From Candidatus Zhuqueibacterota bacterium (GTDB lineage Bacteria; Zhuqueibacterota; Zhuqueibacteria; Residuimicrobiales; Krinioviventaceae): a stretch of 64,000 nucleotides of DNA. Location: assembly GCA_034505495.1 (NCBI GenBank), contig JAPDQV010000003.1:44240-108239 (forward strand), given 5' to 3'. Of the stretch, positions 1 to 64,000 are shown one piece after another. Made by a program: the position numbers and the translations under genes. Within the stretch, counting starts at the first letter, position 1; the number at the start of each line of letters is the position of its first letter. The notes under the pieces are model-generated. The model ran no database searches. It was not told the origin of the DNA and was given only the letters and a program-made list of their open reading frames with translations.

Positions 1-648
1 CTGCTCAGAGATTTGCCGTTATTGCAAAAGATCGCTGCTGCCGCCGTGCGCGCCGTCGATCTGCCGGTCACCGCCAAGCTGCGCAGCGGCTGGGACGCCG
101 CTTCCATCAACGTGGTCGAAGCAGCCCGGCGCTTAGCAGACGTCGGCATCGTCGCATTGACGGTCCATCCCCGAACCCAGACGATGCAGTTCAGCGGCAA
201 AGCGGATTGGGAGATCATCCGCCGAGTCGTCGAGGCGGTTTCGATTCCGGTTATCGGCAACGGCGATGTCAAGTCCCCGGCTGACGCGCAGCGGATGTTC
301 GAAACGACGGGCTGCCGCGGCGTTATGATCGGACGCGCCGCCTGCGGAAATCCGTGGATTTTCCTCCAAATTCGTCGGTTTCTGGACCACGGTATTCTGT
401 CGCCTGACCCCTCACCGGCCGAAAGAGTTCGAACCGCCCTCGACCACCTGCAAAGATGCATCGAAAAGATGGGTGAAAAGCACGCCGTCGCCTTTATGCG
501 CAAACAATTGGTACATTATTTCAAAGGACTTCCTCATGCATCTCTCATCCGACAGAAACTCGTTACGGCAAGCAGCTATCAGGAAGTTGAGCTGGCCTTA
601 AAGACCGTCACCCGGAGAGTTCTGAGCAGTGAGGATATAGTCGTTTGA
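1..648 (+). CDS. dusB: tRNA-dihydrouridine synthase, C-terminal part (5' end lies outside the window)
   Basis: ORF in frame from position 1. Translation matches the Dus family TIM-barrel C-terminal region and helical domain (VHPRT, GNGDV, MIGRAACGNPWIF). Confidence 0.85.
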   Translation: MLRDLPLLQKIAAAAVRAVDLPVTAKLRSGWDAASINVVEAARRLADVGIVALTVHPRTQTMQFSGKADWEIIRRVVEAVSIPVIGNGDVKSPADAQRMFETTGCRGVMIGRAACGNPWIFLQIRRFLDHGILSPDPSPAERVRTALDHLQRCIEKMGEKHAVAFMRKQLVHYFKGLPHASLIRQKLVTASSYQEVELALKTVTRRVLSSEDIVV

Positions 649-680
649 AGCCCACAACCGAGATCCGAGAAGGAGGAGCT

Positions 681-2003
681 ATGCAGCGGAAGCGAGTCAT
701 AATTATGGGGGCGGCGGGTCGCGATTTTCATAACTTTAACGTCTTTTTTCGAAATAACGATGCCTATCGAGTGGAAGCCTTTACGGCAACCCAAATTCCG
801 AACATCGACGGGCGCCTGTATCCGCCGGAGCTGGCCGGAGAACTGTACCCTGAGGGTATTCCCATCTTTGCCGAAGAGGAGCTGCCCGAACTGATCCAAA
901 GTCGCCAAATCGATGAAGTCTATTTTTCCTACAGCGATGTTTCTCACGAAACGGTGATGCACAAGGCGTCGTTGGTGACCGCAGTTGGGGCATCGTTTTG
1001 TCTCCTTGGTAAGCGTTTTTCCATGCTGAAATCGAGCAAGCCGGTCGCAGCAGTCTGTGCTGTGCGCACAGGATGCGGCAAGAGCCAAACGAGCAGAAAA
1101 ATCGCATCGCTGCTGCGCGGCGCAGGCAAACGGGTCGTAGTGGTTCGTCATCCTATGCCCTACGGCGACTTGGTTGCTCAACGGGTGCAAAGGTTTGCTT
1201 CATTTGACGATCTTAAAAAATATCGCTGTACCATTGAAGAGATGGAAGAGTATGAACCCCACATAGCTGCCGGCTCGGTTGTTTATGCGGGCGTCGACTA
1301 TGAGGCAATTCTGCGCGAAGCGGAAAAGGAAGCCGATGTGATTTTATGGGACGGAGGCAACAACGACATTCCTTTTTTTATGCCGGATTTGCATATAACC
1401 GTCGTCGATCCCCTGCGGCCGGGTCATGAAATCCGTTATCATCCGGGTGAAACCAACCTGCTGCTGGCCGACGCCGTGGTTATCAACAAGGTACCGGAGG
1501 CGCGCTTGGAGGACGTCCGCACCCTTTACGGAAACATACGGGCGGCGAATCCGCGTGCCGTCATTATTGAAGCTGCGTCGCCTATTCGTTTGGAAAAACC
1601 CGAAGTGGTCGCCGGCAGGAGAGTGTTGGTGATCGAAGACGGTCCCACTTTGACCCATGGAGAAATGTCCTTCGGCGCCGGCATCATTGCAGCGCAAAAG
1701 TTCGGAGCGGCAGAAGTCGTCGATCCGCGGCCCTTTTTGCGAGGATCGCTCATTGATACCTTTCGTCGGTACCCTCACATCGGCAGACTGCTGCCCGCCA
1801 TGGGATACGGCGAAGAGCAAATGCGCGATCTCGAAGCCACCATCAATGCCGTCGATTGCGATGCCGTCATCATCGGAACACCGATCGATCTTCGCCGCGT
1901 CATCCGTATCGAAAAGCCCTCTACGCGCGTTTTTTACGATCTTCAGGAAATCGGTCACCCCGACTTGACCGACGTTCTGCAAAGTCTGTTGACACAATTC
2001 TAA
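681..2003 (+). CDS. cyclic 2,3-diphosphoglycerate synthetase-like P-loop protein
   Basis: 441 aa. N-terminal MGAAGRDFHNFNV and central Walker-A-like GCGKSQTS resemble the CPGS family from memory. AGGAGG RBS 8 nt upstream of the ATG at 681; the listed ORF start at 645 overlaps dusB and was rejected. Confidence 0.45.
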   Translation: MQRKRVIIMGAAGRDFHNFNVFFRNNDAYRVEAFTATQIPNIDGRLYPPELAGELYPEGIPIFAEEELPELIQSRQIDEVYFSYSDVSHETVMHKASLVTAVGASFCLLGKRFSMLKSSKPVAAVCAVRTGCGKSQTSRKIASLLRGAGKRVVVVRHPMPYGDLVAQRVQRFASFDDLKKYRCTIEEMEEYEPHIAAGSVVYAGVDYEAILREAEKEADVILWDGGNNDIPFFMPDLHITVVDPLRPGHEIRYHPGETNLLLADAVVINKVPEARLEDVRTLYGNIRAANPRAVIIEAASPIRLEKPEVVAGRRVLVIEDGPTLTHGEMSFGAGIIAAQKFGAAEVVDPRPFLRGSLIDTFRRYPHIGRLLPAMGYGEEQMRDLEATINAVDCDAVIIGTPIDLRRVIRIEKPSTRVFYDLQEIGHPDLTDVLQSLLTQF

Positions 2004-2034
2004 CCATTGATCATCAACCAGGGACTGAAACGCT

Positions 2035-2448
2035 ATGGAACAGACATTGGCCATCTTTAAACCCGATTGCCTCGAAAAAGCCTTGTTGGGCAAAGTTCTC
2101 GACAAAATCCTCACTGCGGGATTTCAGATCAAAGCCATGAAGATGATAAAGCTGACCCGCAAAGAGACCGAGTCTTTTTATGAAATTCATCGCGGCAAGC
2201 CGTTTTTTACCAAGCTGGTCGAGTTCATGACTGAAGGACCAGTGGTCGTCGCAGTTTTGGAAAAAGAAAATGCGGTCGCCGATTGGCGCGCTTTGATGGG
2301 GAAAACCGACCCTCATGAGGCGGCTGAAGGAACCATTCGTCATCTATGGGCCGAGACCGTATCGCGAAACGTTGTGCACGGCTCCGACTCGATCGAAAAT
2401 GCCCAGCACGAAATCAGCTTCTTTTTCAGCCAAGTAGAACTTCTCTGA
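2035..2448 (+). CDS. ndk: nucleoside diphosphate kinase
   Basis: 137 aa. Carries the NDK signature with catalytic His (NVVHGSDS) and overall family-like sequence. Confidence 0.93.
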   Translation: MEQTLAIFKPDCLEKALLGKVLDKILTAGFQIKAMKMIKLTRKETESFYEIHRGKPFFTKLVEFMTEGPVVVAVLEKENAVADWRALMGKTDPHEAAEGTIRHLWAETVSRNVVHGSDSIENAQHEISFFFSQVELL

Positions 2449-2558
2449 GGATTTCCGTTTAGGCTGCGGAAAATAAATTTGAATATAATTCATAAAAAAC
2501 GAATTTTTGCTTGACTCTTAAGGGATTTATTGCTAATTTTGCCGCCGATTTTTCGAGG

Positions 2559-3068
2559 ATGGCTGTGATCAGATTTTTTCTCAGTCGGATCAAGGAAGGG
2601 CATTCAGAATTTGAAGAACAGGTCAGCCCTTTCGATATTGAGCTCTTGAAAGAAGACGGCTTTACCTCTCCAGTCGATATTTTTTATTTGGTCGACAAGG
2701 TTGGAGAGGAAATATTTGTCAAAACGAGGCTGAGAACTCGAGTTGAACTGGTTTGTGATCGGTGCTTGGAACCCTATGTGCTGGCGCTGGACGAGACCAT
2801 CAGCTCGATTATGACGCCGGACGAAAAGCTGGCCGCACGGAATGATGAAGATATCTATCTGATCGCCAAAACGACCAATGAAGTCGACATTACCGAAGCG
2901 GTCAGGGACACGTTGTTGCTTGCGATCCCTTATAAAAAGCTTTGTCATGTGGATTGCAAAGGGCTGTGTCCCCACTGCGGTGCAAATCTCAACCTGACGC
3001 AATGCACCTGCGGAGACAACTATCGTGATCCGCGCTGGGAAGCGCTGAGCAAGCTCAAGTTCGATTAA
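2559..3068 (+). CDS. yceD: YceD/DUF177 family protein (large ribosomal RNA accumulation protein)
   Basis: Two CxxC pairs (CDRC..., CPHC...). Conserved position immediately upstream of rpmF-plsX. ATG at 2559 preferred over the TTG at 2511. Confidence 0.75.
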   Translation: MAVIRFFLSRIKEGHSEFEEQVSPFDIELLKEDGFTSPVDIFYLVDKVGEEIFVKTRLRTRVELVCDRCLEPYVLALDETISSIMTPDEKLAARNDEDIYLIAKTTNEVDITEAVRDTLLLAIPYKKLCHVDCKGLCPHCGANLNLTQCTCGDNYRDPRWEALSKLKFD

Positions 3069-3090
3069 CCCTAACCCAATAGAGGAAACG

Positions 3091-3273
3091 ATGCCGAATC
3101 CGAAACGTAGACATTCGCATTCCCGACAAGGAAAACGGCGTGCGAATTGGCGGGCCGAAGTGCCGACCGTTGTCGAGTGCTCGAACTGCCATCAACCCAA
3201 GTTGCCGCACCGCGCATGTCCGAACTGCGGTTACTACAAAGGCCGTTCGATCTTTTTACCCCGCGAGTCCTAA
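3091..3273 (+). CDS. rpmF: 50S ribosomal protein L32
   Basis: 60 aa, MPNPKRRHSHSRQGKRR... with a CxxC...CxxC zinc ribbon. Conserved yceD-rpmF-plsX synteny. Confidence 0.92.
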   Translation: MPNPKRRHSHSRQGKRRANWRAEVPTVVECSNCHQPKLPHRACPNCGYYKGRSIFLPRES

Positions 3274-3345
3274 TCTTTTTCCGCCTGCCGCAGGCCAACT
3301 CTGTCCGATTTTTCATGTAAAACAGCTTTTTAGATCGGAGATTGC

Positions 3346-4359
3346 GTGATTAGGATCGCATTGGATGCCATGGGGGGAGATAACGCGCCGCACGATGCCG
3401 TCCATGGAGGTGTAGAGGCGGCGCGCGCTTCCAAAGGGCGATTTGAAATCGTCCTTGTCGGCGACAAGGATGTTGTGCAAAGAGAACTGAATCGTCATTT
3501 TCATATTCATGATTTGCCGATCTCCGTGGTTCATGCTTCGGAAGTCGTCGGCATGGATGAACAGCCTTCCGTGGCGCTGAAAAAAGGCGACTCCTCCATT
3601 GCCGTAGCCATGAACCTTCACGCCAAGCGCCAAGTCAGCGGTGTGGTCAGCGCCGGAAATACCGGCGCCGTAATGGCCGCGGCATTGTTCGGTCTGAAGC
3701 GCATCAAAGGGATTCGCCGGCCTGCAATCGGTCAACTTCTTCCCACCCAAGAGGGGCGAAAAGTACTGCTGCTCGACGTGGGCGCCAATGTCGACAGTCG
3801 GCCGGAGGACCTGGTGCAGTTCGGCATCATGGGCAGCATCTATATGGCAAAGCTGTTCAATATCGACCGGCCGCGCGTCGGTCTGCTGAACATCGGCCAT
3901 GAAGAGGGCAAAGGCAACGAATTGGCGCTGAAAGCCTATCAATTATTCAAACAGTGCGACTGCAATTTCATCGGCAATGTCGAAGGCAGCGACATTACCC
4001 GCGGTGTAACCGACGTCGTGGTGTGTGACGGCTTTGTCGGCAACATTGTGCTCAAGGCCGCCGAGAGCATGCACGGACTCTTTAAAATGAATATGCGTCG
4101 GTTGGTGAAAAAGTATCTTTTTTCCCAGATCGGCGCAGTACTGATGAAACCGACGCTCGAGGGCATTCGCAAGGTTTTCGATTATCAGGAATACGGCGGT
4201 GCACCGCTTTTGGGCGTACAAGGCTGCTGCGTGATTGCGCACGGCAAATCGACCCCCCGCGCCATAAAAAATGCCGTTTTGGCTGCCTACAAGTTCATAA
4301 CGGAAGATGTTAACGGCAAGATCGAAGCTGAATTTGCTTTAAAACTGCAGAAAGAGTGA
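3346..4359 (+). CDS. plsX: phosphate acyltransferase PlsX
   Basis: 337 aa. GGDNAP motif and PlsX family sequence throughout. GTG start. Confidence 0.9.
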   Translation: MIRIALDAMGGDNAPHDAVHGGVEAARASKGRFEIVLVGDKDVVQRELNRHFHIHDLPISVVHASEVVGMDEQPSVALKKGDSSIAVAMNLHAKRQVSGVVSAGNTGAVMAAALFGLKRIKGIRRPAIGQLLPTQEGRKVLLLDVGANVDSRPEDLVQFGIMGSIYMAKLFNIDRPRVGLLNIGHEEGKGNELALKAYQLFKQCDCNFIGNVEGSDITRGVTDVVVCDGFVGNIVLKAAESMHGLFKMNMRRLVKKYLFSQIGAVLMKPTLEGIRKVFDYQEYGGAPLLGVQGCCVIAHGKSTPRAIKNAVLAAYKFITEDVNGKIEAEFALKLQKE

Positions 4360-4387
4360 CGCATCTGGTTGCAACGAAAGAATCTTT

Positions 4388-5377
4388 ATGATCAATAAAC
4401 CTTTTTCTCGTATCGTCGGAACCGGCATGGCGCTGCCGAAAAAGATTTTAACCAACGCCGATCTGGAAAAGATGGTCGATACGAGCGACGAATGGATCAA
4501 GACGAGAACCGGCATCGAGACGAGATATATTGCGGCGCCCGATCAATTCACCTCTGATCTGGCGACCGAGGCGGCGCTCAACGCCCTTGCAGATGCCCGT
4601 CTGGCTCCCGAAGACCTCGATGTCATTATTTTAGCCACCATCACCGGAGACATCGGCTTCCCGGCAACGGCGGTCTTTGTGCAGAAAAACATCGGCGCCG
4701 TCAATGCAGCGGCTTTCGATATTCAGGCAGCCTGCACCGGTTTTATTTACGCTCTGGAACTGGGCGACGCTCTGATCGCCGCAAAAAAAGCGCGCAACGT
4801 TTTGATCATCGGCGCCGAGTCGCTTTCGCGCGTAACCGATTATACCGATCGCAATACCTGCGTTCTATTCGGCGACGGCGGCGGGGCCGTCGTCCTGCAG
4901 CCTGCGGTGGATGAACACGGCATACTGGCCGTCTATATCCGCAGCGACGGCCGCCTGGCCGATCTTCTCAAATTGGACGGTCTCGGCACGAAACATCCGC
5001 CGACGCCGGAAAATTACGAAAAAAAGCTGCATTTCATCCGCATGGAGGGCAAAGAGGTGTTCAAAAACGCCGTTACTTCGATGGGCGATGCAGCCGAGCT
5101 GATCCTCGAGCGCGCGGGCTTGACTACGGATGACGTCGATCTGCTCATCCCCCATCAAGCCAATATCCGTATCATCGACGCAACGGCTAAGCGCATCAAA
5201 CTGCCGCCGGAAAAGGTCTTTGTCAACGTCAATCGTTACGGCAATACTTCGGCGGCGTCGATTCCGATTGCAATGGATGAGGCGCGGCGACAAGGCCGCA
5301 TCAAGCCGGGCGATGATGTGGTGCTGGTTGCATTCGGCGGCGGATTGACGTGGGGATCCGCTGCCATCCGTTTTTAA
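4388..5377 (+). CDS. fabH: 3-oxoacyl-ACP synthase III
   Basis: 329 aa. Active-site Cys context AACTGF plus conserved His/Asn region. Confidence 0.92.
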   Translation: MINKPFSRIVGTGMALPKKILTNADLEKMVDTSDEWIKTRTGIETRYIAAPDQFTSDLATEAALNALADARLAPEDLDVIILATITGDIGFPATAVFVQKNIGAVNAAAFDIQAACTGFIYALELGDALIAAKKARNVLIIGAESLSRVTDYTDRNTCVLFGDGGGAVVLQPAVDEHGILAVYIRSDGRLADLLKLDGLGTKHPPTPENYEKKLHFIRMEGKEVFKNAVTSMGDAAELILERAGLTTDDVDLLIPHQANIRIIDATAKRIKLPPEKVFVNVNRYGNTSAASIPIAMDEARRQGRIKPGDDVVLVAFGGGLTWGSAAIRF

Positions 5378-5401
5378 CCCAAGCCGAAAGCCGAATCCGT
5401 T

Positions 5402-6340
5402 ATGTCGACAGCGCAAAAAATCGCTTTTCTCTTTCCAGGACAGGGCTCCCAGTATGTCGGTATGGGGAAAGACCTGTTCGACGCTATTGAATCCGTTCGT
5501 CAACGGTTCCGTACGGCTGAAGAGATTTTGGGCTTTGAGCTGTCGGATATCTGCTTTAACGGTCCGGACGAAAGACTGGCGCAGACGCGCTATACCCAAC
5601 CGGCAATTTTCGTTCACAGTTTTGTCGTCTTTGAACTTTTGCGGGAAAAAGGCATCGAACCTGTGTTTGTTGCCGGTCACAGTTTGGGCGAATACACGGC
5701 GCTGGCAGCTGCCGGCGTTTTTTCCTTCGAAGAAGGGCTCAAACTCGTAAAGCAGCGCGCAGGGTTGATGCAGGCGGCCGGCGAAGAAGCCAAAGGCGCG
5801 ATGGCGGCGATCATCGGTCTGGAAAAGAGCCGGGTGGAGGATATCTGCCGTACCGCATCCGCAGAAGGGACCATCATCGCCGCGAATTTCAATGCTCCGG
5901 ATCAAATCGTCGTTTCAGGCACGGAAGCGGCAGTGATGAAAGCGATCAACCTCGCCGAAGCCGCCGGTGCCAAGCGGGCCGTCAGGCTCAATGTCGGCGG
6001 CGCCTTTCATTCTCCTTTGATGCGTTCGGCGCTGAGGCCTCTCAGTCAAGTTGTCCAAACGATCGAGTTCCGCACGCCGACGGTCCCCGTATTCAGCAAC
6101 GTCAGCGGGAGGCCGTCTACAGACCCCGGGCAGCTGAAAACGGCATTGATCGAACAGCTGTGCAGTCCCGTGCAGTGGGTTGAAACCATTCAGCAGATGC
6201 AGGCAAACGGTGCGGAACGCTTTATAGAGGTCGGGCCGGGAAAGGTCTTGAGCGGTTTGGTGCGTCGAATCGACCGCTCGCTGAACGTCCTTTCTATCGG
6301 TACCGTTGAACAATTGACGCTTTTGGAGGAAGGCAATTGA
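5402..6340 (+). CDS. fabD: malonyl CoA-ACP transacylase
   Basis: GQGSQ and GHSLGEY motifs. Confidence 0.92.
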   Translation: MSTAQKIAFLFPGQGSQYVGMGKDLFDAIESVRQRFRTAEEILGFELSDICFNGPDERLAQTRYTQPAIFVHSFVVFELLREKGIEPVFVAGHSLGEYTALAAAGVFSFEEGLKLVKQRAGLMQAAGEEAKGAMAAIIGLEKSRVEDICRTASAEGTIIAANFNAPDQIVVSGTEAAVMKAINLAEAAGAKRAVRLNVGGAFHSPLMRSALRPLSQVVQTIEFRTPTVPVFSNVSGRPSTDPGQLKTALIEQLCSPVQWVETIQQMQANGAERFIEVGPGKVLSGLVRRIDRSLNVLSIGTVEQLTLLEEGN

Positions 6341-7080
6341 TTTCGTTGGAAGGCAAGACAGCCGTCGTTACGGGAGCGGCCAGGGGCATCGGCGCCGCCA
6401 TCGCCGAGGCGTTGGCTGCCGCAGGATGCAGCGTCGTCGTTTCCGATATCGATTTGACGACTGCCGAAGCAACGGCCGAAACCATACGCAGCCGCGGGGG
6501 CAGAGCGATCGCGTGCAAAACCGACGTCTCGGTGCCCGAGCAGGCAGAGGAACTGATTTCGGCAGCAATTCGAGAATTCGGCCGTCTCGATATTTTGGTC
6601 AATAACGCCGGCATTACCCGAGATAACTTGATTATGCGCATGAGCGAGGAGGAATGGGACCTGGTCCTGCGCGTTAATTTAAAAGGCGTTTTCAACTGCA
6701 TTAAAGCGGCCTCAAGACCCATGTTGAAACAGCGTTCCGGCAAGATCATCAACATTGCGTCGGTGGTGGGAGTCATGGGCAACGCCGGTCAAGCAAACTA
6801 TTCCGCCTCAAAAGGCGGGGTGATTGCTCTGACCAAATCGGCGGCAAAGGAGTTTGGTTCGCGCAACATTCAGGTCAACGCCGTTGCGCCCGGCTATATT
6901 GAAACCGATATGACGCGCGGCCTGCCGGAATCGGCAAAGCAGAGCTTTTTAAACTTGATTCCCTTGCAGAGAGCCGGACAGCCCAAAGACGTCGCCGATG
7001 TGGTTCTCTTTTTAGCATCGCCGTTGTCCGATTATGTGACCGGCCAAGTCCTGCACGTCGACGGTGGTATGGTCATGTAG
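6337..7080 (+). CDS. fabG: 3-oxoacyl-ACP reductase
   Basis: SDR motifs TGAARGIG, NNAG and YSASKGG. TTG start overlapping the fabD stop. Confidence 0.9.
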   Translation: MISLEGKTAVVTGAARGIGAAIAEALAAAGCSVVVSDIDLTTAEATAETIRSRGGRAIACKTDVSVPEQAEELISAAIREFGRLDILVNNAGITRDNLIMRMSEEEWDLVLRVNLKGVFNCIKAASRPMLKQRSGKIINIASVVGVMGNAGQANYSASKGGVIALTKSAAKEFGSRNIQVNAVAPGYIETDMTRGLPESAKQSFLNLIPLQRAGQPKDVADVVLFLASPLSDYVTGQVLHVDGGMVM

Positions 7081-7138
7081 GGAGTTACGGTCTGTAGAAT
7101 TCAAACCATAATAATCTCAATATCCAGGAGGTAGAAAC

Positions 7139-7378
7139 ATGTCAGCTGTGGAAGAGCGAGTCAAACAAATAATCGTCGACCAATTGGGTGTCGATGCCTC
7201 GCAGGTAACGGAAGACGCTTCTTTTATCGATGACCTCGGCGCCGATTCTTTAGATACCGTCGAGCTGGTGATGGCCTTTGAGGAAGAGTTCGGCATCGAA
7301 ATTCCCGACGAAGAAGCGGAAAAGCTGCAGACAGTCGGTGATGCGTTAAGATATTTGCGCAGCAAAAATCTTGGCTGA
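7139..7378 (+). CDS. acpP: acyl carrier protein
   Basis: 79 aa with the DSLDTVELV phosphopantetheine attachment motif. AGGAGG RBS. Confidence 0.95.
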
Positions 7379-7395
7379 CCCGATTTCATCTTACA

Positions 7396-7418
7396 GAGGC
7401 GGCGTCAGCCGCCTCTAA
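7396..7418 (+). terminator. hairpin between acpP and fabF (partial terminator/attenuator)
   Basis: agaggcggc-gtca-gccgcctct perfect 9-bp stem directly after the acpP stop. No strong U-tract, so likely an attenuator, as is common between acpP and fabF. Confidence 0.4.
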
Positions 7419-7505
7419 CTTTACCGCAAACCATTCCGCAATTGTTTTCTGCAAACCGAACCAGCAGCCCAAATCGGAAGAGTTGACCCTTTTATCAGGT
7501 GAGAT

Positions 7506-8750
7506 ATGAAAATGAACCGGGTGGTTGTCACAGGCATGGGGGTGTTTACGCCGGTCGGTAACGATCTGCAGACCTTTTGGAACAATCTTGTCGAAGGGAA
7601 AAGCGGCATCGGGCCGATCACCCAAATCGACGCTTCGAATCATGCGACCAAAATCGCGGGGGAAGTCAAAAATTTTGATCCGAACGAGTATCTCGACCGT
7701 AAAGAGGTCCGGCACATGGATCGATTTACGCAGCTGGCGCTTGCAGCTGCCGACCAGGCGGTCAAAGATTCGGGCATTCGCTTCGAAGACACCGACACGG
7801 AGCAGTTCGGCGTCATTGTCGCTTCCGGCATAGGCGGCATGAAGACGTTTGAAGATCAAATCAAGCTGTACCTTGCAGGCGGCCCGCGCAAGGTCAGTCC
7901 TTTCTTTATCCCAATGCTGATTGCCGACATCACTCCCGGTCACATTTCGATCCGCTACGGTTTAAAGGGCATTAATTACTGTACGGTTTCGGCCTGTGCT
8001 TCGGCTTCACACGCCATCGGCGAGGCTTTTCACGCTATTCGCAGCGGTATGGCGATCGGCATGATCACCGGCGGCAGCGAAACGCCGATTACCGAAATGG
8101 GATTGGCGGGTTTCAATGCGCTCAAAGCGCTCTCGACGCGAAACGATGAGCCGGAAAAAGCCAGCCGGCCGTTCGACAGCGACCGCGACGGATTTGTCAT
8201 GAGCGAAGGCGCCGCCATTCTGGTTTTGGAAGAGCTGGAACATGCCAAGCGGCGCGGCGCCAAGATCTATGCGGAAATCGTCGGTGCCGCTTACACCGCC
8301 GATGCTTATCACATTACCGCGCCGGTCCCCGGCGGCGACGGCGCAAAAAGAGCCATGCTGTCGGCGCTCAAAGACGCAGGCCTTGCGCCCGAACAGGTGG
8401 ATTACATTAATGCCCACGGAACTTCAACGCCTTTTAACGACAAGGTCGAGACCGAAGCCATCAAAGCCGCTTTCGGCGACCTGGCTTATCGGATCAAGAT
8501 CAGCTCAACCAAATCAATGATCGGTCACTTGCTCGGCGCCTCGGGCGCTGCCGAAGCCGTCGCCACAATCATGACCCTTTATACCGGTACCATTCACCCG
8601 ACTATCAATCTTGAAAAGCCGGATCCCGAGTGCGACCTCGATTACACTCCCAATAAAGCCGTCAAAAAGGATGTGCAGGTCGCTCTTTCCAACTCGTTCG
8701 GATTCGGCGGGCATAACGTCTGCCTGGCTTTCAAAAAATATTCAGATTGA
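7506..8750 (+). CDS. fabF: 3-oxoacyl-ACP synthase II
   Basis: Active-site SACASASHAIG, His-His region and C-terminal GFGGHN. Confidence 0.92.
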   Translation: MKMNRVVVTGMGVFTPVGNDLQTFWNNLVEGKSGIGPITQIDASNHATKIAGEVKNFDPNEYLDRKEVRHMDRFTQLALAAADQAVKDSGIRFEDTDTEQFGVIVASGIGGMKTFEDQIKLYLAGGPRKVSPFFIPMLIADITPGHISIRYGLKGINYCTVSACASASHAIGEAFHAIRSGMAIGMITGGSETPITEMGLAGFNALKALSTRNDEPEKASRPFDSDRDGFVMSEGAAILVLEELEHAKRRGAKIYAEIVGAAYTADAYHITAPVPGGDGAKRAMLSALKDAGLAPEQVDYINAHGTSTPFNDKVETEAIKAAFGDLAYRIKISSTKSMIGHLLGASGAAEAVATIMTLYTGTIHPTINLEKPDPECDLDYTPNKAVKKDVQVALSNSFGFGGHNVCLAFKKYSD

Positions 8751-8756
8751 CATTGC

Positions 8757-9503
8757 ATGAATCGTCTGTTCTCCAGGCTGCTTGAAAGGCTCGGACTATA
8801 TCGCCTTCCGCATAAAAATTGGAAGGATCTGGAGAAGCGTCTGGGTTATCGCTTCAAAAATAAGGAGCTTTTGCACCAGGCACTTAAACACCGCTCGTAC
8901 CTCGTACAAAGCGGAGAGCACCGCAACGCCTCCAATGAACGGCTCGAGTTTTTGGGCGATGCCGTGCTCGGTTTTCTCATTACCGATTACCTCTATCGCG
9001 AATATCCGGATGAAGCAGAGGGGACATTGACGAATTACAAGTCTCTGCTCGTCAGCGGTACCACGCTCAGCGAGTTTGCTTCCGAGTTAAAGCTGGGCGA
9101 CTTTATCCTCCTAAACGACGCCGAAAGTCGATCCGGCGGCAGAACCCGAACCTCAATTCTCTCCGATGCCTTTGAATCTCTCATCGGCGCCCTCTATCTC
9201 GACGGCGGCCTTGAGGAGGCGCGCAAATTCGTTCTTAACCGCATCACCGGTCGCCTGGATTCTCTTCTCGAAGAAGGAAAACTGCGCAACAGCAAGAGCC
9301 TCCTGCAGGAGCTTGCACAGCATTCGAATTGGTCCGGTCCCTTTTATCAGGTGGAAGAGGAGAGCGGACCCGATCATCAAAAGATCTATACCGTTTCGGT
9401 TACCGTAAACGGTAGAAAGATGGGGATAGGCAAGGGATCTTCAAAAAAGCGGGCGGAACAGAACGCGGCTGCCGAGGCGCTTCGAAGGCTGAATATTTCC
9501 TAA
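8757..9503 (+). CDS. rnc: ribonuclease III
   Basis: ERLEFLGDAVLG catalytic signature plus a C-terminal dsRBD. Confidence 0.9.
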   Translation: MNRLFSRLLERLGLYRLPHKNWKDLEKRLGYRFKNKELLHQALKHRSYLVQSGEHRNASNERLEFLGDAVLGFLITDYLYREYPDEAEGTLTNYKSLLVSGTTLSEFASELKLGDFILLNDAESRSGGRTRTSILSDAFESLIGALYLDGGLEEARKFVLNRITGRLDSLLEEGKLRNSKSLLQELAQHSNWSGPFYQVEEESGPDHQKIYTVSVTVNGRKMGIGKGSSKKRAEQNAAAEALRRLNIS

Positions 9504-9573
9504 TTGCTCCTTCCTGGGAAAATCCTTTGTTCTTCAAACAAAATAGTTTAAATTCCGCAAAAACGGTTTTGCT

Positions 9574-10179
9574 TTGGATGCATTCGTTACCATTGCGTCT
9601 CCCTGCGAAGCTGAATTGAAGGAAAAAGGCAGCCGTTTTTTGGCTTATGCCGCGCCCGTCGCTTCGCGCGAGGAAGCCGAACGGCTGATGGAAGGGATTC
9701 GCAGGATCCACTTTGATGCCTCGCACCATTGCTATGCCTATCGCATCGGCATCGGCAGTAAGGAAGTGACGCGAGCCGTTGATGACGGCGAACCGGCAGG
9801 CAGCGCCGGCAAGCCCATCCTCTCCGTCATCCAGGGTGAAGATCTGACCAACGTTCTCGTGGCGGTTACGCGATGGTTCGGCGGCATCAAGCTGGGAGTC
9901 GGCGGCTTGGCGCGTGCCTATGCAGAGTCGACAAAAAGAGTGCTGGAGTTGTGCCAAAGAATAACCTGCTACGAAACGACTGTTTTAGAGATCGAATTTC
10001 CTTATCAAAAGTTAAGCCCGATATTAAAAGTTGTTGAACAGTTTACGGCATCAGTCATCAGCACGAATTATGCGGATACCGTGCGCCTCTATGCGAAGAT
10101 TCGGCGATCTCGGGCTGAGTCTTTTATTGCCGCACTGCAGAACGCTGCCGCAGGCCGGATAAAAATAGAAATGCAGTAG
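9574..10179 (+). CDS. yigZ: YigZ/IMPACT family protein (UPF0029)
   Basis: Sequence resembles the IMPACT N-domain from memory (SRFLAY..., HHCYAYR). TTG start. Confidence 0.7.
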   Translation: MDAFVTIASPCEAELKEKGSRFLAYAAPVASREEAERLMEGIRRIHFDASHHCYAYRIGIGSKEVTRAVDDGEPAGSAGKPILSVIQGEDLTNVLVAVTRWFGGIKLGVGGLARAYAESTKRVLELCQRITCYETTVLEIEFPYQKLSPILKVVEQFTASVISTNYADTVRLYAKIRRSRAESFIAALQNAAAGRIKIEMQ

Positions 10180-10189
10180 AAAGAATTCT

Positions 10190-11410
10190 ATGGCATTGGC
10201 ACTCTTTATTTTGACGTTTATTTTGAGCGCTTTTTTTTCCGGATCCGAAACCGCATACATTGCCGCCAATCGCCTCAAGCTGCACGTTCACCGACATCGA
10301 ACCGGTAAAGATGCTTGCCAGGATCCAATGCGGGCCGATCAAAGGTTTTTGGCTGCAACGCTCGTCGGCAACAACATCGTCAACACGGCCTGCGCTTCTC
10401 TGGCTGTCTATTTATTTGCCTCCCATATTGATAACACTCTTTTGGTACTGAGCACGACGGCGTTTCTGCTGCTCTTTGGAGAAATTTTGCCCAAATCCGT
10501 TGCAGTTCAGCTGCCGAATGCCGTCATTCGTCCGGCCGTCCGTTTTATCAACGTCTATTATTTGCTTTTTTTTCCCTTTATACGCCTGGCCGAGGCGGCA
10601 ACGAGCCTGATCAACCTTTTGCTGCATCATGAGAAAAAGACCTATCATCTTTTTTCGGCCGAAGACCTGCCGCTGCTGGTGAGGGAATACGGCGCCGCCG
10701 ACATTGTCAAGCCGCATCATCTGCAGCTCTTGGGACGTGCGCTGAAAATACGCGACCATCAATTATGGGATGTTATGGTTCCCCGCACGGAAATTGTGGG
10801 AGTGGATTGGGATGATCCGCCGCAGACCGTGCGGGAGGTTTTTCTCAACAGTGGTTACTCGCGGCTGCCGGTGTTCGTCGGTGAGATAGACAATATTATC
10901 GGCTTTTATTACGTTAAAGATTTATTCAACTCTCCCCCGGACAAGCTGCCGCCGCTGCGCGAACCTCTCTTCCTGCCGGCTTCTCTCCATGTTTTGGAAG
11001 CCATGCGCCGCATGAAGGAAAAAAAAGTTACGGCTGCCGTTGCGGTAGATGAATATGTCGGCACCATCGGCCTGGTGACTATGGAGGACATTGTTGAAAA
11101 GCTCGTCGGCGCCATTAACGACGAGTTTGACCATCCCATCACCGGCGTGAAGGTCATGGACAACCGCATATTGATCGTGGAGGGTAAAACGCCGTTGGAA
11201 GAGTTGCGGGACCTTTACAAAATAGACCTGCCCGAGGGTGACTATGTGACGTTCAATGGGTTTTTGATCAATCATCTGGAAAGAGTGCCGCAAAAGGGCG
11301 AAAAGCTGACTGTTTCAAAGTATCAGATCGAAATTTTGGATGCTACACCGACCAAAGTACTGCAAGTTAAAATCACTTTTCCTGCCGAACAGGGCTTAAA
11401 TCAATCGTAA
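10190..11410 (+). CDS. HlyC/CorC family transporter (DUF21-CBS-CorC_HlyC)
   Basis: N-terminal multi-TM DUF21, tandem CBS region and C-terminal CorC/HlyC transporter-associated domain. Confidence 0.8.
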   Translation: MALALFILTFILSAFFSGSETAYIAANRLKLHVHRHRTGKDACQDPMRADQRFLAATLVGNNIVNTACASLAVYLFASHIDNTLLVLSTTAFLLLFGEILPKSVAVQLPNAVIRPAVRFINVYYLLFFPFIRLAEAATSLINLLLHHEKKTYHLFSAEDLPLLVREYGAADIVKPHHLQLLGRALKIRDHQLWDVMVPRTEIVGVDWDDPPQTVREVFLNSGYSRLPVFVGEIDNIIGFYYVKDLFNSPPDKLPPLREPLFLPASLHVLEAMRRMKEKKVTAAVAVDEYVGTIGLVTMEDIVEKLVGAINDEFDHPITGVKVMDNRILIVEGKTPLEELRDLYKIDLPEGDYVTFNGFLINHLERVPQKGEKLTVSKYQIEILDATPTKVLQVKITFPAEQGLNQS

Positions 11411-11429
11411 ATGCAAGAGGAGACGCGTC

Positions 11430-12509
11430 ATGGTAACAAGAAGGTGTTATTGGACTGCAACCGTTCTGGCGGCAATTTTTGTTGCTGGAATTCTTTATGC
11501 TCAATCATTTGAAAGCTGCGGCACCTGGCGAATTCACGACGGCAATCGGCCGCAGCCGCCGATCATTTCGCCGCCGACTTGGGGGACACAGAATGAACCC
11601 GGGCTGCCGCCCTCAGATGCCGTGGTCTTGTTCGACGGCAAGTCGCTCGACAATTGGCGCGCCATGGACGGCAGTCCGGCCAAATGGATCGTCAAGGACG
11701 GTTACATGGAGTCGGTAAGCGGTGCCGGCTATGTTCGCACCCTACTGGGTTTCGGCGACTGCCAGCTGCACATCGAATTCATGACGCCGACCCCGCCTTC
11801 GGGAACCAGCCAGGGCCGCGGTAACAGCGGCGTCTTCCTGATGGGCATTTATGAAGTGCAGGTGCTCGATTCCTACGACAATGTAACTTACGCCGACGGC
11901 CAGTGCTCGGCAATCTATGGTCAATATCCGCCCCAGGTCAATGCCTGCCGCAAGCCCGGCGAATGGCAGACCTACGACATTCTCTTCAAAGCGCCGCGCT
12001 TTGACAACGACGGCAAGCTGCTCAAACCGGCCGTCATTACCGTCTTTCACAACGGCATCTTGACGCAGGATCACGTTGAAATCATGGGACCGACGAACTG
12101 GTGCAGCCGAACACCCTACAGCAAACACCCGGACAAGCTGCCGCTGGCGCTGCAGGATCACGGCAATCCGGTTCGATACCGCAACATCTGGCTGCGCGAG
12201 CTACCCGCCTACGGTCGTGCCGATGCCCATCGTAAAGTGCTGATCTTTGGCGAGGCGCAGCTCAAAAAATATGTCGGTACCTACAGCTCGCGCGGCGGCA
12301 AAGTAACCATCACCCTCGATGATCAGCGGCAACTGCACGCCGATTTTCCCGGCGGCAGCGCCGAACACCCCATTCTGGCTGAATCCGAAACGCGATTTTA
12401 CTCGCCTTTCGTCGATGCGGAATACGAGTTTGTTTTCAAGGGAGATCAGGTCGTCGGACTCAAAGTCAATGTTACGCAGGGGGGATGGGCAGAGTACCAA
12501 CGCCAATGA
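11430..12509 (+). CDS. secreted DUF1080 (3-keto-disaccharide hydrolase-like jelly-roll) protein
   Basis: Signal peptide, then a family-like core (DGKSLDNW..., NSGVFL..YEVQVLDSY), then an extra ~100 aa C-terminal domain. Confidence 0.65.
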   Translation: MVTRRCYWTATVLAAIFVAGILYAQSFESCGTWRIHDGNRPQPPIISPPTWGTQNEPGLPPSDAVVLFDGKSLDNWRAMDGSPAKWIVKDGYMESVSGAGYVRTLLGFGDCQLHIEFMTPTPPSGTSQGRGNSGVFLMGIYEVQVLDSYDNVTYADGQCSAIYGQYPPQVNACRKPGEWQTYDILFKAPRFDNDGKLLKPAVITVFHNGILTQDHVEIMGPTNWCSRTPYSKHPDKLPLALQDHGNPVRYRNIWLRELPAYGRADAHRKVLIFGEAQLKKYVGTYSSRGGKVTITLDDQRQLHADFPGGSAEHPILAESETRFYSPFVDAEYEFVFKGDQVVGLKVNVTQGGWAEYQRQ

Positions 12510-12613
12510 CCGTATTGCAAAAGGGGGGATAAAATGCCGGCGTAAATCGGTAGGTTTTACGTGAGCAAATTGGCTGACATGAAATCTCCTTATCGACTCT
12601 TAGAACACAACTA

Positions 12614-13699
12614 ATGATAGGGGTCTTTATCATGGACTCTATTTTCTATTATGTCTTGGGGATAGTCGGCGCTCTCATCCTGTTGGGATATTTTATTTTT
12701 AAAGGCGTAGTGATCGTCAGGCAGGCCGAAGCGATGGTCATCGAAAGGCTGGGAAAATTCCATCGGCTGCTCTATTCCGGCTTGAATTGGATATTCCCGA
12801 TTATAGATAAACCACGGGCCCTGGATTGGCGATATGTAGAATACGATGCGGACGGCAAGCCGATTTTTCAGCAGAAAAGAATAACCGCCATTGATTTGAA
12901 AGAGACGTTCCTCGATTTCCCGCGTCAAAACGTCATCACGGCCGACAATATTTTCATCGAAATCAATGCGCTGCTTTCCTACCAGGTCGTTGATCCCAAA
13001 AGCGTTGCCTATAAAATCAACAATCTGCCGTTTGCGCTGGAAAAGGAGACGCAAACCTGCCTGCGCAGCCTGATCGGCGAAATGACGCTCGATCAGATTC
13101 TCTCCTCACGTGAAACCATCCGGCAGAAAATTCGCGCAATGCTCGAGTCTTCCACCGAATCTTGGGGTATCAAGATCAATAATGTGGCGCTGCAGGAAAT
13201 CAATCCGCCGCCGGATATTCGCGATGAGATGGAAAAAGTGATGCGCGCCGAACGCGACCGGCGCGCTACCGTCACGGCGGCGGAAGGGCAGAAAACAGCG
13301 GCTATTCTTGAATCCCAGGGACAACTGGAGGCGACGATCAACGCCGCCGAAGCGGAGAAACGCAGCCTCATCCTTAAAGCGGAAGGTGAGGCTTATGCTC
13401 GTCTGCGGCTGGCGCAGGCTGAAGCCGATGCTTTGCGTCGAATAGCCGAGGCACTGGAAAGCAAAGGCATCGAGCCGACACCGTACATGATCGCCATGCG
13501 CTATTTGGAAACGCTGAAAGAGATGGTAAGCGGCAAAGACAACAAGGTCGTATATCTTCCGATTGAGGCTGTCGGCGTGCTCGGCTCTCTCGGCGCCATT
13601 AAGGATCTCTTTAAGGACCTGAAACCGATTGAAACAAATTTCATAAGAACAGGGGGGAACAATGAGCGAGGCGATCAGTCGAATCAAGGATTGGCCTGA
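12614..13699 (+). CDS. SPFH/Band-7 (stomatin/flotillin-like) membrane protein
   Basis: N-terminal TM, SPFH core and a long Ala/Glu-rich coiled-coil C-terminus. Confidence 0.8.
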   Translation: MIGVFIMDSIFYYVLGIVGALILLGYFIFKGVVIVRQAEAMVIERLGKFHRLLYSGLNWIFPIIDKPRALDWRYVEYDADGKPIFQQKRITAIDLKETFLDFPRQNVITADNIFIEINALLSYQVVDPKSVAYKINNLPFALEKETQTCLRSLIGEMTLDQILSSRETIRQKIRAMLESSTESWGIKINNVALQEINPPPDIRDEMEKVMRAERDRRATVTAAEGQKTAAILESQGQLEATINAAEAEKRSLILKAEGEAYARLRLAQAEADALRRIAEALESKGIEPTPYMIAMRYLETLKEMVSGKDNKVVYLPIEAVGVLGSLGAIKDLFKDLKPIETNFIRTGGNNERGDQSNQGLA

Positions 13700-14357
13700 A
13701 CATGAACGACCGCGCGAACGGCTCATGAAATACGGCGCCGAAAGCCTTTCGGAGGCTGAATTGCTGGGCATCATTCTGCGCGTCGGCAACCCGAAGGAAT
13801 CGGCCATGGAATTGGCCAGACGGCTTTTGATCGAATACGGCGGACTGCGCGGCATTGATCAAAGCCAAATCGGCGAATTGTGCCGGACAAAGGGAGTCGG
13901 CTTGGCCAAAGCGGCACAGATCAAGGCTGCGCTGGAACTGGCCAAACGTTTGGTGCAGCAAAAGTGGGACGGCAAAGCCGTGCTCAACAGCGCGGAGGCA
14001 GTCTATCAGTATATCCATCTGCGGATGCGCGACCTGAAACGAGAAGAGTTTCACGTGCTCTTTTTGACCGCCCGAAACGAATTGATCGACGAAAAGACGC
14101 TCTTTGAAGGCAGCCTGATGGAAAGCGTCGTGTCGCCGCGGGAAATCATTCGCACCGCCGTACAACTGGCCGCTGCAAGCGTCATCCTCCTGCACAACCA
14201 CCCCAGCGGCAACCCGTCTCCCTCCGAGGAGGACCGTCGGGCGACCGAAAAAATCAGTAAGGCATGCCGCTATGCAGACATCAGCGTGCTTGACCACATC
14301 ATCATCGGCAAGGACTCTTTTTTCAGTTTTGCCGATCACGGACTTTTGCCGCGATGA
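13662..14357 (+). CDS. radC: RadC-family JAB/MPN domain protein
   Basis: N-terminal helix-hairpin-helix and JAMM motif HNHPSG...SxxD. Overlaps the upstream gene by 38 nt. Confidence 0.88.
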   Translation: MSEAISRIKDWPEHERPRERLMKYGAESLSEAELLGIILRVGNPKESAMELARRLLIEYGGLRGIDQSQIGELCRTKGVGLAKAAQIKAALELAKRLVQQKWDGKAVLNSAEAVYQYIHLRMRDLKREEFHVLFLTARNELIDEKTLFEGSLMESVVSPREIIRTAVQLAAASVILLHNHPSGNPSPSEEDRRATEKISKACRYADISVLDHIIIGKDSFFSFADHGLLPR

Positions 14358-14971
14358 AAGGACGTGCTGTATTCCTTATTTTGCTTTCCTTGCAGGTCTT
14401 GAGCTGTCGAGCGCCGCATATTGTCGGCACCACATATTTTGCTGAAAACGGCATAGAGAGAATGCCTGTCAACTTGTTGCGGGAGGAAGGACCGATGGTC
14501 ATCAAAGGCATCTACTTGTCCGCTCCCCCGCTATTTCAGCAGCCTTTGATAATGACCCTCATCAAGAAACAAATTGGCTATGCCTTGTTGGATGCCCCTC
14601 TGCCCTATGAGTCAGGCGATTATTTGGAAATCCACGGCGAAACGCGAGTCAATTTGGATCTAAAAGAACTGAGGCTCCAGACTGAACTAAAAAATGTTAG
14701 ACGCATCGCATCCTATGCTGCTTTGTTTAATCATGCCCAACGAGACTATTGTTTCTTTTTAGATGCTGCTGAGGCCAAAGTCGCCGATTGTCCGCAGAAA
14801 TTGCCGCCTTTTCCCCAGTTTTTAGCAGTCCTGGATGAGAAGGAAAATGCTTTTGTGGCATTTTTTTCTGCCGCCGATTTGTTGTATTCGGCACAGATCG
14901 ATCTCGTTTACGACGTGACGGCCAGAAAACTGAATCGCATCTACATTGATTGTCATTTCAAGGGAGAGTGA
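14354..14971 (+). CDS. hypothetical lipoprotein
   Basis: Signal peptide with lipobox (LQVLSC). No recognisable domain. Confidence 0.5.
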   Translation: MKGRAVFLILLSLQVLSCRAPHIVGTTYFAENGIERMPVNLLREEGPMVIKGIYLSAPPLFQQPLIMTLIKKQIGYALLDAPLPYESGDYLEIHGETRVNLDLKELRLQTELKNVRRIASYAALFNHAQRDYCFFLDAAEAKVADCPQKLPPFPQFLAVLDEKENAFVAFFSAADLLYSAQIDLVYDVTARKLNRIYIDCHFKGE

Positions 14972-14972
14972 T

Positions 14973-16844
14973 TTGAGTCGAATTCGGCTGATATTCGGAT
15001 TATTGATTTCGCTGATGCCCGCGATACATGCTGAAGAGATGATGATTCGTCTCGACCTGCGCCGACTGCCGCAGCCTCTAAAACGCATAGCGCCGGATGC
15101 GGAAATTGTGGCCGTTGATCGCGTGGACGGTTTTGCAGACGTCATTGTCAATGAGACGCAGTTGAAAACGCTGCAAAAGAATGGCGTTTTTGGTAGAATT
15201 GTAATTAAGGACATTAACGCCTACGCCGATTCGCTTCGGCAAAGCGGCTACTTGGAGCACTTTCACAGTCCGCAACAAATTCTTGCCGAGCTGCAAAGGG
15301 CGGCAGCTGAATCTCCCCAAATCGTCGCTCTGCATGACATCGGAGACGGTTTTTTGAAGCAGCGCGGTCTTGGGGGGCAGGATATATGGGCGATCAAAAT
15401 TTCTGACGAACCGGAAAAAGAGGACGATGACGAAGCAGATGTCCTTTTCATCGGCAACATTCACGCGCGGGAAATCATTACACCGGAAGTCATCCTTTAC
15501 TTTATGAATTATCTGCTCACCCGTTACGGCAAAGACCCATGGGTGACGCATCTGGTTAACAATCGGGAGATCTGGCTTATCCCAACCATGAATCCCGAGG
15601 GATTGAATCATGTTTTTTCCGGCGATCCGGTCGATCGCGGCCGAGAAGAACGACGCAATCCTTTATGGTGGCGAAAAAACATGCGCGACAACAACGGTGA
15701 CGGCATCTTTTCCCCTTATACGGACGGAGTTGATTTGAACCGCAATTGGGGCTGGCAATGGGGAATCGATGACCGCGGCTCCAGTCCGTATTACGGCGAA
15801 GTTACCTATCGAGGCGCAGCACCCTTCTCGGAGCCGGAGACGCAGGCGCTGCGTGATTTCGTCAAACAGCACCGTTTCGTCGTGTCGCTTTGTTACCACA
15901 GCTACAGCAATCTATGGCTATATCCTTGGGGCTACACTTTTGATCCCCTCCCTGAACCGGTCTTGCGTATATTTAAGGAACTGGCCGACAGCTGCACGAC
16001 TTATAACGGCTATCGTTCCCTGTCTTCGTCGGAACTCTATCTTGTAAACGGCGACAGTGACGATTGGCTATGGGGCGAATGCGGCATCTATGCCTTTTCT
16101 CCGGAAGTAGGGCACCCCGATTTCGACGGCTTTTTCCCGGACACTTCCCGCATCCTGCCGTTGGTTTCCGAAAATTTGGGCGCCAATCTTTTCATGACTT
16201 ATGTCGCAGGCGAAGAGCCGAGGATTTCTTTCGTAAAACTACAGGATGCCGAGGTCAATCAAACCGTCCGTATTCAGGCAACCGTTCGACCTCCGATCGT
16301 TCTAACCACGCCGGTCGAATTGGATAGTGCGGCCATTTTTCTGCATTACCGCTACTCTGATGACTTGGTTTTTCATACGATTTCTTTACAACCTGATCCG
16401 GACGCAGAGTCTTTTGTTTCTCAAATTTCCTTTTCGCGGCCGGGGCGGGTGTACTATTATGCAGAAGCCGCCGATAAGCGCGGCAGGCGCGGATATCATC
16501 CGCGAGGTGCGCCTTTGGCCGTCGATTCGCTGATAGTCTATCCGATGACAAGGGTTGCCGATATTTTCGTCGCTACACCATTCTCGGTTTTCCCAAATCC
16601 GTTCAACAGTGAAGCATTGGTCTCCTTTACCATAAACGGCCGAGAGCAGGTTCTCCTGCAGATCGTCGATCTAAGGGGAAGAGCAATTCGCACTCTATGC
16701 AATCAATTCTTGGACGAAGGCGCTTACACCTTGCGTTGGCAGGGTGATTTGGCCGACGGCTCGCAGGCTGCATCAGGAATTTACTACGTGATGCTAAAGA
16801 GCGGCAGACGCCGGAGTGTAAACAAAGTGGTTTTGCTGCGCTAA
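14973..16844 (+). CDS. M14 zinc carboxypeptidase with T9SS C-terminal sorting domain
   Basis: HAREIIT (HxxE) zinc motif and M14 core (NPEG, YHSYS..LYPWGY). The C-terminal ~80 aa is T9SS-CTD-like. TTG start after an AGGGAGAG RBS gives a clean signal peptide. Confidence 0.8.
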   Translation: MSRIRLIFGLLISLMPAIHAEEMMIRLDLRRLPQPLKRIAPDAEIVAVDRVDGFADVIVNETQLKTLQKNGVFGRIVIKDINAYADSLRQSGYLEHFHSPQQILAELQRAAAESPQIVALHDIGDGFLKQRGLGGQDIWAIKISDEPEKEDDDEADVLFIGNIHAREIITPEVILYFMNYLLTRYGKDPWVTHLVNNREIWLIPTMNPEGLNHVFSGDPVDRGREERRNPLWWRKNMRDNNGDGIFSPYTDGVDLNRNWGWQWGIDDRGSSPYYGEVTYRGAAPFSEPETQALRDFVKQHRFVVSLCYHSYSNLWLYPWGYTFDPLPEPVLRIFKELADSCTTYNGYRSLSSSELYLVNGDSDDWLWGECGIYAFSPEVGHPDFDGFFPDTSRILPLVSENLGANLFMTYVAGEEPRISFVKLQDAEVNQTVRIQATVRPPIVLTTPVELDSAAIFLHYRYSDDLVFHTISLQPDPDAESFVSQISFSRPGRVYYYAEAADKRGRRGYHPRGAPLAVDSLIVYPMTRVADIFVATPFSVFPNPFNSEALVSFTINGREQVLLQIVDLRGRAIRTLCNQFLDEGAYTLRWQGDLADGSQAASGIYYVMLKSGRRRSVNKVVLLR

Positions 16845-16852
16845 CCTGCAAT

Positions 16853-16890
16853 AAAAAAGCCGCCGAAAAAACTTTCGGCGGCTTTTTTAT
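16853..16890. terminator. bidirectional rho-independent terminator
   Basis: aaaaaagccgccgaaa-aaac-tttcggcggctttttt: a perfect GC-rich stem flanked by A-run and T-run, sitting between convergent genes. Confidence 0.85.
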
Positions 16891-16905
16891 TGCAAAGGTT
16901 TCTAC

Positions 16906-18024
16906 TTATTTTATCAAAGTCATTTTGTGATGGATCGTGCGTTCTCCGATCCTGAGTTCGCAAATGTAAATGCCCGAATCGACCAGGGATCCGTCGGCGT
17001 TGCGGCCGTCCCAACTAATGCGAAAAGTACCTTCATTCTGAAAACCGGAAAAGAGGCTTTTGACCATTTTTCCGGATAAGCTATAGATCGTCAGCGATAC
17101 GTCGGCCGCTGAATCGACACGGTAACGGATTTCCGTCGTCGGATTGAACGGATTGGGATAATTGCTGATCAAGTCAAAGGATGCGGGCGCCAGACTGCTT
17201 TTCGCGGAAGAGAGAGCCGCTGCAACCGGTCCTTCGAACGTGCTGACGCCTTCCGTTGAAATGCTTTCGACCAAGTACCAGGCTGTATTCATATCGGCGG
17301 GCGGTTCATCCTCAAAAACATATTGGCGCGGTACGGACGAGGTTCCCTGCCCGAGGATCAATTCTTTGTTAATGCGCTCAAACCCTTCATCTTCTCGGCT
17401 GCTGCGGTAAAGATTGAAGCCGAGGTTGTTCACTTCCGTTTCAGTTCGCCATTCTATGCGGACAGACCCGGTTTCGATCGGCTCGGCTTTGAACAAAGAG
17501 AGCTGCACCGGCAGCGGAATGTCCTGAAGATTACCGGGAATCGGATAATAATCACCGGTAATGTCTCGATCGCCGGCGTCAAGGACCAAGTAAGAAGGAG
17601 ATCCGGCCCAGGAGAGAGTCGCCTTCTCATCGCTGGTATTGTAATTAATGATGACACGCAAGACCGTCACCCAGTCCTTGCCGATCGAAGAATACGGCTT
17701 TTGTGCATTTTTATCATAAATGTAGGTCCAGGTCACTTTATTATAGGCCGTGCTGTAGCCGTATTTATGGGTGTAGGCAGGACGGGGGAACAGATAGTGC
17801 ACGAACGAAACGGAGGTTACTCTTTTCTCTAGGGTTTTTGATATCTTGAAGCTGCCGCGGTAAAAGCTGATGAGCGGAGTTCCATAGTTGCTGAACGCCT
17901 GAACATCGACAACCAGAACACCGTTGTCGTTGCTGACCAGTTGCAGCCGCGTGAAAACTTTAGCATAGGCTTCTCCGGCAACCAGCAAGGCAAAAAGCAC
18001 CAACACGATCACAATTTTTTTCAT
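16906..18024 (-). CDS. secreted hypothetical protein with Fn3-like domain and T9SS C-terminal sorting domain
   Basis: Signal peptide (MKKIVIVLVLFALLVAGEAYA) from the ATG at 18024 with a GAGG RBS. C-terminal YPNPFNP...IYSLSGKMV...GIYICELR is typical of T9SS CTDs. Confidence 0.7.
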   Translation of the reverse strand: MKKIVIVLVLFALLVAGEAYAKVFTRLQLVSNDNGVLVVDVQAFSNYGTPLISFYRGSFKISKTLEKRVTSVSFVHYLFPRPAYTHKYGYSTAYNKVTWTYIYDKNAQKPYSSIGKDWVTVLRVIINYNTSDEKATLSWAGSPSYLVLDAGDRDITGDYYPIPGNLQDIPLPVQLSLFKAEPIETGSVRIEWRTETEVNNLGFNLYRSSREDEGFERINKELILGQGTSSVPRQYVFEDEPPADMNTAWYLVESISTEGVSTFEGPVAAALSSAKSSLAPASFDLISNYPNPFNPTTEIRYRVDSAADVSLTIYSLSGKMVKSLFSGFQNEGTFRISWDGRNADGSLVDSGIYICELRIGERTIHHKMTLIK

Positions 18025-18284
18025 GACCAACCTCATCATGTAGTTATTGGTTAAGATCTTTTTGTTGGGCAGAGGAAAACTTGATGCAGGGTGCAAAGAG
18101 AGCCTTACTATTCCTCATTATGCATCTTATTATACAAAAAAAGTTAAAAATTCCGTAAAAAAATATCAAGCTCAAAATTTTATCACGTTTTATAGTTCTT
18201 AACAAAAATGCTCTGTCCATAAATTCCTTGAAAATGGTGCCGGAAATCGATATACTTGCGCCGAAAGAACAAAAAGGGAAAAGG

Positions 18285-20033
18285 ATGCCGAATCAGACGA
18301 TTCAGATACTTCCTGAAATCGTTGTCAACAAAATTGCCGCCGGCGAGGTGATCGACCGCCCCTCTTCTGTTGTCAAGGAGCTGGTTGAAAATGCCATTGA
18401 CGCCGGCGCGACGAGCATTACAGTGCTGCTGAAGGACGGCGGCAAATCTCTGATTCAGGTTGTCGACAATGGCGTCGGCATGTCGGAAGAAGATGCCGTG
18501 CTTTCGTTTCAGCGGCATGCTACCTCCAAGATTCGTGATATACACGACGTTGAACGGGTACAGACCCTCGGTTTTCGCGGCGAGGCGCTGGCAAGTATCG
18601 CCGCTGTTTCCCGCGTCGAAATGAAGACCATTCCGCAAGGCCAATACGAGGGCACTGTGGTGCAGATTGCCGGCGGCGTCATTCATTCCGTCGGCAAAAT
18701 CGGCGGCAATCCGGGTACGTCGATCGCCGTGAAAAATCTTTTTTTCAATACGCCGGCGCGGCGAAAATTTCTGCGTGCGGATTCTACGGAATATCGCCAC
18801 ATCCTGACCATGATGAACCGCTTTACCTTGGCTTATCCGGATATCGAATTCACCCTCTATCACCAGGATCATCAAGTCTATCATCTGGCTAAAAGTGATG
18901 CCCGTACGCGGATTGTAGAGGTCCTCGGAGTTCTCGGCGAAAATTTCCTCGAAGTGACGGATGAAAATGCGCTTTTTGAACTGCGGGGATTTATCGGCAA
19001 TAAAGAGGCGCTGCGAAAGACGCGCGATGATCAATACCTCTTTGTGAATCGACGTTGGATCAACGATCGAATTCTTTCTTCAGCCGTCGCGGCCGGTTAT
19101 GGAGAGATTCTGCCAAAAGATCGATTCCCCACTTATGTTTTATTCTTTACCATCGATCAGGAACGAATCGACGTCAACGTTCATCCTACAAAAAGCGAAA
19201 TCAAATTTGCAGATCAACAGGCGCTGTTTCCCTTGGTGCGCAGCGCTGTCCGCAGGGCTCTTTTCAAAGAGGAGGCGGTGCCCGACATCCGCCCGACGAC
19301 ATCCAATACATGGCGAAAAAGCGGACGGCTCGGTTTTTCGCCGCTGGAAGAGCTGCGCAGCACCCTTTCCCAGCAACGTACGATCGATTTTGACGCCGGT
19401 CAGGCGTTTTATGCTCCCCCCAATCCGGAATCGAAAACAGCTGCGACGCCGGAAGCTGAGGCATCTGAAAAAGGAAAATTTTGGCAGATTCACAATCAGT
19501 ACATTCTTTCGGAAATCAAAAGCGGGCTCGTCATCGTTGATCAGCACGCCGCCCACGAACGGATCTATTACGAACGCGTCAAATCGGCGCTGCGCAACCG
19601 CAATGCCGCATCGCAGCAGCTGCTTTTCCCTCATACCATCGATCTGCCGGCAGAGGATTACGAGCTGTTGCTTGAGATTTTGCCGTTTTTAGAGCGTATG
19701 GGATTCGTCATTAAGGGTTTCGGCTCGCGCACCGTGGTGTTGGAAGGGATACCGGCCGATCTGCGCATCCGCGCTGAGGAAAAGATCTTGCCGGAAATTC
19801 TCGATGAATACAAACTGAATCAGACCACCGAAACCGACGTGCAGGAGCGGGTGGCGAAAAGTGTAGCTTGTCGCGCCGCCGTCATGAGCGGCGACAAGTT
19901 GTCGGAAAAAGAGATGAACGCTCTGATCGATCAGCTCTTTGCCTGCGAAACGCCCTACTTTTGCCCGCACGGAAGGCCGACCATGATTACTTTGACTTTG
20001 GAAGAACTTGACCGCCGTTTCGAACGTACATAA
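18285..20033 (+). CDS. mutL: DNA mismatch repair protein MutL
   Basis: GHKL ATPase N-terminus (ELVENAIDAGA), DHNA-like transducer and a C-terminal dimerisation domain. Start chosen at MPNQTIQ after a GA-rich RBS. Confidence 0.9.
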   Translation: MPNQTIQILPEIVVNKIAAGEVIDRPSSVVKELVENAIDAGATSITVLLKDGGKSLIQVVDNGVGMSEEDAVLSFQRHATSKIRDIHDVERVQTLGFRGEALASIAAVSRVEMKTIPQGQYEGTVVQIAGGVIHSVGKIGGNPGTSIAVKNLFFNTPARRKFLRADSTEYRHILTMMNRFTLAYPDIEFTLYHQDHQVYHLAKSDARTRIVEVLGVLGENFLEVTDENALFELRGFIGNKEALRKTRDDQYLFVNRRWINDRILSSAVAAGYGEILPKDRFPTYVLFFTIDQERIDVNVHPTKSEIKFADQQALFPLVRSAVRRALFKEEAVPDIRPTTSNTWRKSGRLGFSPLEELRSTLSQQRTIDFDAGQAFYAPPNPESKTAATPEAEASEKGKFWQIHNQYILSEIKSGLVIVDQHAAHERIYYERVKSALRNRNAASQQLLFPHTIDLPAEDYELLLEILPFLERMGFVIKGFGSRTVVLEGIPADLRIRAEEKILPEILDEYKLNQTTETDVQERVAKSVACRAAVMSGDKLSEKEMNALIDQLFACETPYFCPHGRPTMITLTLEELDRRFERT

Positions 20034-20949
20034 AGTGTTGGTGCTCGTCGGCCCGACGGCTGTCGGTAAAACTGCTCTTTCGCTGCTCGTTGCGGAGCAG
20101 GTCGGAGCCGAGATCGTTTCGGCCGACTCGCGCCAAGTCTACTGCCATATGGACATTGGCACGGCCAAGCCCACTCCGGAAGAACGTCGACGCGTGCCGC
20201 ACCATTTTATCGATGTGCGCTCACCGGCCGACTATTACAGCGCCGGCGAATACGGCAGAGAAGCGAGGGCGTGCATCGAGAAATTGCTGGCTGACGGCCG
20301 ACCCGTCATGATCGTCGGCGGCTCGGGATTTTATCTCCACGCGCTGATCGACGGACTCTTTGCGCCGCCCCTTTCGGATCCGCAGATCAAAGAGCTTTGG
20401 CGACGGCGCATTGCCGAGGAAGGCAAGGAGGCGGTCTTTGATTTTCTTCGACGCATCGATCCAATGACGGCCGCTCGCCTGCATTGCAACGATACGCAGC
20501 GGGTGGTGCGCGCCTTGGAGGTCTATTCCTTGACCGGTCGTCCGATTTCCGCTTGGCAAAAGGGTGAAGAAGAACCGGCAAGTTTTCCGACCTTTTGGAT
20601 TGGGCTGACGAGGTCTCGCGAACAATTGTACAAGCGAATCGAGCAGCGCGTGGACGAAATGATTGCCGCCGGCTTGGTGGAAGAAGCCGAGTCGTTGCTG
20701 CAGATGGGCTTTTCGCCGGACCTCAATTCGCTGAGGACCGTGGGATACCAGGAGGCCTTTGCCTTTTTGGCCGGAAAAATGAGCCGTGAGGAGATGATCC
20801 GACAAATCAAACTCGAAACGCGACGCTATGCCAAGCGGCAATTGACCTGGTTTCGTCGTGATGACCGCATTCTTTGGATTGACCTCGATCAAAGAGAAAC
20901 CGAAGAGGCGGCACAGGAGATCCTTCAGATTTGGCGGAATGAACCGTAA
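20008..20949 (+). CDS. miaA: tRNA dimethylallyltransferase
   Basis: P-loop GPTAVGKT and SADSRQVY signature. Start ambiguous (TTG 20008 or GVG downstream). Confidence 0.88.
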   Translation: MTAVSNVHKVLVLVGPTAVGKTALSLLVAEQVGAEIVSADSRQVYCHMDIGTAKPTPEERRRVPHHFIDVRSPADYYSAGEYGREARACIEKLLADGRPVMIVGGSGFYLHALIDGLFAPPLSDPQIKELWRRRIAEEGKEAVFDFLRRIDPMTAARLHCNDTQRVVRALEVYSLTGRPISAWQKGEEEPASFPTFWIGLTRSREQLYKRIEQRVDEMIAAGLVEEAESLLQMGFSPDLNSLRTVGYQEAFAFLAGKMSREEMIRQIKLETRRYAKRQLTWFRRDDRILWIDLDQRETEEAAQEILQIWRNEP

Positions 20950-20989
20950 AGGCGCCGATGTTGCTGTTCAGGTTGGTGGGAGTAAAATC

Positions 20990-21739
20990 ATGCACAAAAG
21001 AACAATTTCACTGTTGAGCGTATTTTTTGCGGCAGCTTTTCACTTAGAGCTTTTTGCGTCAGACATTTTCTTCAGACAGCAGATTCGGCAGGAGGCCGTC
21101 ACTCCTTCAGGGCAGATCCGAACGACAGTTGAAGATACGGCCGTTGTATGGTTGACCGGCGGAAGAGCCTCGATCAACAGCCGCGAATACAAAACCGTGC
21201 TTGATTGGCAAAAAAAGCTGCTTCTGATTGCCGATCATAGAAAAAAGACCATCGTACAGATTTCGCTCGATTTCGACAGGCCGATCGAACAGGCGGCTGC
21301 GGGAATGAGTCCCCAGGAACGCGCAGAATTCCAAAGAATGATGGGGCAGACGGCCGACCTTCGGGTTTCTGTACAAGCGATAAACGAGCGCAGAACGATC
21401 GGTCGATGGGAATGCCGCAAATATGTGCAAACCTTAGAATCGGGCGCGACCAAAATCAATACGGAGATTTGGGCGACGCAGGACATAGCGGCGGATGAAC
21501 AGCTCTACGCCATCTATTCTGCGGCACTTTTCGCACAGATTCCCGGCGTCGGGCCTAATTTAAAGTCCGTGATGGAGGAGATGAAAAAGATCAAGGGCGT
21601 TTACGTTTTGCTGCTGCAGCAGAGGGAGATGATAGGCCAAACCTCTACGAGCCGCATTGAGCTTTTGGAATATCGTGAGGCTGCCGCGCCGGCCGATGCG
21701 TTTGCCATGCCGGCCGATTATCGGAAGCAGGCGCTTTGA
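20990..21739 (+). CDS. hypothetical secreted protein
   Basis: Signal peptide from the ATG at 20990 after a GGTGGGAG RBS. No confident domain call. Confidence 0.5.
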   Translation: MHKRTISLLSVFFAAAFHLELFASDIFFRQQIRQEAVTPSGQIRTTVEDTAVVWLTGGRASINSREYKTVLDWQKKLLLIADHRKKTIVQISLDFDRPIEQAAAGMSPQERAEFQRMMGQTADLRVSVQAINERRTIGRWECRKYVQTLESGATKINTEIWATQDIAADEQLYAIYSAALFAQIPGVGPNLKSVMEEMKKIKGVYVLLLQQREMIGQTSTSRIELLEYREAAAPADAFAMPADYRKQAL

Positions 21740-21743
21740 GGGG

Positions 21744-22487
21744 TCAGTTAGAGTTCTCCTCGTTTGCTTGTTCTTCGAGGCGACGAACATTCGGCGGGTT
21801 CCAGCCGACGACGGAGCGGCTGCGAATACGGGTCAAATAGGGAGAAAGAACGGTGCCGGGGAGAACGCGCACGTCGTCCTCGATTTTAATGGCGCCCATG
21901 CCGGTACCGGCGCCGATGATGCAGCGGTTTCCGATCTCGATCAGGCCGTAACGAAAGCGCCCTCCGCCTTCATAGGCATGAACGGTCAAGCGTGAAAAAG
22001 CGCCGATGAGCGTGTTGTCGCCGATAAAAATCAACTCCGGGCGAAAGTGATCCAGCCAAACGCCCTGCATGATTTCAGTGTTTTTGCCGATGTGCACGCC
22101 CATAAACCGAAGGAACTTGTTCTTCAGCGGGGTGCCCTTCATAATCAACGACAGAATAAGTTGAAGGAACAAAAGTATGCGGCGCGGAGTCGAAACGTTG
22201 AGCTTTCGCCAATTGATCGCGTTTTTCTCTTCCGGAAGGCCGAGACCGTGGAAAGTGTAGTGGCGTTTTACGGGCGTCAGAAACTGCTCGAGAGCGCGGC
22301 GGCCTTCAGGCGTACGCGGATCGAGATGGTCGACCGGCACCCCCTGGCCGCCCGAACTCTTTGAGATATAAATTTGGCGGCCTTTACGTCTTCCCAGCTT
22401 GACGGCGCGTAAGACCATTTCGGTCGTTACTTTACGCATGACCTCTTCGGGTGAAAGATCCCGAAAGCGTTTCATAACAGCCTCCAA
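21744..22487 (-). CDS. hexapeptide-repeat (left-handed beta-helix) acyltransferase-like protein
   Basis: C-terminal half has LbH repeats (IGDNTLIGAFSRLTVH..., IGNRCIIGAGTG...) resembling WcaF-type O-acetyltransferases. The N-terminal ~100 aa are unassigned. Confidence 0.6.
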   Translation of the reverse strand: MEAVMKRFRDLSPEEVMRKVTTEMVLRAVKLGRRKGRQIYISKSSGGQGVPVDHLDPRTPEGRRALEQFLTPVKRHYTFHGLGLPEEKNAINWRKLNVSTPRRILLFLQLILSLIMKGTPLKNKFLRFMGVHIGKNTEIMQGVWLDHFRPELIFIGDNTLIGAFSRLTVHAYEGGGRFRYGLIEIGNRCIIGAGTGMGAIKIEDDVRVLPGTVLSPYLTRIRSRSVVGWNPPNVRRLEEQANEENSN

Positions 22488-22518
22488 AACTCAATTCGAA
22501 CGTTACGGAGTCGGCTAT

Positions 22519-22728
22519 ATGACAATTAACGAGGTTGTCGCCAAACATCGCGATTTTTTTATGAAAATTCCCGGCATTACGGGAATCGGCGTCGGCAGGG
22601 AAGGGGAAAAGGAAGTCATTGTCGTGCTGGTTATCGAAAGCCGTCGACAATTGCTGCGCCGAATTCCTGGAGAGCTTGAGGGTTTTCCGGTTGTTATTCG
22701 CGAAAGCGGCGCAATCGAGGCTCTGTAA
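22519..22728 (+). CDS. small hypothetical protein (~69 aa)
   Basis: ATG after a GGAG RBS. The longer listed ORF from 22399 overlaps the upstream gene start and was trimmed. Confidence 0.35.
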   Translation: MTINEVVAKHRDFFMKIPGITGIGVGREGEKEVIVVLVIESRRQLLRRIPGELEGFPVVIRESGAIEAL

Positions 22729-22752
22729 ACCGCTGTCCGACCTGAAAAGCGT

Positions 22753-23277
22753 CTATTCGAGCGAAAGGATCCACTGCGCCGCTTCGGAAAGGCTGCACGC
22801 CGTAAAGTCTGCAGCTGATTCGCCGGTATCCTGAAGCAGACGCACGGTGCGGCATCCTGCGGCGTGTCCGGCCTGAACGTCCTCTTCTTTGTCGCCCACC
22901 ATAAACGACGCCTGCAGATTGATGCCGTACTCTTTGTGCGCCGTCAGCAGCATGATTGGCGACGGTTTACGGCAGCCGGAAATGGGGTTATTGGGGTCAT
23001 CCAGGCAGTAATAAACCGCAGTAAAAAGCTCGGGTCCGAGCAGATCAAGCGTTCTTTCGTTGACCAGCGTGACCTGTTCTTCGGTTATCAGGCCGCGGCC
23101 GACGCCCGACTGGTTGCTGATAATGAACAGGCAAAAGCCCGCCGCATGAAGCAGGCGACAGGCTTCCGCAGCGCCCGGCATGAGAGTCACTTTTTCCGGA
23201 TCGCCGTTGTAAGGCACGTTTACGATCAATGTGCCGTCGCGATCGAAAAAGACGGCTTTTTTCAGATATGCCTTCAT
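22753..23277 (-). CDS. gmhB: D-glycero-D-manno-heptose 1,7-bisphosphate phosphatase (HAD family)
   Basis: FFDRDGT HAD motif I and GmhB-like length (174 aa). ATG at 23277 overlaps the upstream stop (ATGA). The listed ORF extends further 5' only because no stop intervenes. Confidence 0.8.
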   Translation of the reverse strand: MKAYLKKAVFFDRDGTLIVNVPYNGDPEKVTLMPGAAEACRLLHAAGFCLFIISNQSGVGRGLITEEQVTLVNERTLDLLGPELFTAVYYCLDDPNNPISGCRKPSPIMLLTAHKEYGINLQASFMVGDKEEDVQAGHAAGCRTVRLLQDTGESAADFTACSLSEAAQWILSLE

Positions 23278-24284
23278 GTCCTGCCGACAAAAAGGGTACT
23301 GTTCGAGGCGAGCTCTGCTCGCAGCTCTTCCGGCGTGACCGTTGCCGTGCCGAGTTTGCCGACGACGATGCCCGCCGCGTGGTTTGCGATTTCCGCCGCC
23401 TCGACGGCTGAAAGGCCCGCTGCCAGCGCAGCGGTGACAAAGGCAATGACCGTATCGCCCGCGCCGGAAACATCGTAAACATCGCGGGCGCGCGTCGGCG
23501 TGTGATAAGGTTCGTTCGGCGGATCGAACAGCATCATCCCTTCCTCGCCCATCGTGATCAGAAGCAAAGAAACCCGCCACTTTTCCAAAAGCAGCCTGCC
23601 GACTTTGATCAGCTCTTCGTGTTCTTCGCTCTCAGGTAATCCCAACCACTGGAAAGCCTCTTTGCGGTTCGGCTTGACCAGCGTCACCCCCGACCAATCC
23701 AGAGGGTTGTTCGGATTCGGATCCACCGTAATGATGCGCATGTGCTCTTCCGCCAACGCCACGAGTCCGTCGAGCAGCGGCTGCGTGATAAAGCCTTTGC
23801 CGTAATCTTCGACGATGACGGCGTCGATCGAGGAAAACAGCGGCCTGATCCGTTCCAATACCGTCTCGACTTCTTCAGGCCGGATCAGCCGCCTTTTTTC
23901 GCGGTCGACACGCACCACCTGCTGATGTCTGGCGATGATCCGTGTTTTGACGATCGTGTGAAAATCATCCGCCTGAAAAACCGCTTCGTTCGAAATGTTG
24001 CTGCGTCCAAACAACTCGAGCAGTTTTTCGCCGGCCGCGTCGTTTCCCAACAACCCGCCGAGAGCGGTTCGGATGCCGAAATCCGCCAGATTTCTCGCCA
24101 CATTGGCTGCCCCGCCTGGATACCAGCTCTCGCCGGTCACCTGCACGACAGGCACCGGCGCCTCGGGGGATATGCGGTCTACCTTGCCCCAAATAAATTC
24201 GTCGAGCATGAGGTCGCCCAACACCAGAATGCGCTGCTTTTGTAACAAGCTGATGATTTCATCGATCCGCTGCAGAGAATCCAT
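23274..24284 (-). CDS. hldA: D-beta-D-heptose 7-phosphate kinase (HldE domain I / RfaE1, PfkB family)
   Basis: PfkB carbohydrate kinase with DVSGAGDT motif; sequence resembles the HldE kinase domain from memory. Translationally coupled to gmhB. Confidence 0.8.
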   Translation of the reverse strand: MDSLQRIDEIISLLQKQRILVLGDLMLDEFIWGKVDRISPEAPVPVVQVTGESWYPGGAANVARNLADFGIRTALGGLLGNDAAGEKLLELFGRSNISNEAVFQADDFHTIVKTRIIARHQQVVRVDREKRRLIRPEEVETVLERIRPLFSSIDAVIVEDYGKGFITQPLLDGLVALAEEHMRIITVDPNPNNPLDWSGVTLVKPNRKEAFQWLGLPESEEHEELIKVGRLLLEKWRVSLLLITMGEEGMMLFDPPNEPYHTPTRARDVYDVSGAGDTVIAFVTAALAAGLSAVEAAEIANHAAGIVVGKLGTATVTPEELRAELASNSTLFVGRT

Positions 24285-24365
24285 CGGTTATCCTTCAGTC
24301 TTTACTCGCGCCAAAGAGCTTGCATAATTTACAAAGAATGCTTATTTTTTCAATCAGAATATCGA

Positions 24366-24540
24366 CCAAATAGAGGCGCCCGACGCAAAAGTATTCTTTT
24401 GGAGAAGCGACGGCTTTGACGAAGAAAGAAGAAAGGGCGAAGGGCCGAAACGATGCAGATCCGTCGACTGCGTCGTTGGGCCGGCATGTGAATAACTGCC
24501 GGACTGTCACGGGCAAAGAAGGTTCGTGGAGCGCTATTTG
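24366..24540 (+). ncRNA. lysine riboswitch (L-box) in the lysC leader
   Basis: P1 helix ccaaatag (24366-24373) pairs with ctatttgg (24533-24540). Conserved L-box elements are present: AGAGGCGC at 24371, GAAGGGCCGAAAC, CUGUCA and GGAGCGCUA. Lies 143 nt upstream of aspartokinase. Confidence 0.75.
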
Positions 24541-24682
24541 GCTGATCGCTTATGCTGCACATGAGCTGATGCAGTCAAAAAGGCTTCCCTTCTTGCGGGC
24601 GGCCATTTTTTTTATCAGCCCGTAACCTGGTTTATTTCCACGTGCCAAACTGCCAATCGATTTAGGAAAGGAAGGGAACAAC

Positions 24683-26065
24683 ATGCTGGTAATGAAATTC
24701 GGCGGCACTTCCGTCGGCAATGCGGCTGCCATGCAAAGAGTCTGTTCGATCATCGCCGGACGTTCGGCGCAAAAGCCGGTCGTCGTTACTTCCGCGGTCG
24801 GCGGTGTGACCAATAAGCTGGTTCGCCTGGCCAAGTTGGCGGGGCAAGGCGAACGAAAAGATGCCGAATCACTTTTGGAAGAAATTATAGTCCAGCACCG
24901 AACCATCGCCGAGGAACTTGATCTGTTTACCGATCAAGTTTTTGCAGCCGCTTTCCAACAGGCGGAAATTTTGCTGCGCGATGCGGTCGCCCGCGTATTT
25001 ACCGACGGCAGACTCATTGATGAATCCTATGACGCCGTCATCAGCACCGGTGAATTCTTTACCGCCAACATGCTGCCGGCAGTGCTCCGAAAGAACGGTC
25101 TTGCCGCCGTTTTTGCCGATGCCCGCGCAATGATGATGACCGACGACCACTTTGGAGCGGCGCGGCCGTTGCTCGAGGAATCGACGCCCCGCGCCCGCAG
25201 CATACTGGTGCCGCTTGTAGAAAGCGGCAAAATTCCTGTAACCCAAGGCTTTGTCGGTTCAACGCTCGACGGCCGCACCACGACTTTAGGGCGCGGCGGC
25301 TCCGACTATTCGGCTACCCTTTTCGGCGCCATGCTGCAGGTAGGGCTTGTGGAAATATGGTCGGACGTCGACGGCGTACTCACTGCCGACCCCTCTTTGG
25401 TCCCCGATGCCCATCGTATCCGCTACATGAGCTTTCAGGAAGCGGCAGAATTGGCCTATTTCGGCGCCAGAGTCCTTCATCCCGCAACATTGGCACCCGC
25501 CGTAGAGCGCGACATGACGGTCAAGGTGCTCAATTCGATGAATCCATCCTTCGACGGTACGGCCATCTCCAAGCATCGGCCTGTAGACGCGCTTCACGAA
25601 GGCCGCGTAAAGTCCATTGCCTATAAGGAAGGACTCACGGTGATTACCGTCATTTCGGACCGCATGCTCATGGCGTACGGCTTTATGGCCAAGGTCTTTT
25701 CGGTTTTTGAAAAGTACGAAACGTCGGTCGATTTGGTCGCCACTTCTGAGGTCAGCGTATCGATGACGATCGACAACACCCGGCGCCTCGAAGAGATTGT
25801 CGCCGAGCTCACGCAAATCGGCAGCGTGCAGGTAGAAAAAGGAAAAGCGATCGTCTGCCTGGTCGGCGACGGTCTCAAAAAAGCCAAGGGAATACCCGGC
25901 CAGGTTTTCGGTCTTTTACAGGATACGCGTATTTCGTTGATTTCGCAGGGCGCTTCGGAAATCAATCTGAGTTTTGTCATCGACGAAGATGACTTAAAGC
26001 GCGTGGTGCCTCGGCTGCATGATTATTTTTTCCAAGGTGAATTGGATCCAAGGGTCTTTGCATGA
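24683..26065 (+). CDS. lysC: aspartate kinase (monofunctional, lysine-regulated)
   Basis: KFGGTSV N-terminus, amino-acid kinase domain and C-terminal ACT domains. Confidence 0.9.
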   Translation: MLVMKFGGTSVGNAAAMQRVCSIIAGRSAQKPVVVTSAVGGVTNKLVRLAKLAGQGERKDAESLLEEIIVQHRTIAEELDLFTDQVFAAAFQQAEILLRDAVARVFTDGRLIDESYDAVISTGEFFTANMLPAVLRKNGLAAVFADARAMMMTDDHFGAARPLLEESTPRARSILVPLVESGKIPVTQGFVGSTLDGRTTTLGRGGSDYSATLFGAMLQVGLVEIWSDVDGVLTADPSLVPDAHRIRYMSFQEAAELAYFGARVLHPATLAPAVERDMTVKVLNSMNPSFDGTAISKHRPVDALHEGRVKSIAYKEGLTVITVISDRMLMAYGFMAKVFSVFEKYETSVDLVATSEVSVSMTIDNTRRLEEIVAELTQIGSVQVEKGKAIVCLVGDGLKKAKGIPGQVFGLLQDTRISLISQGASEINLSFVIDEDDLKRVVPRLHDYFFQGELDPRVFA

Positions 26066-26072
26066 GGTGAAT

Positions 26073-26804
26073 ATGAACATCGCCATTTTGGGGTACGGGC
26101 GCATGGGCAAAGAGGTCGAACGCCAGGCGGCCCTGCGCGGCCATCGTATCACGGCAGTTTTCGATGTCAACGACCATTTCAGCCGCGACAGCGACTGCCG
26201 CGGCGCCGAAGTGCTGATCAGCTTTGTCACGGCGGATGCTGTAATCGATAATGCCCGTGCGGCTGCGCTGCTCGGACTCCCGCTCGTCGAAGGAACTACC
26301 GGATGGTATGATCGTATGGAGGAGGTGCGCGCCATTCCTGACCTGACCATGCTCTACAGTCCCAACTTTTCCATCGGCGTCTATCTGTTTACCTTGATCG
26401 TCGGACGGACTGCGCAACTGTTGGCGAACACTTGCGCGTATGACTGTTTCATTCATGAAATTCACCATCGCGGCAAAGCCGACAGTCCAAGCGGTACGGC
26501 GAAAAAGCTTGCCGAAGTGGTTCTAAAGAATTTTCCGGACAAGAAAAAAGTCCTCGCCGAGACCAGCCGCGGCGTCATTGATCCTGAAGCGCTTCATGTC
26601 ACTTCATCGCGTGCCGGTCGAGTGCCCGGAACCCACATGGTATGCTTTGATTCGGATGCCGATGAGATTTTGCTGCAGCATACGGCCCACGGACGCGAGG
26701 GCTTTGCATTGGGCGCGGTTCGCGCCGCCGAATGGCTGGTGGGACGCAAAGGCATTTTCACGATGGATGATTTTATGAACGACATTGCCCCATTGGGCAA
26801 ATGA
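26073..26804 (+). CDS. dapB: 4-hydroxy-tetrahydrodipicolinate reductase
   Basis: MNIAILGYGRMGK Rossmann N-terminus and DapB core. ATG at 26073 after a GAGGTGA RBS. Confidence 0.85.
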   Translation: MNIAILGYGRMGKEVERQAALRGHRITAVFDVNDHFSRDSDCRGAEVLISFVTADAVIDNARAAALLGLPLVEGTTGWYDRMEEVRAIPDLTMLYSPNFSIGVYLFTLIVGRTAQLLANTCAYDCFIHEIHHRGKADSPSGTAKKLAEVVLKNFPDKKKVLAETSRGVIDPEALHVTSSRAGRVPGTHMVCFDSDADEILLQHTAHGREGFALGAVRAAEWLVGRKGIFTMDDFMNDIAPLGK

Positions 26805-26840
26805 GTCTGAAAAACGATTTTCAACCATGCGAGGTAAGCC

Positions 26841-27737
26841 ATGAGCAAAGAGAGCAGCCATTTCCGCGGCGTTACCGTGGCGCTGATTACGCCCTTCAAA
26901 AGCGATTTTTCGGTGGATGAGGCGCGACTGCGGCGCCTGGTCGATTGGCACATCGAGCAGGGGACCGACGTTATTCTCGCCTGCGGCACTACGGGCGAGA
27001 GCGCTACCTTGAGTCATGAAGAGCATCGACGGGTGATCGACATCGTCATCGAGCAGGCGGCAAAACGAATTCCGGTACTGGCGGGTGCCGGCAGCAATTG
27101 CACGGACGAAGCCGTTTCGCTCACCGTACATGCAGAACAATCCGGCGCCGACGGCATCCTCTCCGTCGCCCCCTACTACAACAAGCCGACACAACGCGGT
27201 CTGTACGAACACTTTAAAGCGATTGCACAGGCAACCAAACTGCCGGTGATTCTTTACAACGTGCCGGGCCGCACGAGCAGCAATATTGCCGCGGAAACGG
27301 TGCTGCAGCTTGCAGAAATCCCGAACATCGTCGGCATAAAAGAGGCGAGCGGTAATTTTTCGCAGATCATGGAGATCTTGCGCCGCAGACCGCAGGGATT
27401 TCTGGTCCTCTCCGGCGATGATGCTTTGACGCTGCCGATGATGGCGCTCGGCGCCGAGGGCGTCGTTTCCGTCGTTGCCAATGAAGCGCCTGCCATGATG
27501 AAGCAGATGGTTCTTGCAGCGGCAAACGGTGATTGGGATTCCGCACGCGCCCTGCATTTTAAATTGTTACCGCTCATGGAAGCAAATTTTTGGGAGAGCA
27601 ATCCCATTCCGGTCAAAGCTGCCTGCGCCATGATGGGTTTGGCGGAAGACGTGCTGCGGCTGCCTTTGGTGCCGATGAGCGAGGCCAACCGCGAAAAATT
27701 GCGGCGGCTGCTGCTCGAACTCGGTCTGATCTCATGA
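26841..27737 (+). CDS. dapA: 4-hydroxy-tetrahydrodipicolinate synthase
   Basis: DapA family with GTTGES motif and Schiff-base lysine region. Confidence 0.9.
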   Translation: MSKESSHFRGVTVALITPFKSDFSVDEARLRRLVDWHIEQGTDVILACGTTGESATLSHEEHRRVIDIVIEQAAKRIPVLAGAGSNCTDEAVSLTVHAEQSGADGILSVAPYYNKPTQRGLYEHFKAIAQATKLPVILYNVPGRTSSNIAAETVLQLAEIPNIVGIKEASGNFSQIMEILRRRPQGFLVLSGDDALTLPMMALGAEGVVSVVANEAPAMMKQMVLAAANGDWDSARALHFKLLPLMEANFWESNPIPVKAACAMMGLAEDVLRLPLVPMSEANREKLRRLLLELGLIS

Positions 27738-27756
27738 CCCGCGGAAAGGAGAAAAG

Positions 27757-28605
27757 TTGAAATTTTTCAAATACCACGGATTAGGGAACGACTATCTTGT
27801 GCTGGATCCCGCTCAAGTCGGCCGTGAGTTGACGCCGTCCGAAGTTCGCTTAATCTGCCATCGCAATTACGGCCTCGGGTCGGACGGCATTCTCTGGGGC
27901 CCCCTGCCGAGCGGACGCGCCGAATTCGGCCTGCGCATTTTCAATCCGGACGGCAGCGAGGCGGAAAAGTCCGGCAATGGTCTGCGCATTTTCAGCCGCT
28001 TCCTTTACGACAGCGGCTTGGTTAAGGATCAGCCTTTTCGGCTGGACACGCTCGGCGGCGTGGTCTGTGCGCAGGTATTGGAGAACGGGAGGATGGTTCA
28101 GGTCGAAATGGGACGGGTAACGTTCGACAGCCGCGAAATCCCGGTCACCGGTCCGCCGCGTGAAGTTCTCAACGAAACAATGACGATTAAAGACCGAGAA
28201 TTCCGCTTTTGCGCCGCTTCCATCGGCAATCCGCACTGCGTTCTGCCTTTACAGGAGGTGTCGGAAGAACTGGCGCGCACCTACGGCCCGCTCATTGAAA
28301 CAAACGAGCGTTTTCCGAACCGAACCAATGTGCAGTTTATGCAGGTCCTCGACCGCGGCAACATCCGCATCGAGATTTGGGAGCGGGGCGCCGGCTATAC
28401 CTTGGCCTCCGGAAGCTCGAGCTGCGCCGCTGCCGCCGTCGCAAGAAGGCTCGGCTTGGTCGACTCCCAAGTTACCGTACACATGCCGGGAGGACAGCTC
28501 AAAATTTCCATTGGAGAAGATTTCAGCATCAATATGACCGGCCCTGTGGTGCGCGTGGGGCAAGGTGAAATCGATGCGGAAGCGTTTGCCGTGACCGTAG
28601 ATTGA
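27757..28605 (+). CDS. dapF: diaminopimelate epimerase
   Basis: HGLGNDY N-terminal motif and two catalytic Cys (NPHC..., GSSSC). Confidence 0.88.
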   Translation: MKFFKYHGLGNDYLVLDPAQVGRELTPSEVRLICHRNYGLGSDGILWGPLPSGRAEFGLRIFNPDGSEAEKSGNGLRIFSRFLYDSGLVKDQPFRLDTLGGVVCAQVLENGRMVQVEMGRVTFDSREIPVTGPPREVLNETMTIKDREFRFCAASIGNPHCVLPLQEVSEELARTYGPLIETNERFPNRTNVQFMQVLDRGNIRIEIWERGAGYTLASGSSSCAAAAVARRLGLVDSQVTVHMPGGQLKISIGEDFSINMTGPVVRVGQGEIDAEAFAVTVD

Positions 28606-28615
28606 GGATACACTT

Positions 28616-29851
28616 ATGGCCAAACTAAACCGGAATTACGATCAGCTCGCAGCGGGATACCTTTTCCCCGAGATCGCCAGAAGGGTGCGCGCTTTTGCTG
28701 CCGAACACCCGAACGTAAAGATCATGAGACTGGGCATCGGCAACACCACCGAACCCTTGACGCCGACGGTGGTCAAAGCGCTTCATTACGGTGTCGAGCG
28801 CCTTGCCCATCGGGAAACCTATCGCGGTTACGCTGACGATTCAACCGGCGAACCGGAGATGAAAAAGGCGCTGCAGGAGTTTTACCGAAGAAGGGGTATT
28901 GAACTCGACCTTTCGGAGATCTTTGTTTCCGACGGTGCTAAACCGGATTCCGGCAACATCCAGAGCATCTTTGGGCCCGACAACGTCGTTGCCGTTCAAG
29001 ATCCTGCCTATCCGGTCTATGTCGATTCGAATGTGATCGCCGGACGCAGCAGCGGCTATGACGCGCAAAAAGGACTCTATAAGGGCTTCATCTACATGCC
29101 TTGTACGGCGGAGAACGAGTTCTTTCCCGATCTCCCCAAACAAAAGGTGGATTTAATCTATCTCTGCAGTCCGAACAACCCCACCGGCGCAGTAGCGCGA
29201 AAAGAGCAGTTGTCCCGCTTTGTCGATTATGCGCGCGCCGAAAAAGCCGTGATTATCTTTGACGCCGCCTATTCGGCCTTTATTCGCGATCCGAATCTGC
29301 CGCATTCCATCTATGAAATTCCCGGCGCCAAAGAGTGCGCCATCGAGATCAACAGCTTTTCGAAAATTGCCGGCTTTACCGGCGTACGCCTCGGATGGAG
29401 TATCGTTCCCAGGGATTTGCTCACAGAAGACGCGCCCGCCGGCAAGGCGAACGCGTTGTGGACGCGGCGGCAGAATACGTTTTTCAACGGCGCTTCCAAT
29501 ATCGTTCAGTGGGGCGGCATTGCCGCACTTTCCGAGGAGGGGTGGAAAGAGTGTTTGGCGCTGGCGGACTATTATCTGTACAATGCGCACCTCATCAAAA
29601 CCGGACTGCAGGAGATCGGCTTTATATGCTACGGCGGCGATAATGCTCCCTATGTCTGGGTCAAGACGCCTAACGGTCTCAGCTCATGGGAATTTTTCGA
29701 CGTTTTGCTGCATCAGGCGCATGTCGTCGGAACGCCGGGCGCCGGTTTCGGCCCCAGCGGTGAAGGCTATCTGCGTTTAAGCGCCTTCGGCCACCGAGAA
29801 GACGTCGAAGAAGCCGTGGAAAGCATCCGGAAAAACATTCGATTGAACTGA
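28616..29851 (+). CDS. dapL: LL-diaminopimelate aminotransferase
   Basis: 411 aa class-I aminotransferase. Sequence resembles the DapL family from memory (N-terminal LAAGYLFPEI, PLP-lysine context SFSKIAGFTGVRLGW). Confidence 0.85.
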   Translation: MAKLNRNYDQLAAGYLFPEIARRVRAFAAEHPNVKIMRLGIGNTTEPLTPTVVKALHYGVERLAHRETYRGYADDSTGEPEMKKALQEFYRRRGIELDLSEIFVSDGAKPDSGNIQSIFGPDNVVAVQDPAYPVYVDSNVIAGRSSGYDAQKGLYKGFIYMPCTAENEFFPDLPKQKVDLIYLCSPNNPTGAVARKEQLSRFVDYARAEKAVIIFDAAYSAFIRDPNLPHSIYEIPGAKECAIEINSFSKIAGFTGVRLGWSIVPRDLLTEDAPAGKANALWTRRQNTFFNGASNIVQWGGIAALSEEGWKECLALADYYLYNAHLIKTGLQEIGFICYGGDNAPYVWVKTPNGLSSWEFFDVLLHQAHVVGTPGAGFGPSGEGYLRLSAFGHREDVEEAVESIRKNIRLN

Positions 29852-29873
29852 CGAGGAAACCAGCGGAAACGAA

Positions 29874-31193
29874 ATGAATCTTTTACCTTACAGCGGCGTG
29901 AACAGCCAAATCATTGCCGAAGCGGCGCAACGCTTCGGAACCCCGCTCTATTTATACGATGAGCAGACCATCGTTCATAAATGTCGCGAGTTGCTTGAAA
30001 TGCCCAATGCTTTCGGTCTGCGCGTGAGCTATGCCATGAAGGCGAACGCCAACCGCGCCATCCTTCAGCTGATAGCGAACATGGGCCTGCATTTCGACCT
30101 CAGTTCGGTTTACGAAGGGCTTCGCGCCCATGCCGCCGGCATTCCTTATGACCGCATGATGTTGACCACTCAGGATGTTCCGACCGGTGAGGCGCGCCTG
30201 CAGTTGCAGGAGATGATGCTGCAGGGTATGAAGTATAACGTCTGCTCGCGCCGCCAGTTGGAACTTGTCGCCGATTTTGCCGCGGAGCATCGCCTCAAGC
30301 TTGCTCTGCGCATTCATCCCGGCGTCGGAGCCGGAGAATCGGTCACCCGCAACACCGGCGACAAATACAGCTGTTTCGGCATCCATATGGACGATCTCGA
30401 ATCTTGCCTCGATTTTGCCGCCCGAAAAGGGCTGATCTTTGACGAAGTCCATACCCACATCGGTTCCGGCGGCGACCCGCATCTATGGCGTGAGAACATT
30501 GATCGCGAGTTGGGATATGTCGAAAAGTATTTCCCGGATGCGGAAACGGTCAATCTCGGCGGTGGTTTTAAAGAGGCCCGCATGCCGGACGAAAAGCCCG
30601 CGGATATTCAGGATTTAGGCCGCTACGCCCGCGATCGGTTTCAGGCCTTTTTTCTACGCACCGGACGAAAGTTGCGGATGGCCGTCGAGCCGGGAACTTT
30701 TATTATGGCAAATGCCGGCTTTTTAGTGACCTCGGTACTCGACAAAAAGTCGACTGGAGACGACGGCTTTAAATTCATCATCGCCGACGGCGGCATGGAA
30801 ACCAACACGCGGCCGCTTCTTTACGGTTCGCGGCATCCGTTTTACGTTGTCTCGCAGGACGGAAGGCTACTTTCCAGCGAATTTGATCTGAGCGAGCTGT
30901 ATCCCGAAACCGATTATCGCGTCGTGGTGGGGCGATGCTGCGAGAGCGGTGATTCGCAGAGCCTCGATGCCCAGGGTCACATCATTCCCCGGCTGATGGC
31001 TGATCCTAAAATCGGCGACTATCTCGTCATCGGCGGCGCCGGCGCTTATGTTTCGTACATGACGTTGGTCAATTACAACTCTTACCTGCAGCCGCCTGAA
31101 GTGCTGCTGAGGCGGGACGGATCTCTGCAGCTGATCCGCCGCAGGCAGACATTGGAGCAGATGGTCGCCAACGAGCTTCCGCTCAACGTATAA
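29874..31193 (+). CDS. lysA: diaminopimelate decarboxylase (fold-type III PLP decarboxylase)
   Basis: TPLYLYDE...YAMKAN PLP-lysine region. Operon position after dapF-dapL. Confidence 0.72.
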   Translation: MNLLPYSGVNSQIIAEAAQRFGTPLYLYDEQTIVHKCRELLEMPNAFGLRVSYAMKANANRAILQLIANMGLHFDLSSVYEGLRAHAAGIPYDRMMLTTQDVPTGEARLQLQEMMLQGMKYNVCSRRQLELVADFAAEHRLKLALRIHPGVGAGESVTRNTGDKYSCFGIHMDDLESCLDFAARKGLIFDEVHTHIGSGGDPHLWRENIDRELGYVEKYFPDAETVNLGGGFKEARMPDEKPADIQDLGRYARDRFQAFFLRTGRKLRMAVEPGTFIMANAGFLVTSVLDKKSTGDDGFKFIIADGGMETNTRPLLYGSRHPFYVVSQDGRLLSSEFDLSELYPETDYRVVVGRCCESGDSQSLDAQGHIIPRLMADPKIGDYLVIGGAGAYVSYMTLVNYNSYLQPPEVLLRRDGSLQLIRRRQTLEQMVANELPLNV

Positions 31194-33369
31194 AGCTGAT
31201 TTTCCCCTTGGCTACGATTCGCTCACTTTCCGGCGAATGAATGACATAAAAATAAATTCCGGATGGGGCTGGTTCTCCCTGAAAAGTTTTTCCGTCCCAA
31301 ATTAAGAGCGGTTCCGCCGCTTTTTCCTTCCAAATCATCCGGCCGAGCGTGTCAAAAATGACAAGCTGAATGGCCTCTTTTCCCAAGGGATTGGGAAACA
31401 CGACGCATCCGTTTGCAGGGTTGGGATAGGGACCGGTAGCGACAGGCGCGAAATCCGCCTCTAAAGACTGCTCTTGGAAGGAGCCGTCGGTATCAATCTG
31501 CCGGATGATAAAAGTCCAGCGTGCGGCAAAAGGCGGCCGATGTGCAAAAGAGTACTCTTTTGGCTCGTTGGAAGTCCCCGCACCCGGCATAAAACCGACG
31601 CGCTCCGGTGAGCCGTTTCCAAGTCTGCGATAGATTTCAAAGCCCAAGTTATTACTCTCGGAAAGCGTCTGCCAGAAAAGCAGGACCGTATCCCTCTGTA
31701 TCCGCACTTCCAATTTTCCCCATTCCACTGGAGTTGACGGAGTGACAGTTTCTTTAAACGCATAAAAGACAATGTCCTGATCGAATGTCGGCGTCTTGAA
31801 GCGATGCCATCCTTCGGCGCGCGCCTCGTAACGCGTGCTGTTGCCGAGCCACTCGCCCGTCTTGGGATTATAGAAGCGATAACCGAGGGTCGTTTTCCCC
31901 AAGTATAGATCGAATTCGATGCGGCTTTTGTTTTGTTGTGTAAAAAGATAAGCGACGAGTTCATCATCGCCGCGGCGACAAAGAAAGCCTTTTCCATTTA
32001 AAAGTCTTAACTCGTCGGATGATTGGAGAGCATTGACATCTTGAAGCTGATCGACAAAGCGGATGAAAAAAGAATGCTGACGGGTAATCTCGTTGGGGAG
32101 AGAACGAATGTCGCTCCAATGTTCTTCGGAAATGCCCGCGGCGCCGAGCGTCAACGCCGACCAGAACGTGGCGCGGTGCCAATTGCGATAATCCTCTTCG
32201 GTATAAAAGTGCGTCGCATCGTTCTCCCACGGGCCGATTTCATTCCAAATGTAAGGCATGTTATATTTAAAGTAATATGGAGCATATCTCTTGTCGTTAT
32301 GAATCGCCCAATACATAAAGTCCCATTGATCCGGCCAGCACTTATAGCGCAGATGCGCATGGCAAAGATCCAAGCCGTAGGGCGCTGTATACATCTCTGA
32401 GGCTCCGATTAAGAGATTGTATGGATCGGCCTGCTGAATGATTCTGCGATAAACCTCCGTTTGCCTGGCTGCGGAAAATTTGAATTTTTCCGCTTCGTTC
32501 CAAAGTTCCCAAATGATATTTGGAAAGGCCGCATATCTCTTGACAATATATTCGAGATAGAATTTTGTCTCTTTTGTAAAAGTATATTCATTCCAAGGCT
32601 CCAAAAGAAGCCAATCTGCCGAAGCCGGCGTTTGCAGGGACCAATCGGTATTTTGTTTACGCTTGCCCCATACATCAAAGAGCGTTATCTGAAGGTTGAT
32701 GCCGTTCCACATTGCCGCTTGGACGATTTCATCCATGGCCTTAAAGAAAGCGAGATTCATATCGCGTAAGTTGTAATCCAAAGGGAGCACCTGAACCTTG
32801 AAAACCGCACCGTTCAGTCCCAATTGGGAAATGTCTTGAAAGTATTTTCGACAAAGAGAGAGATAGGTTTGTGTGTCGAGTCTTTCCGGATAGCTTAATT
32901 CCTGCAGATCGTTGGTCCCGAAAGGCCGCATGATGCAAAGATATTTTCCGCCGTGCCAGAAGAGGGGTGTGCCGTCTTCATAGCGCAGTTTGCGCGGATT
33001 GTAGGGGTCGATGCGGATATGGCCATGAATTTTAGGGTGGGTTTGCGCCGTGCAGGTAAATTCGCTTGCACCGGCAGCGTTGCCGAAACGCCAGCGAACC
33101 TGCCATTGACCGATCCGGTCCGGCATAAACCGGATCTTCCATTGCCTGTCTCCGTCATAGAAGCCGCTCACGGGAACCTCGATGCGGCCTGGAGAGACAA
33201 AGACTGCATCGACAGACTGATCATACGGATTGGCGATCGAGACATTTTCGTCAAAAGTTATCTCAAGGACATGATAACGGGGTACCGGCGTCGGAGAGAG
33301 CGTGACGGTCAATCCCCAAAGAGCAAAAGGGGAAATGAGAAAAAGGCAAAAAAGTTTGATGCCCTGCAT
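31183..33369 (-). CDS. secreted GH5-like (clan GH-A) glycoside hydrolase with N-terminal Ig-like domain, Fn3-like domain and T9SS C-terminal sorting domain
   Basis: Signal peptide. TIM-barrel with NEP-type motif IIWELWNEAEK. C-terminal YPNPANG...GIYFYVIH CTD. Converges on and overlaps the lysA 3' end by 11 nt. Confidence 0.7.
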   Translation of the reverse strand: MQGIKLFCLFLISPFALWGLTVTLSPTPVPRYHVLEITFDENVSIANPYDQSVDAVFVSPGRIEVPVSGFYDGDRQWKIRFMPDRIGQWQVRWRFGNAAGASEFTCTAQTHPKIHGHIRIDPYNPRKLRYEDGTPLFWHGGKYLCIMRPFGTNDLQELSYPERLDTQTYLSLCRKYFQDISQLGLNGAVFKVQVLPLDYNLRDMNLAFFKAMDEIVQAAMWNGINLQITLFDVWGKRKQNTDWSLQTPASADWLLLEPWNEYTFTKETKFYLEYIVKRYAAFPNIIWELWNEAEKFKFSAARQTEVYRRIIQQADPYNLLIGASEMYTAPYGLDLCHAHLRYKCWPDQWDFMYWAIHNDKRYAPYYFKYNMPYIWNEIGPWENDATHFYTEEDYRNWHRATFWSALTLGAAGISEEHWSDIRSLPNEITRQHSFFIRFVDQLQDVNALQSSDELRLLNGKGFLCRRGDDELVAYLFTQQNKSRIEFDLYLGKTTLGYRFYNPKTGEWLGNSTRYEARAEGWHRFKTPTFDQDIVFYAFKETVTPSTPVEWGKLEVRIQRDTVLLFWQTLSESNNLGFEIYRRLGNGSPERVGFMPGAGTSNEPKEYSFAHRPPFAARWTFIIRQIDTDGSFQEQSLEADFAPVATGPYPNPANGCVVFPNPLGKEAIQLVIFDTLGRMIWKEKAAEPLLIWDGKTFQGEPAPSGIYFYVIHSPESERIVAKGKISFIR

Positions 33370-33490
33370 AATGTTGTCCGTCGAAAAAGGCTTTAGCTCT
33401 AATCATTAGCAAACCTAATGCCTGGACGGCTTGTGTAAAACTGTCGACAATGATATAAGAAGCGGGGTGACGGACAGTGTATCAAAGGGA

Positions 33491-34555
33491 TTAAGATCGC
33501 TGTTTTTTCAAGGTGTGCAGCAGCTTTTTCGCCTCGTCCAGTTTTTCGAGGACGCGCGGCGGCGCATCGGCCTGCGGCTGCAGCTCTGCAGCTTTGCGGG
33601 CATGATAGTATGCCCTTTGTGTCTCTTGTAACGCTGCGAAACAATGCGCCAGTTTGAGATGCAGGACAATTTCGTTAAAGTGATTGTTGAATTTTTGCGC
33701 CGTCACGGAATCCAATAATAGTTGATAAAGCTCCGCAGCTTCTTCAAACCGCCTTTGTTTCGCCGTCGCCTCCGCCTTCAGCCATAAAAAGAATCGACTC
33801 TTTGGAAAAGCAGATAATCCTTCATCGGCACATTTTTCCGCCAGCCGGTATTCCTTTTCCTGCATATAGATCCAGCCCAAATTGGACAGCGCCGGCCATT
33901 TGGAAAATCTGGAGGTATGATAAGCTTTTTTAATGTCCTCTATTCCTTCCTCACGCTGATCGGCAAAAAAAGGCAGCCAAGAAAAGATTCGCGTAAGATG
34001 GCTTCTCCAATATTTGTAACTGCCAATGGCAAGATAGGCGTCATTCCAAGAGTTGTCGATTTCAAGAACTTTTTGCAGTGTGCGCACGGCTCGAATCGAA
34101 TAAGAGATGCCCTGCAAATATTTACCCGAGCGCGAAAAATGCAGGCCATAGTAAGAGAGTGCGCCGCCGCGATAAAAGAGCGCCTCAGAGTCATCGGCAT
34201 TTTTTAAAAGAAGCGTATCGCAGATTTGCAGAGTTTTTTGCAGACTTTGCATGAACTCTTGTTCCCAAAGATTCGATTCGAAATCCAGCATCATGGAATG
34301 AAGGACTGCGGCTTTCAAAAAATAAGGAGCCGGTTTGGAGGGGCAGGATGTGAGGAGGGATTCGATCAGCGAAAAGGCTTGTTCATATTCTTCTGCAATC
34401 GCCTTTTCGATAATGGTCGAGCCCACATCCTCAATAGCCGACCTATTGCAAGGATCAGCCGAGGCCGGAATCGATGTAAAACAAAAAAGCGCCGATAAAA
34501 TGGCGCTGTAAAATGCATGACGGTCAGTAAAAAAAGGGGTTATACAGTTTTTCAA
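33491..34555 (-). CDS. secreted TPR-repeat protein
   Basis: Signal peptide, then multiple TPR-like helical repeats. Confidence 0.6.
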   Translation of the reverse strand: MKNCITPFFTDRHAFYSAILSALFCFTSIPASADPCNRSAIEDVGSTIIEKAIAEEYEQAFSLIESLLTSCPSKPAPYFLKAAVLHSMMLDFESNLWEQEFMQSLQKTLQICDTLLLKNADDSEALFYRGGALSYYGLHFSRSGKYLQGISYSIRAVRTLQKVLEIDNSWNDAYLAIGSYKYWRSHLTRIFSWLPFFADQREEGIEDIKKAYHTSRFSKWPALSNLGWIYMQEKEYRLAEKCADEGLSAFPKSRFFLWLKAEATAKQRRFEEAAELYQLLLDSVTAQKFNNHFNEIVLHLKLAHCFAALQETQRAYYHARKAAELQPQADAPPRVLEKLDEAKKLLHTLKKQRS

Positions 34556-34558
34556 TAC

Positions 34559-35503
34559 TTATTGATCTGCTTCGAGGATATAGTTAAGCGGGTCTTGAAC
34601 AGATCCCATGTAATGGACTTCGTAATGCAAATGTGGTCCGGTTGCGCTTCCGGTATCTCCTACCGTGCCTATAACTTGTCCGCGTCGGACCTCCTGGCCT
34701 TCCTTAACTTCTACAGTTTTTAGATGTGCATAAAGTGTCAAATAACCTTCACCGTGGTCAATGGCTATGTATCTACCGTAACTTCTATTAGGATCGTGCT
34801 TTCCTACTACGGTCGTAACTCTTCCGTCTGCCGCGGCTACAACCGGCGTACCCCGTTTTGCTGAAATATCCTGGCCTTCATGATATTGGCGTATTCGGGT
34901 CAAGGGGTGAACACGCCAGCCGAAGCTGTCCGTAAACCGATATTCACCCTGGACCGGATTGATGGAAGGAATATGATTCCAGAGACTTTGATTCTCTTTT
35001 TCCTTCTTTTCAATCTCTTCCCGACTTTTCTGCACAAATTCAAGGCGTCTATCCAAGTCATCCAAAAATTTTGCTATTCTTGCCGCATTTACAACGTTGG
35101 CATCGACGGTCGACGGCTGAATACTTGCCAATGTATATTCGGAGGAAGCCAATCCGCCTCTTCCTAATTTTCGTTCATCTTCCGTATAATCGGTCATATC
35201 CAATATTTGCCGCAGCTGCTGATCCGAAGACTTGATAACTTCGACGTTCGTTTCGATCTTTTTCACTTTCTTTTCCATTTCGGCGAGCATCTGCCTGAGC
35301 TGCGTATTGGATTTTTTCAGCGATGCTATATTTGAATTATGGAAATAATTTGTGAAAAGGGCAATAATGCCGATCAAGAGGGCTGCAAAACAAACAACGA
35401 AAGCACTGGAAAGGACGATTACTTTTCTTAGATCTAAGCTGAATTCTCGAACTTCGGAACCCCCGGTCGAAAAATAAATCAGCTTAAAACGTTTGTTATG
35501 CAT
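34559..35503 (-). CDS. M23 family metallopeptidase with N-terminal TM and coiled coil (EnvC/NlpD-like)
   Basis: HEGQD...HLHYEVH M23 zinc motifs. TM helix and coiled coil upstream. Confidence 0.85.
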   Translation of the reverse strand: MHNKRFKLIYFSTGGSEVREFSLDLRKVIVLSSAFVVCFAALLIGIIALFTNYFHNSNIASLKKSNTQLRQMLAEMEKKVKKIETNVEVIKSSDQQLRQILDMTDYTEDERKLGRGGLASSEYTLASIQPSTVDANVVNAARIAKFLDDLDRRLEFVQKSREEIEKKEKENQSLWNHIPSINPVQGEYRFTDSFGWRVHPLTRIRQYHEGQDISAKRGTPVVAAADGRVTTVVGKHDPNRSYGRYIAIDHGEGYLTLYAHLKTVEVKEGQEVRRGQVIGTVGDTGSATGPHLHYEVHYMGSVQDPLNYILEADQ

Positions 35504-35901
35504 AAAGAGCCCTTTTGTTAAGACGATCGATCGATTGATTAAGCAGATTTACTCTTTTGCAATTTGGAAAAATTACACTAATTAATAATAGACAGACTTA
35601 CGACTTGGCACAAAGAAAAGCAAAAAAGGCTTTTAAATATATAAACTGCCTCTTGGATTGTCAAGCGAAAAATCGTTAAACAGTAATACAAATAATTCAC
35701 GATTGGCTCAAAATGAGACAAAACTTGGATTCATTCGCACTGCGAGGCCAGGTCCATTCTTACAGAATTTTTACTCGATAATGGTATGGTAATATATAAA
35801 AAAATTGCAAGTTGTCAATAAAAAATGACATTATTTGATAATGTTTTTGCGTTTTATTTGTAAAAAATTATGCTTGCTTTTTTAATTCTAAATAGGGATA
35901 T

Positions 35902-36330
35902 TTGTATAGTATGAAAGATAAAAAATATATATATGCAATTTTGGCAGCGGCTCTTTTTTCGAGCGTATGCTTGATGGCCGGGGCGGTTATCGCCGATTTT
36001 CATGCTGAAAGCAGCCTGAACCGCGTTGACTTGAAATGGGTGGTAACGGCTGAAAGCCAGCTGAAGGGATACCGTATCATGCGCAGCTTGGACGGTGTCC
36101 AATTTCAAAAGCTTGCCTTCGTTCCTGCTGTGGGTGTGAATGGACGCGAATACACGTATCGATATTCAGACAATTCGGTATTCAAATCGGCCGGCAGGAC
36201 TTTTTATTACAAGTTGGAGCTCGTGAATTTAGATGACACCTATACCGCATACGAAAAAGTGATTGTCGTCGCGCCGCAAATCTCCTCCGCCCGACATACT
36301 TGGGGCAGCCTCAAAGCAATGTTTAGATAA
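35902..36330 (+). CDS. small secreted Fn3-like domain protein
   Basis: Signal peptide plus a single ~85-aa beta-rich domain resembling the pre-CTD domain of the T9SS cargo proteins in this window. Ends ...HTWGSLKAMFR. Sits in an AT-rich island. Confidence 0.55.
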   Translation: MYSMKDKKYIYAILAAALFSSVCLMAGAVIADFHAESSLNRVDLKWVVTAESQLKGYRIMRSLDGVQFQKLAFVPAVGVNGREYTYRYSDNSVFKSAGRTFYYKLELVNLDDTYTAYEKVIVVAPQISSARHTWGSLKAMFR

Positions 36331-36469
36331 GTCCCCCCGCAATTCTAATCCCAACACGAATACCGCCAGCACTCTATCAATTTCTCCCATTTATTCAGTG
36401 CGATTAGTCGATTTTGTATCTTTCCATTTTTATTTAAATTAATTTTTCGAGCATACTCATTTGATTCCA

Positions 36470-36607
36470 TCATCGTTTTAATTTTTCTTTTAGTTCTAAA
36501 AGCTGTTCCTCCAACTTGGTCAGTCGCCGTAGGATCGCCAAGAGGAAAATGAACAGTCCCGTCCAGATGGCCGAGTAGGCAAGAAAAAGATAACCCAACT
36601 TTGTCAT
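36470..36607 (-). CDS. ccmD: CcmD-like small membrane protein (heme exporter protein D)
   Basis: Unlisted 45-aa ORF MTKLGYLFLAYSAIWTGLFIFLLAILRRLTKLEEQLLELKEKLKR. Its ATG overlaps the ccmC stop (ATGA). It has a single TM helix with the Tyr/Ala/Trp pattern typical of CcmD. Confidence 0.6.
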   Translation of the reverse strand: MTKLGYLFLAYSAIWTGLFIFLLAILRRLTKLEEQLLELKEKLKR

Positions 36608-37287
36608 ATTTCGCCGTTTCTCCATTCTTTATCAAAAAGTTCAAGGTCCTTTTCGGCTCGAGAGATTTTATAGTTGATGTACAACAGGAGAATGAGCAGG
36701 AGAGTAAATCCGAAAAGCGCAATCATCAGGGTCGCAAGCATCGGAGCTTCCAGACCGCTGCCGCTTTTTCCGCCCAAGACCGGGGCAGGATGGAGGGTGC
36801 GCCACCATCGAATGGACATATAGACCAGAGGCACATCCAGAAAACCGATGATGCCAAAGACGGCGGCAAATCGCGCTCCCTTTTCGCCTGGTAAGGAGCT
36901 GCGCAGCATCAGATAAACGATAAAAATCAACCAGAGAACCAGTGAGGTGGTGAGGCGGGCGTCCCAAGTCCAAAAGACGTTCCACACCGGCTTTGCCCAT
37001 AAAGGACCGCTGACAAGCACCAAAGTGAGGAAAAACACCCCCACTTCGCCGGCACTGTAGGCCAGAACGTCCCAATGACTTTTGCCGGTACGAAGAAAGG
37101 CTATGCCACCGACAAACACGACGGCAAATGCCAAAAAGGAAACCCAGGCGGCAGGGACATGAAAGTAGAAAATTCTTTGGATTTCCCCCATGGTTCGTTC
37201 TGTCGGCGCGTACAAAAAGGCAGCATAAAGAGCTGCCGTCATCCCTATGTAGGTAAATGCCGCAAGTATCACCAGCGATTTCTTCAT
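36604..37287 (-). CDS. ccmC: heme exporter protein C
   Basis: CcmC/CcsA-family Trp-rich motif (VWNVFWTWDARLT), multi-TM, 227 aa. Confidence 0.85.
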   Translation of the reverse strand: MKKSLVILAAFTYIGMTAALYAAFLYAPTERTMGEIQRIFYFHVPAAWVSFLAFAVVFVGGIAFLRTGKSHWDVLAYSAGEVGVFFLTLVLVSGPLWAKPVWNVFWTWDARLTTSLVLWLIFIVYLMLRSSLPGEKGARFAAVFGIIGFLDVPLVYMSIRWWRTLHPAPVLGGKSGSGLEAPMLATLMIALFGFTLLLILLLYINYKISRAEKDLELFDKEWRNGEI

Positions 37288-37920
37288 TTACTCTTCCACA
37301 ATATGTTCATACAGTAAAAAGGACGCCGTAATAAAGATGATGTCCACGGCGGCCAATATTTTAATCCAAGAACCCGCTTCTTTCAAGCCCGCGTCGGTCA
37401 TCAATAGGGCTGATGCTTTTACTCCCGCAAGCAGAATCGGCACGATGACGGGAAAAAGCAGCAGCGGCAACATCACCTCCCGCGCTCGGCAGTGGGCGGC
37501 TATGGTCGAAAAAAGCGTGCCGACGGCAGAATAGCCGGCAACTCCAAGCAGGAGAACCGCAGCCAAGCCAAGCCGGTGTTCTCCCAGCGGCAGGTCGAAC
37601 AATACAACAAGGAGCGGGATTAGAATCAAAAGTTCGAAAGAAATAAAAATCATATTGCCGATCCATTTGGCTGGAAAAATGGCCGAACGGTCGATTGGGC
37701 AGAGAAGCAATCCCTGCATCATGGCGTTTTCATATTCGCGGTTGAACGAACGAGCCAGTCCGATGTTGCCGGAAAACACGAGCAGAATCCATAGAATACC
37801 CGAACCGGCGGTTTTCAGCTCTTCGGAGCCGGGCTCAAAAATAAAGCCAAAGATTACCGCAATTACCAGGGAAAAGAGCAGCATACCGTTCAGAATCTCT
37901 TTGCTGCGCAATTCCACCAA
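37288..37920 (-). CDS. ccmB: heme exporter protein B (ABC permease)
   Basis: 210 aa, six-TM CcmB-like permease. Lies between ccmA and ccmC. Confidence 0.8.
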   Translation of the reverse strand: MVELRSKEILNGMLLFSLVIAVIFGFIFEPGSEELKTAGSGILWILLVFSGNIGLARSFNREYENAMMQGLLLCPIDRSAIFPAKWIGNMIFISFELLILIPLLVVLFDLPLGEHRLGLAAVLLLGVAGYSAVGTLFSTIAAHCRAREVMLPLLLFPVIVPILLAGVKASALLMTDAGLKEAGSWIKILAAVDIIFITASFLLYEHIVEE

Positions 37921-37943
37921 GATATCTTTGTAAAGAATTGCGG

Positions 37944-38702
37944 CTATTTGAGCGATGGTTCGGATGGCAGCAGCATCTCCATTAATTCGGTTCTAAGCAG
38001 TCGATCGACCGGGCGATCGCAAACCAGTCTGCCGTGACGAAGGATCAGAACCCGTTGCGCCTTTTCGAGCGCATAGTCGATGTCGTGGAGGGTCAAGATG
38101 ACGGTTCGCTTTTCGTCGAGAAATTTATCCAACATCGATTTTAATTTTTCACGGGCATACACGTCGAGGCCGGTAAACGGTTCGTCGAGGAGCAGAATCT
38201 CCGGATCGTGCAACAAGGCGCGCGCCAGCGAGGCCCTTTGCGCCATGCCGCGGGAAAAGGTTCGGATCCGCTTTCGACGATGTTCCCAAAGCCCAACTTC
38301 TTCAAGCAGAGTCTCGGCCCGCTCCGGCGGGACTCCGAACATCCGCGCATAGAAACGGAGGTTTTCTTCTGCCGTAAGATCGTCATAAAGGTATGTGTGG
38401 TGACTCATGACCCCGACCGCACGCCTCGTTTCCGCTGCATGTCGGCGGACCGATAACCCTTTGATAAAGATTTCGCCTGATGACGGCCGCGCCAAACCTG
38501 CCAGCAGCCGGATGAGCGTTGTTTTTCCGGCGCCGTTGGCGCCCAAAACGGCAATGAATTCCCCTGTGTCGATGTGAAAAGAGACATCGCATAAAGCGCA
38601 CGCAGGTCCGAAAGACTTGCAGAGGTTGTCTGCTTTCACGATGCCGAATTTCGGTGTGCTTTGATCTGTTGTTGCGCACTTGTGCTGCATGCGAAAAGTC
38701 AT
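37944..38702 (-). CDS. ccmA: heme ABC exporter ATP-binding protein
   Basis: Walker A GANGAGKTT, ABC signature and Walker B. Synteny with ccmBC. Confidence 0.85.
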   Translation of the reverse strand: MTFRMQHKCATTDQSTPKFGIVKADNLCKSFGPACALCDVSFHIDTGEFIAVLGANGAGKTTLIRLLAGLARPSSGEIFIKGLSVRRHAAETRRAVGVMSHHTYLYDDLTAEENLRFYARMFGVPPERAETLLEEVGLWEHRRKRIRTFSRGMAQRASLARALLHDPEILLLDEPFTGLDVYAREKLKSMLDKFLDEKRTVILTLHDIDYALEKAQRVLILRHGRLVCDRPVDRLLRTELMEMLLPSEPSLK

Positions 38703-39646
38703 TTCCGTTTTAAACGCGGGAAGGCGGCAGTGTTGGTCACGCGACTGAAAAGAAAACCGCCCGTCAAGAGCAAAACGCCCAAACTCATGGTCAAATAAGG
38801 TGAGACGCCTTCGGCAGAATGCCCCTCTTTTTTAAACAACACTGATAACGTTTGACCGGCGGCAAACTCTTCGCCGTGCCTGCGGCGATACCTTTTCCCG
38901 CGAATCACGAAATCACCCAAGTCCTGCAGCGAAGAAGAAAGACTCCATTGCTCGGAATGAATGAAAAGATCGAGATTGCGCGTCGGTACCGGAAACTGCA
39001 AAGACAAATGGATTTCATTGCGTGTAACGGCTATGGTGTAACTGAAAGACAGAGTTCGATTCCCCGGCGGCAAGACTCCGCGAACGGAAAGCGAATCGCC
39101 TTCGATCGCTAAATCGAAATCGCGCGTGAGTGGGGAGAAATCTGAAAGACCGGACGGCAGGGCAATGCGCAGGAGCGGTTCGTCGGCTTTGGAGACGATC
39201 GTCAACTTGCCGCCGTTCTGCAGCACGCGCATCTCACGGAAGTGAAGACGGTCTTGAGCCTCTTCAACAATCAGGTGATGCATTGGGACTGATAGGGATG
39301 TCCGTTCAGTGGTTGTATCGAAAATCACAAGGGTGATTAGACGCGGAGCTTGGGCAAAGTTCAATTTATCAGAATAATACCTTATCCCGGAATAGACTGA
39401 GGAAAAATAGCAGTCTGAACCGCTGTCTGCCGATGTAAGGCTGAATGAAGCGCAGCCGTCGGTTCCGGCATTTTTTTGATCGATGAGAACAGGCTCTTGA
39501 GAGGACGTCATAAAGCATAAAAGTTCCACCCGCGCACCGGCGACTCTCAGACTGTCGCGGGAGCCGTTGACGACGCACACTTTAAAGTCCGAAGCTGCAG
39601 AAAGTGAAACGCCAACAAGCCAAAAGAGGATAAAGCGATTCATCAT
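38699..39646 (-). CDS. hypothetical secreted protein with C-terminal TM anchor, translationally coupled to ccmA
   Basis: Signal peptide and C-terminal hydrophobic helix plus basic tail. ATGA overlap with the ccmA start. Confidence 0.55.
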   Translation of the reverse strand: MMNRFILFWLVGVSLSAASDFKVCVVNGSRDSLRVAGARVELLCFMTSSQEPVLIDQKNAGTDGCASFSLTSADSGSDCYFSSVYSGIRYYSDKLNFAQAPRLITLVIFDTTTERTSLSVPMHHLIVEEAQDRLHFREMRVLQNGGKLTIVSKADEPLLRIALPSGLSDFSPLTRDFDLAIEGDSLSVRGVLPPGNRTLSFSYTIAVTRNEIHLSLQFPVPTRNLDLFIHSEQWSLSSSLQDLGDFVIRGKRYRRRHGEEFAAGQTLSVLFKKEGHSAEGVSPYLTMSLGVLLLTGGFLFSRVTNTAAFPRLKRK

Positions 39647-39811
39647 TTTCCGTTCTTTTTATCGATACAATATATTCATTCCCCTTTAGATACTCAACAA
39701 GATATTTCGAAATCAATAAAGCCTGGGTTCTAAATGACGGTCGAACCACTGCTTTTTAGGTTAGCTTTTGAATTATTAAAAAGCTTGCATCTTTCCTAGA
39801 GCTTTAGTTAA

Positions 39812-41851
39812 TTGAATAGGCGGAAAATTATTAAGGCTTTGAAAATGAACATCCTCATTGCCCATCCCAAACAGGCTTTTATTGATGCGGCCTCCGAGAG
39901 TTTCGGCTTACGGCGTGCCGGCCATCAGATTGCTTCGGCGCATTCTCTTGCCGATTTGGTCGACAAGATCGCCCAGAACAGTTATCATCTGCTGCTCATC
40001 GACGGCGAATTGATCGATAACGGTGCGGCTGCTTTTTTCGGCGTGCTTTCTGCGCTTAAGGATGAAGCCGACGTCATCGTTACGGTCGATGAGAAACATG
40101 CAGCATTACAGCAGGAACTGAAAGAATTGGGAGGATTGCAGATCGTCGTCAAAACCGACGGTTATTTGACGGCACTGAACCGCGCCATCCGCCGCATTCT
40201 TGAGAAGGCAGCTCAAGCGGCTGTAAACTCAACTCTCCAGTCTGAACCGGCGGGAACCCAATCTGCCTCCGAAGAGCGTTCATTTGTTTGCGATCGGCGC
40301 GGCCGGTTTCTATCCGTTGCCGAGGGCATTGAAAGGCTGACCGGCTATGCGGCGGAGGAACTTGCTCATCTCTCATTGACGGATCTCATGCCCGCCGGCC
40401 AGGAGGCGTCTTTTTATCGTCGTCTTTTCGATGAGACGGGAGGCGCAGGCGAGCGCACTTTGACGATCGATTTGCGGGACAAGTTCGGCAAAGTTCACTC
40501 GGTCGAACTCATCGTCAGGCTGATCAGCGTCGAGGGTCGTCCTGATCAGTTCATCGGCTTTAGGGGTACTATGCGGGAGGTCGAACCTTCTGTGGTTTCC
40601 AGAGAGCCTGCCCGTATCGATCAAATGGAAATGATCGCTCAATTCATTGAATTGGTCCACGACGGCTATTCTCAGCCGCTCAGTCTCTTTTTGCGGCGTA
40701 TTGTGGAGGTCACCTGTCAGCTGTTTCGCTTCCGCCGTTCCACTTTGGCGCTCCTCGATACACGTTCGCAGTCTTTTATCAAGCAGGCGTTGGTGGGCTA
40801 TAGTGAAGCGGAGAGACAGCAGGTTGAACAGCGGGTTCCCGAAGTGCCTCGCGACGTCATTGACCGCATTTTCGAGGGACGTTATCGGATCAAAGTCATC
40901 TATCACCAGCGGCGAGAGAGGGATACGGTCGGTGATGAGGCTGCTCTATTGCCGGACCGTCGCAGTCAGAGGCGCCCGGCCGTCAATCAATGGCATAAGC
41001 GCGACCTGGTTCTGCTCAACCTCAAAGACCACAGCGGCGTGACGTTCGGCTATATCTCTCTCGATGAACCGCAGCCGGATATGCAGCCGAATCGCAATCT
41101 TTTCTATAATCTCGAAATCTTTTCACGCCTGATCAGCATGGCCATCGAGAACTATTACCGCTTCAGCACACTGGCCAAGCGCAACCGCCGATTGCAGCAG
41201 ATTTTGGCCAACAGCAGCATCTTTAAGCTGCAGCCCAGTCTAACTGATGTCCTCAACGAGACCAGTTGGGCAGCCAAGAACACTTTGGAGTTCAATTTGA
41301 TCTGCATTGCGCTCATCAATAAAAAGTCGCAAAAGCTGGAATTAAAGTCCGTTGCCTGCGACGATGCAGTCAAACAGGCGCAGCTATTGGAGCTCGCCTA
41401 TGAAGTGCCTGCTTTCAGCCGTCTCCTTAAAGATGAGTATCAGCTCGGCAAGTCATATTACATCAAAAAGGAAGAAGCGATTCTGCGGCATTTGAAGCAG
41501 ATCTATTACGGCGCCGAGCTGAGCCTGAATCGAGCCGCCGGCTGGAACCCTTGGCAGTTTATCGTTGTTCCAATTCGTGGAAGAGAAGAAAAGATCATCG
41601 GCTTCCTTATGGCCGACGATCCGGTTTCTCATCGTGCTGTACCGGATGAGACGATTGGTCTCTTGGAGATCATTGCCGGCCAAGTAGCCGTGGCAATCGA
41701 GAATCGGATGCTTTACGTCGAAGTCAGAGATCGAAGGATTCCGATCTCGGTAAGCGATACACCGGCTATTGTGGCCGAAACTCATACAAAAGAATTTGAA
41801 GAGGAAGCGCCGAAGGGCATCAAGCGGCTGGTCGACCGATTCTTGCGATAA
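39812..41851 (+). CDS. receiver-like domain / PAS / GAF signalling protein with no output domain
   Basis: N-terminal CheY-like fold with an Asp in LLLIDGEL but lacking the acidic DD pair. Then a PAS domain and two GAF-like regions. Confidence 0.65.
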   Translation: MNRRKIIKALKMNILIAHPKQAFIDAASESFGLRRAGHQIASAHSLADLVDKIAQNSYHLLLIDGELIDNGAAAFFGVLSALKDEADVIVTVDEKHAALQQELKELGGLQIVVKTDGYLTALNRAIRRILEKAAQAAVNSTLQSEPAGTQSASEERSFVCDRRGRFLSVAEGIERLTGYAAEELAHLSLTDLMPAGQEASFYRRLFDETGGAGERTLTIDLRDKFGKVHSVELIVRLISVEGRPDQFIGFRGTMREVEPSVVSREPARIDQMEMIAQFIELVHDGYSQPLSLFLRRIVEVTCQLFRFRRSTLALLDTRSQSFIKQALVGYSEAERQQVEQRVPEVPRDVIDRIFEGRYRIKVIYHQRRERDTVGDEAALLPDRRSQRRPAVNQWHKRDLVLLNLKDHSGVTFGYISLDEPQPDMQPNRNLFYNLEIFSRLISMAIENYYRFSTLAKRNRRLQQILANSSIFKLQPSLTDVLNETSWAAKNTLEFNLICIALINKKSQKLELKSVACDDAVKQAQLLELAYEVPAFSRLLKDEYQLGKSYYIKKEEAILRHLKQIYYGAELSLNRAAGWNPWQFIVVPIRGREEKIIGFLMADDPVSHRAVPDETIGLLEIIAGQVAVAIENRMLYVEVRDRRIPISVSDTPAIVAETHTKEFEEEAPKGIKRLVDRFLR

Positions 41852-41915
41852 TGAGCAGTTGATAAAAACAGAACCGTAATTCTCGGATGGGGATTGCGGT
41901 TTTTTTTCGAAAGAT

Positions 41916-42890
41916 ATGAAGCGAAGAGATTTTCTAAAATCCTTGTCGGCAGCCGGGCTGGTCGGTTTCTCGTCGTCCGTACCGGCGGAAGCGGTCGGAG
42001 AATCGCCGCAGATGAGAGGCCGCGTGGTGATGGTTCAGCGCCCCGGCATCGTCGATGCGCAGGAGCGGGCGGATGCGGTCAAGCTTGCGAACATGCTCGA
42101 TGCCGCGGTCGAAAGGCTGTTCGAAGAAAAAGCGGACAAGATTTGGCGAACGCTTTTTTCACCGCGCGATGTGGTCGGATTAAAGGTGAACTGTCTGGCG
42201 GGACGAGGCCTTTCGACCCGAACCGAACTCACCCAGGCGGTCGTCGATCGACTGACCAAAGCCGGAGTGCCGCATGAGCAGATCATCATTTGGGACCGCC
42301 GCGACCGCGATCTCCAACGCGCCGGCTATACGCTCAATTCGGGCAAGGGTGTTCAATGCTGCGGCAATGACCGCGCCGGATTTACCGAGCACGTGTACGA
42401 GTTTGGGGCCGCCGCCAGTCAATTATCGTTGACGCTTATGCGCTGCACGGCCGTCATCAATCTGCCGATTCTCAAGGATCACGGCATCGTGGGCATGAGC
42501 GGCGCCCTAAAGAATTTTTTCGGTGCGGTTAATAATCCGAACAAATATCATATGAACTGCGGCGATCCGTTTGTTGCGGACGTGGCTTGTCTGCCGCCGA
42601 TCCGCCAAAAGGTGCGTTTGACGATTTGCGACGCCTTGACGGCGCAGTACGAAGGCGGACCGCCGTTTATGCCGGAATATACTTGGCGCCTGGAGAGCCT
42701 TTTGGTTGCCGTCGATATGGCGGCGCTCGACCGCATCGCCTGGCAAATGATCGATGAGAAGCGCCGCCAAGTCGGACTGCCGACGCTCGAAAAGGCGGGC
42801 AGAAAGCCGACCTATATTCTGACGGCAGGCGATGCGGCGCACCGCCTGGGCGAGACCGACCCGATGAAAATTGAGTGGATTCGTATTTAA
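41916..42890 (+). CDS. Tat-signal DUF362 domain protein
   Basis: Twin-arginine motif MKRRDFLKSLSAAGLVGF...AEA, then a DUF362-like core. Confidence 0.65.
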   Translation: MKRRDFLKSLSAAGLVGFSSSVPAEAVGESPQMRGRVVMVQRPGIVDAQERADAVKLANMLDAAVERLFEEKADKIWRTLFSPRDVVGLKVNCLAGRGLSTRTELTQAVVDRLTKAGVPHEQIIIWDRRDRDLQRAGYTLNSGKGVQCCGNDRAGFTEHVYEFGAAASQLSLTLMRCTAVINLPILKDHGIVGMSGALKNFFGAVNNPNKYHMNCGDPFVADVACLPPIRQKVRLTICDALTAQYEGGPPFMPEYTWRLESLLVAVDMAALDRIAWQMIDEKRRQVGLPTLEKAGRKPTYILTAGDAAHRLGETDPMKIEWIRI

Positions 42891-42893
42891 AAA

Positions 42894-43997
42894 ATGAAAA
42901 TTAGTCGCCGACAATTTCTTTTTACAGCCGCCGCTTCATTGGGCGCAGCAGGAATCGCCGCTGCGGCGGGCAAGAACGACGTCGACAAGCTGCACGAAGC
43001 GCGGTACTATAAAAAGCTGCCGCAGCGTAAAATAGAATGCGAACTCTGCCCGCGGCGATGCGTCATAGACGACATGGAGCGAGGCTACTGCGGTGTGCGC
43101 GAAAATCACGGCGGCGTCTATTACTCACTCGTCTACGGCCAAGTCTGCAGCGCCAATATCGACCCGATCGAAAAAAAGCCGCTGTTTCATTTTCTGCCTG
43201 GTGCCAAAGCCTTTTCGATTGCAACCGTCGGTTGTAACGTTATGTGCAAGTTCTGTCAGAATTGGGAAATCTCGCAGGCCAACGTCGATCAGGTCAAATC
43301 GATGGAACTTTTGCCCGCGCAGACGGCTGCGATTGCCAAGGACCGTCGCTGTGAAGTTATTGCCTACACCTATACCGAACCGGTCGTTTTCACGGAATAC
43401 ATGTATGATTGCGCCGTGGAAGGCCGAAAGGCCGGGGTGCGCAGCGTGATGATATCGAACGGCTACATAAATGCGCAGCCGATGAAGGATTTGTGCAACG
43501 TACTGGACGCCGTCAAGATTGATTTGAAGGCGTTTAACGAACGGTTTTATAGAGAGCTTGTGGCGGGCGAACTCAAGCCGGTGTTGGATACTCTCGTGCT
43601 GCTGAAAAAGCAAAAAATGTGGACCGAGATCGTTTACTTGGTGATCCCCGGACAAAATGATGATCCCGGAGAACTGCGCGAGATGTGCACCTGGATCAAG
43701 AACGACTTGGGGCCGGAGACGCCGGTACACTTTAGCCGGTTTCACCCCCAATATCGATTGACCAACATACCGGCTACGCCTTTGGAAGTATTGCGCAAAG
43801 CGCGGCGCATCGGTTTGGAGTGCGGTCTCTATTATGTCTACACCGGCAATGTGCCGGGGGATGAGGGCGAAAGCACCTATTGCCCGAACTGCGGTGCCGT
43901 AGTCATCAAGCGGTTCGGTTTTTCGGTACTGAGTCGCGCCCTCAAAGATGGAAGATGCGTTGCCTGCGGCAGGGCGATTGCAGGCGTGTGGAGCTGA
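42894..43997 (+). CDS. AmmeMemoRadiSam system radical SAM enzyme, with Tat-like N-terminus
   Basis: CNVMCKFC (CxxxCxxC) radical SAM motif. PFL-activase-like family. Adjacent to the Memo/AMMECR1 gene. N-terminus SRRQFLFTAAASLGAAGIAAAAG. Confidence 0.8.
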   Translation: MKISRRQFLFTAAASLGAAGIAAAAGKNDVDKLHEARYYKKLPQRKIECELCPRRCVIDDMERGYCGVRENHGGVYYSLVYGQVCSANIDPIEKKPLFHFLPGAKAFSIATVGCNVMCKFCQNWEISQANVDQVKSMELLPAQTAAIAKDRRCEVIAYTYTEPVVFTEYMYDCAVEGRKAGVRSVMISNGYINAQPMKDLCNVLDAVKIDLKAFNERFYRELVAGELKPVLDTLVLLKKQKMWTEIVYLVIPGQNDDPGELREMCTWIKNDLGPETPVHFSRFHPQYRLTNIPATPLEVLRKARRIGLECGLYYVYTGNVPGDEGESTYCPNCGAVVIKRFGFSVLSRALKDGRCVACGRAIAGVWS

Positions 43998-44015
43998 AGA
44001 AAATCGCTTTAGGAA

Positions 44016-45518
44016 TTGTTTATGAAGAGAGGCTGCAACTTTTTTCTTTGTATTTTCGCCATGTGGAGCGGAGCCATGTTGAACGAAAGAGCAGAAGCAC
44101 AAGTACGGCCGCCGATGGTAGCGGGTCAATTCTATCCGGCCGACGCCCAACAGCTGTCGCGAGACGTTAAGCGCTACTTGGACAAGGCGGAAGACCTTCG
44201 TCTGCCGCCGATCATTGGTCTGCTTGTTCCGCATGCGGGGTACATTTATTCCGGCGCTACGGCTGCCGCCGGTTACAAGCAGGCGGCTCGACAGAAAGTC
44301 GAGTTGGCGGTGGTCATTTCTCCCACGCATCGCGAGTATTTCGAGGGAGTGACAATCTACCCAGGAGACGCCTACGAAACCCCGTTAGGAAAAATGGCCA
44401 TTGACAAACAAACGGCGGCCAAATTGGTTGCATCGCATTCAGCCGTGCATTTCAGTGAACGGGGACATCGGGCCGAGCACGCCTTGGAAGTGCAGTTGCC
44501 GTTTCTTCAGACTCTGTTTCCGCAGGCCAAGCTTTTGCCTTTGGTCGTCGGCCCTGATTGCGACTGGAAGACCTGCGAATCCGTCGGAAGAGCCCTTGCC
44601 GACGTCGTGCGCGGCAGGCAGGCTTTGATCGTCGCCAGTTCGGATCTCTATCATGGAGAGTCTTACTCGGATTGCGTCAAAATCAGCAAGGAGACGCTGG
44701 ATGCGGTGACGCGCCTGCAGCCTGAAGCTTTGTTCCGCGGGCTGCAGCGGGATACCTATCAGGCCTGCGGCGGCCTGCCCGCGGTGATTATGGAAACGGC
44801 GGCCATGGCCTTGGGTGCCGATGAGGCAAAACTGATCGCCCAGACCAATTCGAATGATGTGACCGGAACCCGCGGCGGCTATGTCGTGGGGTACGGCGCG
44901 GTTGCGCTCTATAAAAAAGCTTCGCAAGAGAATCGATCGGATAAAGTCGAATACAAGCCGTTACCGTTGGCCGAACAGAAATATTTGCTCAAGTTGGCCC
45001 GTTGGGCGATCGCGGAAAGATTGAAAGTCAAATCCGTCGAAGCACCGGCGAAACTCGCGAGTCCAATACTGCAAGAAAAGCGCGGAGTATTTGTAACGCT
45101 CACTCAAAAAGGTCACCTGCGCGGCTGTATCGGCCGCCATGAGGCGGATGTTCCTCTGGAAGAGTTGGTGCCGCAGATGGCTCGCGCCGCCGCCTTTGAA
45201 GATCCGCGTTTTCCGCCGCTGCGTCCCGAGGAGCTGGCTATTACGGACATCAAGATTTCGGTCTATTTGACCAACGTCTACCGAATTCACGATCTGTCCG
45301 AGTTCAAAATGGGCGAGCATGGGATCATCTTGAAAAAAGGATTTCATGCCGCTACCTATTTGCCGGAAGTGCCGCTCGAAGCCGGGTGGAAGACGGTGGA
45401 GGAAGAGATGGCCAGCCTCTGTCTCAAAGCCGGCCTGCCGCCGGATGCCTGGAAGAGCGGAGCCGAATTCTGGGTTTACAAAACACAGGTGTTCGACGAG
45501 TCGATTCTAAAGAAATGA
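44016..45518 (+). CDS. Memo-like (AmmeMemoRadiSam protein B) fused to AMMECR1 (protein A), with N-terminal signal peptide
   Basis: N-terminal half is MEMO1 family (QFYPAD..., LLVPHAGYIYSG). C-terminal half is AMMECR1 (RGCIGRHEA...). Preceded by a hydrophobic signal-like segment. Confidence 0.8.
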   Translation: MFMKRGCNFFLCIFAMWSGAMLNERAEAQVRPPMVAGQFYPADAQQLSRDVKRYLDKAEDLRLPPIIGLLVPHAGYIYSGATAAAGYKQAARQKVELAVVISPTHREYFEGVTIYPGDAYETPLGKMAIDKQTAAKLVASHSAVHFSERGHRAEHALEVQLPFLQTLFPQAKLLPLVVGPDCDWKTCESVGRALADVVRGRQALIVASSDLYHGESYSDCVKISKETLDAVTRLQPEALFRGLQRDTYQACGGLPAVIMETAAMALGADEAKLIAQTNSNDVTGTRGGYVVGYGAVALYKKASQENRSDKVEYKPLPLAEQKYLLKLARWAIAERLKVKSVEAPAKLASPILQEKRGVFVTLTQKGHLRGCIGRHEADVPLEELVPQMARAAAFEDPRFPPLRPEELAITDIKISVYLTNVYRIHDLSEFKMGEHGIILKKGFHAATYLPEVPLEAGWKTVEEEMASLCLKAGLPPDAWKSGAEFWVYKTQVFDESILKK

Positions 45519-45526
45519 AAAAGAAT

Positions 45527-45562
45527 GCGGGCAAAGGCAAAAGCTTTTGCCCGTTTTTGTTT
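45527..45562 (+). terminator. rho-independent terminator
   Basis: cgggcaaa...tttgcccg stem containing an internal palindrome (gcaaaagcttttgc), followed by a T-run. Confidence 0.7.
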
Positions 45563-45584
45563 TAAGGGAATTCGGCCTCAAATC

Positions 45585-45600
45585 TGGTCTATCGGCTGCA
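45585..45600 (+). promoter_or_regulatory. possible sigma-54 (-24/-12) promoter element
   Basis: TGGtctatcggcTGCa fits GG-N10-GC spacing. Lies upstream of the PP2C operon. Confidence 0.25.
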
Positions 45601-45662
45601 AAAACGGACAAATCCTTCTCTGTTCTTATCCCCAGACAATTCCCTTGATTAAATAGGCCTCG

Positions 45663-47852
45663 TTGTGTACTTTAACGAAACAGGTCATGTTTTTTTCCGT
45701 ATTCTGGGCCGGTCATTACACAGATCGGAGCAGCTTTGAGATACAGCAGCGGATTTTCCGCATGAAATATTTCAGTCAACTTTCGTTACTTCTTCCTTTT
45801 GCGTTTTTTTGCGCCGCTGCGGCCTTGTATTTGGCAGGCGACAGAACCGTCGCTTTGACTTGGGTCGGCTTACGGCACGAGGTCTTTGTCATCACCGCAG
45901 TGATCCTCTCCCTGCCGTTGATTTACAGACAAAAATGGGCATCCGATCGGAACGTTTTGCGCGGCATTCGCCATCTCTTTTTTCTGATAGTCATGACCGG
46001 CGGCATTTTGTTCCTTTCGCGCCAAAGATTCAGCCTGCTGCAGCAAAAGATCATCAGCCAGGATTGGTTTCGGCTCAATTGGAGCGATTCCGTCTTTGTC
46101 GTTTTATGGGCATTTTTTTCATTGATTTTTATTTTAATAGCCCTCGGCACCCTCCGCAACCTGATTTACGTTAAAAGGCGGCGAAACACCGCCCGCCATT
46201 TTGCCTGGCTGATGGTTTTGATGTTGCTTTATGCCTTTCTCGGATTGTATAAAAGCAGAACGCAAACCGAATTCGTCGAGAACGAGTTTCTCAAATACTT
46301 TGACAATATCGTTCTTTTTCTGCTCATCAACTTTATCGTCATCAATTCCTTTCGGGTCGGCTGGATCAATTATCTGAATAAAAAGCAAAAACTGGCCTGC
46401 TTTTTCGGCGGTTTTTTACTCATTCCTTTGCAGATCTCCTTCGTCAACCAATTTAAAGAGGTCAGCCCGGTTTACAACTTTAGCCCGTTTCTTGAGCGGT
46501 TTGTGGAAATGGGGATGATCTTTATTGCGGTTTATCTGAGTTTTGCCTTTCTGGCGCTTCTTGCGCACCTGCCGACCGCCAGGCTGTACGACCGAAAGCT
46601 GCAGCAGATCCGTTCTCTGCATGACCTAAGTCGAGTATTGAGCTCAGAGTTTGATTGGGACCGATTGGTGCAGACGATCGTTCGGCTGGCCGCTCAAGTG
46701 ACCGAGGCACAGTATAGCTGGCTCGAGCTGTACGTTAACGGCCGTTTGGCTCTGGCCTCGTCTTGGAATTTGAGTCTGAATGAAGAACGCCGCCGGCAGG
46801 CAGATGAGCAGGATCGTCTGTACGAAGCGCTGCGCAGTGAGCGGGAGTCCCTATTGCTCAACGAAGCCGGCAAAGATCCGCTCCTTCGCACGTTGCGCCG
46901 CTGGAAAAGCGGTCTCGGCTCTCTGGTGGCCGCGCCGTTGATCACCTCGGATCAGGTTTTGGGTTACCTCTTTGCCGCAAAACAGGAGGAATTTTCCTTC
47001 GAGCAGGACGATGCGGAGATGATGCGCGCCTTTGCAGACCAAGCGGCGGCGGCGATCATGAACGCCAAACTGGTCGAACAGTCGCTGGTAAAGGAAAGGC
47101 TCGAACAAGAGCTGCGCATTGCTCATGAGGCGCAGATGAAGCTGCTGCCTAAAACTATGCCTGTTCTAAACGGCATGGCATTTGATGCAGTCTGCATTAC
47201 AGCCAACGAAGTGGGCGGCGATTACTATGATTTTTTCGACATCGGCGAGGAATTAACGGCGGTAGTGGTCGGCGATGTTTCCGGCAAGGGCCCTTCAGCA
47301 GCTTTTTACATGGCCGAGGTGAAGGGGATTATGGAGGCGCTGGCGGCTGAACGGCTTTCTCCCGAAGAGATGCTGGCCATCGTTAATGAAACGGTTTATC
47401 GCAACTTTGACCGCAACACCTTTATCAGCCTGATCTACGGGTTGGTGGATGCCCGACGCCGCCGCTTTACCTTTTGCCGCGCCGGACATTGCCCGGTCTA
47501 CCATTATCGCGCTGCGGAGGCGGCGGTTCGTCGCTTGGAACCGCGCGGCATAGGTCTCGGCCTTACCTCCAGCCCTCTGTTTCAGAACACCCTGGAAACG
47601 ATGATCGTGGATATTCTGCCGCAGGATTGTTTTCTCCTCTTCACCGACGGCGTCATCGAAGCGAGAAATCCTGCCGGTGAAGAGTTCGGCGAAGAGCGGC
47701 TGGCTGAAGCCTTTCAAGAGGCTAATGAAACCCATGCAAACGAAATCAAGAAGCATCTTCTTCATCGCATTTATGCATTCTTTGACGGCGCCGCGGCGTT
47801 TGATGATCTGACATTCGTGCTCTTCAAGGCGGTTGCCGAGACCGAAAGCTAA
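45663..47852 (+). CDS. membrane sensor (~8 TM) GAF / PP2C (SpoIIE-type) serine phosphatase
   Basis: Long hydrophobic N-terminus, GAF region and C-terminal PP2C (GDVSGKGPSAAFYMAEVKG...). The true start may lie downstream (e.g. MKYFSQ). Confidence 0.75.
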   Translation: MCTLTKQVMFFSVFWAGHYTDRSSFEIQQRIFRMKYFSQLSLLLPFAFFCAAAALYLAGDRTVALTWVGLRHEVFVITAVILSLPLIYRQKWASDRNVLRGIRHLFFLIVMTGGILFLSRQRFSLLQQKIISQDWFRLNWSDSVFVVLWAFFSLIFILIALGTLRNLIYVKRRRNTARHFAWLMVLMLLYAFLGLYKSRTQTEFVENEFLKYFDNIVLFLLINFIVINSFRVGWINYLNKKQKLACFFGGFLLIPLQISFVNQFKEVSPVYNFSPFLERFVEMGMIFIAVYLSFAFLALLAHLPTARLYDRKLQQIRSLHDLSRVLSSEFDWDRLVQTIVRLAAQVTEAQYSWLELYVNGRLALASSWNLSLNEERRRQADEQDRLYEALRSERESLLLNEAGKDPLLRTLRRWKSGLGSLVAAPLITSDQVLGYLFAAKQEEFSFEQDDAEMMRAFADQAAAAIMNAKLVEQSLVKERLEQELRIAHEAQMKLLPKTMPVLNGMAFDAVCITANEVGGDYYDFFDIGEELTAVVVGDVSGKGPSAAFYMAEVKGIMEALAAERLSPEEMLAIVNETVYRNFDRNTFISLIYGLVDARRRRFTFCRAGHCPVYHYRAAEAAVRRLEPRGIGLGLTSSPLFQNTLETMIVDILPQDCFLLFTDGVIEARNPAGEEFGEERLAEAFQEANETHANEIKKHLLHRIYAFFDGAAAFDDLTFVLFKAVAETES

Positions 47853-47878
47853 ATGCTGCAGTCATTCGGAGGAAAACA

Positions 47879-48262
47879 ATGGAGACCTTTACAATTCAAC
47901 GACAAGACAAAGACGAATTATCTATTCTCAATCTTTCCGGTTTTTTGGACGCGCATACGGCTCCGGAACTGGAAAAGCAGCTCGATCAGCTCATCAATGA
48001 AGGCCGCAGCAAGATCATCGTAAATTTCGCGAATCTCAATTACATCAGCAGCGCCGGCCTCGGCGTATTCATGGGCAAAATCGAAACGGTCCGCAGTATG
48101 AACGGCGACATCAAGATGTGCAGAATGACGCCAAAAATTTTCCGAGTCTTTGATCTACTCGGATTCCCGACATTATACGACATTGTCCAGGAAGAGGAAG
48201 AGGCGGTGCAGCTTTTCGCGTCGAAAGAGCGCAGTTCGCGGAGAGCCGATGATAGAGCTTGA
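47879..48262 (+). CDS. STAS domain anti-sigma factor antagonist (SpoIIAA/RsbV-like)
   Basis: 127 aa STAS fold with a phosphorylatable Ser in the NYISSAGLG context. Confidence 0.85.
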   Translation: METFTIQRQDKDELSILNLSGFLDAHTAPELEKQLDQLINEGRSKIIVNFANLNYISSAGLGVFMGKIETVRSMNGDIKMCRMTPKIFRVFDLLGFPTLYDIVQEEEEAVQLFASKERSSRRADDRA

Positions 48263-48306
48263 GATCGCAGGCTTTTGCGGCCAATACCTACTGAGGAACG
48301 GATGTT

Positions 48307-48783
48307 ATGCCGAAAAATGAAATGACTTATTGCTTGCGGATACCCAGCCGCACGGACAACCTCGAGCTGATCCGCGAATTTGTCGCTCGTGTGGCCCGAA
48401 AGGTCGGCTTTGACGAGGACGATGTGGGCAAGATCGAGCTGGCCTGCGACGAGGCTTGTTCGAACGTCATTAAACACGCTTACGAGCAAAAGAACGGCAG
48501 TCAAAGCCTGGATGTTGTCATTCGCGTCGATTTGAAAAAACTGACCCTCATCGTCACCGACCATGGCAAAGGATTCGATCCTTCCAAGGTCATTGTTCCG
48601 GACATGAAGGAATATCTGGCGCAGCTCAAAGTCGGCGGACTGGGCATCTATTTAATGCGCACGCTGATGGATGAAGTCGATTACGACATCAAACCCGGCG
48701 TACGCAATCAGGTCAAGATGGTCAAGTATCTTATCGATAAAAAGAGCTCCAAGGTGGTAAAGGCCGACAGGAATGAGGAATGA
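48307..48783 (+). CDS. anti-sigma regulatory factor / Ser-Thr kinase (RsbW/SpoIIAB-like HATPase)
   Basis: GHKL ATPase N-box ELACDEACSNVIKHAY and G-boxes. Confidence 0.85.
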   Translation: MPKNEMTYCLRIPSRTDNLELIREFVARVARKVGFDEDDVGKIELACDEACSNVIKHAYEQKNGSQSLDVVIRVDLKKLTLIVTDHGKGFDPSKVIVPDMKEYLAQLKVGGLGIYLMRTLMDEVDYDIKPGVRNQVKMVKYLIDKKSSKVVKADRNEE

Positions 48784-50534
48784 TGCGCGCTCGATCGTCG
48801 GCTCGAAAACTCGATCTGCGCAGCGTGGAGCTGCGGTCGTTGATCGAACTCAGTCAGGTGCTCAACGCTTCGCTGGACGCCGATGCAGTGCTCAATACTT
48901 GCCTTCTCACGCCGATGGGACGAATGCTCATCAGCCGCGGCATGGCTTTGACTGCGGACGAAAACGGAAGTCTCGGCGTGCGCATCCTCAAAGGACTGCC
49001 CGCCTCTCTTGCCCAACAACGCTTTACATTTGAGTATGCATTTCGCACGCCGACCCGACTTGCTGAATTGCCGGACGATGTCTGCCGCTACAAGCCGTTT
49101 TTGCAAAGTCTCGGCATTGAGTTGGTGGTGCCGATGTGCTCGCCGAGCCGAATGGTCGGCGCCTTGTGCTTCGGCGGCAAAATGACCGGCAAACCGTTTT
49201 CCCCTCGCGAACTCGAATTTCTCAATTCGTTTTCCAACATTGCCGCCACGGCGCTGGAAAATGCCTTAATGTTCCAAAGCCTAATAACCGTCAACCGGCG
49301 CCTGGACCGCAAGGTGCATGAACTTAACACTTTGTTCGAGGTCGGTAAGGAACTGAACACGGCATTGGATCGGGAGAGGATTCTTGCCATTCTGCAGCAC
49401 ACGGTTATGGGACAAATGACGGTCAATAAATTGATCATGATCGAGGTAGGAGAAGATCAAACGATCGAATACCCCATCCTCAAGTGGCCGGAGCGAACCG
49501 AGTTGGACCGTATTCTGGCCGAGAAAGAGTTGATTTTGAGCTTGTCGGAATTGAACGAAGCGCGTCTTTTGACGGCTGAGGAACCGGCACATCGACTTTT
49601 GTTCGAGGCCGGCGTTCGTGCGGTCGTACCGATGCGGCTGCAGGAAGAAACACGGGCACTATTGCTGCTCGGCAAAAGGCTTTCGCGGCAAGAGTACGCG
49701 CAGGAGGATCTGGATTTCTTGTCTACACTCGGCAATCGCGTCATGGTATCGTTGGAAAACGTCAGGCTCTTCCAAGAGGCGCTGGAAAAGCAGCGGCTGG
49801 AAGAGGAGATGGCGATTGCCGAATCGATTCAGCAGCGGCTGCTGCCGCGCACTTTTCCCTCGCTGCACGGCATCGAGATTTACGGTCTCAATCAGCCCTC
49901 GCGAATGGTCGGCGGCGACTATTTCGACTGCATTCCGCTGAGCGACGGCCGCGTCGTTTTGGCCGTGGGAGACGTTTCCGGCAAAGGCCTCGGCGCGGCG
50001 CTGCTCATGTCGAACCTCCATGCCGGTTTGCATACGCTGCTGCAGTCCGGTTTGCCCATGAACGAGATGATCAAGCGGCTGAACGATCTGATCTATCGCC
50101 ACACCGATTTCGACAAGTTCATTACTTTTTTCTACGCCGAACTTGATCCGCAAAGCCGTCTGCTTCGCTATGTCAACGCCGGGCACAACCCGCCGATGCT
50201 TTGTCGCAGCGACGGCAGCATCGGACTGCTTACGGAAGGCGGCCTAATTCTCGGCATGCTGGAGGATGTCGATTATATGATCGGTCAAGTCGAACTGCGC
50301 AGCGGCGATCTGCTGGCGGCCTACACCGACGGGGTGACCGATGCGCGCAACAGCGCGGATGAACTCTTTGACGAGGATCGATTAGCGGAGCTGGTCAGGA
50401 CAGCGGCCCGCAGCGATCTGCGCGCCGACGAGTTGTGCACGCAAATCGTCAAGGCCGTCGAAGACTTTAGCGGCGATCTCCCCCAGGCAGACGACATCAC
50501 CCTGTTAATTGTAAAGGTCCAAGAAAAGACATGA
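48780..50534 (+). CDS. tandem GAF / PP2C (RsbU/SpoIIE-type) phosphatase
   Basis: Two GAF-like regions, then PP2C (GGDYFD..., GDVSGKGLGAALLM). Confidence 0.8.
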   Translation: MMRARSSARKLDLRSVELRSLIELSQVLNASLDADAVLNTCLLTPMGRMLISRGMALTADENGSLGVRILKGLPASLAQQRFTFEYAFRTPTRLAELPDDVCRYKPFLQSLGIELVVPMCSPSRMVGALCFGGKMTGKPFSPRELEFLNSFSNIAATALENALMFQSLITVNRRLDRKVHELNTLFEVGKELNTALDRERILAILQHTVMGQMTVNKLIMIEVGEDQTIEYPILKWPERTELDRILAEKELILSLSELNEARLLTAEEPAHRLLFEAGVRAVVPMRLQEETRALLLLGKRLSRQEYAQEDLDFLSTLGNRVMVSLENVRLFQEALEKQRLEEEMAIAESIQQRLLPRTFPSLHGIEIYGLNQPSRMVGGDYFDCIPLSDGRVVLAVGDVSGKGLGAALLMSNLHAGLHTLLQSGLPMNEMIKRLNDLIYRHTDFDKFITFFYAELDPQSRLLRYVNAGHNPPMLCRSDGSIGLLTEGGLILGMLEDVDYMIGQVELRSGDLLAAYTDGVTDARNSADELFDEDRLAELVRTAARSDLRADELCTQIVKAVEDFSGDLPQADDITLLIVKVQEKT

Positions 50535-51703
50535 ATGGAGTTAAGGCAAAACATTCGGCAGCGCGCATCCTTTTGGTGGATGACGATGCAAACAACCGAC
50601 GATATTATTTCAATGTGCTGAAACGGCAGGGCTATGAGCTCGACGAAGCCGCCTCCGGTGAAGAGGCGATCGAAAAGATTCGCGGCAACGATTACGACGT
50701 GGTGGTCAGCGACCTGCAAATGTATCAGTTGAGCGGCTTGGACGTGTTGGAAGCCGCCAAGGCAAGGGATCCGTTCACGCAGGTCCTGATCATGACCGGT
50801 TACGGCAGCATTCCCACGGCCGTTCTGGCGATGCAGCAGGGCGCGTTCGATTATCTTTCCAAGCCGGTACAAAAGGACGCTTTGGTTCTGCGCGTTCAGC
50901 GGGCGTTGCGCGAACGGGCGCTGCGTCTGCAGTTGAAAGAACAGCAGGAGCGCATCGAGGCGCACAACCGCATGATCGAGCGCGACCTCGAGCTGGCGCA
51001 AAAGGTGCAGGCCAGCCTGGTGCCGTCGGATTTCGAGAATGAGCGATACGCCGTAGCCATTCACTATGAACCAATGATCGGAATCGGCGGCGATTTTTGC
51101 AACGTCATGCCGTTCGACGAGGATCGATTTATCGTCAACATGGTCGATGTAACCGGACATGGTATTGCAGCTGCGCTGCTTGTCAACCGAGTATGGAATG
51201 AGTTAGAGTCCGTGCTGCATCGGCAGCCGTCGCCGGCAGAGGTGCTGAGGCAGATCAATGACTTTTTTTATGCGACGTTTTCGAAAATGGGGCTTTTTAT
51301 GACCATCTTTGCTTTGGTCGTCGATCTGCGTAAAATGGAGGTGACCTATGCCGGCGGCGCCCACCCTGCAGCGCTCGTTGCCAATGCGAACCGTCCAACT
51401 CTTCGCGAGTTGCCTTCGGACAATTTGATCATCGGATTTATGCCTTCGGATCGGGTCAAATTTTTCGAAGCCTCGGCGCCGCTGGAGCACGGCGACCGTA
51501 TTGCCGTTTATACCGACGGCATTCTGGAGGCGGAAAGCGAAAAAGGCTGTTGTTACAGCATGCAGCGGCTCAAGGAAACGTTTGCCGCTCATCGCGCTGA
51601 GCCGGCGGCCGTCGCCTGCCGCAGCATCGTCGAAGACGTCAAGGCATTCAGCGGCGGCGTTTTGCGCGACGATGTGATGCTGATGTTGATCGAAATCAAA
51701 TGA
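50531..51703 (+). CDS. response regulator receiver / PP2C phosphatase
   Basis: Canonical REC (LLVDDD..., VVSDLQM, LSKP) fused to a PP2C domain. Confidence 0.85.
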   Translation: MNGVKAKHSAARILLVDDDANNRRYYFNVLKRQGYELDEAASGEEAIEKIRGNDYDVVVSDLQMYQLSGLDVLEAAKARDPFTQVLIMTGYGSIPTAVLAMQQGAFDYLSKPVQKDALVLRVQRALRERALRLQLKEQQERIEAHNRMIERDLELAQKVQASLVPSDFENERYAVAIHYEPMIGIGGDFCNVMPFDEDRFIVNMVDVTGHGIAAALLVNRVWNELESVLHRQPSPAEVLRQINDFFYATFSKMGLFMTIFALVVDLRKMEVTYAGGAHPAALVANANRPTLRELPSDNLIIGFMPSDRVKFFEASAPLEHGDRIAVYTDGILEAESEKGCCYSMQRLKETFAAHRAEPAAVACRSIVEDVKAFSGGVLRDDVMLMLIEIK

Positions 51704-53139
51704 ACGTTATGAAACATACCAAGCAGAAAACAGCTCTGCTGTTCAATCCCTGGATCTACGACTTTGCCGCTTATGACTTTTGGATCAAGCCGATCGGTCT
51801 TTTGACCCTCGGCAGCCTGCTGAGGGCGAACGGCTGGACGGTGCAGCTGATCGACTGTTTGGATCGCTATCATCCCTTGACCGCCGGCAAAAGCAAGGAC
51901 AAAGGCGACGGCACCGGCAAGTTCATTCGACAGGAGATCGAAAAACCGGCGGTGCTGAAGGATGTGCCGCGCCGATTTTGCCGCTACGGTATGCCGCCGG
52001 ATCTCGTACGCAGCCTGCTTGAGAAAATCGAGCCGCCGGACCTTATTCTGGTTACCTCGGTGATGACTTATTGGTATCCGGCGGTCAGAGATGCCGTCCG
52101 GCTATTGCAAGAATATTTCCCGCAGGCTCATCTTATGCTCGGCGGCATTTACGCCACTCTATGTCCCGAGCATGCTGCAGCCGTGCAGCCCGACGAACTG
52201 GTGACCGGCGAGGGAGAGCTTGCCGTCATGCGCCGTGCCGCCCGGATTGCCGGAGAAGATGCTGATTTTTCATTTCACAGCTTAGACGACCTTCCCTTTC
52301 CGGCTCTCGATCTTTATCCGGTTTTGGTTTCCGCGCCGCTGCTCACTTCGCGCGGTTGTCCCAATCGCTGCAGCTTTTGCGCCTCGCCGATTCTTTGCCC
52401 CGCTTATCGCCGTCGATCGCCTGAAAACGTTCTCGCAGAGATCGAACTGCTGTACGCACGCGGCGTGAGTCAGTTTGCTTTTTTCGACGATGCGCTTCTT
52501 CACCAGGCGGAACGGTATATCAAACCGATTTTGCGTCAGGTCATCGAACGTCGTTGGCGCCTCCATTTCCACACGCCGAACGGTCTGACGCCGCGTTTTA
52601 TCGACGAAGAGTTGGCGCACCTCTTTCGGGCCGCCGGTGTGGAGACGATTCGACTGAGCTTCGAAACGGCTAATCCGGAGCGATGGCGGGCTATGTCCGG
52701 CAAAGTGAGCATCGAGGATCTGCGCCGAGCCTTGGCCAATCTCGAAGCCGCCGGCTACGATCGCCGTGAGATCGGTGTGTATCTGCTGATGGGTCTGCCG
52801 GATCAGTTGCCGGAAGAATTTCGCGAAAGCGCTCGGTTGGTGCACGATCTTGGGGCGCGCCTTTATCCGGCATCCTTTTCGCCCATTCCAGGAACCTCGG
52901 ATTGGCGAAAATCTGTTGCGTCCGGCTTATGGGACCCTCAGGCCGATCTGCTGCTTACCAATACAACCCTTTTCCCGCTTTGGCGGAAGCTTTACAGTTG
53001 GTCATTCTGCAACGAGCTGATGGAATGGACTCACGATCTCAACCGTCGCCTTGACAAAACGATCGACGATGAAAAACGCAGCCGACCGGCCGACGGCGAA
53101 GCAATGCTTTGTGATGTTCCGGAATCTTTTCTATTTTGA
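51700..53139 (+). CDS. B12-binding-domain radical SAM protein
   Basis: N-terminal B12-binding-like Rossmann domain, CPNRCSFC (CxxxCxxC) cluster motif and elongated rSAM core. 4-nt overlaps on both sides. Confidence 0.75.
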   Translation: MNVMKHTKQKTALLFNPWIYDFAAYDFWIKPIGLLTLGSLLRANGWTVQLIDCLDRYHPLTAGKSKDKGDGTGKFIRQEIEKPAVLKDVPRRFCRYGMPPDLVRSLLEKIEPPDLILVTSVMTYWYPAVRDAVRLLQEYFPQAHLMLGGIYATLCPEHAAAVQPDELVTGEGELAVMRRAARIAGEDADFSFHSLDDLPFPALDLYPVLVSAPLLTSRGCPNRCSFCASPILCPAYRRRSPENVLAEIELLYARGVSQFAFFDDALLHQAERYIKPILRQVIERRWRLHFHTPNGLTPRFIDEELAHLFRAAGVETIRLSFETANPERWRAMSGKVSIEDLRRALANLEAAGYDRREIGVYLLMGLPDQLPEEFRESARLVHDLGARLYPASFSPIPGTSDWRKSVASGLWDPQADLLLTNTTLFPLWRKLYSWSFCNELMEWTHDLNRRLDKTIDDEKRSRPADGEAMLCDVPESFLF

Positions 53140-53145
53140 CCGGCA

Positions 53146-55152
53146 ATGAGAGTCGGAGACGAAATTCGTTTGAACCGCATTTGGGTAAAATTGTCGGCCG
53201 TCATTACCCTGCTGGTTTTACTGCTGATGATTGTGGTCTTTCGCTTGATCACCCTGCGTCAGATCAAGACTGAGCGCGATCAGCTGCGCGATCATATGGA
53301 GCGGATTGCCATGCAGATCGCCTCGATTCGGCTGACTTCGGCGGACGATCTTCTCATTTATCAGGAATGGATCAAGGGTATCCTCGACTCGCCCGCCGGT
53401 AAGGATATCGTGTACATTGCCATTTATGACCGTAACCGCCGACTTTTCGCATACGCTCTCAATCCGCAGTATCTGGACGTTCCCTCTCCGCAGTTGCTGA
53501 CGCCGGAGGATGAGGTCGACATCATTCAGCGGCTCAGCCGCGGCGAGGTGGCGGAGGAAAGCTGGAACGACTTTGATCACGTGCCGGTGGAGATACGCAC
53601 CGGCCGGCTCGATCTCGGCCGCGTCGACGTCGGCTTTTCTCTGATCGATTTCAACAATCGAGCGCGCAGAAATCTGCTCATTAACGTCTATATTTTGGCC
53701 GGCGCCTTTGCGGCCGTAGCCGGTCTGTCGATCCTTATCGGTCGACGCATCACGCAGCCGCTTGAACGACTCTCCGCCGCCATGCTGGATGTTTCGCACG
53801 GCAACCTCGACGTGCGCGTATCGATCAAAAGCCGCGATGAGCTGGGCAAGCTGATCGACAGCTTTAATTATATGACGCTGCGGCTGCGGGAAAAACGGCA
53901 GATCGAAATGTTTTCCCAAGACCTCATGCTTTTTTTCGAACACGAAAAGCTGCTGCAGTTGGTGATCGAACGGATCGTGGGGTATCTGGGAGCCGACTAT
54001 GGTGCGTTGTTTCTGCTCGAAAACCGCGGTGAGACTACGGCAGCGGTCTCCCGCTGGAGTGCCCCGATTCCTCTGCAGGCGACAATCGAAGAAACGTTCG
54101 ATCAGGATTGCCTGTACCAAGTCGTCGGCCGACTGGAGCCGTTCTTTATCGATAAAAACCGCCATGCAGGAACCCTCCTGCGGCTTCAGGAGAGATTGAA
54201 AGAACGACTGGGCGCCGACCAATTCGTTTTAGCGTCGCCGATGGTCAGCCAGGGCGAGGTGCTCGGCTTTGTTCTGCTGTCGCACGAAACCGACGGCAGC
54301 CATTACGACGGCGACGAGCTGATGTTTTTACGTACGCTTTGCGGCCAAGCCGGTATGGCGGTCCGTAACAGCATGCTGCTCCGCGACTTGACCCTCCAAC
54401 AGCGACTGCAGAAAGAGCTCGAAATCGCCAGGCAGGTTCAAGCAGGCCTGCTGCCGGATCGGGAGCCGTGTTTGGACGGCCTGCAGTTGGCAGGCGCCTG
54501 TCTGCCCGCAGAAAAGGTGGGCGGCGATTACTATGACTATTTCGTTTTGGACGATCATCGCCTCGGCATAGCCGTGGCCGACGTTTCCGGCAAAGGCACT
54601 TCAGCAGCATTCTACATGGCCGAAATCAAGGGCATGATGTCGTCGATGACGCAGTTCATAACCTCACCCAAGGAATTGATGCGGCGTCTCAACCGGCTGT
54701 TATGCCGAACCGTCGATCGACGTATTTTTACCACCATGTTGTACGGCATAATCGATTTGGCGGCGGGCGAGTTTGTCTTTGTAAGAGCGGGGCACAATCC
54801 GTTGCTCGTGCGCCATGCGGATGGGACCGTCGATTTGCTCGTGCCGCGCGGCATGGCTTTGGGCTTGGCGGGCGATGAATTGTTTGACCGTTTTACGGAA
54901 GAGTATCGTCTGCCGCTCCGCGCCGGTGACATTCTTTTTATCTTTACCGATGGCCTTACGGACGCCAGGAACGCAACCAATGAGGAATTCGGCGAAGAGA
55001 GGCTGGCGGCTTGGCTGCGGGCGTGTGATGTTGCCGATCCGATGCATATCCGACAGCAAATCTTGCAAAAGATCGACGAATTCGCCGGCGGCGCCGTGCA
55101 GCATGACGACATCACCCTCGTGATTGCAGCCGTAGCTGCGAAAAAATCTTGA
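53146..55152 (+). CDS. membrane HAMP / GAF / PP2C phosphatase
   Basis: N-terminal TM, periplasmic-like segment, second TM and HAMP, GAF, then PP2C (GGDYYD..., DVSGKGTSAAFYMAEIKG). Confidence 0.8.
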   Translation: MRVGDEIRLNRIWVKLSAVITLLVLLLMIVVFRLITLRQIKTERDQLRDHMERIAMQIASIRLTSADDLLIYQEWIKGILDSPAGKDIVYIAIYDRNRRLFAYALNPQYLDVPSPQLLTPEDEVDIIQRLSRGEVAEESWNDFDHVPVEIRTGRLDLGRVDVGFSLIDFNNRARRNLLINVYILAGAFAAVAGLSILIGRRITQPLERLSAAMLDVSHGNLDVRVSIKSRDELGKLIDSFNYMTLRLREKRQIEMFSQDLMLFFEHEKLLQLVIERIVGYLGADYGALFLLENRGETTAAVSRWSAPIPLQATIEETFDQDCLYQVVGRLEPFFIDKNRHAGTLLRLQERLKERLGADQFVLASPMVSQGEVLGFVLLSHETDGSHYDGDELMFLRTLCGQAGMAVRNSMLLRDLTLQQRLQKELEIARQVQAGLLPDREPCLDGLQLAGACLPAEKVGGDYYDYFVLDDHRLGIAVADVSGKGTSAAFYMAEIKGMMSSMTQFITSPKELMRRLNRLLCRTVDRRIFTTMLYGIIDLAAGEFVFVRAGHNPLLVRHADGTVDLLVPRGMALGLAGDELFDRFTEEYRLPLRAGDILFIFTDGLTDARNATNEEFGEERLAAWLRACDVADPMHIRQQILQKIDEFAGGAVQHDDITLVIAAVAAKKS

Positions 55153-57713
55153 GATTCCCTATGTCGAACGGAACGAGACGAACGTTTGTCCTATTGGCGG
55201 CTCTTTTTTTGACCTGCGGCACCCAGGAAGAGCGCCGTATCCGGCTGAGCCGTCGGCCGTTGGACGTGCTGTCGCAGGAGCGCGTGCGCGCCGTCAGAAT
55301 TGCCGTGGAAGAGAAAAAGCGCCTTGCCATTCTGCCTTTAAAAAACGAAACGCCGGATGCCGCCCCGACTTGGCTTGGGCAGGGCTTGGCGGATATGCTT
55401 GCCCTCACTCTATCACAATCGAGGCAACTCAATCTTATCCCCAGCCGCACCGTCAACGACGTTTTGGCGCGCGCGAAACTCAAGCTCGAGGACTTGACCA
55501 CGGCGCCGCTGTGTCGTCGTGCCGCCGCCGAACTCCGCGCCGACGCCCTCATCAACGGCTGCTATCGATACGTCGGCGATTCCTTGATTGTCGAACTGAA
55601 TATATGGGACGGTCTGAGCGGCGAGCGTCTGGAAAAGTTAACCGCCGGCACCGGCAAGATCGACATCAAACCGCTCTTTCGCATGATTAATGCATCTGCC
55701 GGAAAAATCCGCAGCCTGATGGAAAGGCAGAAAAATGACGAACCGCCGATTCAGGAAAAGACGACGCCGTTGGTTACGACGCATTCTCTGGAAGCCTACC
55801 GTCTCTATACGGAAGGTGTGGCGCTGCTGGAAGGGTTTTCGATCGGCGAGGCGGCGTCCAAGTTCGCCCAAGCGGTGCAGCTCGATTCGACGTTTGCCTC
55901 GGCCTGCATGCGCCTGGCTCTCTGTCAGTTGATGGTCGGCCGGAAAAGCGAAGCAAAAGCCCTGCTGCGCCAAGCGCTGCGTCATTCGGCCCAGCTGCCC
56001 GAGCGCGAAAGGCTGCCGATTCTGGCCTTGAAAGCGCAAGTGGACGGCGACTATAATCAGGCTGTGCGTCTTTATGAGCAATACCTGGAATCTTTTCCCC
56101 AGGACGTTCAGGGTCATTACCAACTTGGCGAATACTATTTCAGCGTAGCCCGTGACTATCGCAGGGCAATCAGCTATTTAGAAACCGTCATCAGCCTCGA
56201 TCCCAATTACAAAAGCGCCTACAATCTGTTGACTTATTGTTATGCCATGATCGGCGAACTGGAGCGCGCTTTGGACGCTCTTGACCGCTATATTGAACTC
56301 GCCCCTAATGAGGCCAACCCCTATGACAGTTACGGTGAAATTCTTCACAGCGCCGGCCGGATCCAAGAGGCAACTGAAAAGTACCGAACAGCTTTGCGCA
56401 TCAATCCGGCGTTTGTCCCCGCTCAACTTCACCTTGCCGCGGCTTACTTGGACATGGGCAAAACGGGCAAAGCGCGCAGATTTCTGCAAAAGAAGGTGCT
56501 CAATCAGAAAGACGTTGCCGCCCGCCGAGGCGGATTCAAGCTTCAGGTACTGACCGAAATCGTCGCCGGCGACATTAACCGCGCGGAAAGGCTCCTGCGT
56601 TCCGTAGGATCGTCGAATCCGGAAGAACAGCTTTGGAGTACGTACGTTCTTTTGCTGCTTCGCCCGGATTCCCAAGAATACCGCCGCGACTTTGTCGAGC
56701 TGGTCGAAAAAGAGTCGGCGCGCATGGCCGATCCGGATTATGCGGCGGAAAGGTTGTTTCAGATCAGTTCTCTGGCTTTGGAACTCCAGATTGCCTTGCC
56801 GGAGGTGAGCCGTCTGCTCTATGAATATCTGCGCAGCCACTCCTCACCTTTGGCCATGCAGATTGTGCTTGCCTATGCGGGAGTGTTTCAACTTTACGGC
56901 ATTCCGTTCTCGGTTCAGGACGAACTTTTGCCGTCGATTCGATCCATGCCCGAAACGTTTCAAAGCTGGGGGCCTATACCGTGGGATTATTATTGGAAAT
57001 ACTTTTTTATCGGACTCGATCGCGCCTCTAAGCGCGGGATCGATGTACAGGCAGTAGCGGACGATCTGGCCGATTTTGCAGGGCGCAGCGGTAATCGGTC
57101 GATGCAGATGGAAAGCGTTCTGGCTCAGGCGGCCGCTGCGCATTTGCAAGGTCAAGCGGACAGAGCGAGGCAGATCCTTGCCCAAGCTGGGATGCCTGTG
57201 GAAAGCGATTGGCTCGTTCTCGGTCCCTTTGAGGTTCGGCGCGGCTTTTCGCAAACCTTTTGGCCCGAAAAGCACACGATGAACGAATGGTCGAAACTCG
57301 ATTTGCAGCCGATACCGCAGCCTGCCGCCGACAGCCGCTTTGACGGTTATATCGATTTACACGAAATATTTACGACCCGATTCAATCAGGCGGCGTATGC
57401 GATGCTGTACGTCTATTCGCCGACGTTGCGCAAGGCAGTGTTTGCCGTGGGGACTAATGCCCGACTTAAAGTCTGGTTGAACGATGAACCGCAGCGGATG
57501 ATCGTCCGCACCGCTCCTGCCGTGATCGATCAGGATTTTATTCCCATACGCTTAAAGCCGGGGTTGAACCACCTGCTGCTGCGCCTGGACGTTCCTTTCG
57601 GCGAGATCGGATTCTACGGTCGATTCCTCACCCCCTTCGGCGAGGCGATTACCGACTTGAAATTCGGCGAGCAGGCGACAGCCGCTGCCCGCGAAATGGA
57701 GCCTAGCGAATGA
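55149..57713 (+). CDS. large secreted TPR-repeat protein
   Basis: Signal peptide, then 854 aa dominated by TPR-like repeats. Confidence 0.6.
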   Translation: MRFPMSNGTRRTFVLLAALFLTCGTQEERRIRLSRRPLDVLSQERVRAVRIAVEEKKRLAILPLKNETPDAAPTWLGQGLADMLALTLSQSRQLNLIPSRTVNDVLARAKLKLEDLTTAPLCRRAAAELRADALINGCYRYVGDSLIVELNIWDGLSGERLEKLTAGTGKIDIKPLFRMINASAGKIRSLMERQKNDEPPIQEKTTPLVTTHSLEAYRLYTEGVALLEGFSIGEAASKFAQAVQLDSTFASACMRLALCQLMVGRKSEAKALLRQALRHSAQLPERERLPILALKAQVDGDYNQAVRLYEQYLESFPQDVQGHYQLGEYYFSVARDYRRAISYLETVISLDPNYKSAYNLLTYCYAMIGELERALDALDRYIELAPNEANPYDSYGEILHSAGRIQEATEKYRTALRINPAFVPAQLHLAAAYLDMGKTGKARRFLQKKVLNQKDVAARRGGFKLQVLTEIVAGDINRAERLLRSVGSSNPEEQLWSTYVLLLLRPDSQEYRRDFVELVEKESARMADPDYAAERLFQISSLALELQIALPEVSRLLYEYLRSHSSPLAMQIVLAYAGVFQLYGIPFSVQDELLPSIRSMPETFQSWGPIPWDYYWKYFFIGLDRASKRGIDVQAVADDLADFAGRSGNRSMQMESVLAQAAAAHLQGQADRARQILAQAGMPVESDWLVLGPFEVRRGFSQTFWPEKHTMNEWSKLDLQPIPQPAADSRFDGYIDLHEIFTTRFNQAAYAMLYVYSPTLRKAVFAVGTNARLKVWLNDEPQRMIVRTAPAVIDQDFIPIRLKPGLNHLLLRLDVPFGEIGFYGRFLTPFGEAITDLKFGEQATAAAREMEPSE

Positions 57714-58348
57714 ACGAACGGTACGAAAAAAAACCGCCTTTTTTTACGGCCGTGGCCGGCAATATCGGCGTCGGCAAGACGACGCTTACCCGCTTGGCTG
57801 CCGAACGACTCGGCCTCAGACCCTTTTTTGAGCGCGTCATCGATAATCCCTACCTGGACGATTTTTATCGCGATATGGCCCGTTGGAGCTTTAACCTGCA
57901 GATCTTTTTCCTCTCTAAGCGATTCATCGATCAGCGCAAAATTTCCGAGAGCAGAGAACCGTGCATCCAGGATCGATCCATTTATGAAGATGCCGAAATT
58001 TTTGCTTATATTCTGCACAAGCAGGGTTATATGAGCGATCGCGACTATCAAAACTATTGCGACCTGTTCGCTGTTATGACCGATTATCTGCGTAAACCGG
58101 ATTTGATCGTCTATCTGCGCGCCTCGACATGGACCCTGATTACTCGCATTCGCAAACGCGGTCGCGAGTTCGAAAAGCGCATTACCGTCGATTATCTGCA
58201 CGAACTGAACGAAGCGTATGAGCGTTGGATCAAAAAGGTGCAAAAGACGATGAACGTATTAACGGTCGATACCGACCGCTTCGATTTCGAAAACGATCCT
58301 GAGCAGTTAGATCAAGTGATCCGGCAGATCGCATCTTTCATCAACTGA
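57710..58348 (+). CDS. deoxynucleoside kinase
   Basis: P-loop GNIGVGKTT and dNK family layout. Confidence 0.8.
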   Translation: MNERYEKKPPFFTAVAGNIGVGKTTLTRLAAERLGLRPFFERVIDNPYLDDFYRDMARWSFNLQIFFLSKRFIDQRKISESREPCIQDRSIYEDAEIFAYILHKQGYMSDRDYQNYCDLFAVMTDYLRKPDLIVYLRASTWTLITRIRKRGREFEKRITVDYLHELNEAYERWIKKVQKTMNVLTVDTDRFDFENDPEQLDQVIRQIASFIN

Positions 58349-58358
58349 GAGGTGAGGT

Positions 58359-59156
58359 ATGGAGAGTTCGAAAAGCAAATCCCGCATTATCACGCTGACA
58401 ACCGACTTTGGGCTGAGAGACGCGTTCGTAGGCGTGATGAAAGGGGTTATTTTACGAATCAATCCGGCGGCCCGAATCGTGGACATTACCCACGGCATCG
58501 CTCAGGGCGATATCGACGCTGCGGCTTTTGCCTTGGATCAGGCACATGCTTTTTTCCCAGAAGAAACGATCCATGTCGTCGTCGTCGATCCGACCGTCGG
58601 CACAGATCGCCGCATTCTCCTGGTGCGTGCCGGCGGCTGGTTCTTCCTTGCTCCGGACAATACCGTGCTCAAGTATATTTTCGCCCGCTATGGGGATGCC
58701 CAGGTGCTGGCGGTCACCAACAGTTACTATTTTCTGCCGCACACCAGCCGGACGTTTCATGGCCGCGACATTATGGCGCCGGTGGCCGCCCATCTTTCTC
58801 TCGGTACGGCATTTCTTGATTTCGGCACTCGAATCGACGATCCGCTGCGCGGCGAGGTGCTTTTGCCGCTGCGTAAAGGAAAAACCATCCACGGCAAGAT
58901 CGTCTATATCGACCATTTCGGCAACTGCATCAGCAACATTTCGAAAAAGGATTTGGTGGGCGAGACGGTCAAAGAAATCAATGTCAAGGAATTCCAATTC
59001 GACCGCCTGAGCCGCTCCTATGCCGAAAATCCCGTCGGCGAGCCGCTCGCCATTGTCAGCAGTCACGACCATCTGGAGATCGCCGTGCGCGACGGCAATG
59101 CCGCCGCTATTCTCAAGCTCGAGAAAGGCGACCCGATAGAAGTCGTTTTGGAATAA
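58359..59156 (+). CDS. SAM hydroxide adenosyltransferase (DUF62)
   Basis: ITLTTDFG...DAFVGVMKGVI N-terminal signature. 265 aa. Confidence 0.8.
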   Translation: MESSKSKSRIITLTTDFGLRDAFVGVMKGVILRINPAARIVDITHGIAQGDIDAAAFALDQAHAFFPEETIHVVVVDPTVGTDRRILLVRAGGWFFLAPDNTVLKYIFARYGDAQVLAVTNSYYFLPHTSRTFHGRDIMAPVAAHLSLGTAFLDFGTRIDDPLRGEVLLPLRKGKTIHGKIVYIDHFGNCISNISKKDLVGETVKEINVKEFQFDRLSRSYAENPVGEPLAIVSSHDHLEIAVRDGNAAAILKLEKGDPIEVVLE

Positions 59157-59180
59157 ACTGGAAAGCGGCCAAGAGCGCAT

Positions 59181-60038
59181 ATGCACGATTTCGAAGGCGA
59201 AATGGTCGAGGTTTGGGAGCCCTTGCCGGTCAAACGCCGACTTGCCCTTCCTGCCGACAAACCTCTGATCAACCTCGTTCTCTTTCTGCTTACCGTCGCT
59301 TCAACCTGGTTTATGTGGGGCGGCCGGTATAGTTTGGCAGTGACCGCCATTTTGGGCGCTCATGAGATGGGCCATTACATCGCCTGTCGTCGGCACGGCA
59401 TGCGCTCGACGTTACCTTTTTTTATCCCATTTCCCTTTTTCAATCCGTTCGGCACTCTCGGCGCGGTAATTCAAATCCGCACCCCTTTTTTCGACCGCCG
59501 CTCCCTGTTTGATGTCGGCGCCGCAGGCCCCTTTGCCGGTCTGATCGTTACGGCGTTCGTGCTGATGTTGGGTTTTACGGTGCCCTTTGAGCCGAACATG
59601 AAAACCCTATCGGCTTCTTTCAAGCCCGAACCCCAGCTCCTAATGCAGGGTTTTTCGCTGCTGATGCGCGGCTCAACGGTCAGCGGAGCGCAGATTATCG
59701 CCAATCCGTTGCTCTATGCCGGCTGGGTCGGCCTGTTCGTGACTTCGCTCAATCTTTTGCCCATCGGGCAATTGGACGGCGGTCATATCCTTTACAGCGT
59801 TTTTGGCCCCAAAACCCGTTCGATGATGATCGTTTTTATCATGCTGTTGGGCCTGTTAACCTTTTTCAATTTGGGATGGGCTCTGCTGTTCTTCATTCTG
59901 TTACTTTTCGGCCGAAACCACCCGCCGCCGATCGACAGTTATAGACCCCTCGACCGCATGCGGTGCCTGCTGGCAATAACTGCGGCGGTCATTTTTGCCC
60001 TGACTTTTACACCGTTTCCTTTTACCGTTTTGAGGTGA
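59181..60038 (+). CDS. site-2 protease (M50) family membrane metalloprotease
   Basis: HEMGH zinc motif within a TM helix and a second NLLPIGQLDGG motif. Confidence 0.8.
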   Translation: MHDFEGEMVEVWEPLPVKRRLALPADKPLINLVLFLLTVASTWFMWGGRYSLAVTAILGAHEMGHYIACRRHGMRSTLPFFIPFPFFNPFGTLGAVIQIRTPFFDRRSLFDVGAAGPFAGLIVTAFVLMLGFTVPFEPNMKTLSASFKPEPQLLMQGFSLLMRGSTVSGAQIIANPLLYAGWVGLFVTSLNLLPIGQLDGGHILYSVFGPKTRSMMIVFIMLLGLLTFFNLGWALLFFILLLFGRNHPPPIDSYRPLDRMRCLLAITAAVIFALTFTPFPFTVLR

Positions 60039-60039
60039 T

Positions 60040-60973
60040 CATGAAAGAGGCTCTGCGCGAAAATAGTGCGGAAAATTTGCCGGACGAGGCGGAATCGCTG
60101 TTGCCGCAGCCTCGAAAAAGCAAAAAGCAGCGATTGGTCTGGATCTTCGTCGCGGTGCTGCTGATCGCCGGCGAAGCGGCATTCGATATTTTCGAGATTG
60201 CCGTCGGCCGCTTTCTTCTGCTGACCAACCCGCTGCGCCCGCAGAGCGGTCGTTTATGGGAAGAGGATTTAAAAGAGCAGGAGGGACTTTCGGCGCTTGA
60301 AGAGGTCATCGAAAAGAGCTCGCTTGAGGAAATACCGCGCGAACCGATACACAACCTCGAGGAACTGCAGAATGCGCTGGAAGCTTTTGGCCGTGTATCG
60401 ATGAGCAAGGAGGAATTCCTGCAGTTTTATCGGAAGCTGCCCGCAAACCACGCCAAACAGCTTGCCGATCCGCTGCTCATTTTGGAGCTTGACCGCGGCG
60501 GTATATGGCGCCGTACGCAGTTTTCCGCTTCCGACGGCCAAATCGCCCTCCACTTTTTAGACGGTTACGACAACCTTTTGCGCGAATGCCACAGCTCCGT
60601 TGACCAGAGGGCTGAAGAGCCGCCCCAGTTCGAAGAACGGTTGGAAAGCTTTGCTTACAAAGGCCGTATTGTTTCAGCCGATCTTTTCCTTCAAGCCTTT
60701 AATAAGCTGGATCGTTCGCTGCAACTTCAGATCATCAACGATCCGATTAAGCTTGTGCAGTGGGGGGATGACCTGCAGCGTGTCGGCATTGCCCCTGAGG
60801 TCGACGAAGAGGGGGTGAAGCTGGCCTTTGAAATAAAAAGCGGAGAAGGGGTTGTGGTTCAATCCGTACACGCCTCGGAGCTGGCTGTCGCCTACCTGCT
60901 GCAGGAAATCAATCTGTTGGATGAATCTATTGACATCAAGCCGCCGGTGAAACGCCATGAAAAGAACCGCTAA
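60040..60973 (+). CDS. hypothetical membrane-anchored protein
   Basis: ATG at 60040 after a GAGGTGA RBS. One TM. No domain recognised. Confidence 0.5.
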
Positions 60974-62897
60974 GATTCTGCTGATCGGATCAGCTCTAAT
61001 CGCGCTTGCGGCGATGATTTATGCGCTGTTGCGGCTGCCCCAGTTACCCGACGACTTGAACCGAATTGCATTGGGCAGGCCGACCAAAATTTATGATGAC
61101 AGCGGCCGCCTGATCCGTATCATGGCAAATCGACAGATCGTGCCGCTTTCGCAGATTTCTCCATACATGATTCAAGCCGTGCTGGCGCTGGAAGACCGTG
61201 ACTTCTATCGGCATCACGGGATCAGCAAGACGGGCATGGCGCGGGCGCTGCTTGCCAACTTGCGCTTTCGCCGCGTTGCCCAGGGCGGCAGCACCATCAC
61301 CCAGCAGCTGGCAAAGAATCTCTTTTTCAGTTTTGAGCGCTCTATGGTGCGCAAGCTGCAGGAGCTGTTCATTACCCTGCAGATCGAGCAGCAGTTTACC
61401 AAAGACCAGATCCTGGAGGCCTATCTCAATCAGATCGACTTCGGATCCGGGGTTTACGGCGTTGAGCCGGCGGCGCAGATCTATTTTTCCAAACATGCCG
61501 ACGAGTTGACGCTTGCCGAAGCGGCTATGTTGGCGGGCATTCCCCGCTGGCCTGCCCGTTATAACCCCTACAAAAACCCCGAAGTGGCCAAGGAGAGGCA
61601 GCAATTCGTACTCAAACGGATGCTCGAAGCGAACAGCATTACGCAGGAGCAGTACGAGACGGCTTTAGGGCAAAAGTTGCGCTTTCGGCAGCTTTTCGAA
61701 GCCGGCGAGTATGCCGAATATTTTATCGATGCGGTGATCAACGAGGCGTCGGAGCAGTTCGGCAAGGCGGCAGTGTTGTACGGCGGTCTCGATATTTTTA
61801 CCACGCTCAACAGCGATTATCAGGCGGCGGCCGTTGAAGCGATCACCCTCGGGATGCAGGAACTGGACGAGTTGTTGGGGTTGCCGCCGTACAAATCCGC
61901 CAAGTGGTCGGAACGGAGCAATTATCCGCAGGCGGCTTTGGCGGCGATCGATCCGCGAACCGGCGCCGTCAAGGCCTTGGTGGGCGGTCGCGACTTTCGC
62001 AGCGCTCCGTTCAATCGCGCCCTGGCGGCAAATCGTCTGCCGGGGTCGGCTTTCAAACCGTTCACTTTTACGGCGGCAATCGATCGGGGGATCATTTCTC
62101 CTGAAACCGTTTTGGTTGACGAACCGGTGCAGTTCCGCATCTACAATCAGATATGGGAACCGAAGAACTTTGATCAGCAGTACCTGGGACCGATGACCGC
62201 CAAGATGGCTTTGGCTAAATCGCGCAATGTGATTGCCGCTCAAATTATCGAAAAAGTGGGTCCGGAGACTGTCATCAAATATGCCAAAGAGATGGGCATC
62301 ACCAGTCCTCTGGAGCCTAATTTATCCCTTGCCCTCGGCTCTTCCGGCGTTTCTCCGCTGGAAATGGCTTCCGGATATGCCACTCTCGCTGCCGAAGGCA
62401 TTTACCGCAAGCCTTTTCTCACTCGCAAGATCAATGCGCCGCAAAAACTGCTATATGAAAACGAGTATCGTTCTAAACGCGCATTGGATCAGCAGACCAG
62501 TTACATTATGATCGACATGCTGACGGGCGTGGTCGAATTCGGCACAGCTGCGTCGATTCGCACTGCAGGCATCGATCGCCCGTGCGCCGGGAAGACCGGC
62601 ACGACCAATGACTTTCGTGACGCTTGGTTCGTCGGTTTTACGCCCGAATTGGTAGCGGCGGTCTGGGTCGGTTTCGACGACAACCGTTCGATGCGCACGC
62701 CCACAGGCCGCGGGATCACCGGTGCCTATGGTGCTCTGCCGATTTGGATTCGCTTTATCCAAAGAGCATTGGCCGGTAAAGTCTATCAGGAATTTCCTAT
62801 TCCGCCCGGAATCGAATTCCGCTGGGTCGATCCTTACACCGGCCTGGAAACAGACGCTGCAACCGGCATGCGCATTGCCGTCCGCAGCACACAATAG
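60957..62897 (+). CDS. mrcA: penicillin-binding protein 1A (bifunctional transglycosylase/transpeptidase)
   Basis: GT51 motifs (EDRDFYRHHG, GGSTITQQ) and transpeptidase motifs (SAFKPF, SRN, KTGT). Confidence 0.88.
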   Translation: MKRTAKILLIGSALIALAAMIYALLRLPQLPDDLNRIALGRPTKIYDDSGRLIRIMANRQIVPLSQISPYMIQAVLALEDRDFYRHHGISKTGMARALLANLRFRRVAQGGSTITQQLAKNLFFSFERSMVRKLQELFITLQIEQQFTKDQILEAYLNQIDFGSGVYGVEPAAQIYFSKHADELTLAEAAMLAGIPRWPARYNPYKNPEVAKERQQFVLKRMLEANSITQEQYETALGQKLRFRQLFEAGEYAEYFIDAVINEASEQFGKAAVLYGGLDIFTTLNSDYQAAAVEAITLGMQELDELLGLPPYKSAKWSERSNYPQAALAAIDPRTGAVKALVGGRDFRSAPFNRALAANRLPGSAFKPFTFTAAIDRGIISPETVLVDEPVQFRIYNQIWEPKNFDQQYLGPMTAKMALAKSRNVIAAQIIEKVGPETVIKYAKEMGITSPLEPNLSLALGSSGVSPLEMASGYATLAAEGIYRKPFLTRKINAPQKLLYENEYRSKRALDQQTSYIMIDMLTGVVEFGTAASIRTAGIDRPCAGKTGTTNDFRDAWFVGFTPELVAAVWVGFDDNRSMRTPTGRGITGAYGALPIWIRFIQRALAGKVYQEFPIPPGIEFRWVDPYTGLETDAATGMRIAVRSTQ

Positions 62898-62905
62898 AGG
62901 GGATA

Positions 62906-63811
62906 ATGAGCACAAAAAGTTTTCTTGTCGGCGCTTTAGGGGAAGCCGTTTGGGACGATTACGGCGGTAAACGATTCATCGGCGGTGGGGCTGCCAATTT
63001 CTGCATTCATGCCGCGGCTATGGGGTGCCGCAGCGTATTGTTCAGCCGCATCGGTCATGATCGTGAAGGCCGAGAACTAAAGGAGGCACTTGCACGACGA
63101 TCCGTCGATACCTCGGCTCTGCAGATCGACCTGTTTCTGCCCACTCCGATCGTTTCTGTAGCATTGGACGGCAAAGGATATCCTCATTACACCTGTCCTT
63201 TTCGACCGACCATCGATGAGATTCGCCTCGACTCACTCTGGGAAGAAACGGCGCCGCAGCTCGACGGTCTCTATTTCAGCATGCGCGCCCTGCAGGGAAA
63301 TGTTTCCAGCGAAACCGGCAAGAGATTTTTACAACTGGCCGGTAACGCAGTCAAACTGTTCGATCCTGAGCTGCGTTCCTGGGATCCTACGCAGGAGTTA
63401 AAAGTCATCAACCTTTTGAATGAGGCGGACATCCTAAAACTCGATTTGACCAGCTGCGGATGGCTCAAGATCGGCCTGCAGAGTGAAGAGGACGAGGTTG
63501 TTTTTCTTCACCGTTTAATCGAGACGTTCGGCTTTGAACTGGCGGCGCTGACATTGGGGGAATACGGCTGCTATCTTGTCAGCCGGACAGAAGAAGTCTA
63601 CGACCCCGGCTATTTCATCACTCAACGCGACGCCTCGGGGGCGGGAGACGCCTTTGCCGCAGCGCTGCTGGTCAAGTTCCTGGAAGGCGCGTCGTTGACG
63701 GAAACGGCCGATTTTGCCAATCGCTTGGGGGCTTTTGTGGCTTCGCATCTGGGTGCCGCACCGGCTTGGCAGCCGGAAGATCTCGAACTCTTTGCCTGGA
63801 ACAGTTTGTGA
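62906..63811 (+). CDS. PfkB family carbohydrate kinase
   Basis: Ribokinase-like fold with GAGDAF motif. Confidence 0.75.
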   Translation: MSTKSFLVGALGEAVWDDYGGKRFIGGGAANFCIHAAAMGCRSVLFSRIGHDREGRELKEALARRSVDTSALQIDLFLPTPIVSVALDGKGYPHYTCPFRPTIDEIRLDSLWEETAPQLDGLYFSMRALQGNVSSETGKRFLQLAGNAVKLFDPELRSWDPTQELKVINLLNEADILKLDLTSCGWLKIGLQSEEDEVVFLHRLIETFGFELAALTLGEYGCYLVSRTEEVYDPGYFITQRDASGAGDAFAAALLVKFLEGASLTETADFANRLGAFVASHLGAAPAWQPEDLELFAWNSL

Positions 63812-63897
63812 ATTCATTCGAAATTTGTAATCGTTTAACAATCTAGCCCTATTTTTTCTACTATACAATTTCAACCGGTGACACAAAGGAATACGTC

Positions 63898-64000
63898 ATG
63901 TACAAATGGGGTGTCGTTTTTATTGCCTGTTCTGTTGCTCTAATCAGCAATCGGCTGAATGGTGCTGAGGGCAAAATCAGCGGCGTCATTGTCGATGAAA
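63898..64000 (+). CDS. secreted protein, N-terminus only (possible TonB-dependent receptor / CarbopepD_reg domain start); truncated by the window edge
   Basis: Signal peptide, then GKISGVIVDE, typical of a carboxypeptidase-regulatory-like plug N-terminus. Confidence 0.4.
   Translation, partial: MYKWGVVFIACSVALISNRLNGAEGKISGVIVDE

Follow-up and report, generated by a model that had tools for sequence, protein, structure and literature searches.

Can a radical SAM enzyme work outside the cytoplasm? Radical SAM (rSAM) enzymes are treated as strictly cytoplasmic, as they depend on SAM, on an electron donor of low potential and on Fe-S assembly, and neither a SAM pool nor a low-potential reductant is known to exist in the periplasm. 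The question is raised by an operon in the window, i.e., the whole stretch of 64,000 nucleotides analysed here, in which an rSAM enzyme and both of its neighbors begin with export-type leaders.

Operon Organization and Family Membership

Positions 41916–45518 of the plus strand carry three co-directional, adjoining ORFs, encoding a DUF362 protein, the AmmeMemoRadiSam rSAM enzyme and a Memo::AMMECR1 fusion. The genes are separated by gaps of 3 nt (DUF362/rSAM) and 18 nt (rSAM/fusion) and share one terminator, which begins 9 nt past the stop codon of the fusion gene.

41916..42890, + strand: DUF362 protein, 324 aa, LarA-like fold (PF04015, E 7e-18)
42894..43997, + strand: AmmeMemoRadiSam radical SAM enzyme, 367 aa (TIGR04337, 386.9 bits vs. 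cutoff 220)
43233..43256, + strand: CX3CX2C radical SAM cluster motif (C114, C118, C121), invariant in two alignments
44016..45518, + strand: Memo::AMMECR1 fusion, 500 aa counted from TTG 44016 (TIGR04336 and TIGR04335)
45527..45554, + strand: intrinsic terminator closing the operon, with 7 GC pairs in its 12-bp stem and a T-run behind it

The fusion matches TIGR04336 (Memo-like protein B) over aa 31–297 with 245.1 bits (cutoff 26) and TIGR04335 (AMMECR1-like protein A) over aa 323–493 with 157.3 bits (cutoff 99) in one polypeptide, and the two domains are fused in all of its closest 120 homologues (120/120). The rSAM enzyme also matches PF04055 (E 2e-19), keeps all the catalytic motifs, and has two extra conserved Cys4 groups (C49/52/56/66 and C330/333/355/358) that are common to leaderless relatives. 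With three profiles above their curated cutoffs, the genes together and CX3CX2C present, the operon meets AmmeMemoRadiSam membership. The initial annotation had claimed a complete operon of this kind, with the N-termini as read here and with Memo and AMMECR1 fused, and both claims held. The cassette of the same three components recurs on long contigs (loci L001, L002, and L004).

Canonical cytoplasmic AmmeMemoRadiSam (TIGR04337, TIGR04336, and TIGR04335) resembles the KSB1 operon in the profiles, gene adjacency, CX3CX2C and both Cys4 groups, and no biochemical function has been assigned to either version. The KSB1 operon differs in having export leaders on all parts, Memo and AMMECR1 in fused form, DUF362 as a fourth, branch-specific component, and an rSAM core that belongs to a separate deep clade. 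Leaderless, cytoplasmic proteins are typical of the family, although they do not formally define it.

Among other rSAM enzymes, the pyruvate formate-lyase activating enzyme (PFL-AE) provides the nearest solved fold (3cb8, TM 0.82 on the target) and the closest non-self NCBIfam matches; the KSB1 enzyme differs by its extra N- and C-terminal Cys4 modules. Membership of the glycyl-radical activases was rejected, as the scores against TIGR02493 (60.9 vs. 231.75 bits) and TIGR02494 (43.5 vs. 174.35 bits) are below cutoff and no glycyl-radical enzyme gene is found in the operon or nearby.

Export-Type Leaders on All Three Proteins

The leaders are listed below; the slash marks the end of each.

41916..41993, + strand: Tat signal peptide of DUF362, MKRRDFLKSLSAAGLVGFSSSVPAEA/V (TIGR01409, 19.0 bits vs. 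cutoff 16.7)
42894..42971, + strand: Tat signal peptide of the rSAM enzyme, MKISRRQFLFTAAASLGAAGIAAAAG/K (PF10399, 24.3 bits vs. cutoff 24)
44016..44099, + strand: Sec-type (SPI) signal peptide of the fusion, M(FM)KRGCNFFLCIFAMWSGAMLNERAEA/Q, a hydrophobic leader conserved as a class in homologues

The Tat motifs, KRRDFLK in DUF362 and SRRQFLF in the rSAM enzyme, are followed by Ala/Gly-rich h-regions and then by AEA and AAA sites, respectively, and the Sec-type leader of the fusion ends with AEA/Q. The rSAM leader scores 13.0 bits against TIGR01409, below the cutoff of 16.7, and reaches the Rieske Tat-signal model PF10399; PF10518 stays under cutoff for the DUF362 and rSAM leaders alike. The family profiles begin at residue 36 of the rSAM enzyme and residue 31 of Memo, and therefore these leaders are extra to the domains. 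All three leaders fall outside the family profiles. In the AlphaFold models, residues 1–30 of the rSAM enzyme (pLDDT 87.7) form a detached helix of low confidence, and residues 1–32 of DUF362 (pLDDT 89.7) are likewise detached and of low confidence. A crude Tat screen flagged 4 of the 53 genes in the window, two of which are the adjoining DUF362 and rSAM genes. Neither tatA nor tatC is found within the 64-kb window, the rest of the genome being outside the search. All three proteins thus bear export-type leaders extra to their domains, as the initial annotation had proposed (Tat on DUF362 and the rSAM enzyme, Sec-like on the fusion), with the reservation on the rSAM leader given above. Actual translocation and periplasmic catalysis are inferred, without experimental localisation.

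The S/T-R-R-x-F-L-K leader is shared with Tat-exported Fe-S/cofactor enzymes, such as hydrogenase small subunits, DmsA/DmsB and the Rieske protein. Further likenesses are cofactor loading ahead of transport, which is inferred for the rSAM enzyme, partners that at times lack a signal (hitch-hikers), and a Cys just past the Tat motif, seen in many orthologues. The difference is that electrons suffice for the known enzymes, whereas an rSAM enzyme also needs the nucleotide co-substrate SAM. The literature searched describes no rSAM enzyme as a Tat substrate and reports no periplasmic, exported or Tat-targeted one; the principal study of the Memo-AMMECR1-rSAM context (Burroughs et al. 2019, JBC) was not covered, so that an earlier mention of secreted versions is not excluded. 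In the HXS system paper, the exported item is the rSAM-matured effector, not the rSAM enzyme itself.

Start Codons

The leaders could be annotation artefacts, with start codons called too far upstream. In support of this, internal ATGs are present in the DUF362 gene (codon 33) and the fusion gene (codon 21, with GGAG ahead of it), and one gene caller chose the codon-21-type start in a 98%-identical fusion homologue (P0121). Against it, in-frame starts are missing from codon 16 of the rSAM gene up to the conserved core, which leaves no usable internal start, and a Met able to yield a leaderless product is absent in most leader-bearing orthologues (present in 3/89 for DUF362, 5/118 for rSAM, and 27/109 for the fusion). 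Orthologues keep the leaders in frame, with RR invariant, and codon 33 is Leu, not Met, in a 94%-identical DUF362 orthologue (P0241). The internal ATG of the fusion gene is disfavoured because the leader is conserved in orthologues; its start is probably ATG 44022, not TTG 44016. Mis-called starts, which would have refuted the initial annotation, are rejected on the missing internal start in rSAM and the missing internal Met in most orthologues, and there remains hardly any room for the artefact reading.

Conservation and Spread of the Leaders

R5 and R6 of the rSAM enzyme are invariant in 25 orthologues, the remaining leader being highly variable in sequence and length, and R3, R4, and F6 of DUF362 are invariant in 41 orthologues. 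The RR motif is found in 107/120 close rSAM homologues (about 90%) and in roughly 100/120 DUF362 homologues. It also occurs on the rSAM enzymes of 78/84 fetched loci, with at least 15 phyla represented, and among diverse representatives of the AmmeMemoRadiSam family its share is about 25%. Most of the 120 fusion homologues have a hydrophobic leader of 25–45 aa ahead of a conserved [IV]RxPAVAGxFYP, with a lipobox Cys in many of them. In a contingency of 164 loci, the leaders co-vary among rSAM, DUF362 and Memo::AMMECR1; for example, the Memo genes adjoining leader-type rSAM genes encode a leader in 41/44 cases. There are three exceptions, L097, L112, and L134, in which a leaderless rSAM enzyme is combined with a TM-anchored Memo::AMMECR1, and therefore the same-side logic is not universal.

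In a tree of the core domain, the leader trait requires 3 Fitch steps vs. 31.6 ± 2.1 with shuffled labels, and 79/135 diverse rSAM cores, more than half, are leaderless. Leader-bearing rSAM enzymes are thus a deep, widespread clade across many phyla, and a one-off oddity of the KSB1 genome is rejected. The earlier claim of a highly unusual exported rSAM enzyme is to be corrected accordingly: the trait belongs to a widespread clade rather than to one operon, and export itself is inferred.

Or the leaders may not be export signals at all: the proteins would be cytoplasmic, perhaps attached to the membrane from inside, and RR would be vestigial or a chaperone-binding remnant as in NarG. Remnant Tat motifs have precedent (NarG/NarJ), SAM and reductants reside in the cytoplasm, and the rSAM leader misses the TIGR01409 cutoff. 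Remnant motifs are, however, degenerate, whereas RR is invariant here with the full S/T-R-R-x-F-L-K consensus. Classical Sec signals and lipoboxes on the partner proteins, co-variation of three independent leaders across phyla, and a leader trait that defines a clade with flavinylated extracytosolic-domain fusions inside it also speak against this reading, which we consider very improbable.

A sub-variant of the export reading, which remains possible, is that the rSAM Tat leader stays uncleaved as a Rieske-type N-terminal anchor on the periplasmic side of the cytoplasmic membrane, near a lipid or membrane-protein substrate. In favor of this, the leader matches the Rieske Fe-S Tat-signal family best of all the curated models (PF10399, 24.3 bits), the h-region is Ala/Gly-rich and the AxA sites are weak, plain hydrophobic anchors occur in some relatives (L058 and L063), and a multi-pass membrane partner occurs in half of the related loci. 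On the other hand, the c-region AAAAG/K still allows signal peptidase cleavage, and the variability of the leader outside RR is like that of cleaved signals.

The DUF362 Partner

A DUF362 gene neighbors the rSAM gene at 57 of 97 leader-type loci and at none of 62 leaderless ones (57/97 vs. 0/62, p=5e-17). These counts support DUF362 as a partner specific to the leader-type branch, for which export is inferred, and bear out the linkage noted in the initial annotation. In 30/41 loci DUF362 bears a Tat signal itself, and in about 12 loci a leaderless DUF362 lies beside a Tat-rSAM enzyme.

DUF362 and LarA belong to the same Pfam clan, CL0471 (PMC11770544), and in a Foldseek search of the DUF362 model the top 19 PDB matches are all LarA-family NPN enzymes (E 1.6e-5 to 1.3e-2). 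Thus, clan and structural matches link DUF362 to the LarA superfamily, the nickel-pincer nucleotide 2-hydroxyacid racemases/epimerases. The differences are that DUF362 spans only part of LarA, that TM scores are low (0.39–0.49), and that profile and sequence searches against PDB found no sequence-level LarA alignment. Invariant H189, K199, and H212 of DUF362 resemble the LarA NPN/Ni/catalytic residues merely in spacing, with no alignment behind the resemblance.

The initial annotation had further suggested that DUF362 might supply electrons to the rSAM enzyme. This part gained no support: DUF362 is the only domain found in the protein, with no Fe-S or flavin domain, and its fold is LarA-like, so that a role as Fe-S or flavin electron donor is unsupported.

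Electron-Transfer Context and the Site of Catalysis

Sister rSAM enzymes in the leader clade are fused to or adjoin FMN_bind, Fer4_5/NapH-like and DsbD_2 (DsbD-like) modules, and in the core-domain tree the electron-transfer fusions nest inside the Tat clade. Architectures among relatives include anchor+FMN_bind+rSAM with no TM between, signal+propeller+rSAM, and signal+CBM11+rSAM. The FMN_bind fusions retain an intact ApbE flavinylation motif without exception (5/5), and NapH-like polyferredoxin neighbors occur at 6 leader-type loci vs. 0 leaderless ones. In these modules the sister enzymes resemble the flavinylation-associated extracytosolic electron-transfer systems (NapH-like, DsbD-like) of Meheust et al. 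2021 (PMC8238504), who make no mention of radical SAM, DUF362 or AMMECR1. The KSB1 operon differs in lacking FMN_bind, NapH and DsbD modules, and neither a SAM carrier nor an electron donor is encoded in it.

There are more equivocal cases. In NosR/NapH-type fusions, a crude hydropathy count is ambiguous between 6 and 7 TMs ahead of the soluble domain, and on such counts their rSAM domain may possibly be cytoplasmic. The fusions P0387 and P0380 have Sec-like anchors without RR, and are therefore hard to square with export of an Fe-S enzyme. A spermidine-synthase-like (SpeE-like) multi-pass membrane protein, found in half of the related loci, is also of ambiguous topology by crude hydropathy.

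Radical chemistry might instead precede export: the rSAM enzyme would mature DUF362 or its bound cofactor in the cytoplasm, and the complex would then leave via Tat, with the rSAM subunit as a signal-bearing carrier or structural subunit and no need for SAM outside. This reading solves the SAM and reductant problem and suits the PFL-AE-like core, of activase or maturase type. Leaderless DUF362 beside Tat-rSAM suggests a complex formed ahead of export, and cofactor-loaded heterodimers are well known to hitch-hike through Tat (PMC10924467). Against it, the canonical partner Memo::AMMECR1 would leave separately, unfolded, by Sec or as a lipoprotein, and therefore at least the rSAM–Memo::AMMECR1 interaction must be outside. 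Moreover, the wiring of sister enzymes to extracytosolic electron-transfer modules would be pointless if catalysis stopped in the cytoplasm, and DUF362 has its own Tat signal at most of the loci counted above (30/41). We regard the pre-export reading as unlikely.

Proposed Model and Implications

On balance we lean, without great confidence, toward an extracytoplasmic version of AmmeMemoRadiSam, of which export, SAM supply and substrate are inferred. In this model, the rSAM enzyme would receive its [4Fe-4S] cluster(s) and fold in the cytoplasm and then pass the membrane via Tat, and the LarA-fold DUF362 would likewise fold first and be exported by Tat. Where DUF362 lacks a leader, as in some lineages, it would probably leave bound to the rSAM enzyme, and therefore a complex is implied. 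Memo::AMMECR1 would leave unfolded by Sec; it would be soluble in the case of the KSB1 operon and a lipoprotein in that of many relatives. The exported components may jointly modify a cell-envelope substrate in an anoxic periplasm; among Pfam families, AMMECR1 is the strongest marker of anaerobes (PMC13386939). In sister lineages, electrons would be passed to the rSAM domain by flavinylated FMN_bind, NapH-like or DsbD-like modules, and for the KSB1 operon they would come from a donor not locally encoded. SAM may be carried out in bound form and then regenerated or used once, or may be delivered by a membrane partner, e.g., the spermidine-synthase-like protein.

Export is favored by the extra leaders, which recur as a class in hundreds of orthologues, invariant RR, co-variation, coherence in the tree, electron-transfer fusions, and detached leaders in the models. 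Points against it are the lack of localisation data, the sub-threshold TIGR01409 score of the rSAM leader, the absence of tatA/tatC from the window, and the lack of a known SAM pool. In a bolder reading, which could as well be wrong as right, these would be true extracytoplasmic rSAM enzymes, the first known, performing periplasmic SAM-dependent radical chemistry on an envelope substrate in anaerobes, with electrons from flavinylated or NapH/DsbD-type relays and SAM either bound and regenerated or supplied by a membrane partner.

Memo and AMMECR1 are conserved from bacteria to humans and tied to human disease, without a biochemical function. If the bolder reading is true, it would give radical SAM chemistry a new compartment and indicate a cell-envelope role (lipid, isoprenoid or glycan) for the two domains; an envelope-located version narrows the candidate substrates and adds LarA-fold DUF362 as a branch-specific fourth component. 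An exported enzyme with its partners in a coherent branch would challenge the strictly cytoplasmic view of rSAM, and the wiring of relatives to extracytosolic electron-transfer modules raises the questions of whether SAM or its recycling exists outside and what reduces the cluster. The leader-bearing branch, its export being inferred, appears large, old and not described in the literature searched, and probably merits its own family model apart from TIGR04337.

Operon organization and N-terminal leaders

The operon at window 41916-45518 is inferred to belong to a four-component branch of the AmmeMemoRadiSam system that acts outside the cytoplasm. It consists of three co-directional genes with intergenic gaps of 3 and 18 nt, followed by a terminator.

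Features of the operon
Within 41916-45518, + strand: DUF362 protein, 324 aa (PF04015, E 7e-18)
Within 41916-45518, + strand: radical SAM (rSAM) enzyme, 367 aa (TIGR04337 "AmmeMemoRadiSam system radical SAM enzyme", 386.9 bits, cutoff 220)
Within 41916-45518, + strand: Memo::AMMECR1 fusion, 500 aa (TIGR04336, 245 bits, aa 31-297; TIGR04335, 157 bits, aa 323-493)
45527-45554, + strand: strong intrinsic terminator (12-bp stem and T-run) after the last stop codon

TIGR04336 and TIGR04335 represent Memo-like protein B and AMMECR1-like protein A, respectively, joined here in a single polypeptide. The family is already known, and NCBI names the genes as AmmeMemoRadiSam components. The initial annotation had reported export leaders on all three products: this observation held, and the quoted N-terminal sequences are identical to the translations. 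The leaders are also extra to the conserved domains, whose profiles match only from residue 36 onward in the rSAM enzyme and from residue 31 in the fusion. Its reading as an exported system is supported, with export and periplasmic catalysis both remaining inferences. Uniqueness of the trait to one operon failed, as the leaders are widespread in a large clade.

The DUF362 N-terminus scores above the cutoff of the TIGR01409 Tat (twin-arginine) model (19.0 vs 16.7) without matching the PF10399 Rieske Tat signal (cutoff 24), and the rSAM N-terminus scores below the former (13.0) and above the latter (24.3). In the AlphaFold models (pLDDT 89.7 for DUF362 and 87.7 for rSAM), residues 1-32 and 1-30, respectively, form a detached, low-confidence N-terminus. 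The fusion leader matches no profile; it is composed of KR, a 16-residue hydrophobic core and AEA followed by Q, a classic Sec/SPI layout. A crude Tat screen flags 4 of the 53 window genes, one of them falsely, and the neighbouring DUF362 and rSAM genes are two of the four. Probably, the leaders direct all three proteins to the outer face of the cytoplasmic membrane, an inference made without localisation data.

Mis-called starts, with downstream ATGs giving leaderless products, would have refuted this reading; the possibility was checked and not borne out. Because in-frame starts are absent from the rSAM gene between codon 16 and the conserved core, its leader must be translated. Internal ATGs are present in the DUF362 gene (codon 33) and the fusion gene (codon 21), and for a fusion homologue with 98% identity one gene caller chose the internal start. 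A Met able to give a leaderless product is found in 3/89 DUF362, 5/118 rSAM and 27/109 fusion sequences of leader-bearing orthologues, and codon 33 is Leu in a 94%-identical DUF362 orthologue. The rarity of internal Met and this Leu, together with the start-codon gap of the rSAM gene, rule out mis-called starts as the source of the leaders. For the fusion, the most probable start is ATG 44022, not TTG 44016.

Distribution of the leaders

Of the 120 nearest rSAM homologues (60-79% identity), 107 open with S/T-R-R-x-F-[LI]-K; alignment of 25 sequences shows R5 and R6 to be invariant within a leader otherwise variable in sequence and length. The same RR motif is found in about 100 of 120 DUF362 homologues (with no variation at R3, R4 and F6 across 41 sequences), and most of 120 fusion homologues carry a hydrophobic leader of 25-45 aa before the conserved [IV]RxPAVAGxFYP, many with a lipobox Cys. 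Many orthologous rSAM leaders (homologues P0002-P0120; e.g., P0005, P0009, P0012, P0053) carry a single Cys or a pair in the h-region immediately after RRxFxK, as in GCALAGGC and ACAGCLL; these residues may be connected with chaperone binding, by analogy to hydrogenase small subunits, or with lipidation. The window's rSAM leader has no Cys.

The DUF362 - rSAM - Memo::AMMECR1 cassette is seen again on long contigs. In one of them, a 6.5-Mb genome resembling KSB1 (the candidate division to which an identical public protein assigns the window), an additional stand-alone leaderless AMMECR1 gene of 190 aa directly follows the leader-bearing fusion (L001:8681-9253). The best 80 loci of a species-representative genome scan are from KSB1, Latescibacterota, Scalindua and other Planctomycetota, Acidobacteriota, Aminicenantes, Zixibacteria, Verrucomicrobiota, Desulfobacterota, Omnitrophota, Poribacteria, Anaerolineales and others. 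The RR motif is on the rSAM enzyme in 78/84 loci, the remainder being truncated or having KR or plain hydrophobic variants.

An exhaustive search of 1.84 billion cluster representatives gave 8176 relatives, and the top 150 (38-57% identity) were examined, 135 of which have near-full-length cores.

Classes of the 135 rSAM cores
Leaderless (330-350 aa): 79
Tat-type leader: 37
Long N-terminal fusion: 13

When the cores are placed on a neighbour-joining tree, 3 parsimony steps suffice for the Tat trait, compared with 31.6 +/- 2.1 with shuffled labels; the trait thus marks one old, coherent branch and not a set of scattered acquisitions. Both the leader-type and the leaderless branch have the full set of catalytic features (CX3CX2C, the TYTEP motif and two accessory Cys4 groups), and the nearest solved fold to the AlphaFold model of the rSAM enzyme is PFL-AE. 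The exported branch therefore looks fully competent as rSAM enzymes, which is likely on these motifs and the modelled fold but remains inferred.

Co-variation of the components

Eighty further metagenome loci were fetched with leaderless representatives as query, and all 164 loci were classified with home-built HMMs.

Genes within 4.5 kb of the rSAM gene (leader-type vs leaderless loci; Fisher p)
DUF362: 57/97 vs 0/62; 5e-17
Memo: 44/97 vs 8/62; 1.4e-5
Spermidine-synthase-like membrane protein: 49/97 vs 5/62; 1.5e-8

Furthermore, the Memo::AMMECR1 fusion adjoining a leader-type rSAM gene bears a leader in 41/44 cases. Such a joint leader switch in three separately encoded proteins is what a move of the whole system to another compartment would predict, and we consider this inferred explanation likely. 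The leaders could instead be vestigial motifs; this is improbable, as vestigial motifs hardly explain joint switching in three independently encoded proteins. There are exceptions to the shared compartment: L097, L112 and L134 pair a truly leaderless rSAM enzyme (starting MKIQCELCP) with a Memo::AMMECR1 fusion having a single N-terminal TM anchor, and a SpeE-like membrane protein is also present.

Further neighbours are confined to leader-type loci (L038:2427-3404, L021:1515-2534, L010:5695-7332). A DUF6599 membrane-anchored protein is found in 8 leader-type and 0 leaderless loci, AI-2E family transporters are found in 3 and 0, respectively, and the rSAM gene of Scalindua is directly followed downstream by genes for two DUF1538 membrane proteins, along with PII-like and CBS proteins.

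Role of DUF362

The initial annotation had proposed DUF362 as a linked partner, possibly the electron donor. The linkage held, since DUF362 is a branch-specific neighbour (57/97 vs 0/62). The role of reductant supplier is unsupported, as the domain search found no Fe-S or flavin domain in the protein. All of the 19 best PDB fold matches to its model are LarA-family nickel-pincer-nucleotide racemases/epimerases (E down to 1.6e-5, TM 0.39-0.49); profile and sequence searches yielded no residue-level alignment to LarA. Pfam places DUF362 in clan CL0471, to which the LarA N-terminal domain also belongs (PMC11770544), and DUF362 is known in fusions with extracellular CBM9 and dockerin modules (PMC5742341). 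Probably, DUF362 is a cofactor- or substrate-binding partner rather than an electron donor, although this is inferred without binding data; loading with a cofactor before export would also account for its Tat signal.

In about a dozen loci, mostly of Aminicenantes and Zixibacteria (L015, L021, L022, L024, L031, L035, L038, L039, L043, L046, L067, L084), the DUF362 gene just upstream of an RR-leader rSAM gene is itself leaderless, its product beginning at the first beta-strand (MSKVVVVK...). This is the pattern of Tat hitch-hiker pairs, and a DUF362-rSAM complex is therefore inferred.

Possible electron relays and envelope fusions

Within the Tat-type branch, the rSAM core is fused to envelope modules.

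Fusion architectures of homologous rSAM proteins
DsbD_2 + FMN_bind + Fer4_5 (NapH/NosR-like) + rSAM: P0370
FMN_bind + Fer4_5 + rSAM: P0371, P0374
DsbD_2 + rSAM: P0372, P0375
Single N-terminal anchor + FMN_bind + rSAM, no further TM: P0387, P0395
Signal + beta-propeller (Reg_prop/PorZ-like) + rSAM, no further TM: P0364 (919 aa)
Signal + CBM11(-like carbohydrate-binding) + rSAM, no further TM: P0380 (681 aa)

Extracytosolic electron-transfer systems are known to be built from FMN_bind, NapH-like and DsbD modules (PMC8238504); that survey of flavinylated systems mentions neither radical SAM enzymes nor these rSAM fusions. The ApbE flavinylation motif D-x-[IV]-[ST]-G-A-T is kept in 5/5 FMN_bind domains of the fusions, and a stand-alone NapH-like polyferredoxin adjoins 6 leader-type and 0 leaderless loci. 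These architectures show habitual coupling of the branch to trans-membrane electron relays; the electron flow itself is inferred. The single-anchor FMN_bind fusions would place the rSAM domain on the side of the flavinylated, normally extracytosolic domain, again by inference from architecture. TM counts of the NosR-like fusions (6-7) are hydropathy-based and do not resolve the side of the rSAM domain. A few fusion anchors have no RR, which is awkward if an Fe-S enzyme is to be exported. No DsbD, FMN_bind or NapH-like module is encoded in the KSB1 operon. The propeller and CBM11 architectures hint at a glycan or other envelope substrate.

Supply of SAM

Nothing in the operon accounts for SAM outside the cytoplasm. 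SAM might be exported bound to the enzyme and then regenerated each cycle or spent once, or a membrane partner might deliver it outside. The main rival is that the radical step is finished before export. Two points speak against it and make it seem unlikely: Memo::AMMECR1 would be exported separately, by Sec, and the rSAM core has electron-relay fusions. As for the preferred reading, the complete mechanism, with SAM-dependent catalysis in the periplasm, is an inference that could as well be wrong as right.

A tentative SAM/dcSAM-handling partner is the spermidine-synthase-like membrane protein, in which 12-14 predicted TMs flank a domain of ~310 aa with a SAM/decarboxy-SAM-binding fold (PF01564; weak match to NF037959 "fused MFS/spermidine synthase"); its topology is unresolved. 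It is found in about half of the related loci (L009-L084, L090-L162; e.g., L039:5635-7767, L023:5666-8020, L022:5505-7751) and is absent from KSB1 loci and from the window. Among Pfam families, AMMECR1 is reported to mark anaerobes most strongly (present in 3.4% of aerobes and 50.7% of anaerobes; PMC13386939), a bias that fits survival of an oxygen-labile system in the periplasm.

In the full-text literature searched, no periplasmic, exported or Tat-targeted radical SAM enzyme is described and no link of AMMECR1 or Memo to export was found. The main gene-context paper on Memo-AMMECR1-rSAM (Burroughs et al., 2019) reportedly ties the system to nucleotide-base and isoprenoid modification, and secreted versions in it are not excluded.

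Genomic surroundings

Regulators flank the operon. A PAS/GAF protein lies upstream; downstream are five SpoIIE/PP2C phosphatases, of which some also contain GAF, HAMP or receiver domains, together with a STAS protein and a kinase of the HATPase_c_2 anti-sigma type. The related loci L001 and L004 likewise retain the PAS/GAF and SpoIIE flanks.

Neighbouring features of the window
32001-38000: GC falls from ~0.54 to 0.41-0.49 (minimum 0.414 at 34001-36000), possibly an acquired segment
36604-38702, - strand: three genes CcmA/B/C-like by N-terminal sequence (ABC heme-export or cytochrome c maturation set)
38699-39646: 315-aa signal-bearing protein without Pfam match, following the CcmA/B/C-like set; set and protein both diverge from the regulator upstream of the operon
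39812-41851 and 45663-55152: dense partner-switching regulatory cluster
51700-53139: second, unrelated radical SAM gene (B12-binding domain + Radical_SAM, 479 aa) among the phosphatase genes
55149-57713: 854-aa TPR protein

The TPR protein begins MRFPMSNGTRRTFVLLAALFLTCGT, which resembles a Tat-type motif with a lipobox-like Cys after it, and is possibly another Tat substrate.

Follow-up and report, generated by a model that had tools for sequence, protein, structure and literature searches.

Gene organization of the locus

The 64,000-nucleotide stretch of DNA analysed here (the window) comes from a MAG of KSB1, a candidate division or phylum. Seven consecutive forward-strand genes carry, by Pfam, the domains originally predicted for them, and include a complete toolkit of STAS protein, RsbW-like kinase and PP2C phosphatases, the last in four differently gated forms. 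The features of the locus are as follows.

45527..45554, + strand: terminator-like hairpin with a 12-bp stem and T tail, just 3' of a Memo-AMMECR1 gene
45663..47852, + strand: multi-pass membrane-GAF-PP2C phosphatase (Pfam SpoIIE 5e-44, GAF 4e-13)
47879..48262, + strand: single-domain STAS protein, RsbV/SpoIIAA-like (Pfam STAS PF01740, 1e-15)
48307..48783, + strand: RsbW-like GHKL serine kinase/anti-sigma-type protein (HATPase_c_2 PF13581, 2e-30)
48780..50534, + strand: cytoplasmic GAF-GAF-PP2C phosphatase (two GAF domains and PP2C by Pfam), overlapping the kinase gene by 4 nt
50531..51703, + strand: REC-PP2C phosphatase, response-regulator gated (Response_reg 5e-27, SpoIIE 6e-39)
51700..53139, + strand: B12-binding-domain radical SAM enzyme (rSAM; Pfam B12-binding and Radical_SAM)
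53146..55152, + strand: 2TM-periplasmic loop-HAMP-GAF-PP2C phosphatase (HAMP, GAF and PP2C by Pfam)
55149..57713, + strand: TPR protein of 854 aa, overlapping the HAMP-PP2C gene by 4 nt
57710..63811, + strand: downstream tightly spaced block of dNK, SAM_HAT, M50 peptidase, orf336, PBP1 (Transgly/Transpeptidase) and PfkB

The hairpin is the top-scoring terminator-like site between 39.6 and 59.5 kb and is likely the 5' boundary of the transcription unit. A first gene beginning at 45585, as initially proposed, is impossible given an in-frame stop at 45654-45656. The earliest start codon after this stop is the TTG at 45663; the true start is likely the ATG at 45762, giving a protein of 696 aa, similar to its homologues (orthologues are 690-700 aa long).

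Coupling of the genes by overlap applies at three of the six internal junctions (4 nt each), including those of the REC-PP2C gene with both the GAF-GAF-PP2C and rSAM genes, while the other junctions have gaps of 6-44 nt. The rSAM gene, said to overlap both its neighbours, does so at its start (ATGA, -4) but is separated at its stop from the HAMP-PP2C gene by 6 nt. An operon end at 55152 is arbitrary: 4-nt overlaps recur at the HAMP-PP2C/TPR and TPR/dNK junctions, and genes in the same direction follow one another as far as PfkB (63.8 kb), none more than 24 nt from the next. Because the run continues past 55152, tightly spaced into TPR, dNK, SAM_HAT, M50, PBP1 and PfkB, rSAM is not the sole non-signalling gene of the unit, as had been supposed, and the TPR gene belongs to the unit although it lies outside the limits first drawn. 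The sequence predicts that rSAM is co-transcribed with the switch genes.

The switch proteins

All four PP2C proteins match PF07228 (6e-39 to 5e-56), and the DVSGxG, TDG and DD motifs are invariant across them. The first contains about eight hydrophobic segments within its N-terminal 270 aa (Kyte-Doolittle). The receiver aspartate is kept in the REC-PP2C protein, whose closest solved relative is the Pseudomonas aeruginosa REC-PP2C protein 3eq2. Among relatives the PP2C gene set differs, ranging from two to five. GAF-GAF-PP2C orthologues are found in every related operon, and the HAMP-PP2C gene is always accompanied by its 3' TPR gene, a pair kept in L010-L013, L017 and L098 and missing from the related operons L001-L004, L016 and L100.

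The STAS protein passes the TIGR00377 model (70.4 bits against a cut-off of 53.45), and its Ser58 matches the phospho-serine of SpoIIAA in an alignment to 1th8_B. The best solved relative of the kinase is Bacillus subtilis RsbW (6m36, 1.5e-18), and the kinase sequence, aligned to this structure and read by eye, has motifs for the N, G1 and G2 boxes (E..N, DHGKG and GGLG). It is not an RsbW equivalog, as its score of 100.8 bits falls short of the 145-bit cut-off.

Consistent with the original prediction, the unit has no sigma factor in cis: a Pfam scan of 42 window ORFs, which covered in part the region 645-12509, apparently a fab cluster, turned up no sigma-70 domain. No Sigma70 domain lies within ±10 kb of the operon in L010, L011, L096, L097 or L098. 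The single sigma factor near L099 is RpoD/RpoS-like and is no SigB/F/G protein, for which its 105 bits fall short of the cut-off (234).

The radical SAM protein

The rSAM protein is a member of a widespread and well-conserved enzyme family. It matches PF04055 (5e-22) and has the motif C220-x3-C224-x2-C227, with all three cysteines invariant among 24 homologues. Its N-terminal domain matches PF02310 at 43.8 bits (cut-off 32.1), over profile positions 50-118 alone, and several homologues give a B12-binding match that is only weak or faint. No NCBIfam family is passed; the best scores are 74 bits for BchE (cut-off 481) and 67 bits for PhpK (cut-off 600). An AF2 model (pLDDT 86.8) has its nearest folds in AprD4, MgmA and TsrM, with which it aligns over its full length (Foldseek E-values 1e-18 to 1e-13, TM-scores 0.55-0.67). 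It resembles the class B radical SAM enzymes AprD4, MgmA, TsrM, TokK and CysS in having an N-terminal Rossmann/B12-like domain and a CxxxCxxC barrel, although identity to these is only 14-19% and its use of cobalamin is putative; AprD4, the top match, has a B12-like domain yet is not known to use cobalamin. A search of the window for a cobalamin riboswitch gave no match. Radical SAM proteins linked to the switch are collinear with unlinked ones and have no added domain.

Occurrence of the switch and rSAM in related genomes

In many KSB1-type relatives rSAM lies directly after the REC-PP2C gene, at 47-68% rSAM identity. Adjacency of switch and rSAM is seen in L001-L004, L010-L012, L016-L018, L098 and L100, and at least 36 contigs are apparently common to the best 120 rSAM and the best 120 GAF-GAF-PP2C matches. 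Most KSB1-type loci, even where rSAM identity falls to 47%, have a tight REC-PP2C/rSAM junction, with a 4-nt overlap or a gap of less than 10 nt. Assignment of the window to KSB1 is supported by the proteins P0121 and P0241, with 100% identity, and by a further locus, L008, that is 93% identical to the window at the nucleotide level.

Co-occurrence of this rSAM family with STAS, RsbW-like kinase and PP2C genes is not general but is limited to KSB1-type clades, as judged from a crude NJ tree. Of the 56 rSAM loci whose upstream flank spans 4 kb or more, 46 have no PP2C gene nearby and have varied housekeeping neighbours. Conversely, the switch core occurs without rSAM in four loci: L096, L097 (Calditrichia), L099 and L101. 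In L096 rSAM lies about 14 kb further on the same contig as the switch, and in L021 three unrelated annotated genes and two further ORFs separate the two. In L013 rSAM is two genes from the HAMP-GAF-PP2C gene, with the STAS and kinase genes 14 kb away. Absence of rSAM from the operon in relatives, named beforehand as an observation that would refute the proposed wiring, is thus found at deeper divergence; rSAM is not a recent insertion, because its adjacency to REC-PP2C is old and common within the KSB1 clade.

L100 has the order rSAM-RidA-SAM_HAT-M50, as do L027 and L076, two loci that have no switch, and the dNK-to-PfkB block also lies 3' of rSAM in relatives. In L099, M50 directly follows REC-PP2C; rSAM, RidA and SAM_HAT are jointly missing and M50-PfkB is kept. 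The obviously unrelated genes dNK, PBP1 and PfkB are as syntenic as rSAM. The rSAM gene appears to belong to the neighbouring housekeeping block and to have long stood beside the switch without being part of it.

Relationship to known partner switches

The KSB1 unit shares a phospho-serine STAS protein, an RsbW-like GHKL kinase and SpoIIE/PP2C phosphatases with the B. subtilis RsbU/RsbP-RsbV-RsbW-sigmaB and SpoIIE-SpoIIAA-SpoIIAB-sigmaF systems, and as in the sigmaB switch more than one sensor phosphatase is expected per STAS protein. It differs in that no gene for a sigma factor occurs in the operon, among the window ORFs scanned or in the flanks in relatives, that membrane, GAF, REC and HAMP sensors are spread over four to five cis-encoded phosphatases, that RsbR/S/T stressosome genes are absent, and that the kinase scores under the RsbW equivalog cut-off.

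Sigma-less switches have been described in Bordetella (BtrU/V/W, T3SS), Vibrio fischeri (SypE/SypA), Rhodobacter capsulatus (RbaV/W/Y) and Chlamydia (RsbU/V/W), and their outputs are non-canonical or not established (PMC8256260, PMC3999984). Like the KSB1 unit they combine PP2C, STAS and RsbW-like kinase components with no dedicated sigma gene adjacent, but they have one or rarely two phosphatases, whereas KSB1 has four differently gated ones in a single unit. The HAMP-PP2C input is SiaA-like (a partial match to NF038263), as in the P. aeruginosa SiaABCD system, and the REC-PP2C architecture resembles that of RssB-like 3eq2 and Bacillus cereus RsbY. The likeness to SiaABCD and RssB-like proteins is architectural only, with all scores far under family cut-offs, and the unit has no SiaC or SiaD equivalents. 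That a PP2C/kinase phospho-switch can act directly on a biosynthetic enzyme, the kind of wiring first suggested for rSAM, has a precedent in Anabaena, where HenR/All4160 controls a glycosyltransferase in a manner resembling partner switching (PMC13555669). The Anabaena enzyme carries its STAS domain by fusion, whereas KSB1 has a free-standing STAS protein and an rSAM that lacks the domain. With sigma-less switches and an enzyme-acting switch-like module both published (PMC8256260, PMC3999984, PMC13555669), the statement that no such wiring has been described was too strong. The switch operon is real but fairly ordinary, and its kind is already known.

Proposed function of the unit

We favour, with a probability of roughly 0.7, a partner switch with several inputs and a target encoded at another site, together with a co-transcribed passenger rSAM. 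The four phosphatases would have as their inputs a polytopic membrane domain with GAF, tandem GAF domains, a phospho-receiver, and a periplasmic loop with HAMP and GAF. All four are expected to act on one phospho-STAS protein, which once dephosphorylated would bind the RsbW-like kinase and free the kinase's other partner; this partner, whether a sigma factor or some other protein, would have its gene outside the operon. The rSAM gene would be co-transcribed and translationally coupled to REC-PP2C, yet its product would be no component of the switch. Its older linkage would be to the downstream RidA/SAM_HAT/M50 block, 5' of which the switch operon may have come to sit in the KSB1 lineage, and insertion of HAMP-PP2C and TPR (with or without dNK) in the window's lineage would make rSAM appear embedded. 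Comparisons at the sequence level point to both the partner switch itself and the passenger status of rSAM. Some selection for co-expression of the switch and rSAM is possible, since their junction is tight in most KSB1-type loci; this tightness and the nearness of rSAM to a HAMP-GAF-PP2C gene in L013 count against passenger status.

A cis-encoded non-sigma target of the kinase is possible. That the output is a non-sigma protein in or next to the unit, either the TPR protein or second-messenger enzymes as in SiaABCD or HsbR/HsbA-type systems, is a tentative reading that we regard as the best of the minority views. It draws on the five relatives without a sigma factor within ±10 kb, on the conservation of the HAMP-PP2C/TPR pair and its mobility as a unit, on a Calditrichia operon (L097) that terminates in REC-GGDEF, and on the non-sigma outputs of known sigma-less systems (PMC8256260). 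However, the TPR gene is missing in many orthologous operons, no effector domain was found in its product by Pfam or NCBIfam, and the GGDEF gene is present in one lineage only.

Somewhat less likely still, the phosphatases may not all feed one STAS protein, and some, such as REC-PP2C, may have different substrates or serve as adaptors, in which case the cluster would contain more than one pathway. The closeness of REC-PP2C to 3eq2 and to the NF045505 RssB model, the variable PP2C gene set among relatives and the setting of PPM phosphatase specificity by docking interactions (PMC11418112) are consistent with this, but the unit has just a single gene each for STAS protein and kinase, and the catalytic motifs are kept in all four PP2C domains. 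The precedent from Bacillus also argues against it, with the two phosphatases RsbU and RsbP converging on one STAS protein.

It is improbable that rSAM is wired into the switch in KSB1, either sequestered or phosphorylated by the kinase or STAS protein or making or modifying a ligand of the GAF phosphatases: its place right after REC-PP2C, mostly translationally coupled and kept across deep KSB1 divergence, the lack of a sigma factor in cis and the Anabaena precedent (PMC13555669) favour such wiring, but the linked enzymes have no clade-specific extra domain, dNK, PBP1 and PfkB are equally syntenic, rSAM travels with RidA/SAM_HAT/M50 instead, and the switch and rSAM each occur without the other. 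Given this separability and the RidA/SAM_HAT/M50 linkage, the earlier suggestions that the kinase/STAS pair gates rSAM and that rSAM makes or modifies a signal are not supported.

Similarly improbable is direct control by the KSB1 switch, notably by the translationally coupled REC-PP2C, of rSAM or of the rSAM-RidA-SAM_HAT metabolic block, whether exerted on the protein or imposed by obligatory co-expression; if true, this would be the first partner switch to gate a radical SAM enzyme. In a weaker variant, rSAM-RidA-SAM_HAT may itself constitute a conserved and so far undescribed SAM-dependent pathway of uncultured anaerobic phyla.

Organization of the operon

ORF listing and Pfam and NCBIfam scans of the window confirm a string of co-directional plus-strand genes, in which a partner switch (a STAS protein, an RsbW-like kinase and PP2C phosphatases) is joined by a gene for a B12-binding-domain radical SAM protein (rSAM). 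The seven genes and domains of the original prediction are largely right, and it is the limits of the unit that change: a start at 45585 is ruled out by an in-frame stop codon (45654-45656), and the run continues beyond 55152.

Features of the operon and its flanks
39812-41851, + strand, PAS-GAF protein, upstream of the operon
41916-42890, + strand, DUF362 protein, upstream of the operon
42894-43997, + strand, AmmeMemoRadiSam radical SAM protein (TIGR04337, 387 bits)
44016-45518, + strand, Memo-AMMECR1 fusion, upstream of the operon
45527-45554, strong terminator-like hairpin, 3' of the Memo-AMMECR1 gene
45663-47852, + strand, membrane-GAF-PP2C
47879-48262, + strand, STAS protein
48307-48783, + strand, RsbW-like HATPase_c_2 kinase
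48780-50534, + strand, GAF-GAF-PP2C
50531-51703, + strand, REC-PP2C
51700-53139, + strand, B12-binding/radical SAM protein (rSAM)
53146-55152, + strand, HAMP-GAF-PP2C
55149-57713, + strand, TPR protein, downstream of HAMP-GAF-PP2C
After TPR, to 63811, + strand, downstream block of dNK, SAM_HAT, M50 peptidase, orf336, PBP1 and PfkB

The predicted hairpin at 45527-45554 probably marks the 5' boundary of the operon. The earliest possible start of the first PP2C gene is the TTG at 45663, and the likely one is ATG 45762, giving a product of 696 aa that matches the sizes of its homologues. Overlaps of 4 nt join the kinase to GAF-GAF-PP2C, GAF-GAF-PP2C to REC-PP2C, and REC-PP2C to rSAM; the rSAM stop, also thought to overlap its neighbor by 4 nt, is instead followed by a 6-nt gap before HAMP-GAF-PP2C. 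Further 4-nt overlaps are found at HAMP-PP2C/TPR and TPR/dNK, with later gaps of at most 24 nt, and the packed run therefore extends past 55152, such that rSAM is not the sole non-signalling gene within it. rSAM is probably co-transcribed with the switch genes, given the 4-nt overlap at its start and the lack, on the plus strand from 45.6 to 58 kb, of any terminator-like site comparable in strength to 45527-45554. A sigma-70 promoter scan found 15 candidates versus 11.4 ± 4.1 expected from shuffles, which is not above chance and yields no internal promoter for rSAM. The operon contains no tRNA or Rfam element, the sole Rfam match being a lysine riboswitch 21 kb upstream.

Switch components and sensors

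Residues expected of a partner switch are present throughout. By alignment, Ser58 of the STAS protein occupies the phospho-serine position of SpoIIAA, and the REC aspartate of REC-PP2C lines up with its counterpart in 3eq2, another REC-PP2C protein. On reading its sequence, the kinase, whose closest solved relative is Bacillus subtilis RsbW (6m36), carries the motifs of the N, G1 and G2 boxes, and DVSGxG, TDG and DD are common to all four PP2C domains. The first PP2C has about eight hydrophobic segments, and the fourth, HAMP-GAF-PP2C, has two transmembrane helices around a ~140-aa loop followed by HAMP. While this parts list and its key residues are seen directly, the mechanism is drawn from knowledge of the families: several sensor phosphatases would dephosphorylate one STAS protein, and dephospho-STAS would capture the RsbW-like kinase, freeing the kinase's other partner, encoded elsewhere.

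In many relatives, but not in the window, the operon is headed by a fifth PP2C of ~800 aa that lacks a recognised sensor domain.

Fifth PP2C at the operon head in loci of relatives
L001, 1547-4015
L002, 1594-4014
L011, 1613-3997
L096, 6352-8805
L100, 4363-6795
L101, 2702-5167

HAMP-GAF-PP2C and the ~850-aa TPR gene (53146-57713 in the window, 11998-16614 in L013) behave as a mobile two-gene unit, located after rSAM in some lineages, missing in others, and kept with rSAM where the STAS and kinase genes are 14 kb away.

Search for a sigma factor

The prediction that the operon encodes no sigma factor is supported. No Sigma70 domain was found by Pfam among 42 window ORFs (with 645-12509, which looks like a fab cluster, covered in part), the other scanned genes being housekeeping in nature (Dus, FabG, RNase III, MutL, MiaA, the DAP/lysine pathway, a ccm ABC transporter and T9SS cargo), and in five relatives (L010, L011, L096, L097 and L098) the 10 kb on either side of the orthologous operon hold no sigma gene. 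Gene content supports a switch without a sigma factor. In a further relative, L099, a 285-aa RpoD/RpoS-like sigma factor is encoded 6.6 kb downstream of the operon; it is not taken as the cognate partner because its domain make-up is that of a primary-type sigma, and it fails the SigB/F/G model (105 bits versus a cut-off of 234).

Association of rSAM with the switch

Within the KSB1-type (Zhuqueibacterota) clade the order membrane-GAF-PP2C/STAS/kinase/GAF-GAF-PP2C/REC-PP2C/rSAM recurs in L001-L004, L010-L012, L016-L018, L098, L100 and the contig of protein P0024, with rSAM identities of 47-68%, and the REC-PP2C/rSAM junction is mostly an overlap or shorter than 10 nt. The best 120 matches to rSAM and the best 120 to GAF-GAF-PP2C have 36 'longest contig' values in common, 16 of them contigs of at most 20 kb. 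Judged from these loci the adjacency is old and common in this clade, and its recurrence rules out a recent fortuitous insertion of rSAM. The metagenome-assembled KSB1 genome at L008 has 93% DNA identity to the window and full synteny; an apparent 170-aa deletion in its rSAM is not real and corresponds to a 100-N scaffold gap.

Switch and rSAM are also found apart. In total, 95 loci with rSAM, drawn from collections of genomes and metagenomes, were searched by profile for PP2C, STAS and kinase genes, and counts were restricted to the 56 that have 4 kb or more of upstream sequence. PP2C genes are nearby in 10 of these, every one KSB1-type, and in none of the other 46. The rSAM in those 46 is nonetheless plainly orthologous, at 40-50% identity with many residues invariant, and has varied housekeeping neighbors (an M16 peptidase pair, PhoH, 7TM-HD, M20, MtnA-like, Dtd, QueC and AsnC/NirDL-like). 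The rSAMs encoded beside a switch carry no additional domain and are collinear with those found elsewhere. Conversely, the switch core occurs without rSAM in L097 (Calditrichia), where the 3' end is GAF-PP2C and REC-GGDEF; in L101, where small unrelated ORFs follow REC-PP2C; and in L099, where REC-PP2C is followed directly by M50-PfkB. In L096/L013, on one contig, ~14 kb and 14 genes separate the core from an rSAM-RidA-HAMP-PP2C-TPR group, and in L021 genes for asparaginase, PCMT and a DedA-like protein plus two unassigned ORFs lie between REC-PP2C and rSAM.

Two potential further associations were rejected. The PP2C fragment of the distant locus L042 is at a contig edge with a SAICAR synthetase gene between it and rSAM. 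In L005 a weak STAS match 2.6 kb upstream of rSAM is accompanied by neither a kinase nor a PP2C, and NfeD and SPFH genes intervene. In 10 loci of another clade a 158-aa AsnC_trans_reg2/NirDL-like HTH protein is encoded directly upstream of the rSAM orthologue on the same strand (L043 8948-9424 and nine others; median gap ~50 nt). The REC-GGDEF diguanylate cyclase gene of L097 (14018-15673) follows the phosphatases where KSB1 has REC-PP2C and rSAM, which hints at a possible c-di-GMP output in that Calditrichia lineage.

By gene order, rSAM travels instead with the downstream RidA/SAM_HAT/M50 block. RidA is downstream of rSAM in six independent loci from three tree clades, directly so in five. 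L100 has the order REC-PP2C/rSAM/RidA/SAM_HAT/M50/PfkB, and in its relative L099 rSAM, RidA and SAM_HAT are jointly absent; the switch-less L027 and L076 have rSAM-RidA-(x)-SAM_HAT(-M50), and in L001-L004 and L016 dNK(-SAM_HAT)-M50 comes immediately after rSAM, with no HAMP-PP2C/TPR.

Loci with rSAM and RidA
L100, 11197-15013
L027, 10001-14456
L076, 2289-5068
L013, 10001-11994
L025, 2079-3993

RidA (Ribonuc_L-PSP) directly after rSAM, often then SAM_HAT and M50, recurs across several clades whether or not switch genes are there, and rSAM-RidA(-SAM_HAT-M50) may constitute an uncharacterised SAM-dependent module.

Given the adjacency pattern, the separability of the modules and this shared movement, the simplest history would place the switch operon upstream of an rSAM-RidA-SAM_HAT-M50 block. 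A HAMP-PP2C+TPR(+dNK) segment would then have come to lie between rSAM and SAM_HAT in the window's lineage, hence the 'embedded' look of rSAM. The proposal that the kinase/STAS pair gates rSAM, or that rSAM makes or modifies a signal, is not supported, as the operon lacks rSAM in relatives at deeper divergence; inside KSB1 such wiring is improbable. The embedding is best explained by long-lived synteny, with rSAM as a passenger.

The rSAM protein

The rSAM protein has the cysteines C220-x3-C224-x2-C227, and its AF2 model is confident (pLDDT 86.8). The nearest solved structures by Foldseek against the PDB are of the class-B type (AprD4, MgmA, TsrM, OxsB, CysS and TokK), with MiaB and RimO next, at identities of 14-19%, generic relatives that assign no function, and neither an NCBIfam equivalog nor a PDB sequence relative provides one, no NCBIfam subfamily being near its cut-off. 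The Pfam B12 match is partial in the window rSAM and weak or faint in homologues, and cobalamin use is putative; AprD4, the top structural match, is not known to be a cobalamin enzyme.

Flanking regions

Homologues of part or all of the upstream group (39812-45518), which the terminator-like hairpin parts from the switch operon, hold the same position in L001, L002, L010, L011, L098 and the P0024 contig, and its PAS-GAF protein is REC-PAS-GAF in relatives. The lysine riboswitch (RF00168, 24363-24544, 121 bits) lies upstream of aspartokinase and DapB/DapA/DapF/aminotransferase/decarboxylase genes, an ordinary arrangement. GC content falls to 0.41 at 34000-36600 versus ~0.54 elsewhere in the window; this stretch has no tRNA or Rfam match, and 35503-36604 has no ORF of at least 150 aa. 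T9SS sorting domains (Por_Secre_tail/CHU_C) are found at 14946-18096 and 31183-33369 in a secreted M14 carboxypeptidase, FlgD_ig protein and DUF5060 protein, and fit the placement of KSB1/Zhuqueibacterota within the FCB superphylum (PMC11683472).

Relation to known systems

Sigma-less partner switches have been reviewed for Bordetella BtrUVW, Vibrio fischeri SypE/SypA and Chlamydia Rsb (PMC8256260) and reported in Rhodobacter capsulatus (PMC3999984); direct action on a biosynthetic enzyme by a module resembling a partner switch (PMC13555669) and the docking specificity of PPM phosphatases (PMC11418112) have also been described. A full-text search found no relevant paper linking partner switching with a radical SAM enzyme. 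The switch is of an already-known kind, with unusually rich inputs and in an uncultured phylum. Its conservation in uncultured KSB1 and Calditrichia, with three to five PP2C sensors per STAS/kinase pair and no sigma factor, adds to the case for partner switching as a general means of signalling and not a Bacillus sigma-factor speciality. The synteny explanation spares experiments on an improbable rSAM wiring, and as a by-product identifies a widespread, well-conserved B12-domain rSAM family that occurs repeatedly alongside RidA and a gene of the SAM hydrolase type and could merit enzymology.

What the first reader, a model, noticed from the sequence alone, without database searches (positions are those of the whole stretch)
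51700..53139. B12-binding radical SAM enzyme of unknown function, translationally coupled inside a phosphatase operon
479-aa protein with a Rossmann-like B12-binding N-terminal domain, a CxxxCxxC cluster motif (CPNRCSFC) and a long C-terminal extension. Its start overlaps the stop of the REC-PP2C gene (ATGA-type), and the downstream HAMP-GAF-PP2C gene starts 6 nt after its stop. Class-B rSAM enzymes are usually methyltransferases or ring-contracting enzymes in natural-product or lipid pathways. None has been tied to partner-switching regulation.
Basis: partly seen in the sequence, partly recalled or inferred. Interest (0 to 1): 0.6.

Follow-up and report, generated by a model that had tools for sequence, protein, structure and literature searches.

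The report
Uncharacterised B12-type radical SAM enzyme gene
This is a real, intact gene for a vitamin-B12-type radical SAM enzyme of unknown substrate inside a signalling-phosphatase operon, but its orthologues elsewhere sit in unrelated neighbourhoods, so the signalling link looks like local gene order in one KSB1 lineage.

Summary
ORF 51700..53139 (+) encodes a 479-aa protein with a B12-binding-type Rossmann domain, a CPNRCSFC cluster motif and a radical SAM barrel. Its start overlaps the REC-PP2C stop by 4 nt (ATGA), and the HAMP-GAF-PP2C gene starts 6 nt after its stop. No curated subfamily claims it: the best NCBIfam hit, BchE, scores 74 bits against a cutoff of 481. It belongs to a large unnamed family (624 50%-identity clusters at E<=1e-30) found mostly in uncultured phyla. 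The closest solved structures are AprD4, which binds no cobalamin, and the cobalamin enzymes TsrM and QCMT/MgmA.

The implied tie to partner switching is weak. Direct PP2C adjacency occurs in 17 of 99 related loci, and the 15 of those placed in the 94-sequence tree form one clade. Within that clade about 20 kb is collinear, including housekeeping genes. One sister-clade protein, seen in two loci, has the same phosphatase core 3.6 kb upstream behind unrelated genes. The other orthologues (40-47% identical, full length) have unrelated neighbours. Linked and unlinked orthologues share 76 positions conserved at 90% or more and differ at only 4 clade-specific positions.

Verdict: an ordinary new member of an uncharacterised class-B-type radical SAM family, co-transcribed with signalling genes in one lineage. 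Substrate and cobalamin use remain unknown.

The parts
51700..53139 (+). Gene for the 479-aa B12-binding-domain radical SAM protein (stop codon included)
   Evidence: ORF list; Pfam PF02310 and PF04055 both above gathering score; AF2 model with mean pLDDT 90.7
51727..52269 (+). N-terminal Rossmann (B12-binding-type) domain, residues ~10-190. It has five strands and five helices. The loops at the C-terminal edge of the sheet are conserved: NPWxYDFAAYDFW, DCLDR, TSxMTYWYP, GG148-149, GEGE170-173
51856..52038 (+). Family-specific insertion in the Rossmann domain, residues 53-113 (DRxHP, GKFxR, KP, PRxxxRYG), with small beta elements
   Evidence: Alignment A1; model block pLDDT 83-98 across the insertion. 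Its role is unknown (inference)
52357..52380 (+). CxxxCxxC motif CPNRCSFC (C220, C224, C227), ligands of the SAM-cleaving [4Fe-4S] cluster
   Evidence: Read from the sequence; invariant in 44 homologues and conserved at >=90% in both linked and unlinked clades
52330..52899 (+). Radical SAM partial TIM-barrel core, residues ~211-400, with conserved DDAL (263-266), HTPNG (291-295), SFE (320-322), GLPxQ (365-369) and SPIPGT (394-399)
53092..53136 (+). Variable C-terminal tail predicted to be disordered (residues 465-479)
   Evidence: pLDDT <50; not conserved in A1
51700..51703 (+). ATGA start/stop overlap with the upstream REC-PP2C gene
   Evidence: Sequence. The same 4-nt overlap occurs in L010, L013 and L014; L011 has a 9-nt gap instead
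50531..51703 (+). REC-SpoIIE(PP2C) phosphatase, last gene of the five-gene partner-switching core
   Evidence: Pfam Response_reg 94.7 bits and SpoIIE 134.5 bits
53146..55152 (+). HAMP-GAF-SpoIIE(PP2C) membrane phosphatase, 6 nt downstream of the rSAM gene
   Evidence: Pfam HAMP, GAF and SpoIIE
45762..50534 (+). Rest of the partner-switching core: membrane GAF-PP2C (the ORF opens at 45663; probable start M34 at 45762 gives 696 aa, as in L013/L014), STAS 47879..48262, RsbW-like kinase 48307..48783, GAF-PP2C 48780..50534
   Evidence: Pfam; orthologue lengths
55149..57713 (+). 854-aa TPR protein that travels with the HAMP-GAF-PP2C gene
   Evidence: Pfam TPR families; the pair is kept in L015/L016 where both flanks differ
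45527..45554 (+). Strong intrinsic-terminator-like hairpin (12-bp stem plus T run) after the Memo-AMMECR1 gene, marking the likely upstream boundary of the transcription unit that holds the rSAM gene
   Evidence: No comparably strong + strand terminator follows before ~58 kb

Best explanation
The gene encodes an intact orthologue of a large, unnamed family of class-B-type radical SAM enzymes, built from an N-terminal B12-binding-type Rossmann domain, a radical SAM barrel and a short C-terminal helical cap. Inferred mechanism: the CxxxCxxC [4Fe-4S] cluster reductively cleaves SAM to a 5'-deoxyadenosyl radical, which abstracts a hydrogen atom from the substrate. A cobalamin held base-off on the conserved loops of the Rossmann domain then most likely delivers a methyl group, giving C-methylation of an unactivated carbon. 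A non-methylating radical rearrangement is the main alternative. The substrate is a general cellular molecule rather than a component of the partner-switching pathway. In one KSB1 clade the gene happens to lie between the REC-PP2C and HAMP-GAF-PP2C genes and is co-transcribed with them, and with downstream housekeeping genes, in one long, tightly packed polycistron. Shown: domain architecture, motifs, fold, family size, lack of subfamily assignment, and the distribution of gene contexts. Inferred: SAM cleavage, cobalamin use, methyl transfer, and independence from the signalling module.
Against: Within the linked clade the gene has stayed next to one or another PP2C gene through three different rearrangements, and a sister KSB1 clade still has the phosphatase core within 3.6 kb. 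A weak selective linkage therefore cannot be excluded. The operon encodes no sigma factor or other obvious output, so an enzyme output is conceivable. No substrate is identified. Cobalamin binding is not demonstrated, and the best structural and profile match (AprD4) does not bind it.
Confidence: 0.6

Rival explanations
1. The enzyme is functionally coupled to the partner-switching network in this KSB1 clade. It could be the regulated output, sequestered or released by the RsbW-like kinase or the STAS protein in place of a sigma factor. It could also be the maker of a small molecule sensed by the GAF domains of the flanking phosphatases.
For: The 4-nt overlap with REC-PP2C is conserved in L010, L013 and L014. 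No sigma factor is encoded in the gene string. L015/L016 keep the rSAM, RidA, HAMP-GAF-PP2C and TPR genes together although both flanks differ. A precedent exists for partner-switching-like modules that control enzymes rather than sigma factors: HenR with a glycosyltransferase in Anabaena, from the abstract of PMC13555669.
Against: About 80 orthologous loci outside the clade lack any PP2C, STAS or RsbW gene within up to 10 kb. The linked copy shows almost no clade-specific sequence change. The same tight packing joins unrelated housekeeping genes. The core exists without an adjacent rSAM, and four loci (L001, L002, L020, L021) lack the HAMP-GAF-PP2C downstream of the rSAM.
Confidence: 0.12
2. 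The N-terminal domain is a B12-like Rossmann domain that does not bind cobalamin, as in AprD4 or ArsL. The enzyme would then catalyse a cobalamin-independent radical reaction such as dehydration, rearrangement or group transfer, not a methylation. This rival concerns the chemistry only and is compatible with either reading of the operon.
Confidence: 0.3
3. The enzyme post-translationally modifies a protein encoded in the same operon (a PP2C, the STAS protein or the TPR protein), by analogy with QCMT/MgmA, Mmp10 and RimO.
Against: Orthologues with the same conserved residues occur in most lineages without these neighbours. No recognisable precursor peptide or conserved partner travels with the family.
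Confidence: 0.04

Closest known systems
AprD4 (radical SAM 1,2-diol dehydratase of apramycin biosynthesis, PDB 6FD2)
   Different: Identity is only 17%. AprD4 does not bind cobalamin (PMC12931638). It also works in an aminoglycoside gene cluster (my own knowledge). Here the PF02310 signal is significant, the GG and GEGE motifs are conserved, and none of the surveyed contexts is recognisably a natural-product cluster.
Class I cobalamin-dependent radical SAM enzymes with solved structures: TsrM (6WTE), QCMT/MgmA (9CCB), CysS (9N1B), TokK (7KDX), OxsB (5UL2)
   Different: Identity is 16-22%. This protein is shorter than TsrM, CysS, TokK and OxsB. It carries a family-specific 60-residue insertion in the Rossmann domain. 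Its substrate and cobalamin binding are unknown.
Curated B12-rSAM subfamilies: BchE, PhpK, HpnJ, HpnR, BzaD, ladderane-lipid rSAM, TIGR04013 (MJ_1487 family)
   Same: They give weak matches over the radical SAM core. TIGR04013 matches over both domains.
   Different: All scores are far below the curated cutoffs: BchE 74 against 481, PhpK 67 against 600, TIGR04013 55 against 251, HpnJ 40 against 578, HpnR 29 against 650. It is not a member of any of them.
Partner-switching modules (STAS, RsbW/SpoIIAB-type kinase, SpoIIE/RsbU-type PP2C), including those with non-sigma outputs such as HenR in Anabaena (PMC13555669)
   Same: The flanking genes form a complete module with STAS, an HATPase_c_2 kinase and four PP2C phosphatases carrying GAF, REC or HAMP sensor domains.
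   Different: The rSAM protein has none of the module's domains. Its family is not generally linked to such modules.

Membership tests
Radical SAM superfamily | CxxxCxxC motif that ligates the SAM-binding [4Fe-4S] cluster | tested here: met
   C220-x3-C224-x2-C227 at nt 52357..52380; invariant in 44 homologues
Radical SAM superfamily | Profile match to PF04055 above the gathering score, and a partial TIM-barrel fold | tested here: met
Radical SAM superfamily | Reductive cleavage of SAM to a 5'-deoxyadenosyl radical | not testable with these tools
   Needs anaerobic biochemistry
Class B (B12-binding-domain) radical SAM enzymes | B12-binding-type Rossmann domain fused N-terminally to the radical SAM domain | tested here: met
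Class B (B12-binding-domain) radical SAM enzymes | Actual binding and catalytic use of cobalamin | not testable with these tools
   The GG and GEGE motifs are conserved, but the best match, AprD4, is a non-binder. The question is unresolved
HpnP / HpnR / HpnJ (hopanoid), BchE / BchQ / BchR (bacteriochlorophyll), PhpK, BzaD, TsrM-type Trp methylase | Score at or above the curated NCBIfam equivalog cutoff | tested here: not met
   Best hit is BchE at 74.1 bits against 481. HpnJ scores 39.6 against 578, HpnR 29.1 against 650, PhpK 66.6 against 600 and the Trp methylase 30.8 against 500. HpnP, BchQ and BchR are not among the 25 families listed of 35 matched
AprD4-type diol dehydratases | Close sequence relationship to AprD4 and an aminoglycoside or natural-product cluster context | tested here: not met
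   17% identity; none of the window operon or the contexts annotated by Pfam is recognisably a natural-product cluster. Catalytic residues were not compared
Partner-switching system component | Consistent co-occurrence with STAS, RsbW-type kinase and PP2C genes across the protein family | tested here: not met
   Directly adjacent in 17 of 99 loci; the 15 of those in the tree form one clade. One sister-clade protein (2 loci) has the core 3.6 kb away. The rest have none within up to 10 kb
Partner-switching system component | Physical or regulatory interaction with the module's proteins | not testable with these tools
   No complex prediction or experiment was available

The most novel reading that the evidence does not exclude
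In this KSB1 clade the radical SAM enzyme has been recruited as the effector or signal generator of a sigma-less, four-phosphatase partner-switching hub. Either the RsbW-like kinase and the STAS protein gate its activity, or its product is the ligand of the flanking GAF domains. That would be the first link between radical SAM chemistry and partner-switching signalling.
Probability: 0.1. Interest if true: 0.65.

Novelty: new member of a known kind. Interest (0 to 1): 0.25.

Why it matters
As it stands, this adds one more member to one of the many uncharacterised groups of B12-type radical SAM enzymes. A 2026 review counts more than 100 such groups, most without a known function (PMC12931638). 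Its practical value is as a pointer. The family is large (hundreds of 50%-identity clusters), compact (~450 aa, a single Fe-S motif, a confident model) and concentrated in uncultured phyla, so it is a tractable target for function discovery. If the low-probability reading were true, it would show an enzyme output for a sigma-less partner-switching hub.

Tried and rejected
1. Assignment to a curated subfamily was rejected. A full NCBIfam scan gave nothing within a factor of four of any cutoff.

2. A family-wide link to signalling genes was rejected. I surveyed 99 loci in total: 9 from genome contigs, 80 from metagenome contigs and 10 fetched by exact protein look-up. I called ORFs and compared them with the window's operon proteins, using phmmer scripts, clustering of neighbours and a neighbour-joining tree.

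3. A search for a recurrent functional partner elsewhere in the family found nothing consistent. The most frequent neighbour clusters outside the KSB1 clade are an unannotated 78-aa protein with M16 peptidases (11 loci), baeRF (7), a NirD/AhbAB-like protein with MtnA (7), GWxTD (7) and RidA (5). These look like lineage-specific synteny.

4. A test for a second, 'generic' paralogue in the two near-complete genomes of the linked clade (contigs of 6.5 Mb and 2.45 Mb) was negative but weak. I searched with a sister-clade protein and looked for hits on contigs of those lengths. None appeared among the best 120 hits.

5. Horizontal transfer was rejected: GC and GC3 equal those of the neighbours.

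6. An auxiliary Fe-S or metal site in the family-specific insertion was rejected. Only C53 is invariant. H58 is replaced in some members, and C93 falls below the 90% conservation threshold.

7. A pseudogene in the 93%-identical MAG (L008) was rejected. The ORF is broken only by a run of 100 N.

8. A Foldseek search of AFDB50 could not be run because the library was unavailable.

9. Two literature searches found no paper linking the two: radical SAM with partner-switching and SpoIIE returned nothing on such a link, and radical SAM with B12-binding and KSB1 returned no paper.

10. Complex prediction with the kinase or STAS protein was not attempted, because the structure tool takes single chains from allowed sources only.

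Full report
**Observation**

The 479-aa ORF at 51700..53139 (+) is real. Its ATG lies in an ATGA that contains the stop of the upstream gene (50531..51703). The next gene starts 6 nt after its TGA, at 53146.

Pfam finds Radical_SAM (79.2 bits, residues 216-381) and B12-binding (43.8 bits, residues 111-177), both above their gathering scores.

Upstream lie a membrane GAF-SpoIIE, a STAS protein, an HATPase_c_2 (RsbW-type) kinase and a GAF-SpoIIE. Downstream lies an 854-aa TPR protein. A strong terminator-like hairpin at 45527..45554 precedes this string, and no comparable one follows before about 58 kb.

The tight spacing is not peculiar to the rSAM junctions. From 47879 to 63811, fourteen genes follow each other with overlaps or gaps of at most 44 nt. 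They include a deoxynucleoside kinase, a SAM-hydrolase-like gene, an M50 peptidase, a PBP and PfkB. GC and GC3 of the rSAM gene match its neighbours.

**The protein**

An alignment of 44 homologues (46-67% identical) shows invariant C220/C224/C227. It also shows a set of very conserved loops:
- NPWxYDFAAYDFWxKPxGLL
- DCLDR
- TSxMTYWYP
- GG148-149
- GEGE
- DDAL
- HTPNG
- SFE
- GLPxQ
- SPIPGT

No further conserved cysteine cluster is present.

The AlphaFold model is confident (mean pLDDT 90.7, pTM 0.89). It has a five-strand, five-helix Rossmann domain with a 60-residue family-specific insertion, a radical SAM barrel and a helical C-terminal cap. Only residues 465-479 are disordered. The 'long C-terminal extension' is therefore mostly a conserved part of the fold.

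A family profile against PDB sequences also puts AprD4 first (E 1.4e-10), aligned through the C-terminal cap.

A 2026 review states that genuine B12-radical SAM enzymes bind cobalamin base-off without the DxHxxG histidine. It also states that AprD4 and ArsL homologues sit in the same similarity network but do not bind cobalamin (PMC12931638).

All 44 members hit PF02310, and the loops at the cofactor edge of the Rossmann sheet are among the most conserved positions. I therefore rate cobalamin binding as more likely than not, but unproven.

**Family assignment**

No NCBIfam model comes near its cutoff: BchE 74 against 481, PhpK 67 against 600, TIGR04013 55 against 251, HpnJ 40 against 578, HpnR 29 against 650.

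An exhaustive HMMER search of 1.84 billion cluster representatives finds 624 clusters at E<=1e-30 and 6340 at E<=1e-10. The listed best 150 are mostly full-length matches from proteins of about 430-490 aa.

Source names are generic ('radical SAM protein', 'YgiQ/UPF0313'). The named organisms are KSB1, Calditrichota, Eremiobacterota, Schekmanbacteria and candidate division B38.

The window itself is about 93% identical in DNA to a KSB1 MAG (L008). The rSAM ORF of that MAG is interrupted only by a run of N.

**Gene context across relatives**

Exact-protein look-ups show the same order in homologues 47-68% identical (L010, L011, L013, L014):
- GAF-PP2C
- STAS
- kinase
- GAF-PP2C
- REC-PP2C
- rSAM
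- HAMP-GAF-PP2C
- TPR
- dNK

In L011, L013 and L014 the order continues with the SAM hydrolase-like gene, the M50 peptidase and a PBP, and in L014 with PfkB. L010 ends inside the gene after TPR. AmmeMemoRadiSam genes lie upstream in L010, L011 and L014. The whole ~20 kb is therefore collinear.

I then surveyed 99 loci with scripts, combining 9 from genome contigs, 80 from metagenome contigs and 10 from protein look-ups.
- A PP2C gene is adjacent in 17 loci.
- In a neighbour-joining tree of 94 sequences, the 15 of those loci that entered the tree form one clade together with the window.
- Inside that clade there are three arrangements: the window type; a type lacking HAMP-GAF-PP2C and TPR, where the rSAM is followed by dNK (L001-L003, L020, L021); and a basal type lacking the upstream core (L015/L016: S51 peptidase, rSAM, RidA, HAMP-GAF-PP2C, TPR).
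- In a sister KSB1 clade the same five-gene core lies 3.6 kb upstream, separated from the rSAM by asparaginase, PCMT and DedA genes plus two small unannotated ORFs on the opposite strand (L098). Alternatively it is absent within 8 kb (L099).
- The other roughly 78 loci (40-47% identity, 360-440 bits, full length) have no PP2C, STAS or kinase gene within the sequence available. Their neighbours are M16 peptidases, a NirD/AhbAB-like protein with MtnA, baeRF, GWxTD, RidA, DUF72/QueE/QueC, RND efflux, IMPDH, DnaE and others.

Linked and unlinked orthologues share 76 positions conserved at 90% or more and differ by only 4 clade-specific residues, none in a catalytic motif.

A search seeded with a sister-clade protein listed no second copy on the 6.5-Mb or 2.45-Mb contigs of the linked clade. 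This test is weak, because only the best 120 hits are listed.

**Interpretation**

The enzyme is an orthologue of a widespread, uncharacterised class-B-type radical SAM family. Its biochemical role is most likely the same in all lineages and is not tied to partner switching. In one KSB1 clade it lies inside, and is co-transcribed with, a phosphatase-rich signalling string that also carries housekeeping genes.

The likely chemistry is SAM cleavage at the [4Fe-4S] cluster, hydrogen abstraction, and probably cobalamin-mediated methyl transfer. A cobalamin-independent, AprD4-like reaction is the main alternative. The substrate is unknown.

A residual case for functional coupling remains for four reasons. 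The gene stayed next to some PP2C gene through three rearrangements. A sister clade keeps the core nearby. The operon has no sigma factor. Partner-switching-like modules controlling enzymes are known (PMC13555669). I put this at about 10-12%.

**Novelty and score**

No paper in the searchable library links radical SAM enzymes to partner switching. The comparative evidence makes this a lineage-specific gene-order feature rather than a new system.

It is a new member of a known kind, an unnamed subfamily of B12-domain radical SAM enzymes. Interest is 0.25.

Noticed in passing
window 41916..45518: This is an AmmeMemoRadiSam system: a radical SAM enzyme (TIGR04337, 387 bits) and a Memo-AMMECR1 fusion (TIGR04336 plus TIGR04335). 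The radical SAM protein carries a ~35-aa N-terminal extension resembling a twin-arginine signal (MKISRRQFLFTAAASLGAAG...). The preceding 324-aa gene (MKRRDFLKSL...) and the Memo-AMMECR1 fusion also begin with signal-like peptides. An exported radical SAM enzyme would be unusual.
   Followed up: partly
window 45762..57713: This is a partner-switching hub with one STAS protein, one RsbW-type kinase and four PP2C phosphatases carrying different sensor domains (membrane+GAF, GAF, REC, HAMP+GAF), plus a large TPR protein. No sigma factor lies in the gene string, so the output is unknown. L001, L002, L013 and L014 have a fifth PP2C gene upstream.
   Followed up: partly
window 57710..59156: A deoxynucleoside kinase overlaps the TPR gene by 4 nt. 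It is followed by a SAM_HAT/DUF62 protein resembling (R)-S-adenosyl-L-methionine hydrolase (182 bits, below the cutoff of 350). Both are conserved in the same position in L011, L013, L014 and L018.
   Followed up: no
L015/L016 11575..11994; L099 9450..9908; L098 10813..11271; L026, L072: A RidA (Ribonuc_L-PSP) gene lies just downstream of the rSAM orthologue in three separate clades. PCMT (protein isoaspartate methyltransferase) lies upstream in L098 and L099. This is a weak lead to the ancestral context of the family.
   Followed up: partly
L017 756..5088 (candidate division B38) and L023: In L017 the rSAM orthologue sits between a DUF1847 protein and DUF72, followed by QueE-like and QueC genes. 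L023 has a downstream string of similar gene lengths, but its genes were not annotated. No signalling genes are present in either.
   Followed up: no
L008 2356..2455: The 93%-identical KSB1 MAG contig has a run of 100 N inside the rSAM gene. The ORF looks truncated at 310 aa, but this is an assembly or masking artefact and not a pseudogene.
   Followed up: yes
window 45663..45762: The first PP2C ORF opens at a TTG at 45663. The Met at 45762 gives 696 aa, the length of the orthologues in L013/L014, and is the more likely start.
   Followed up: partly
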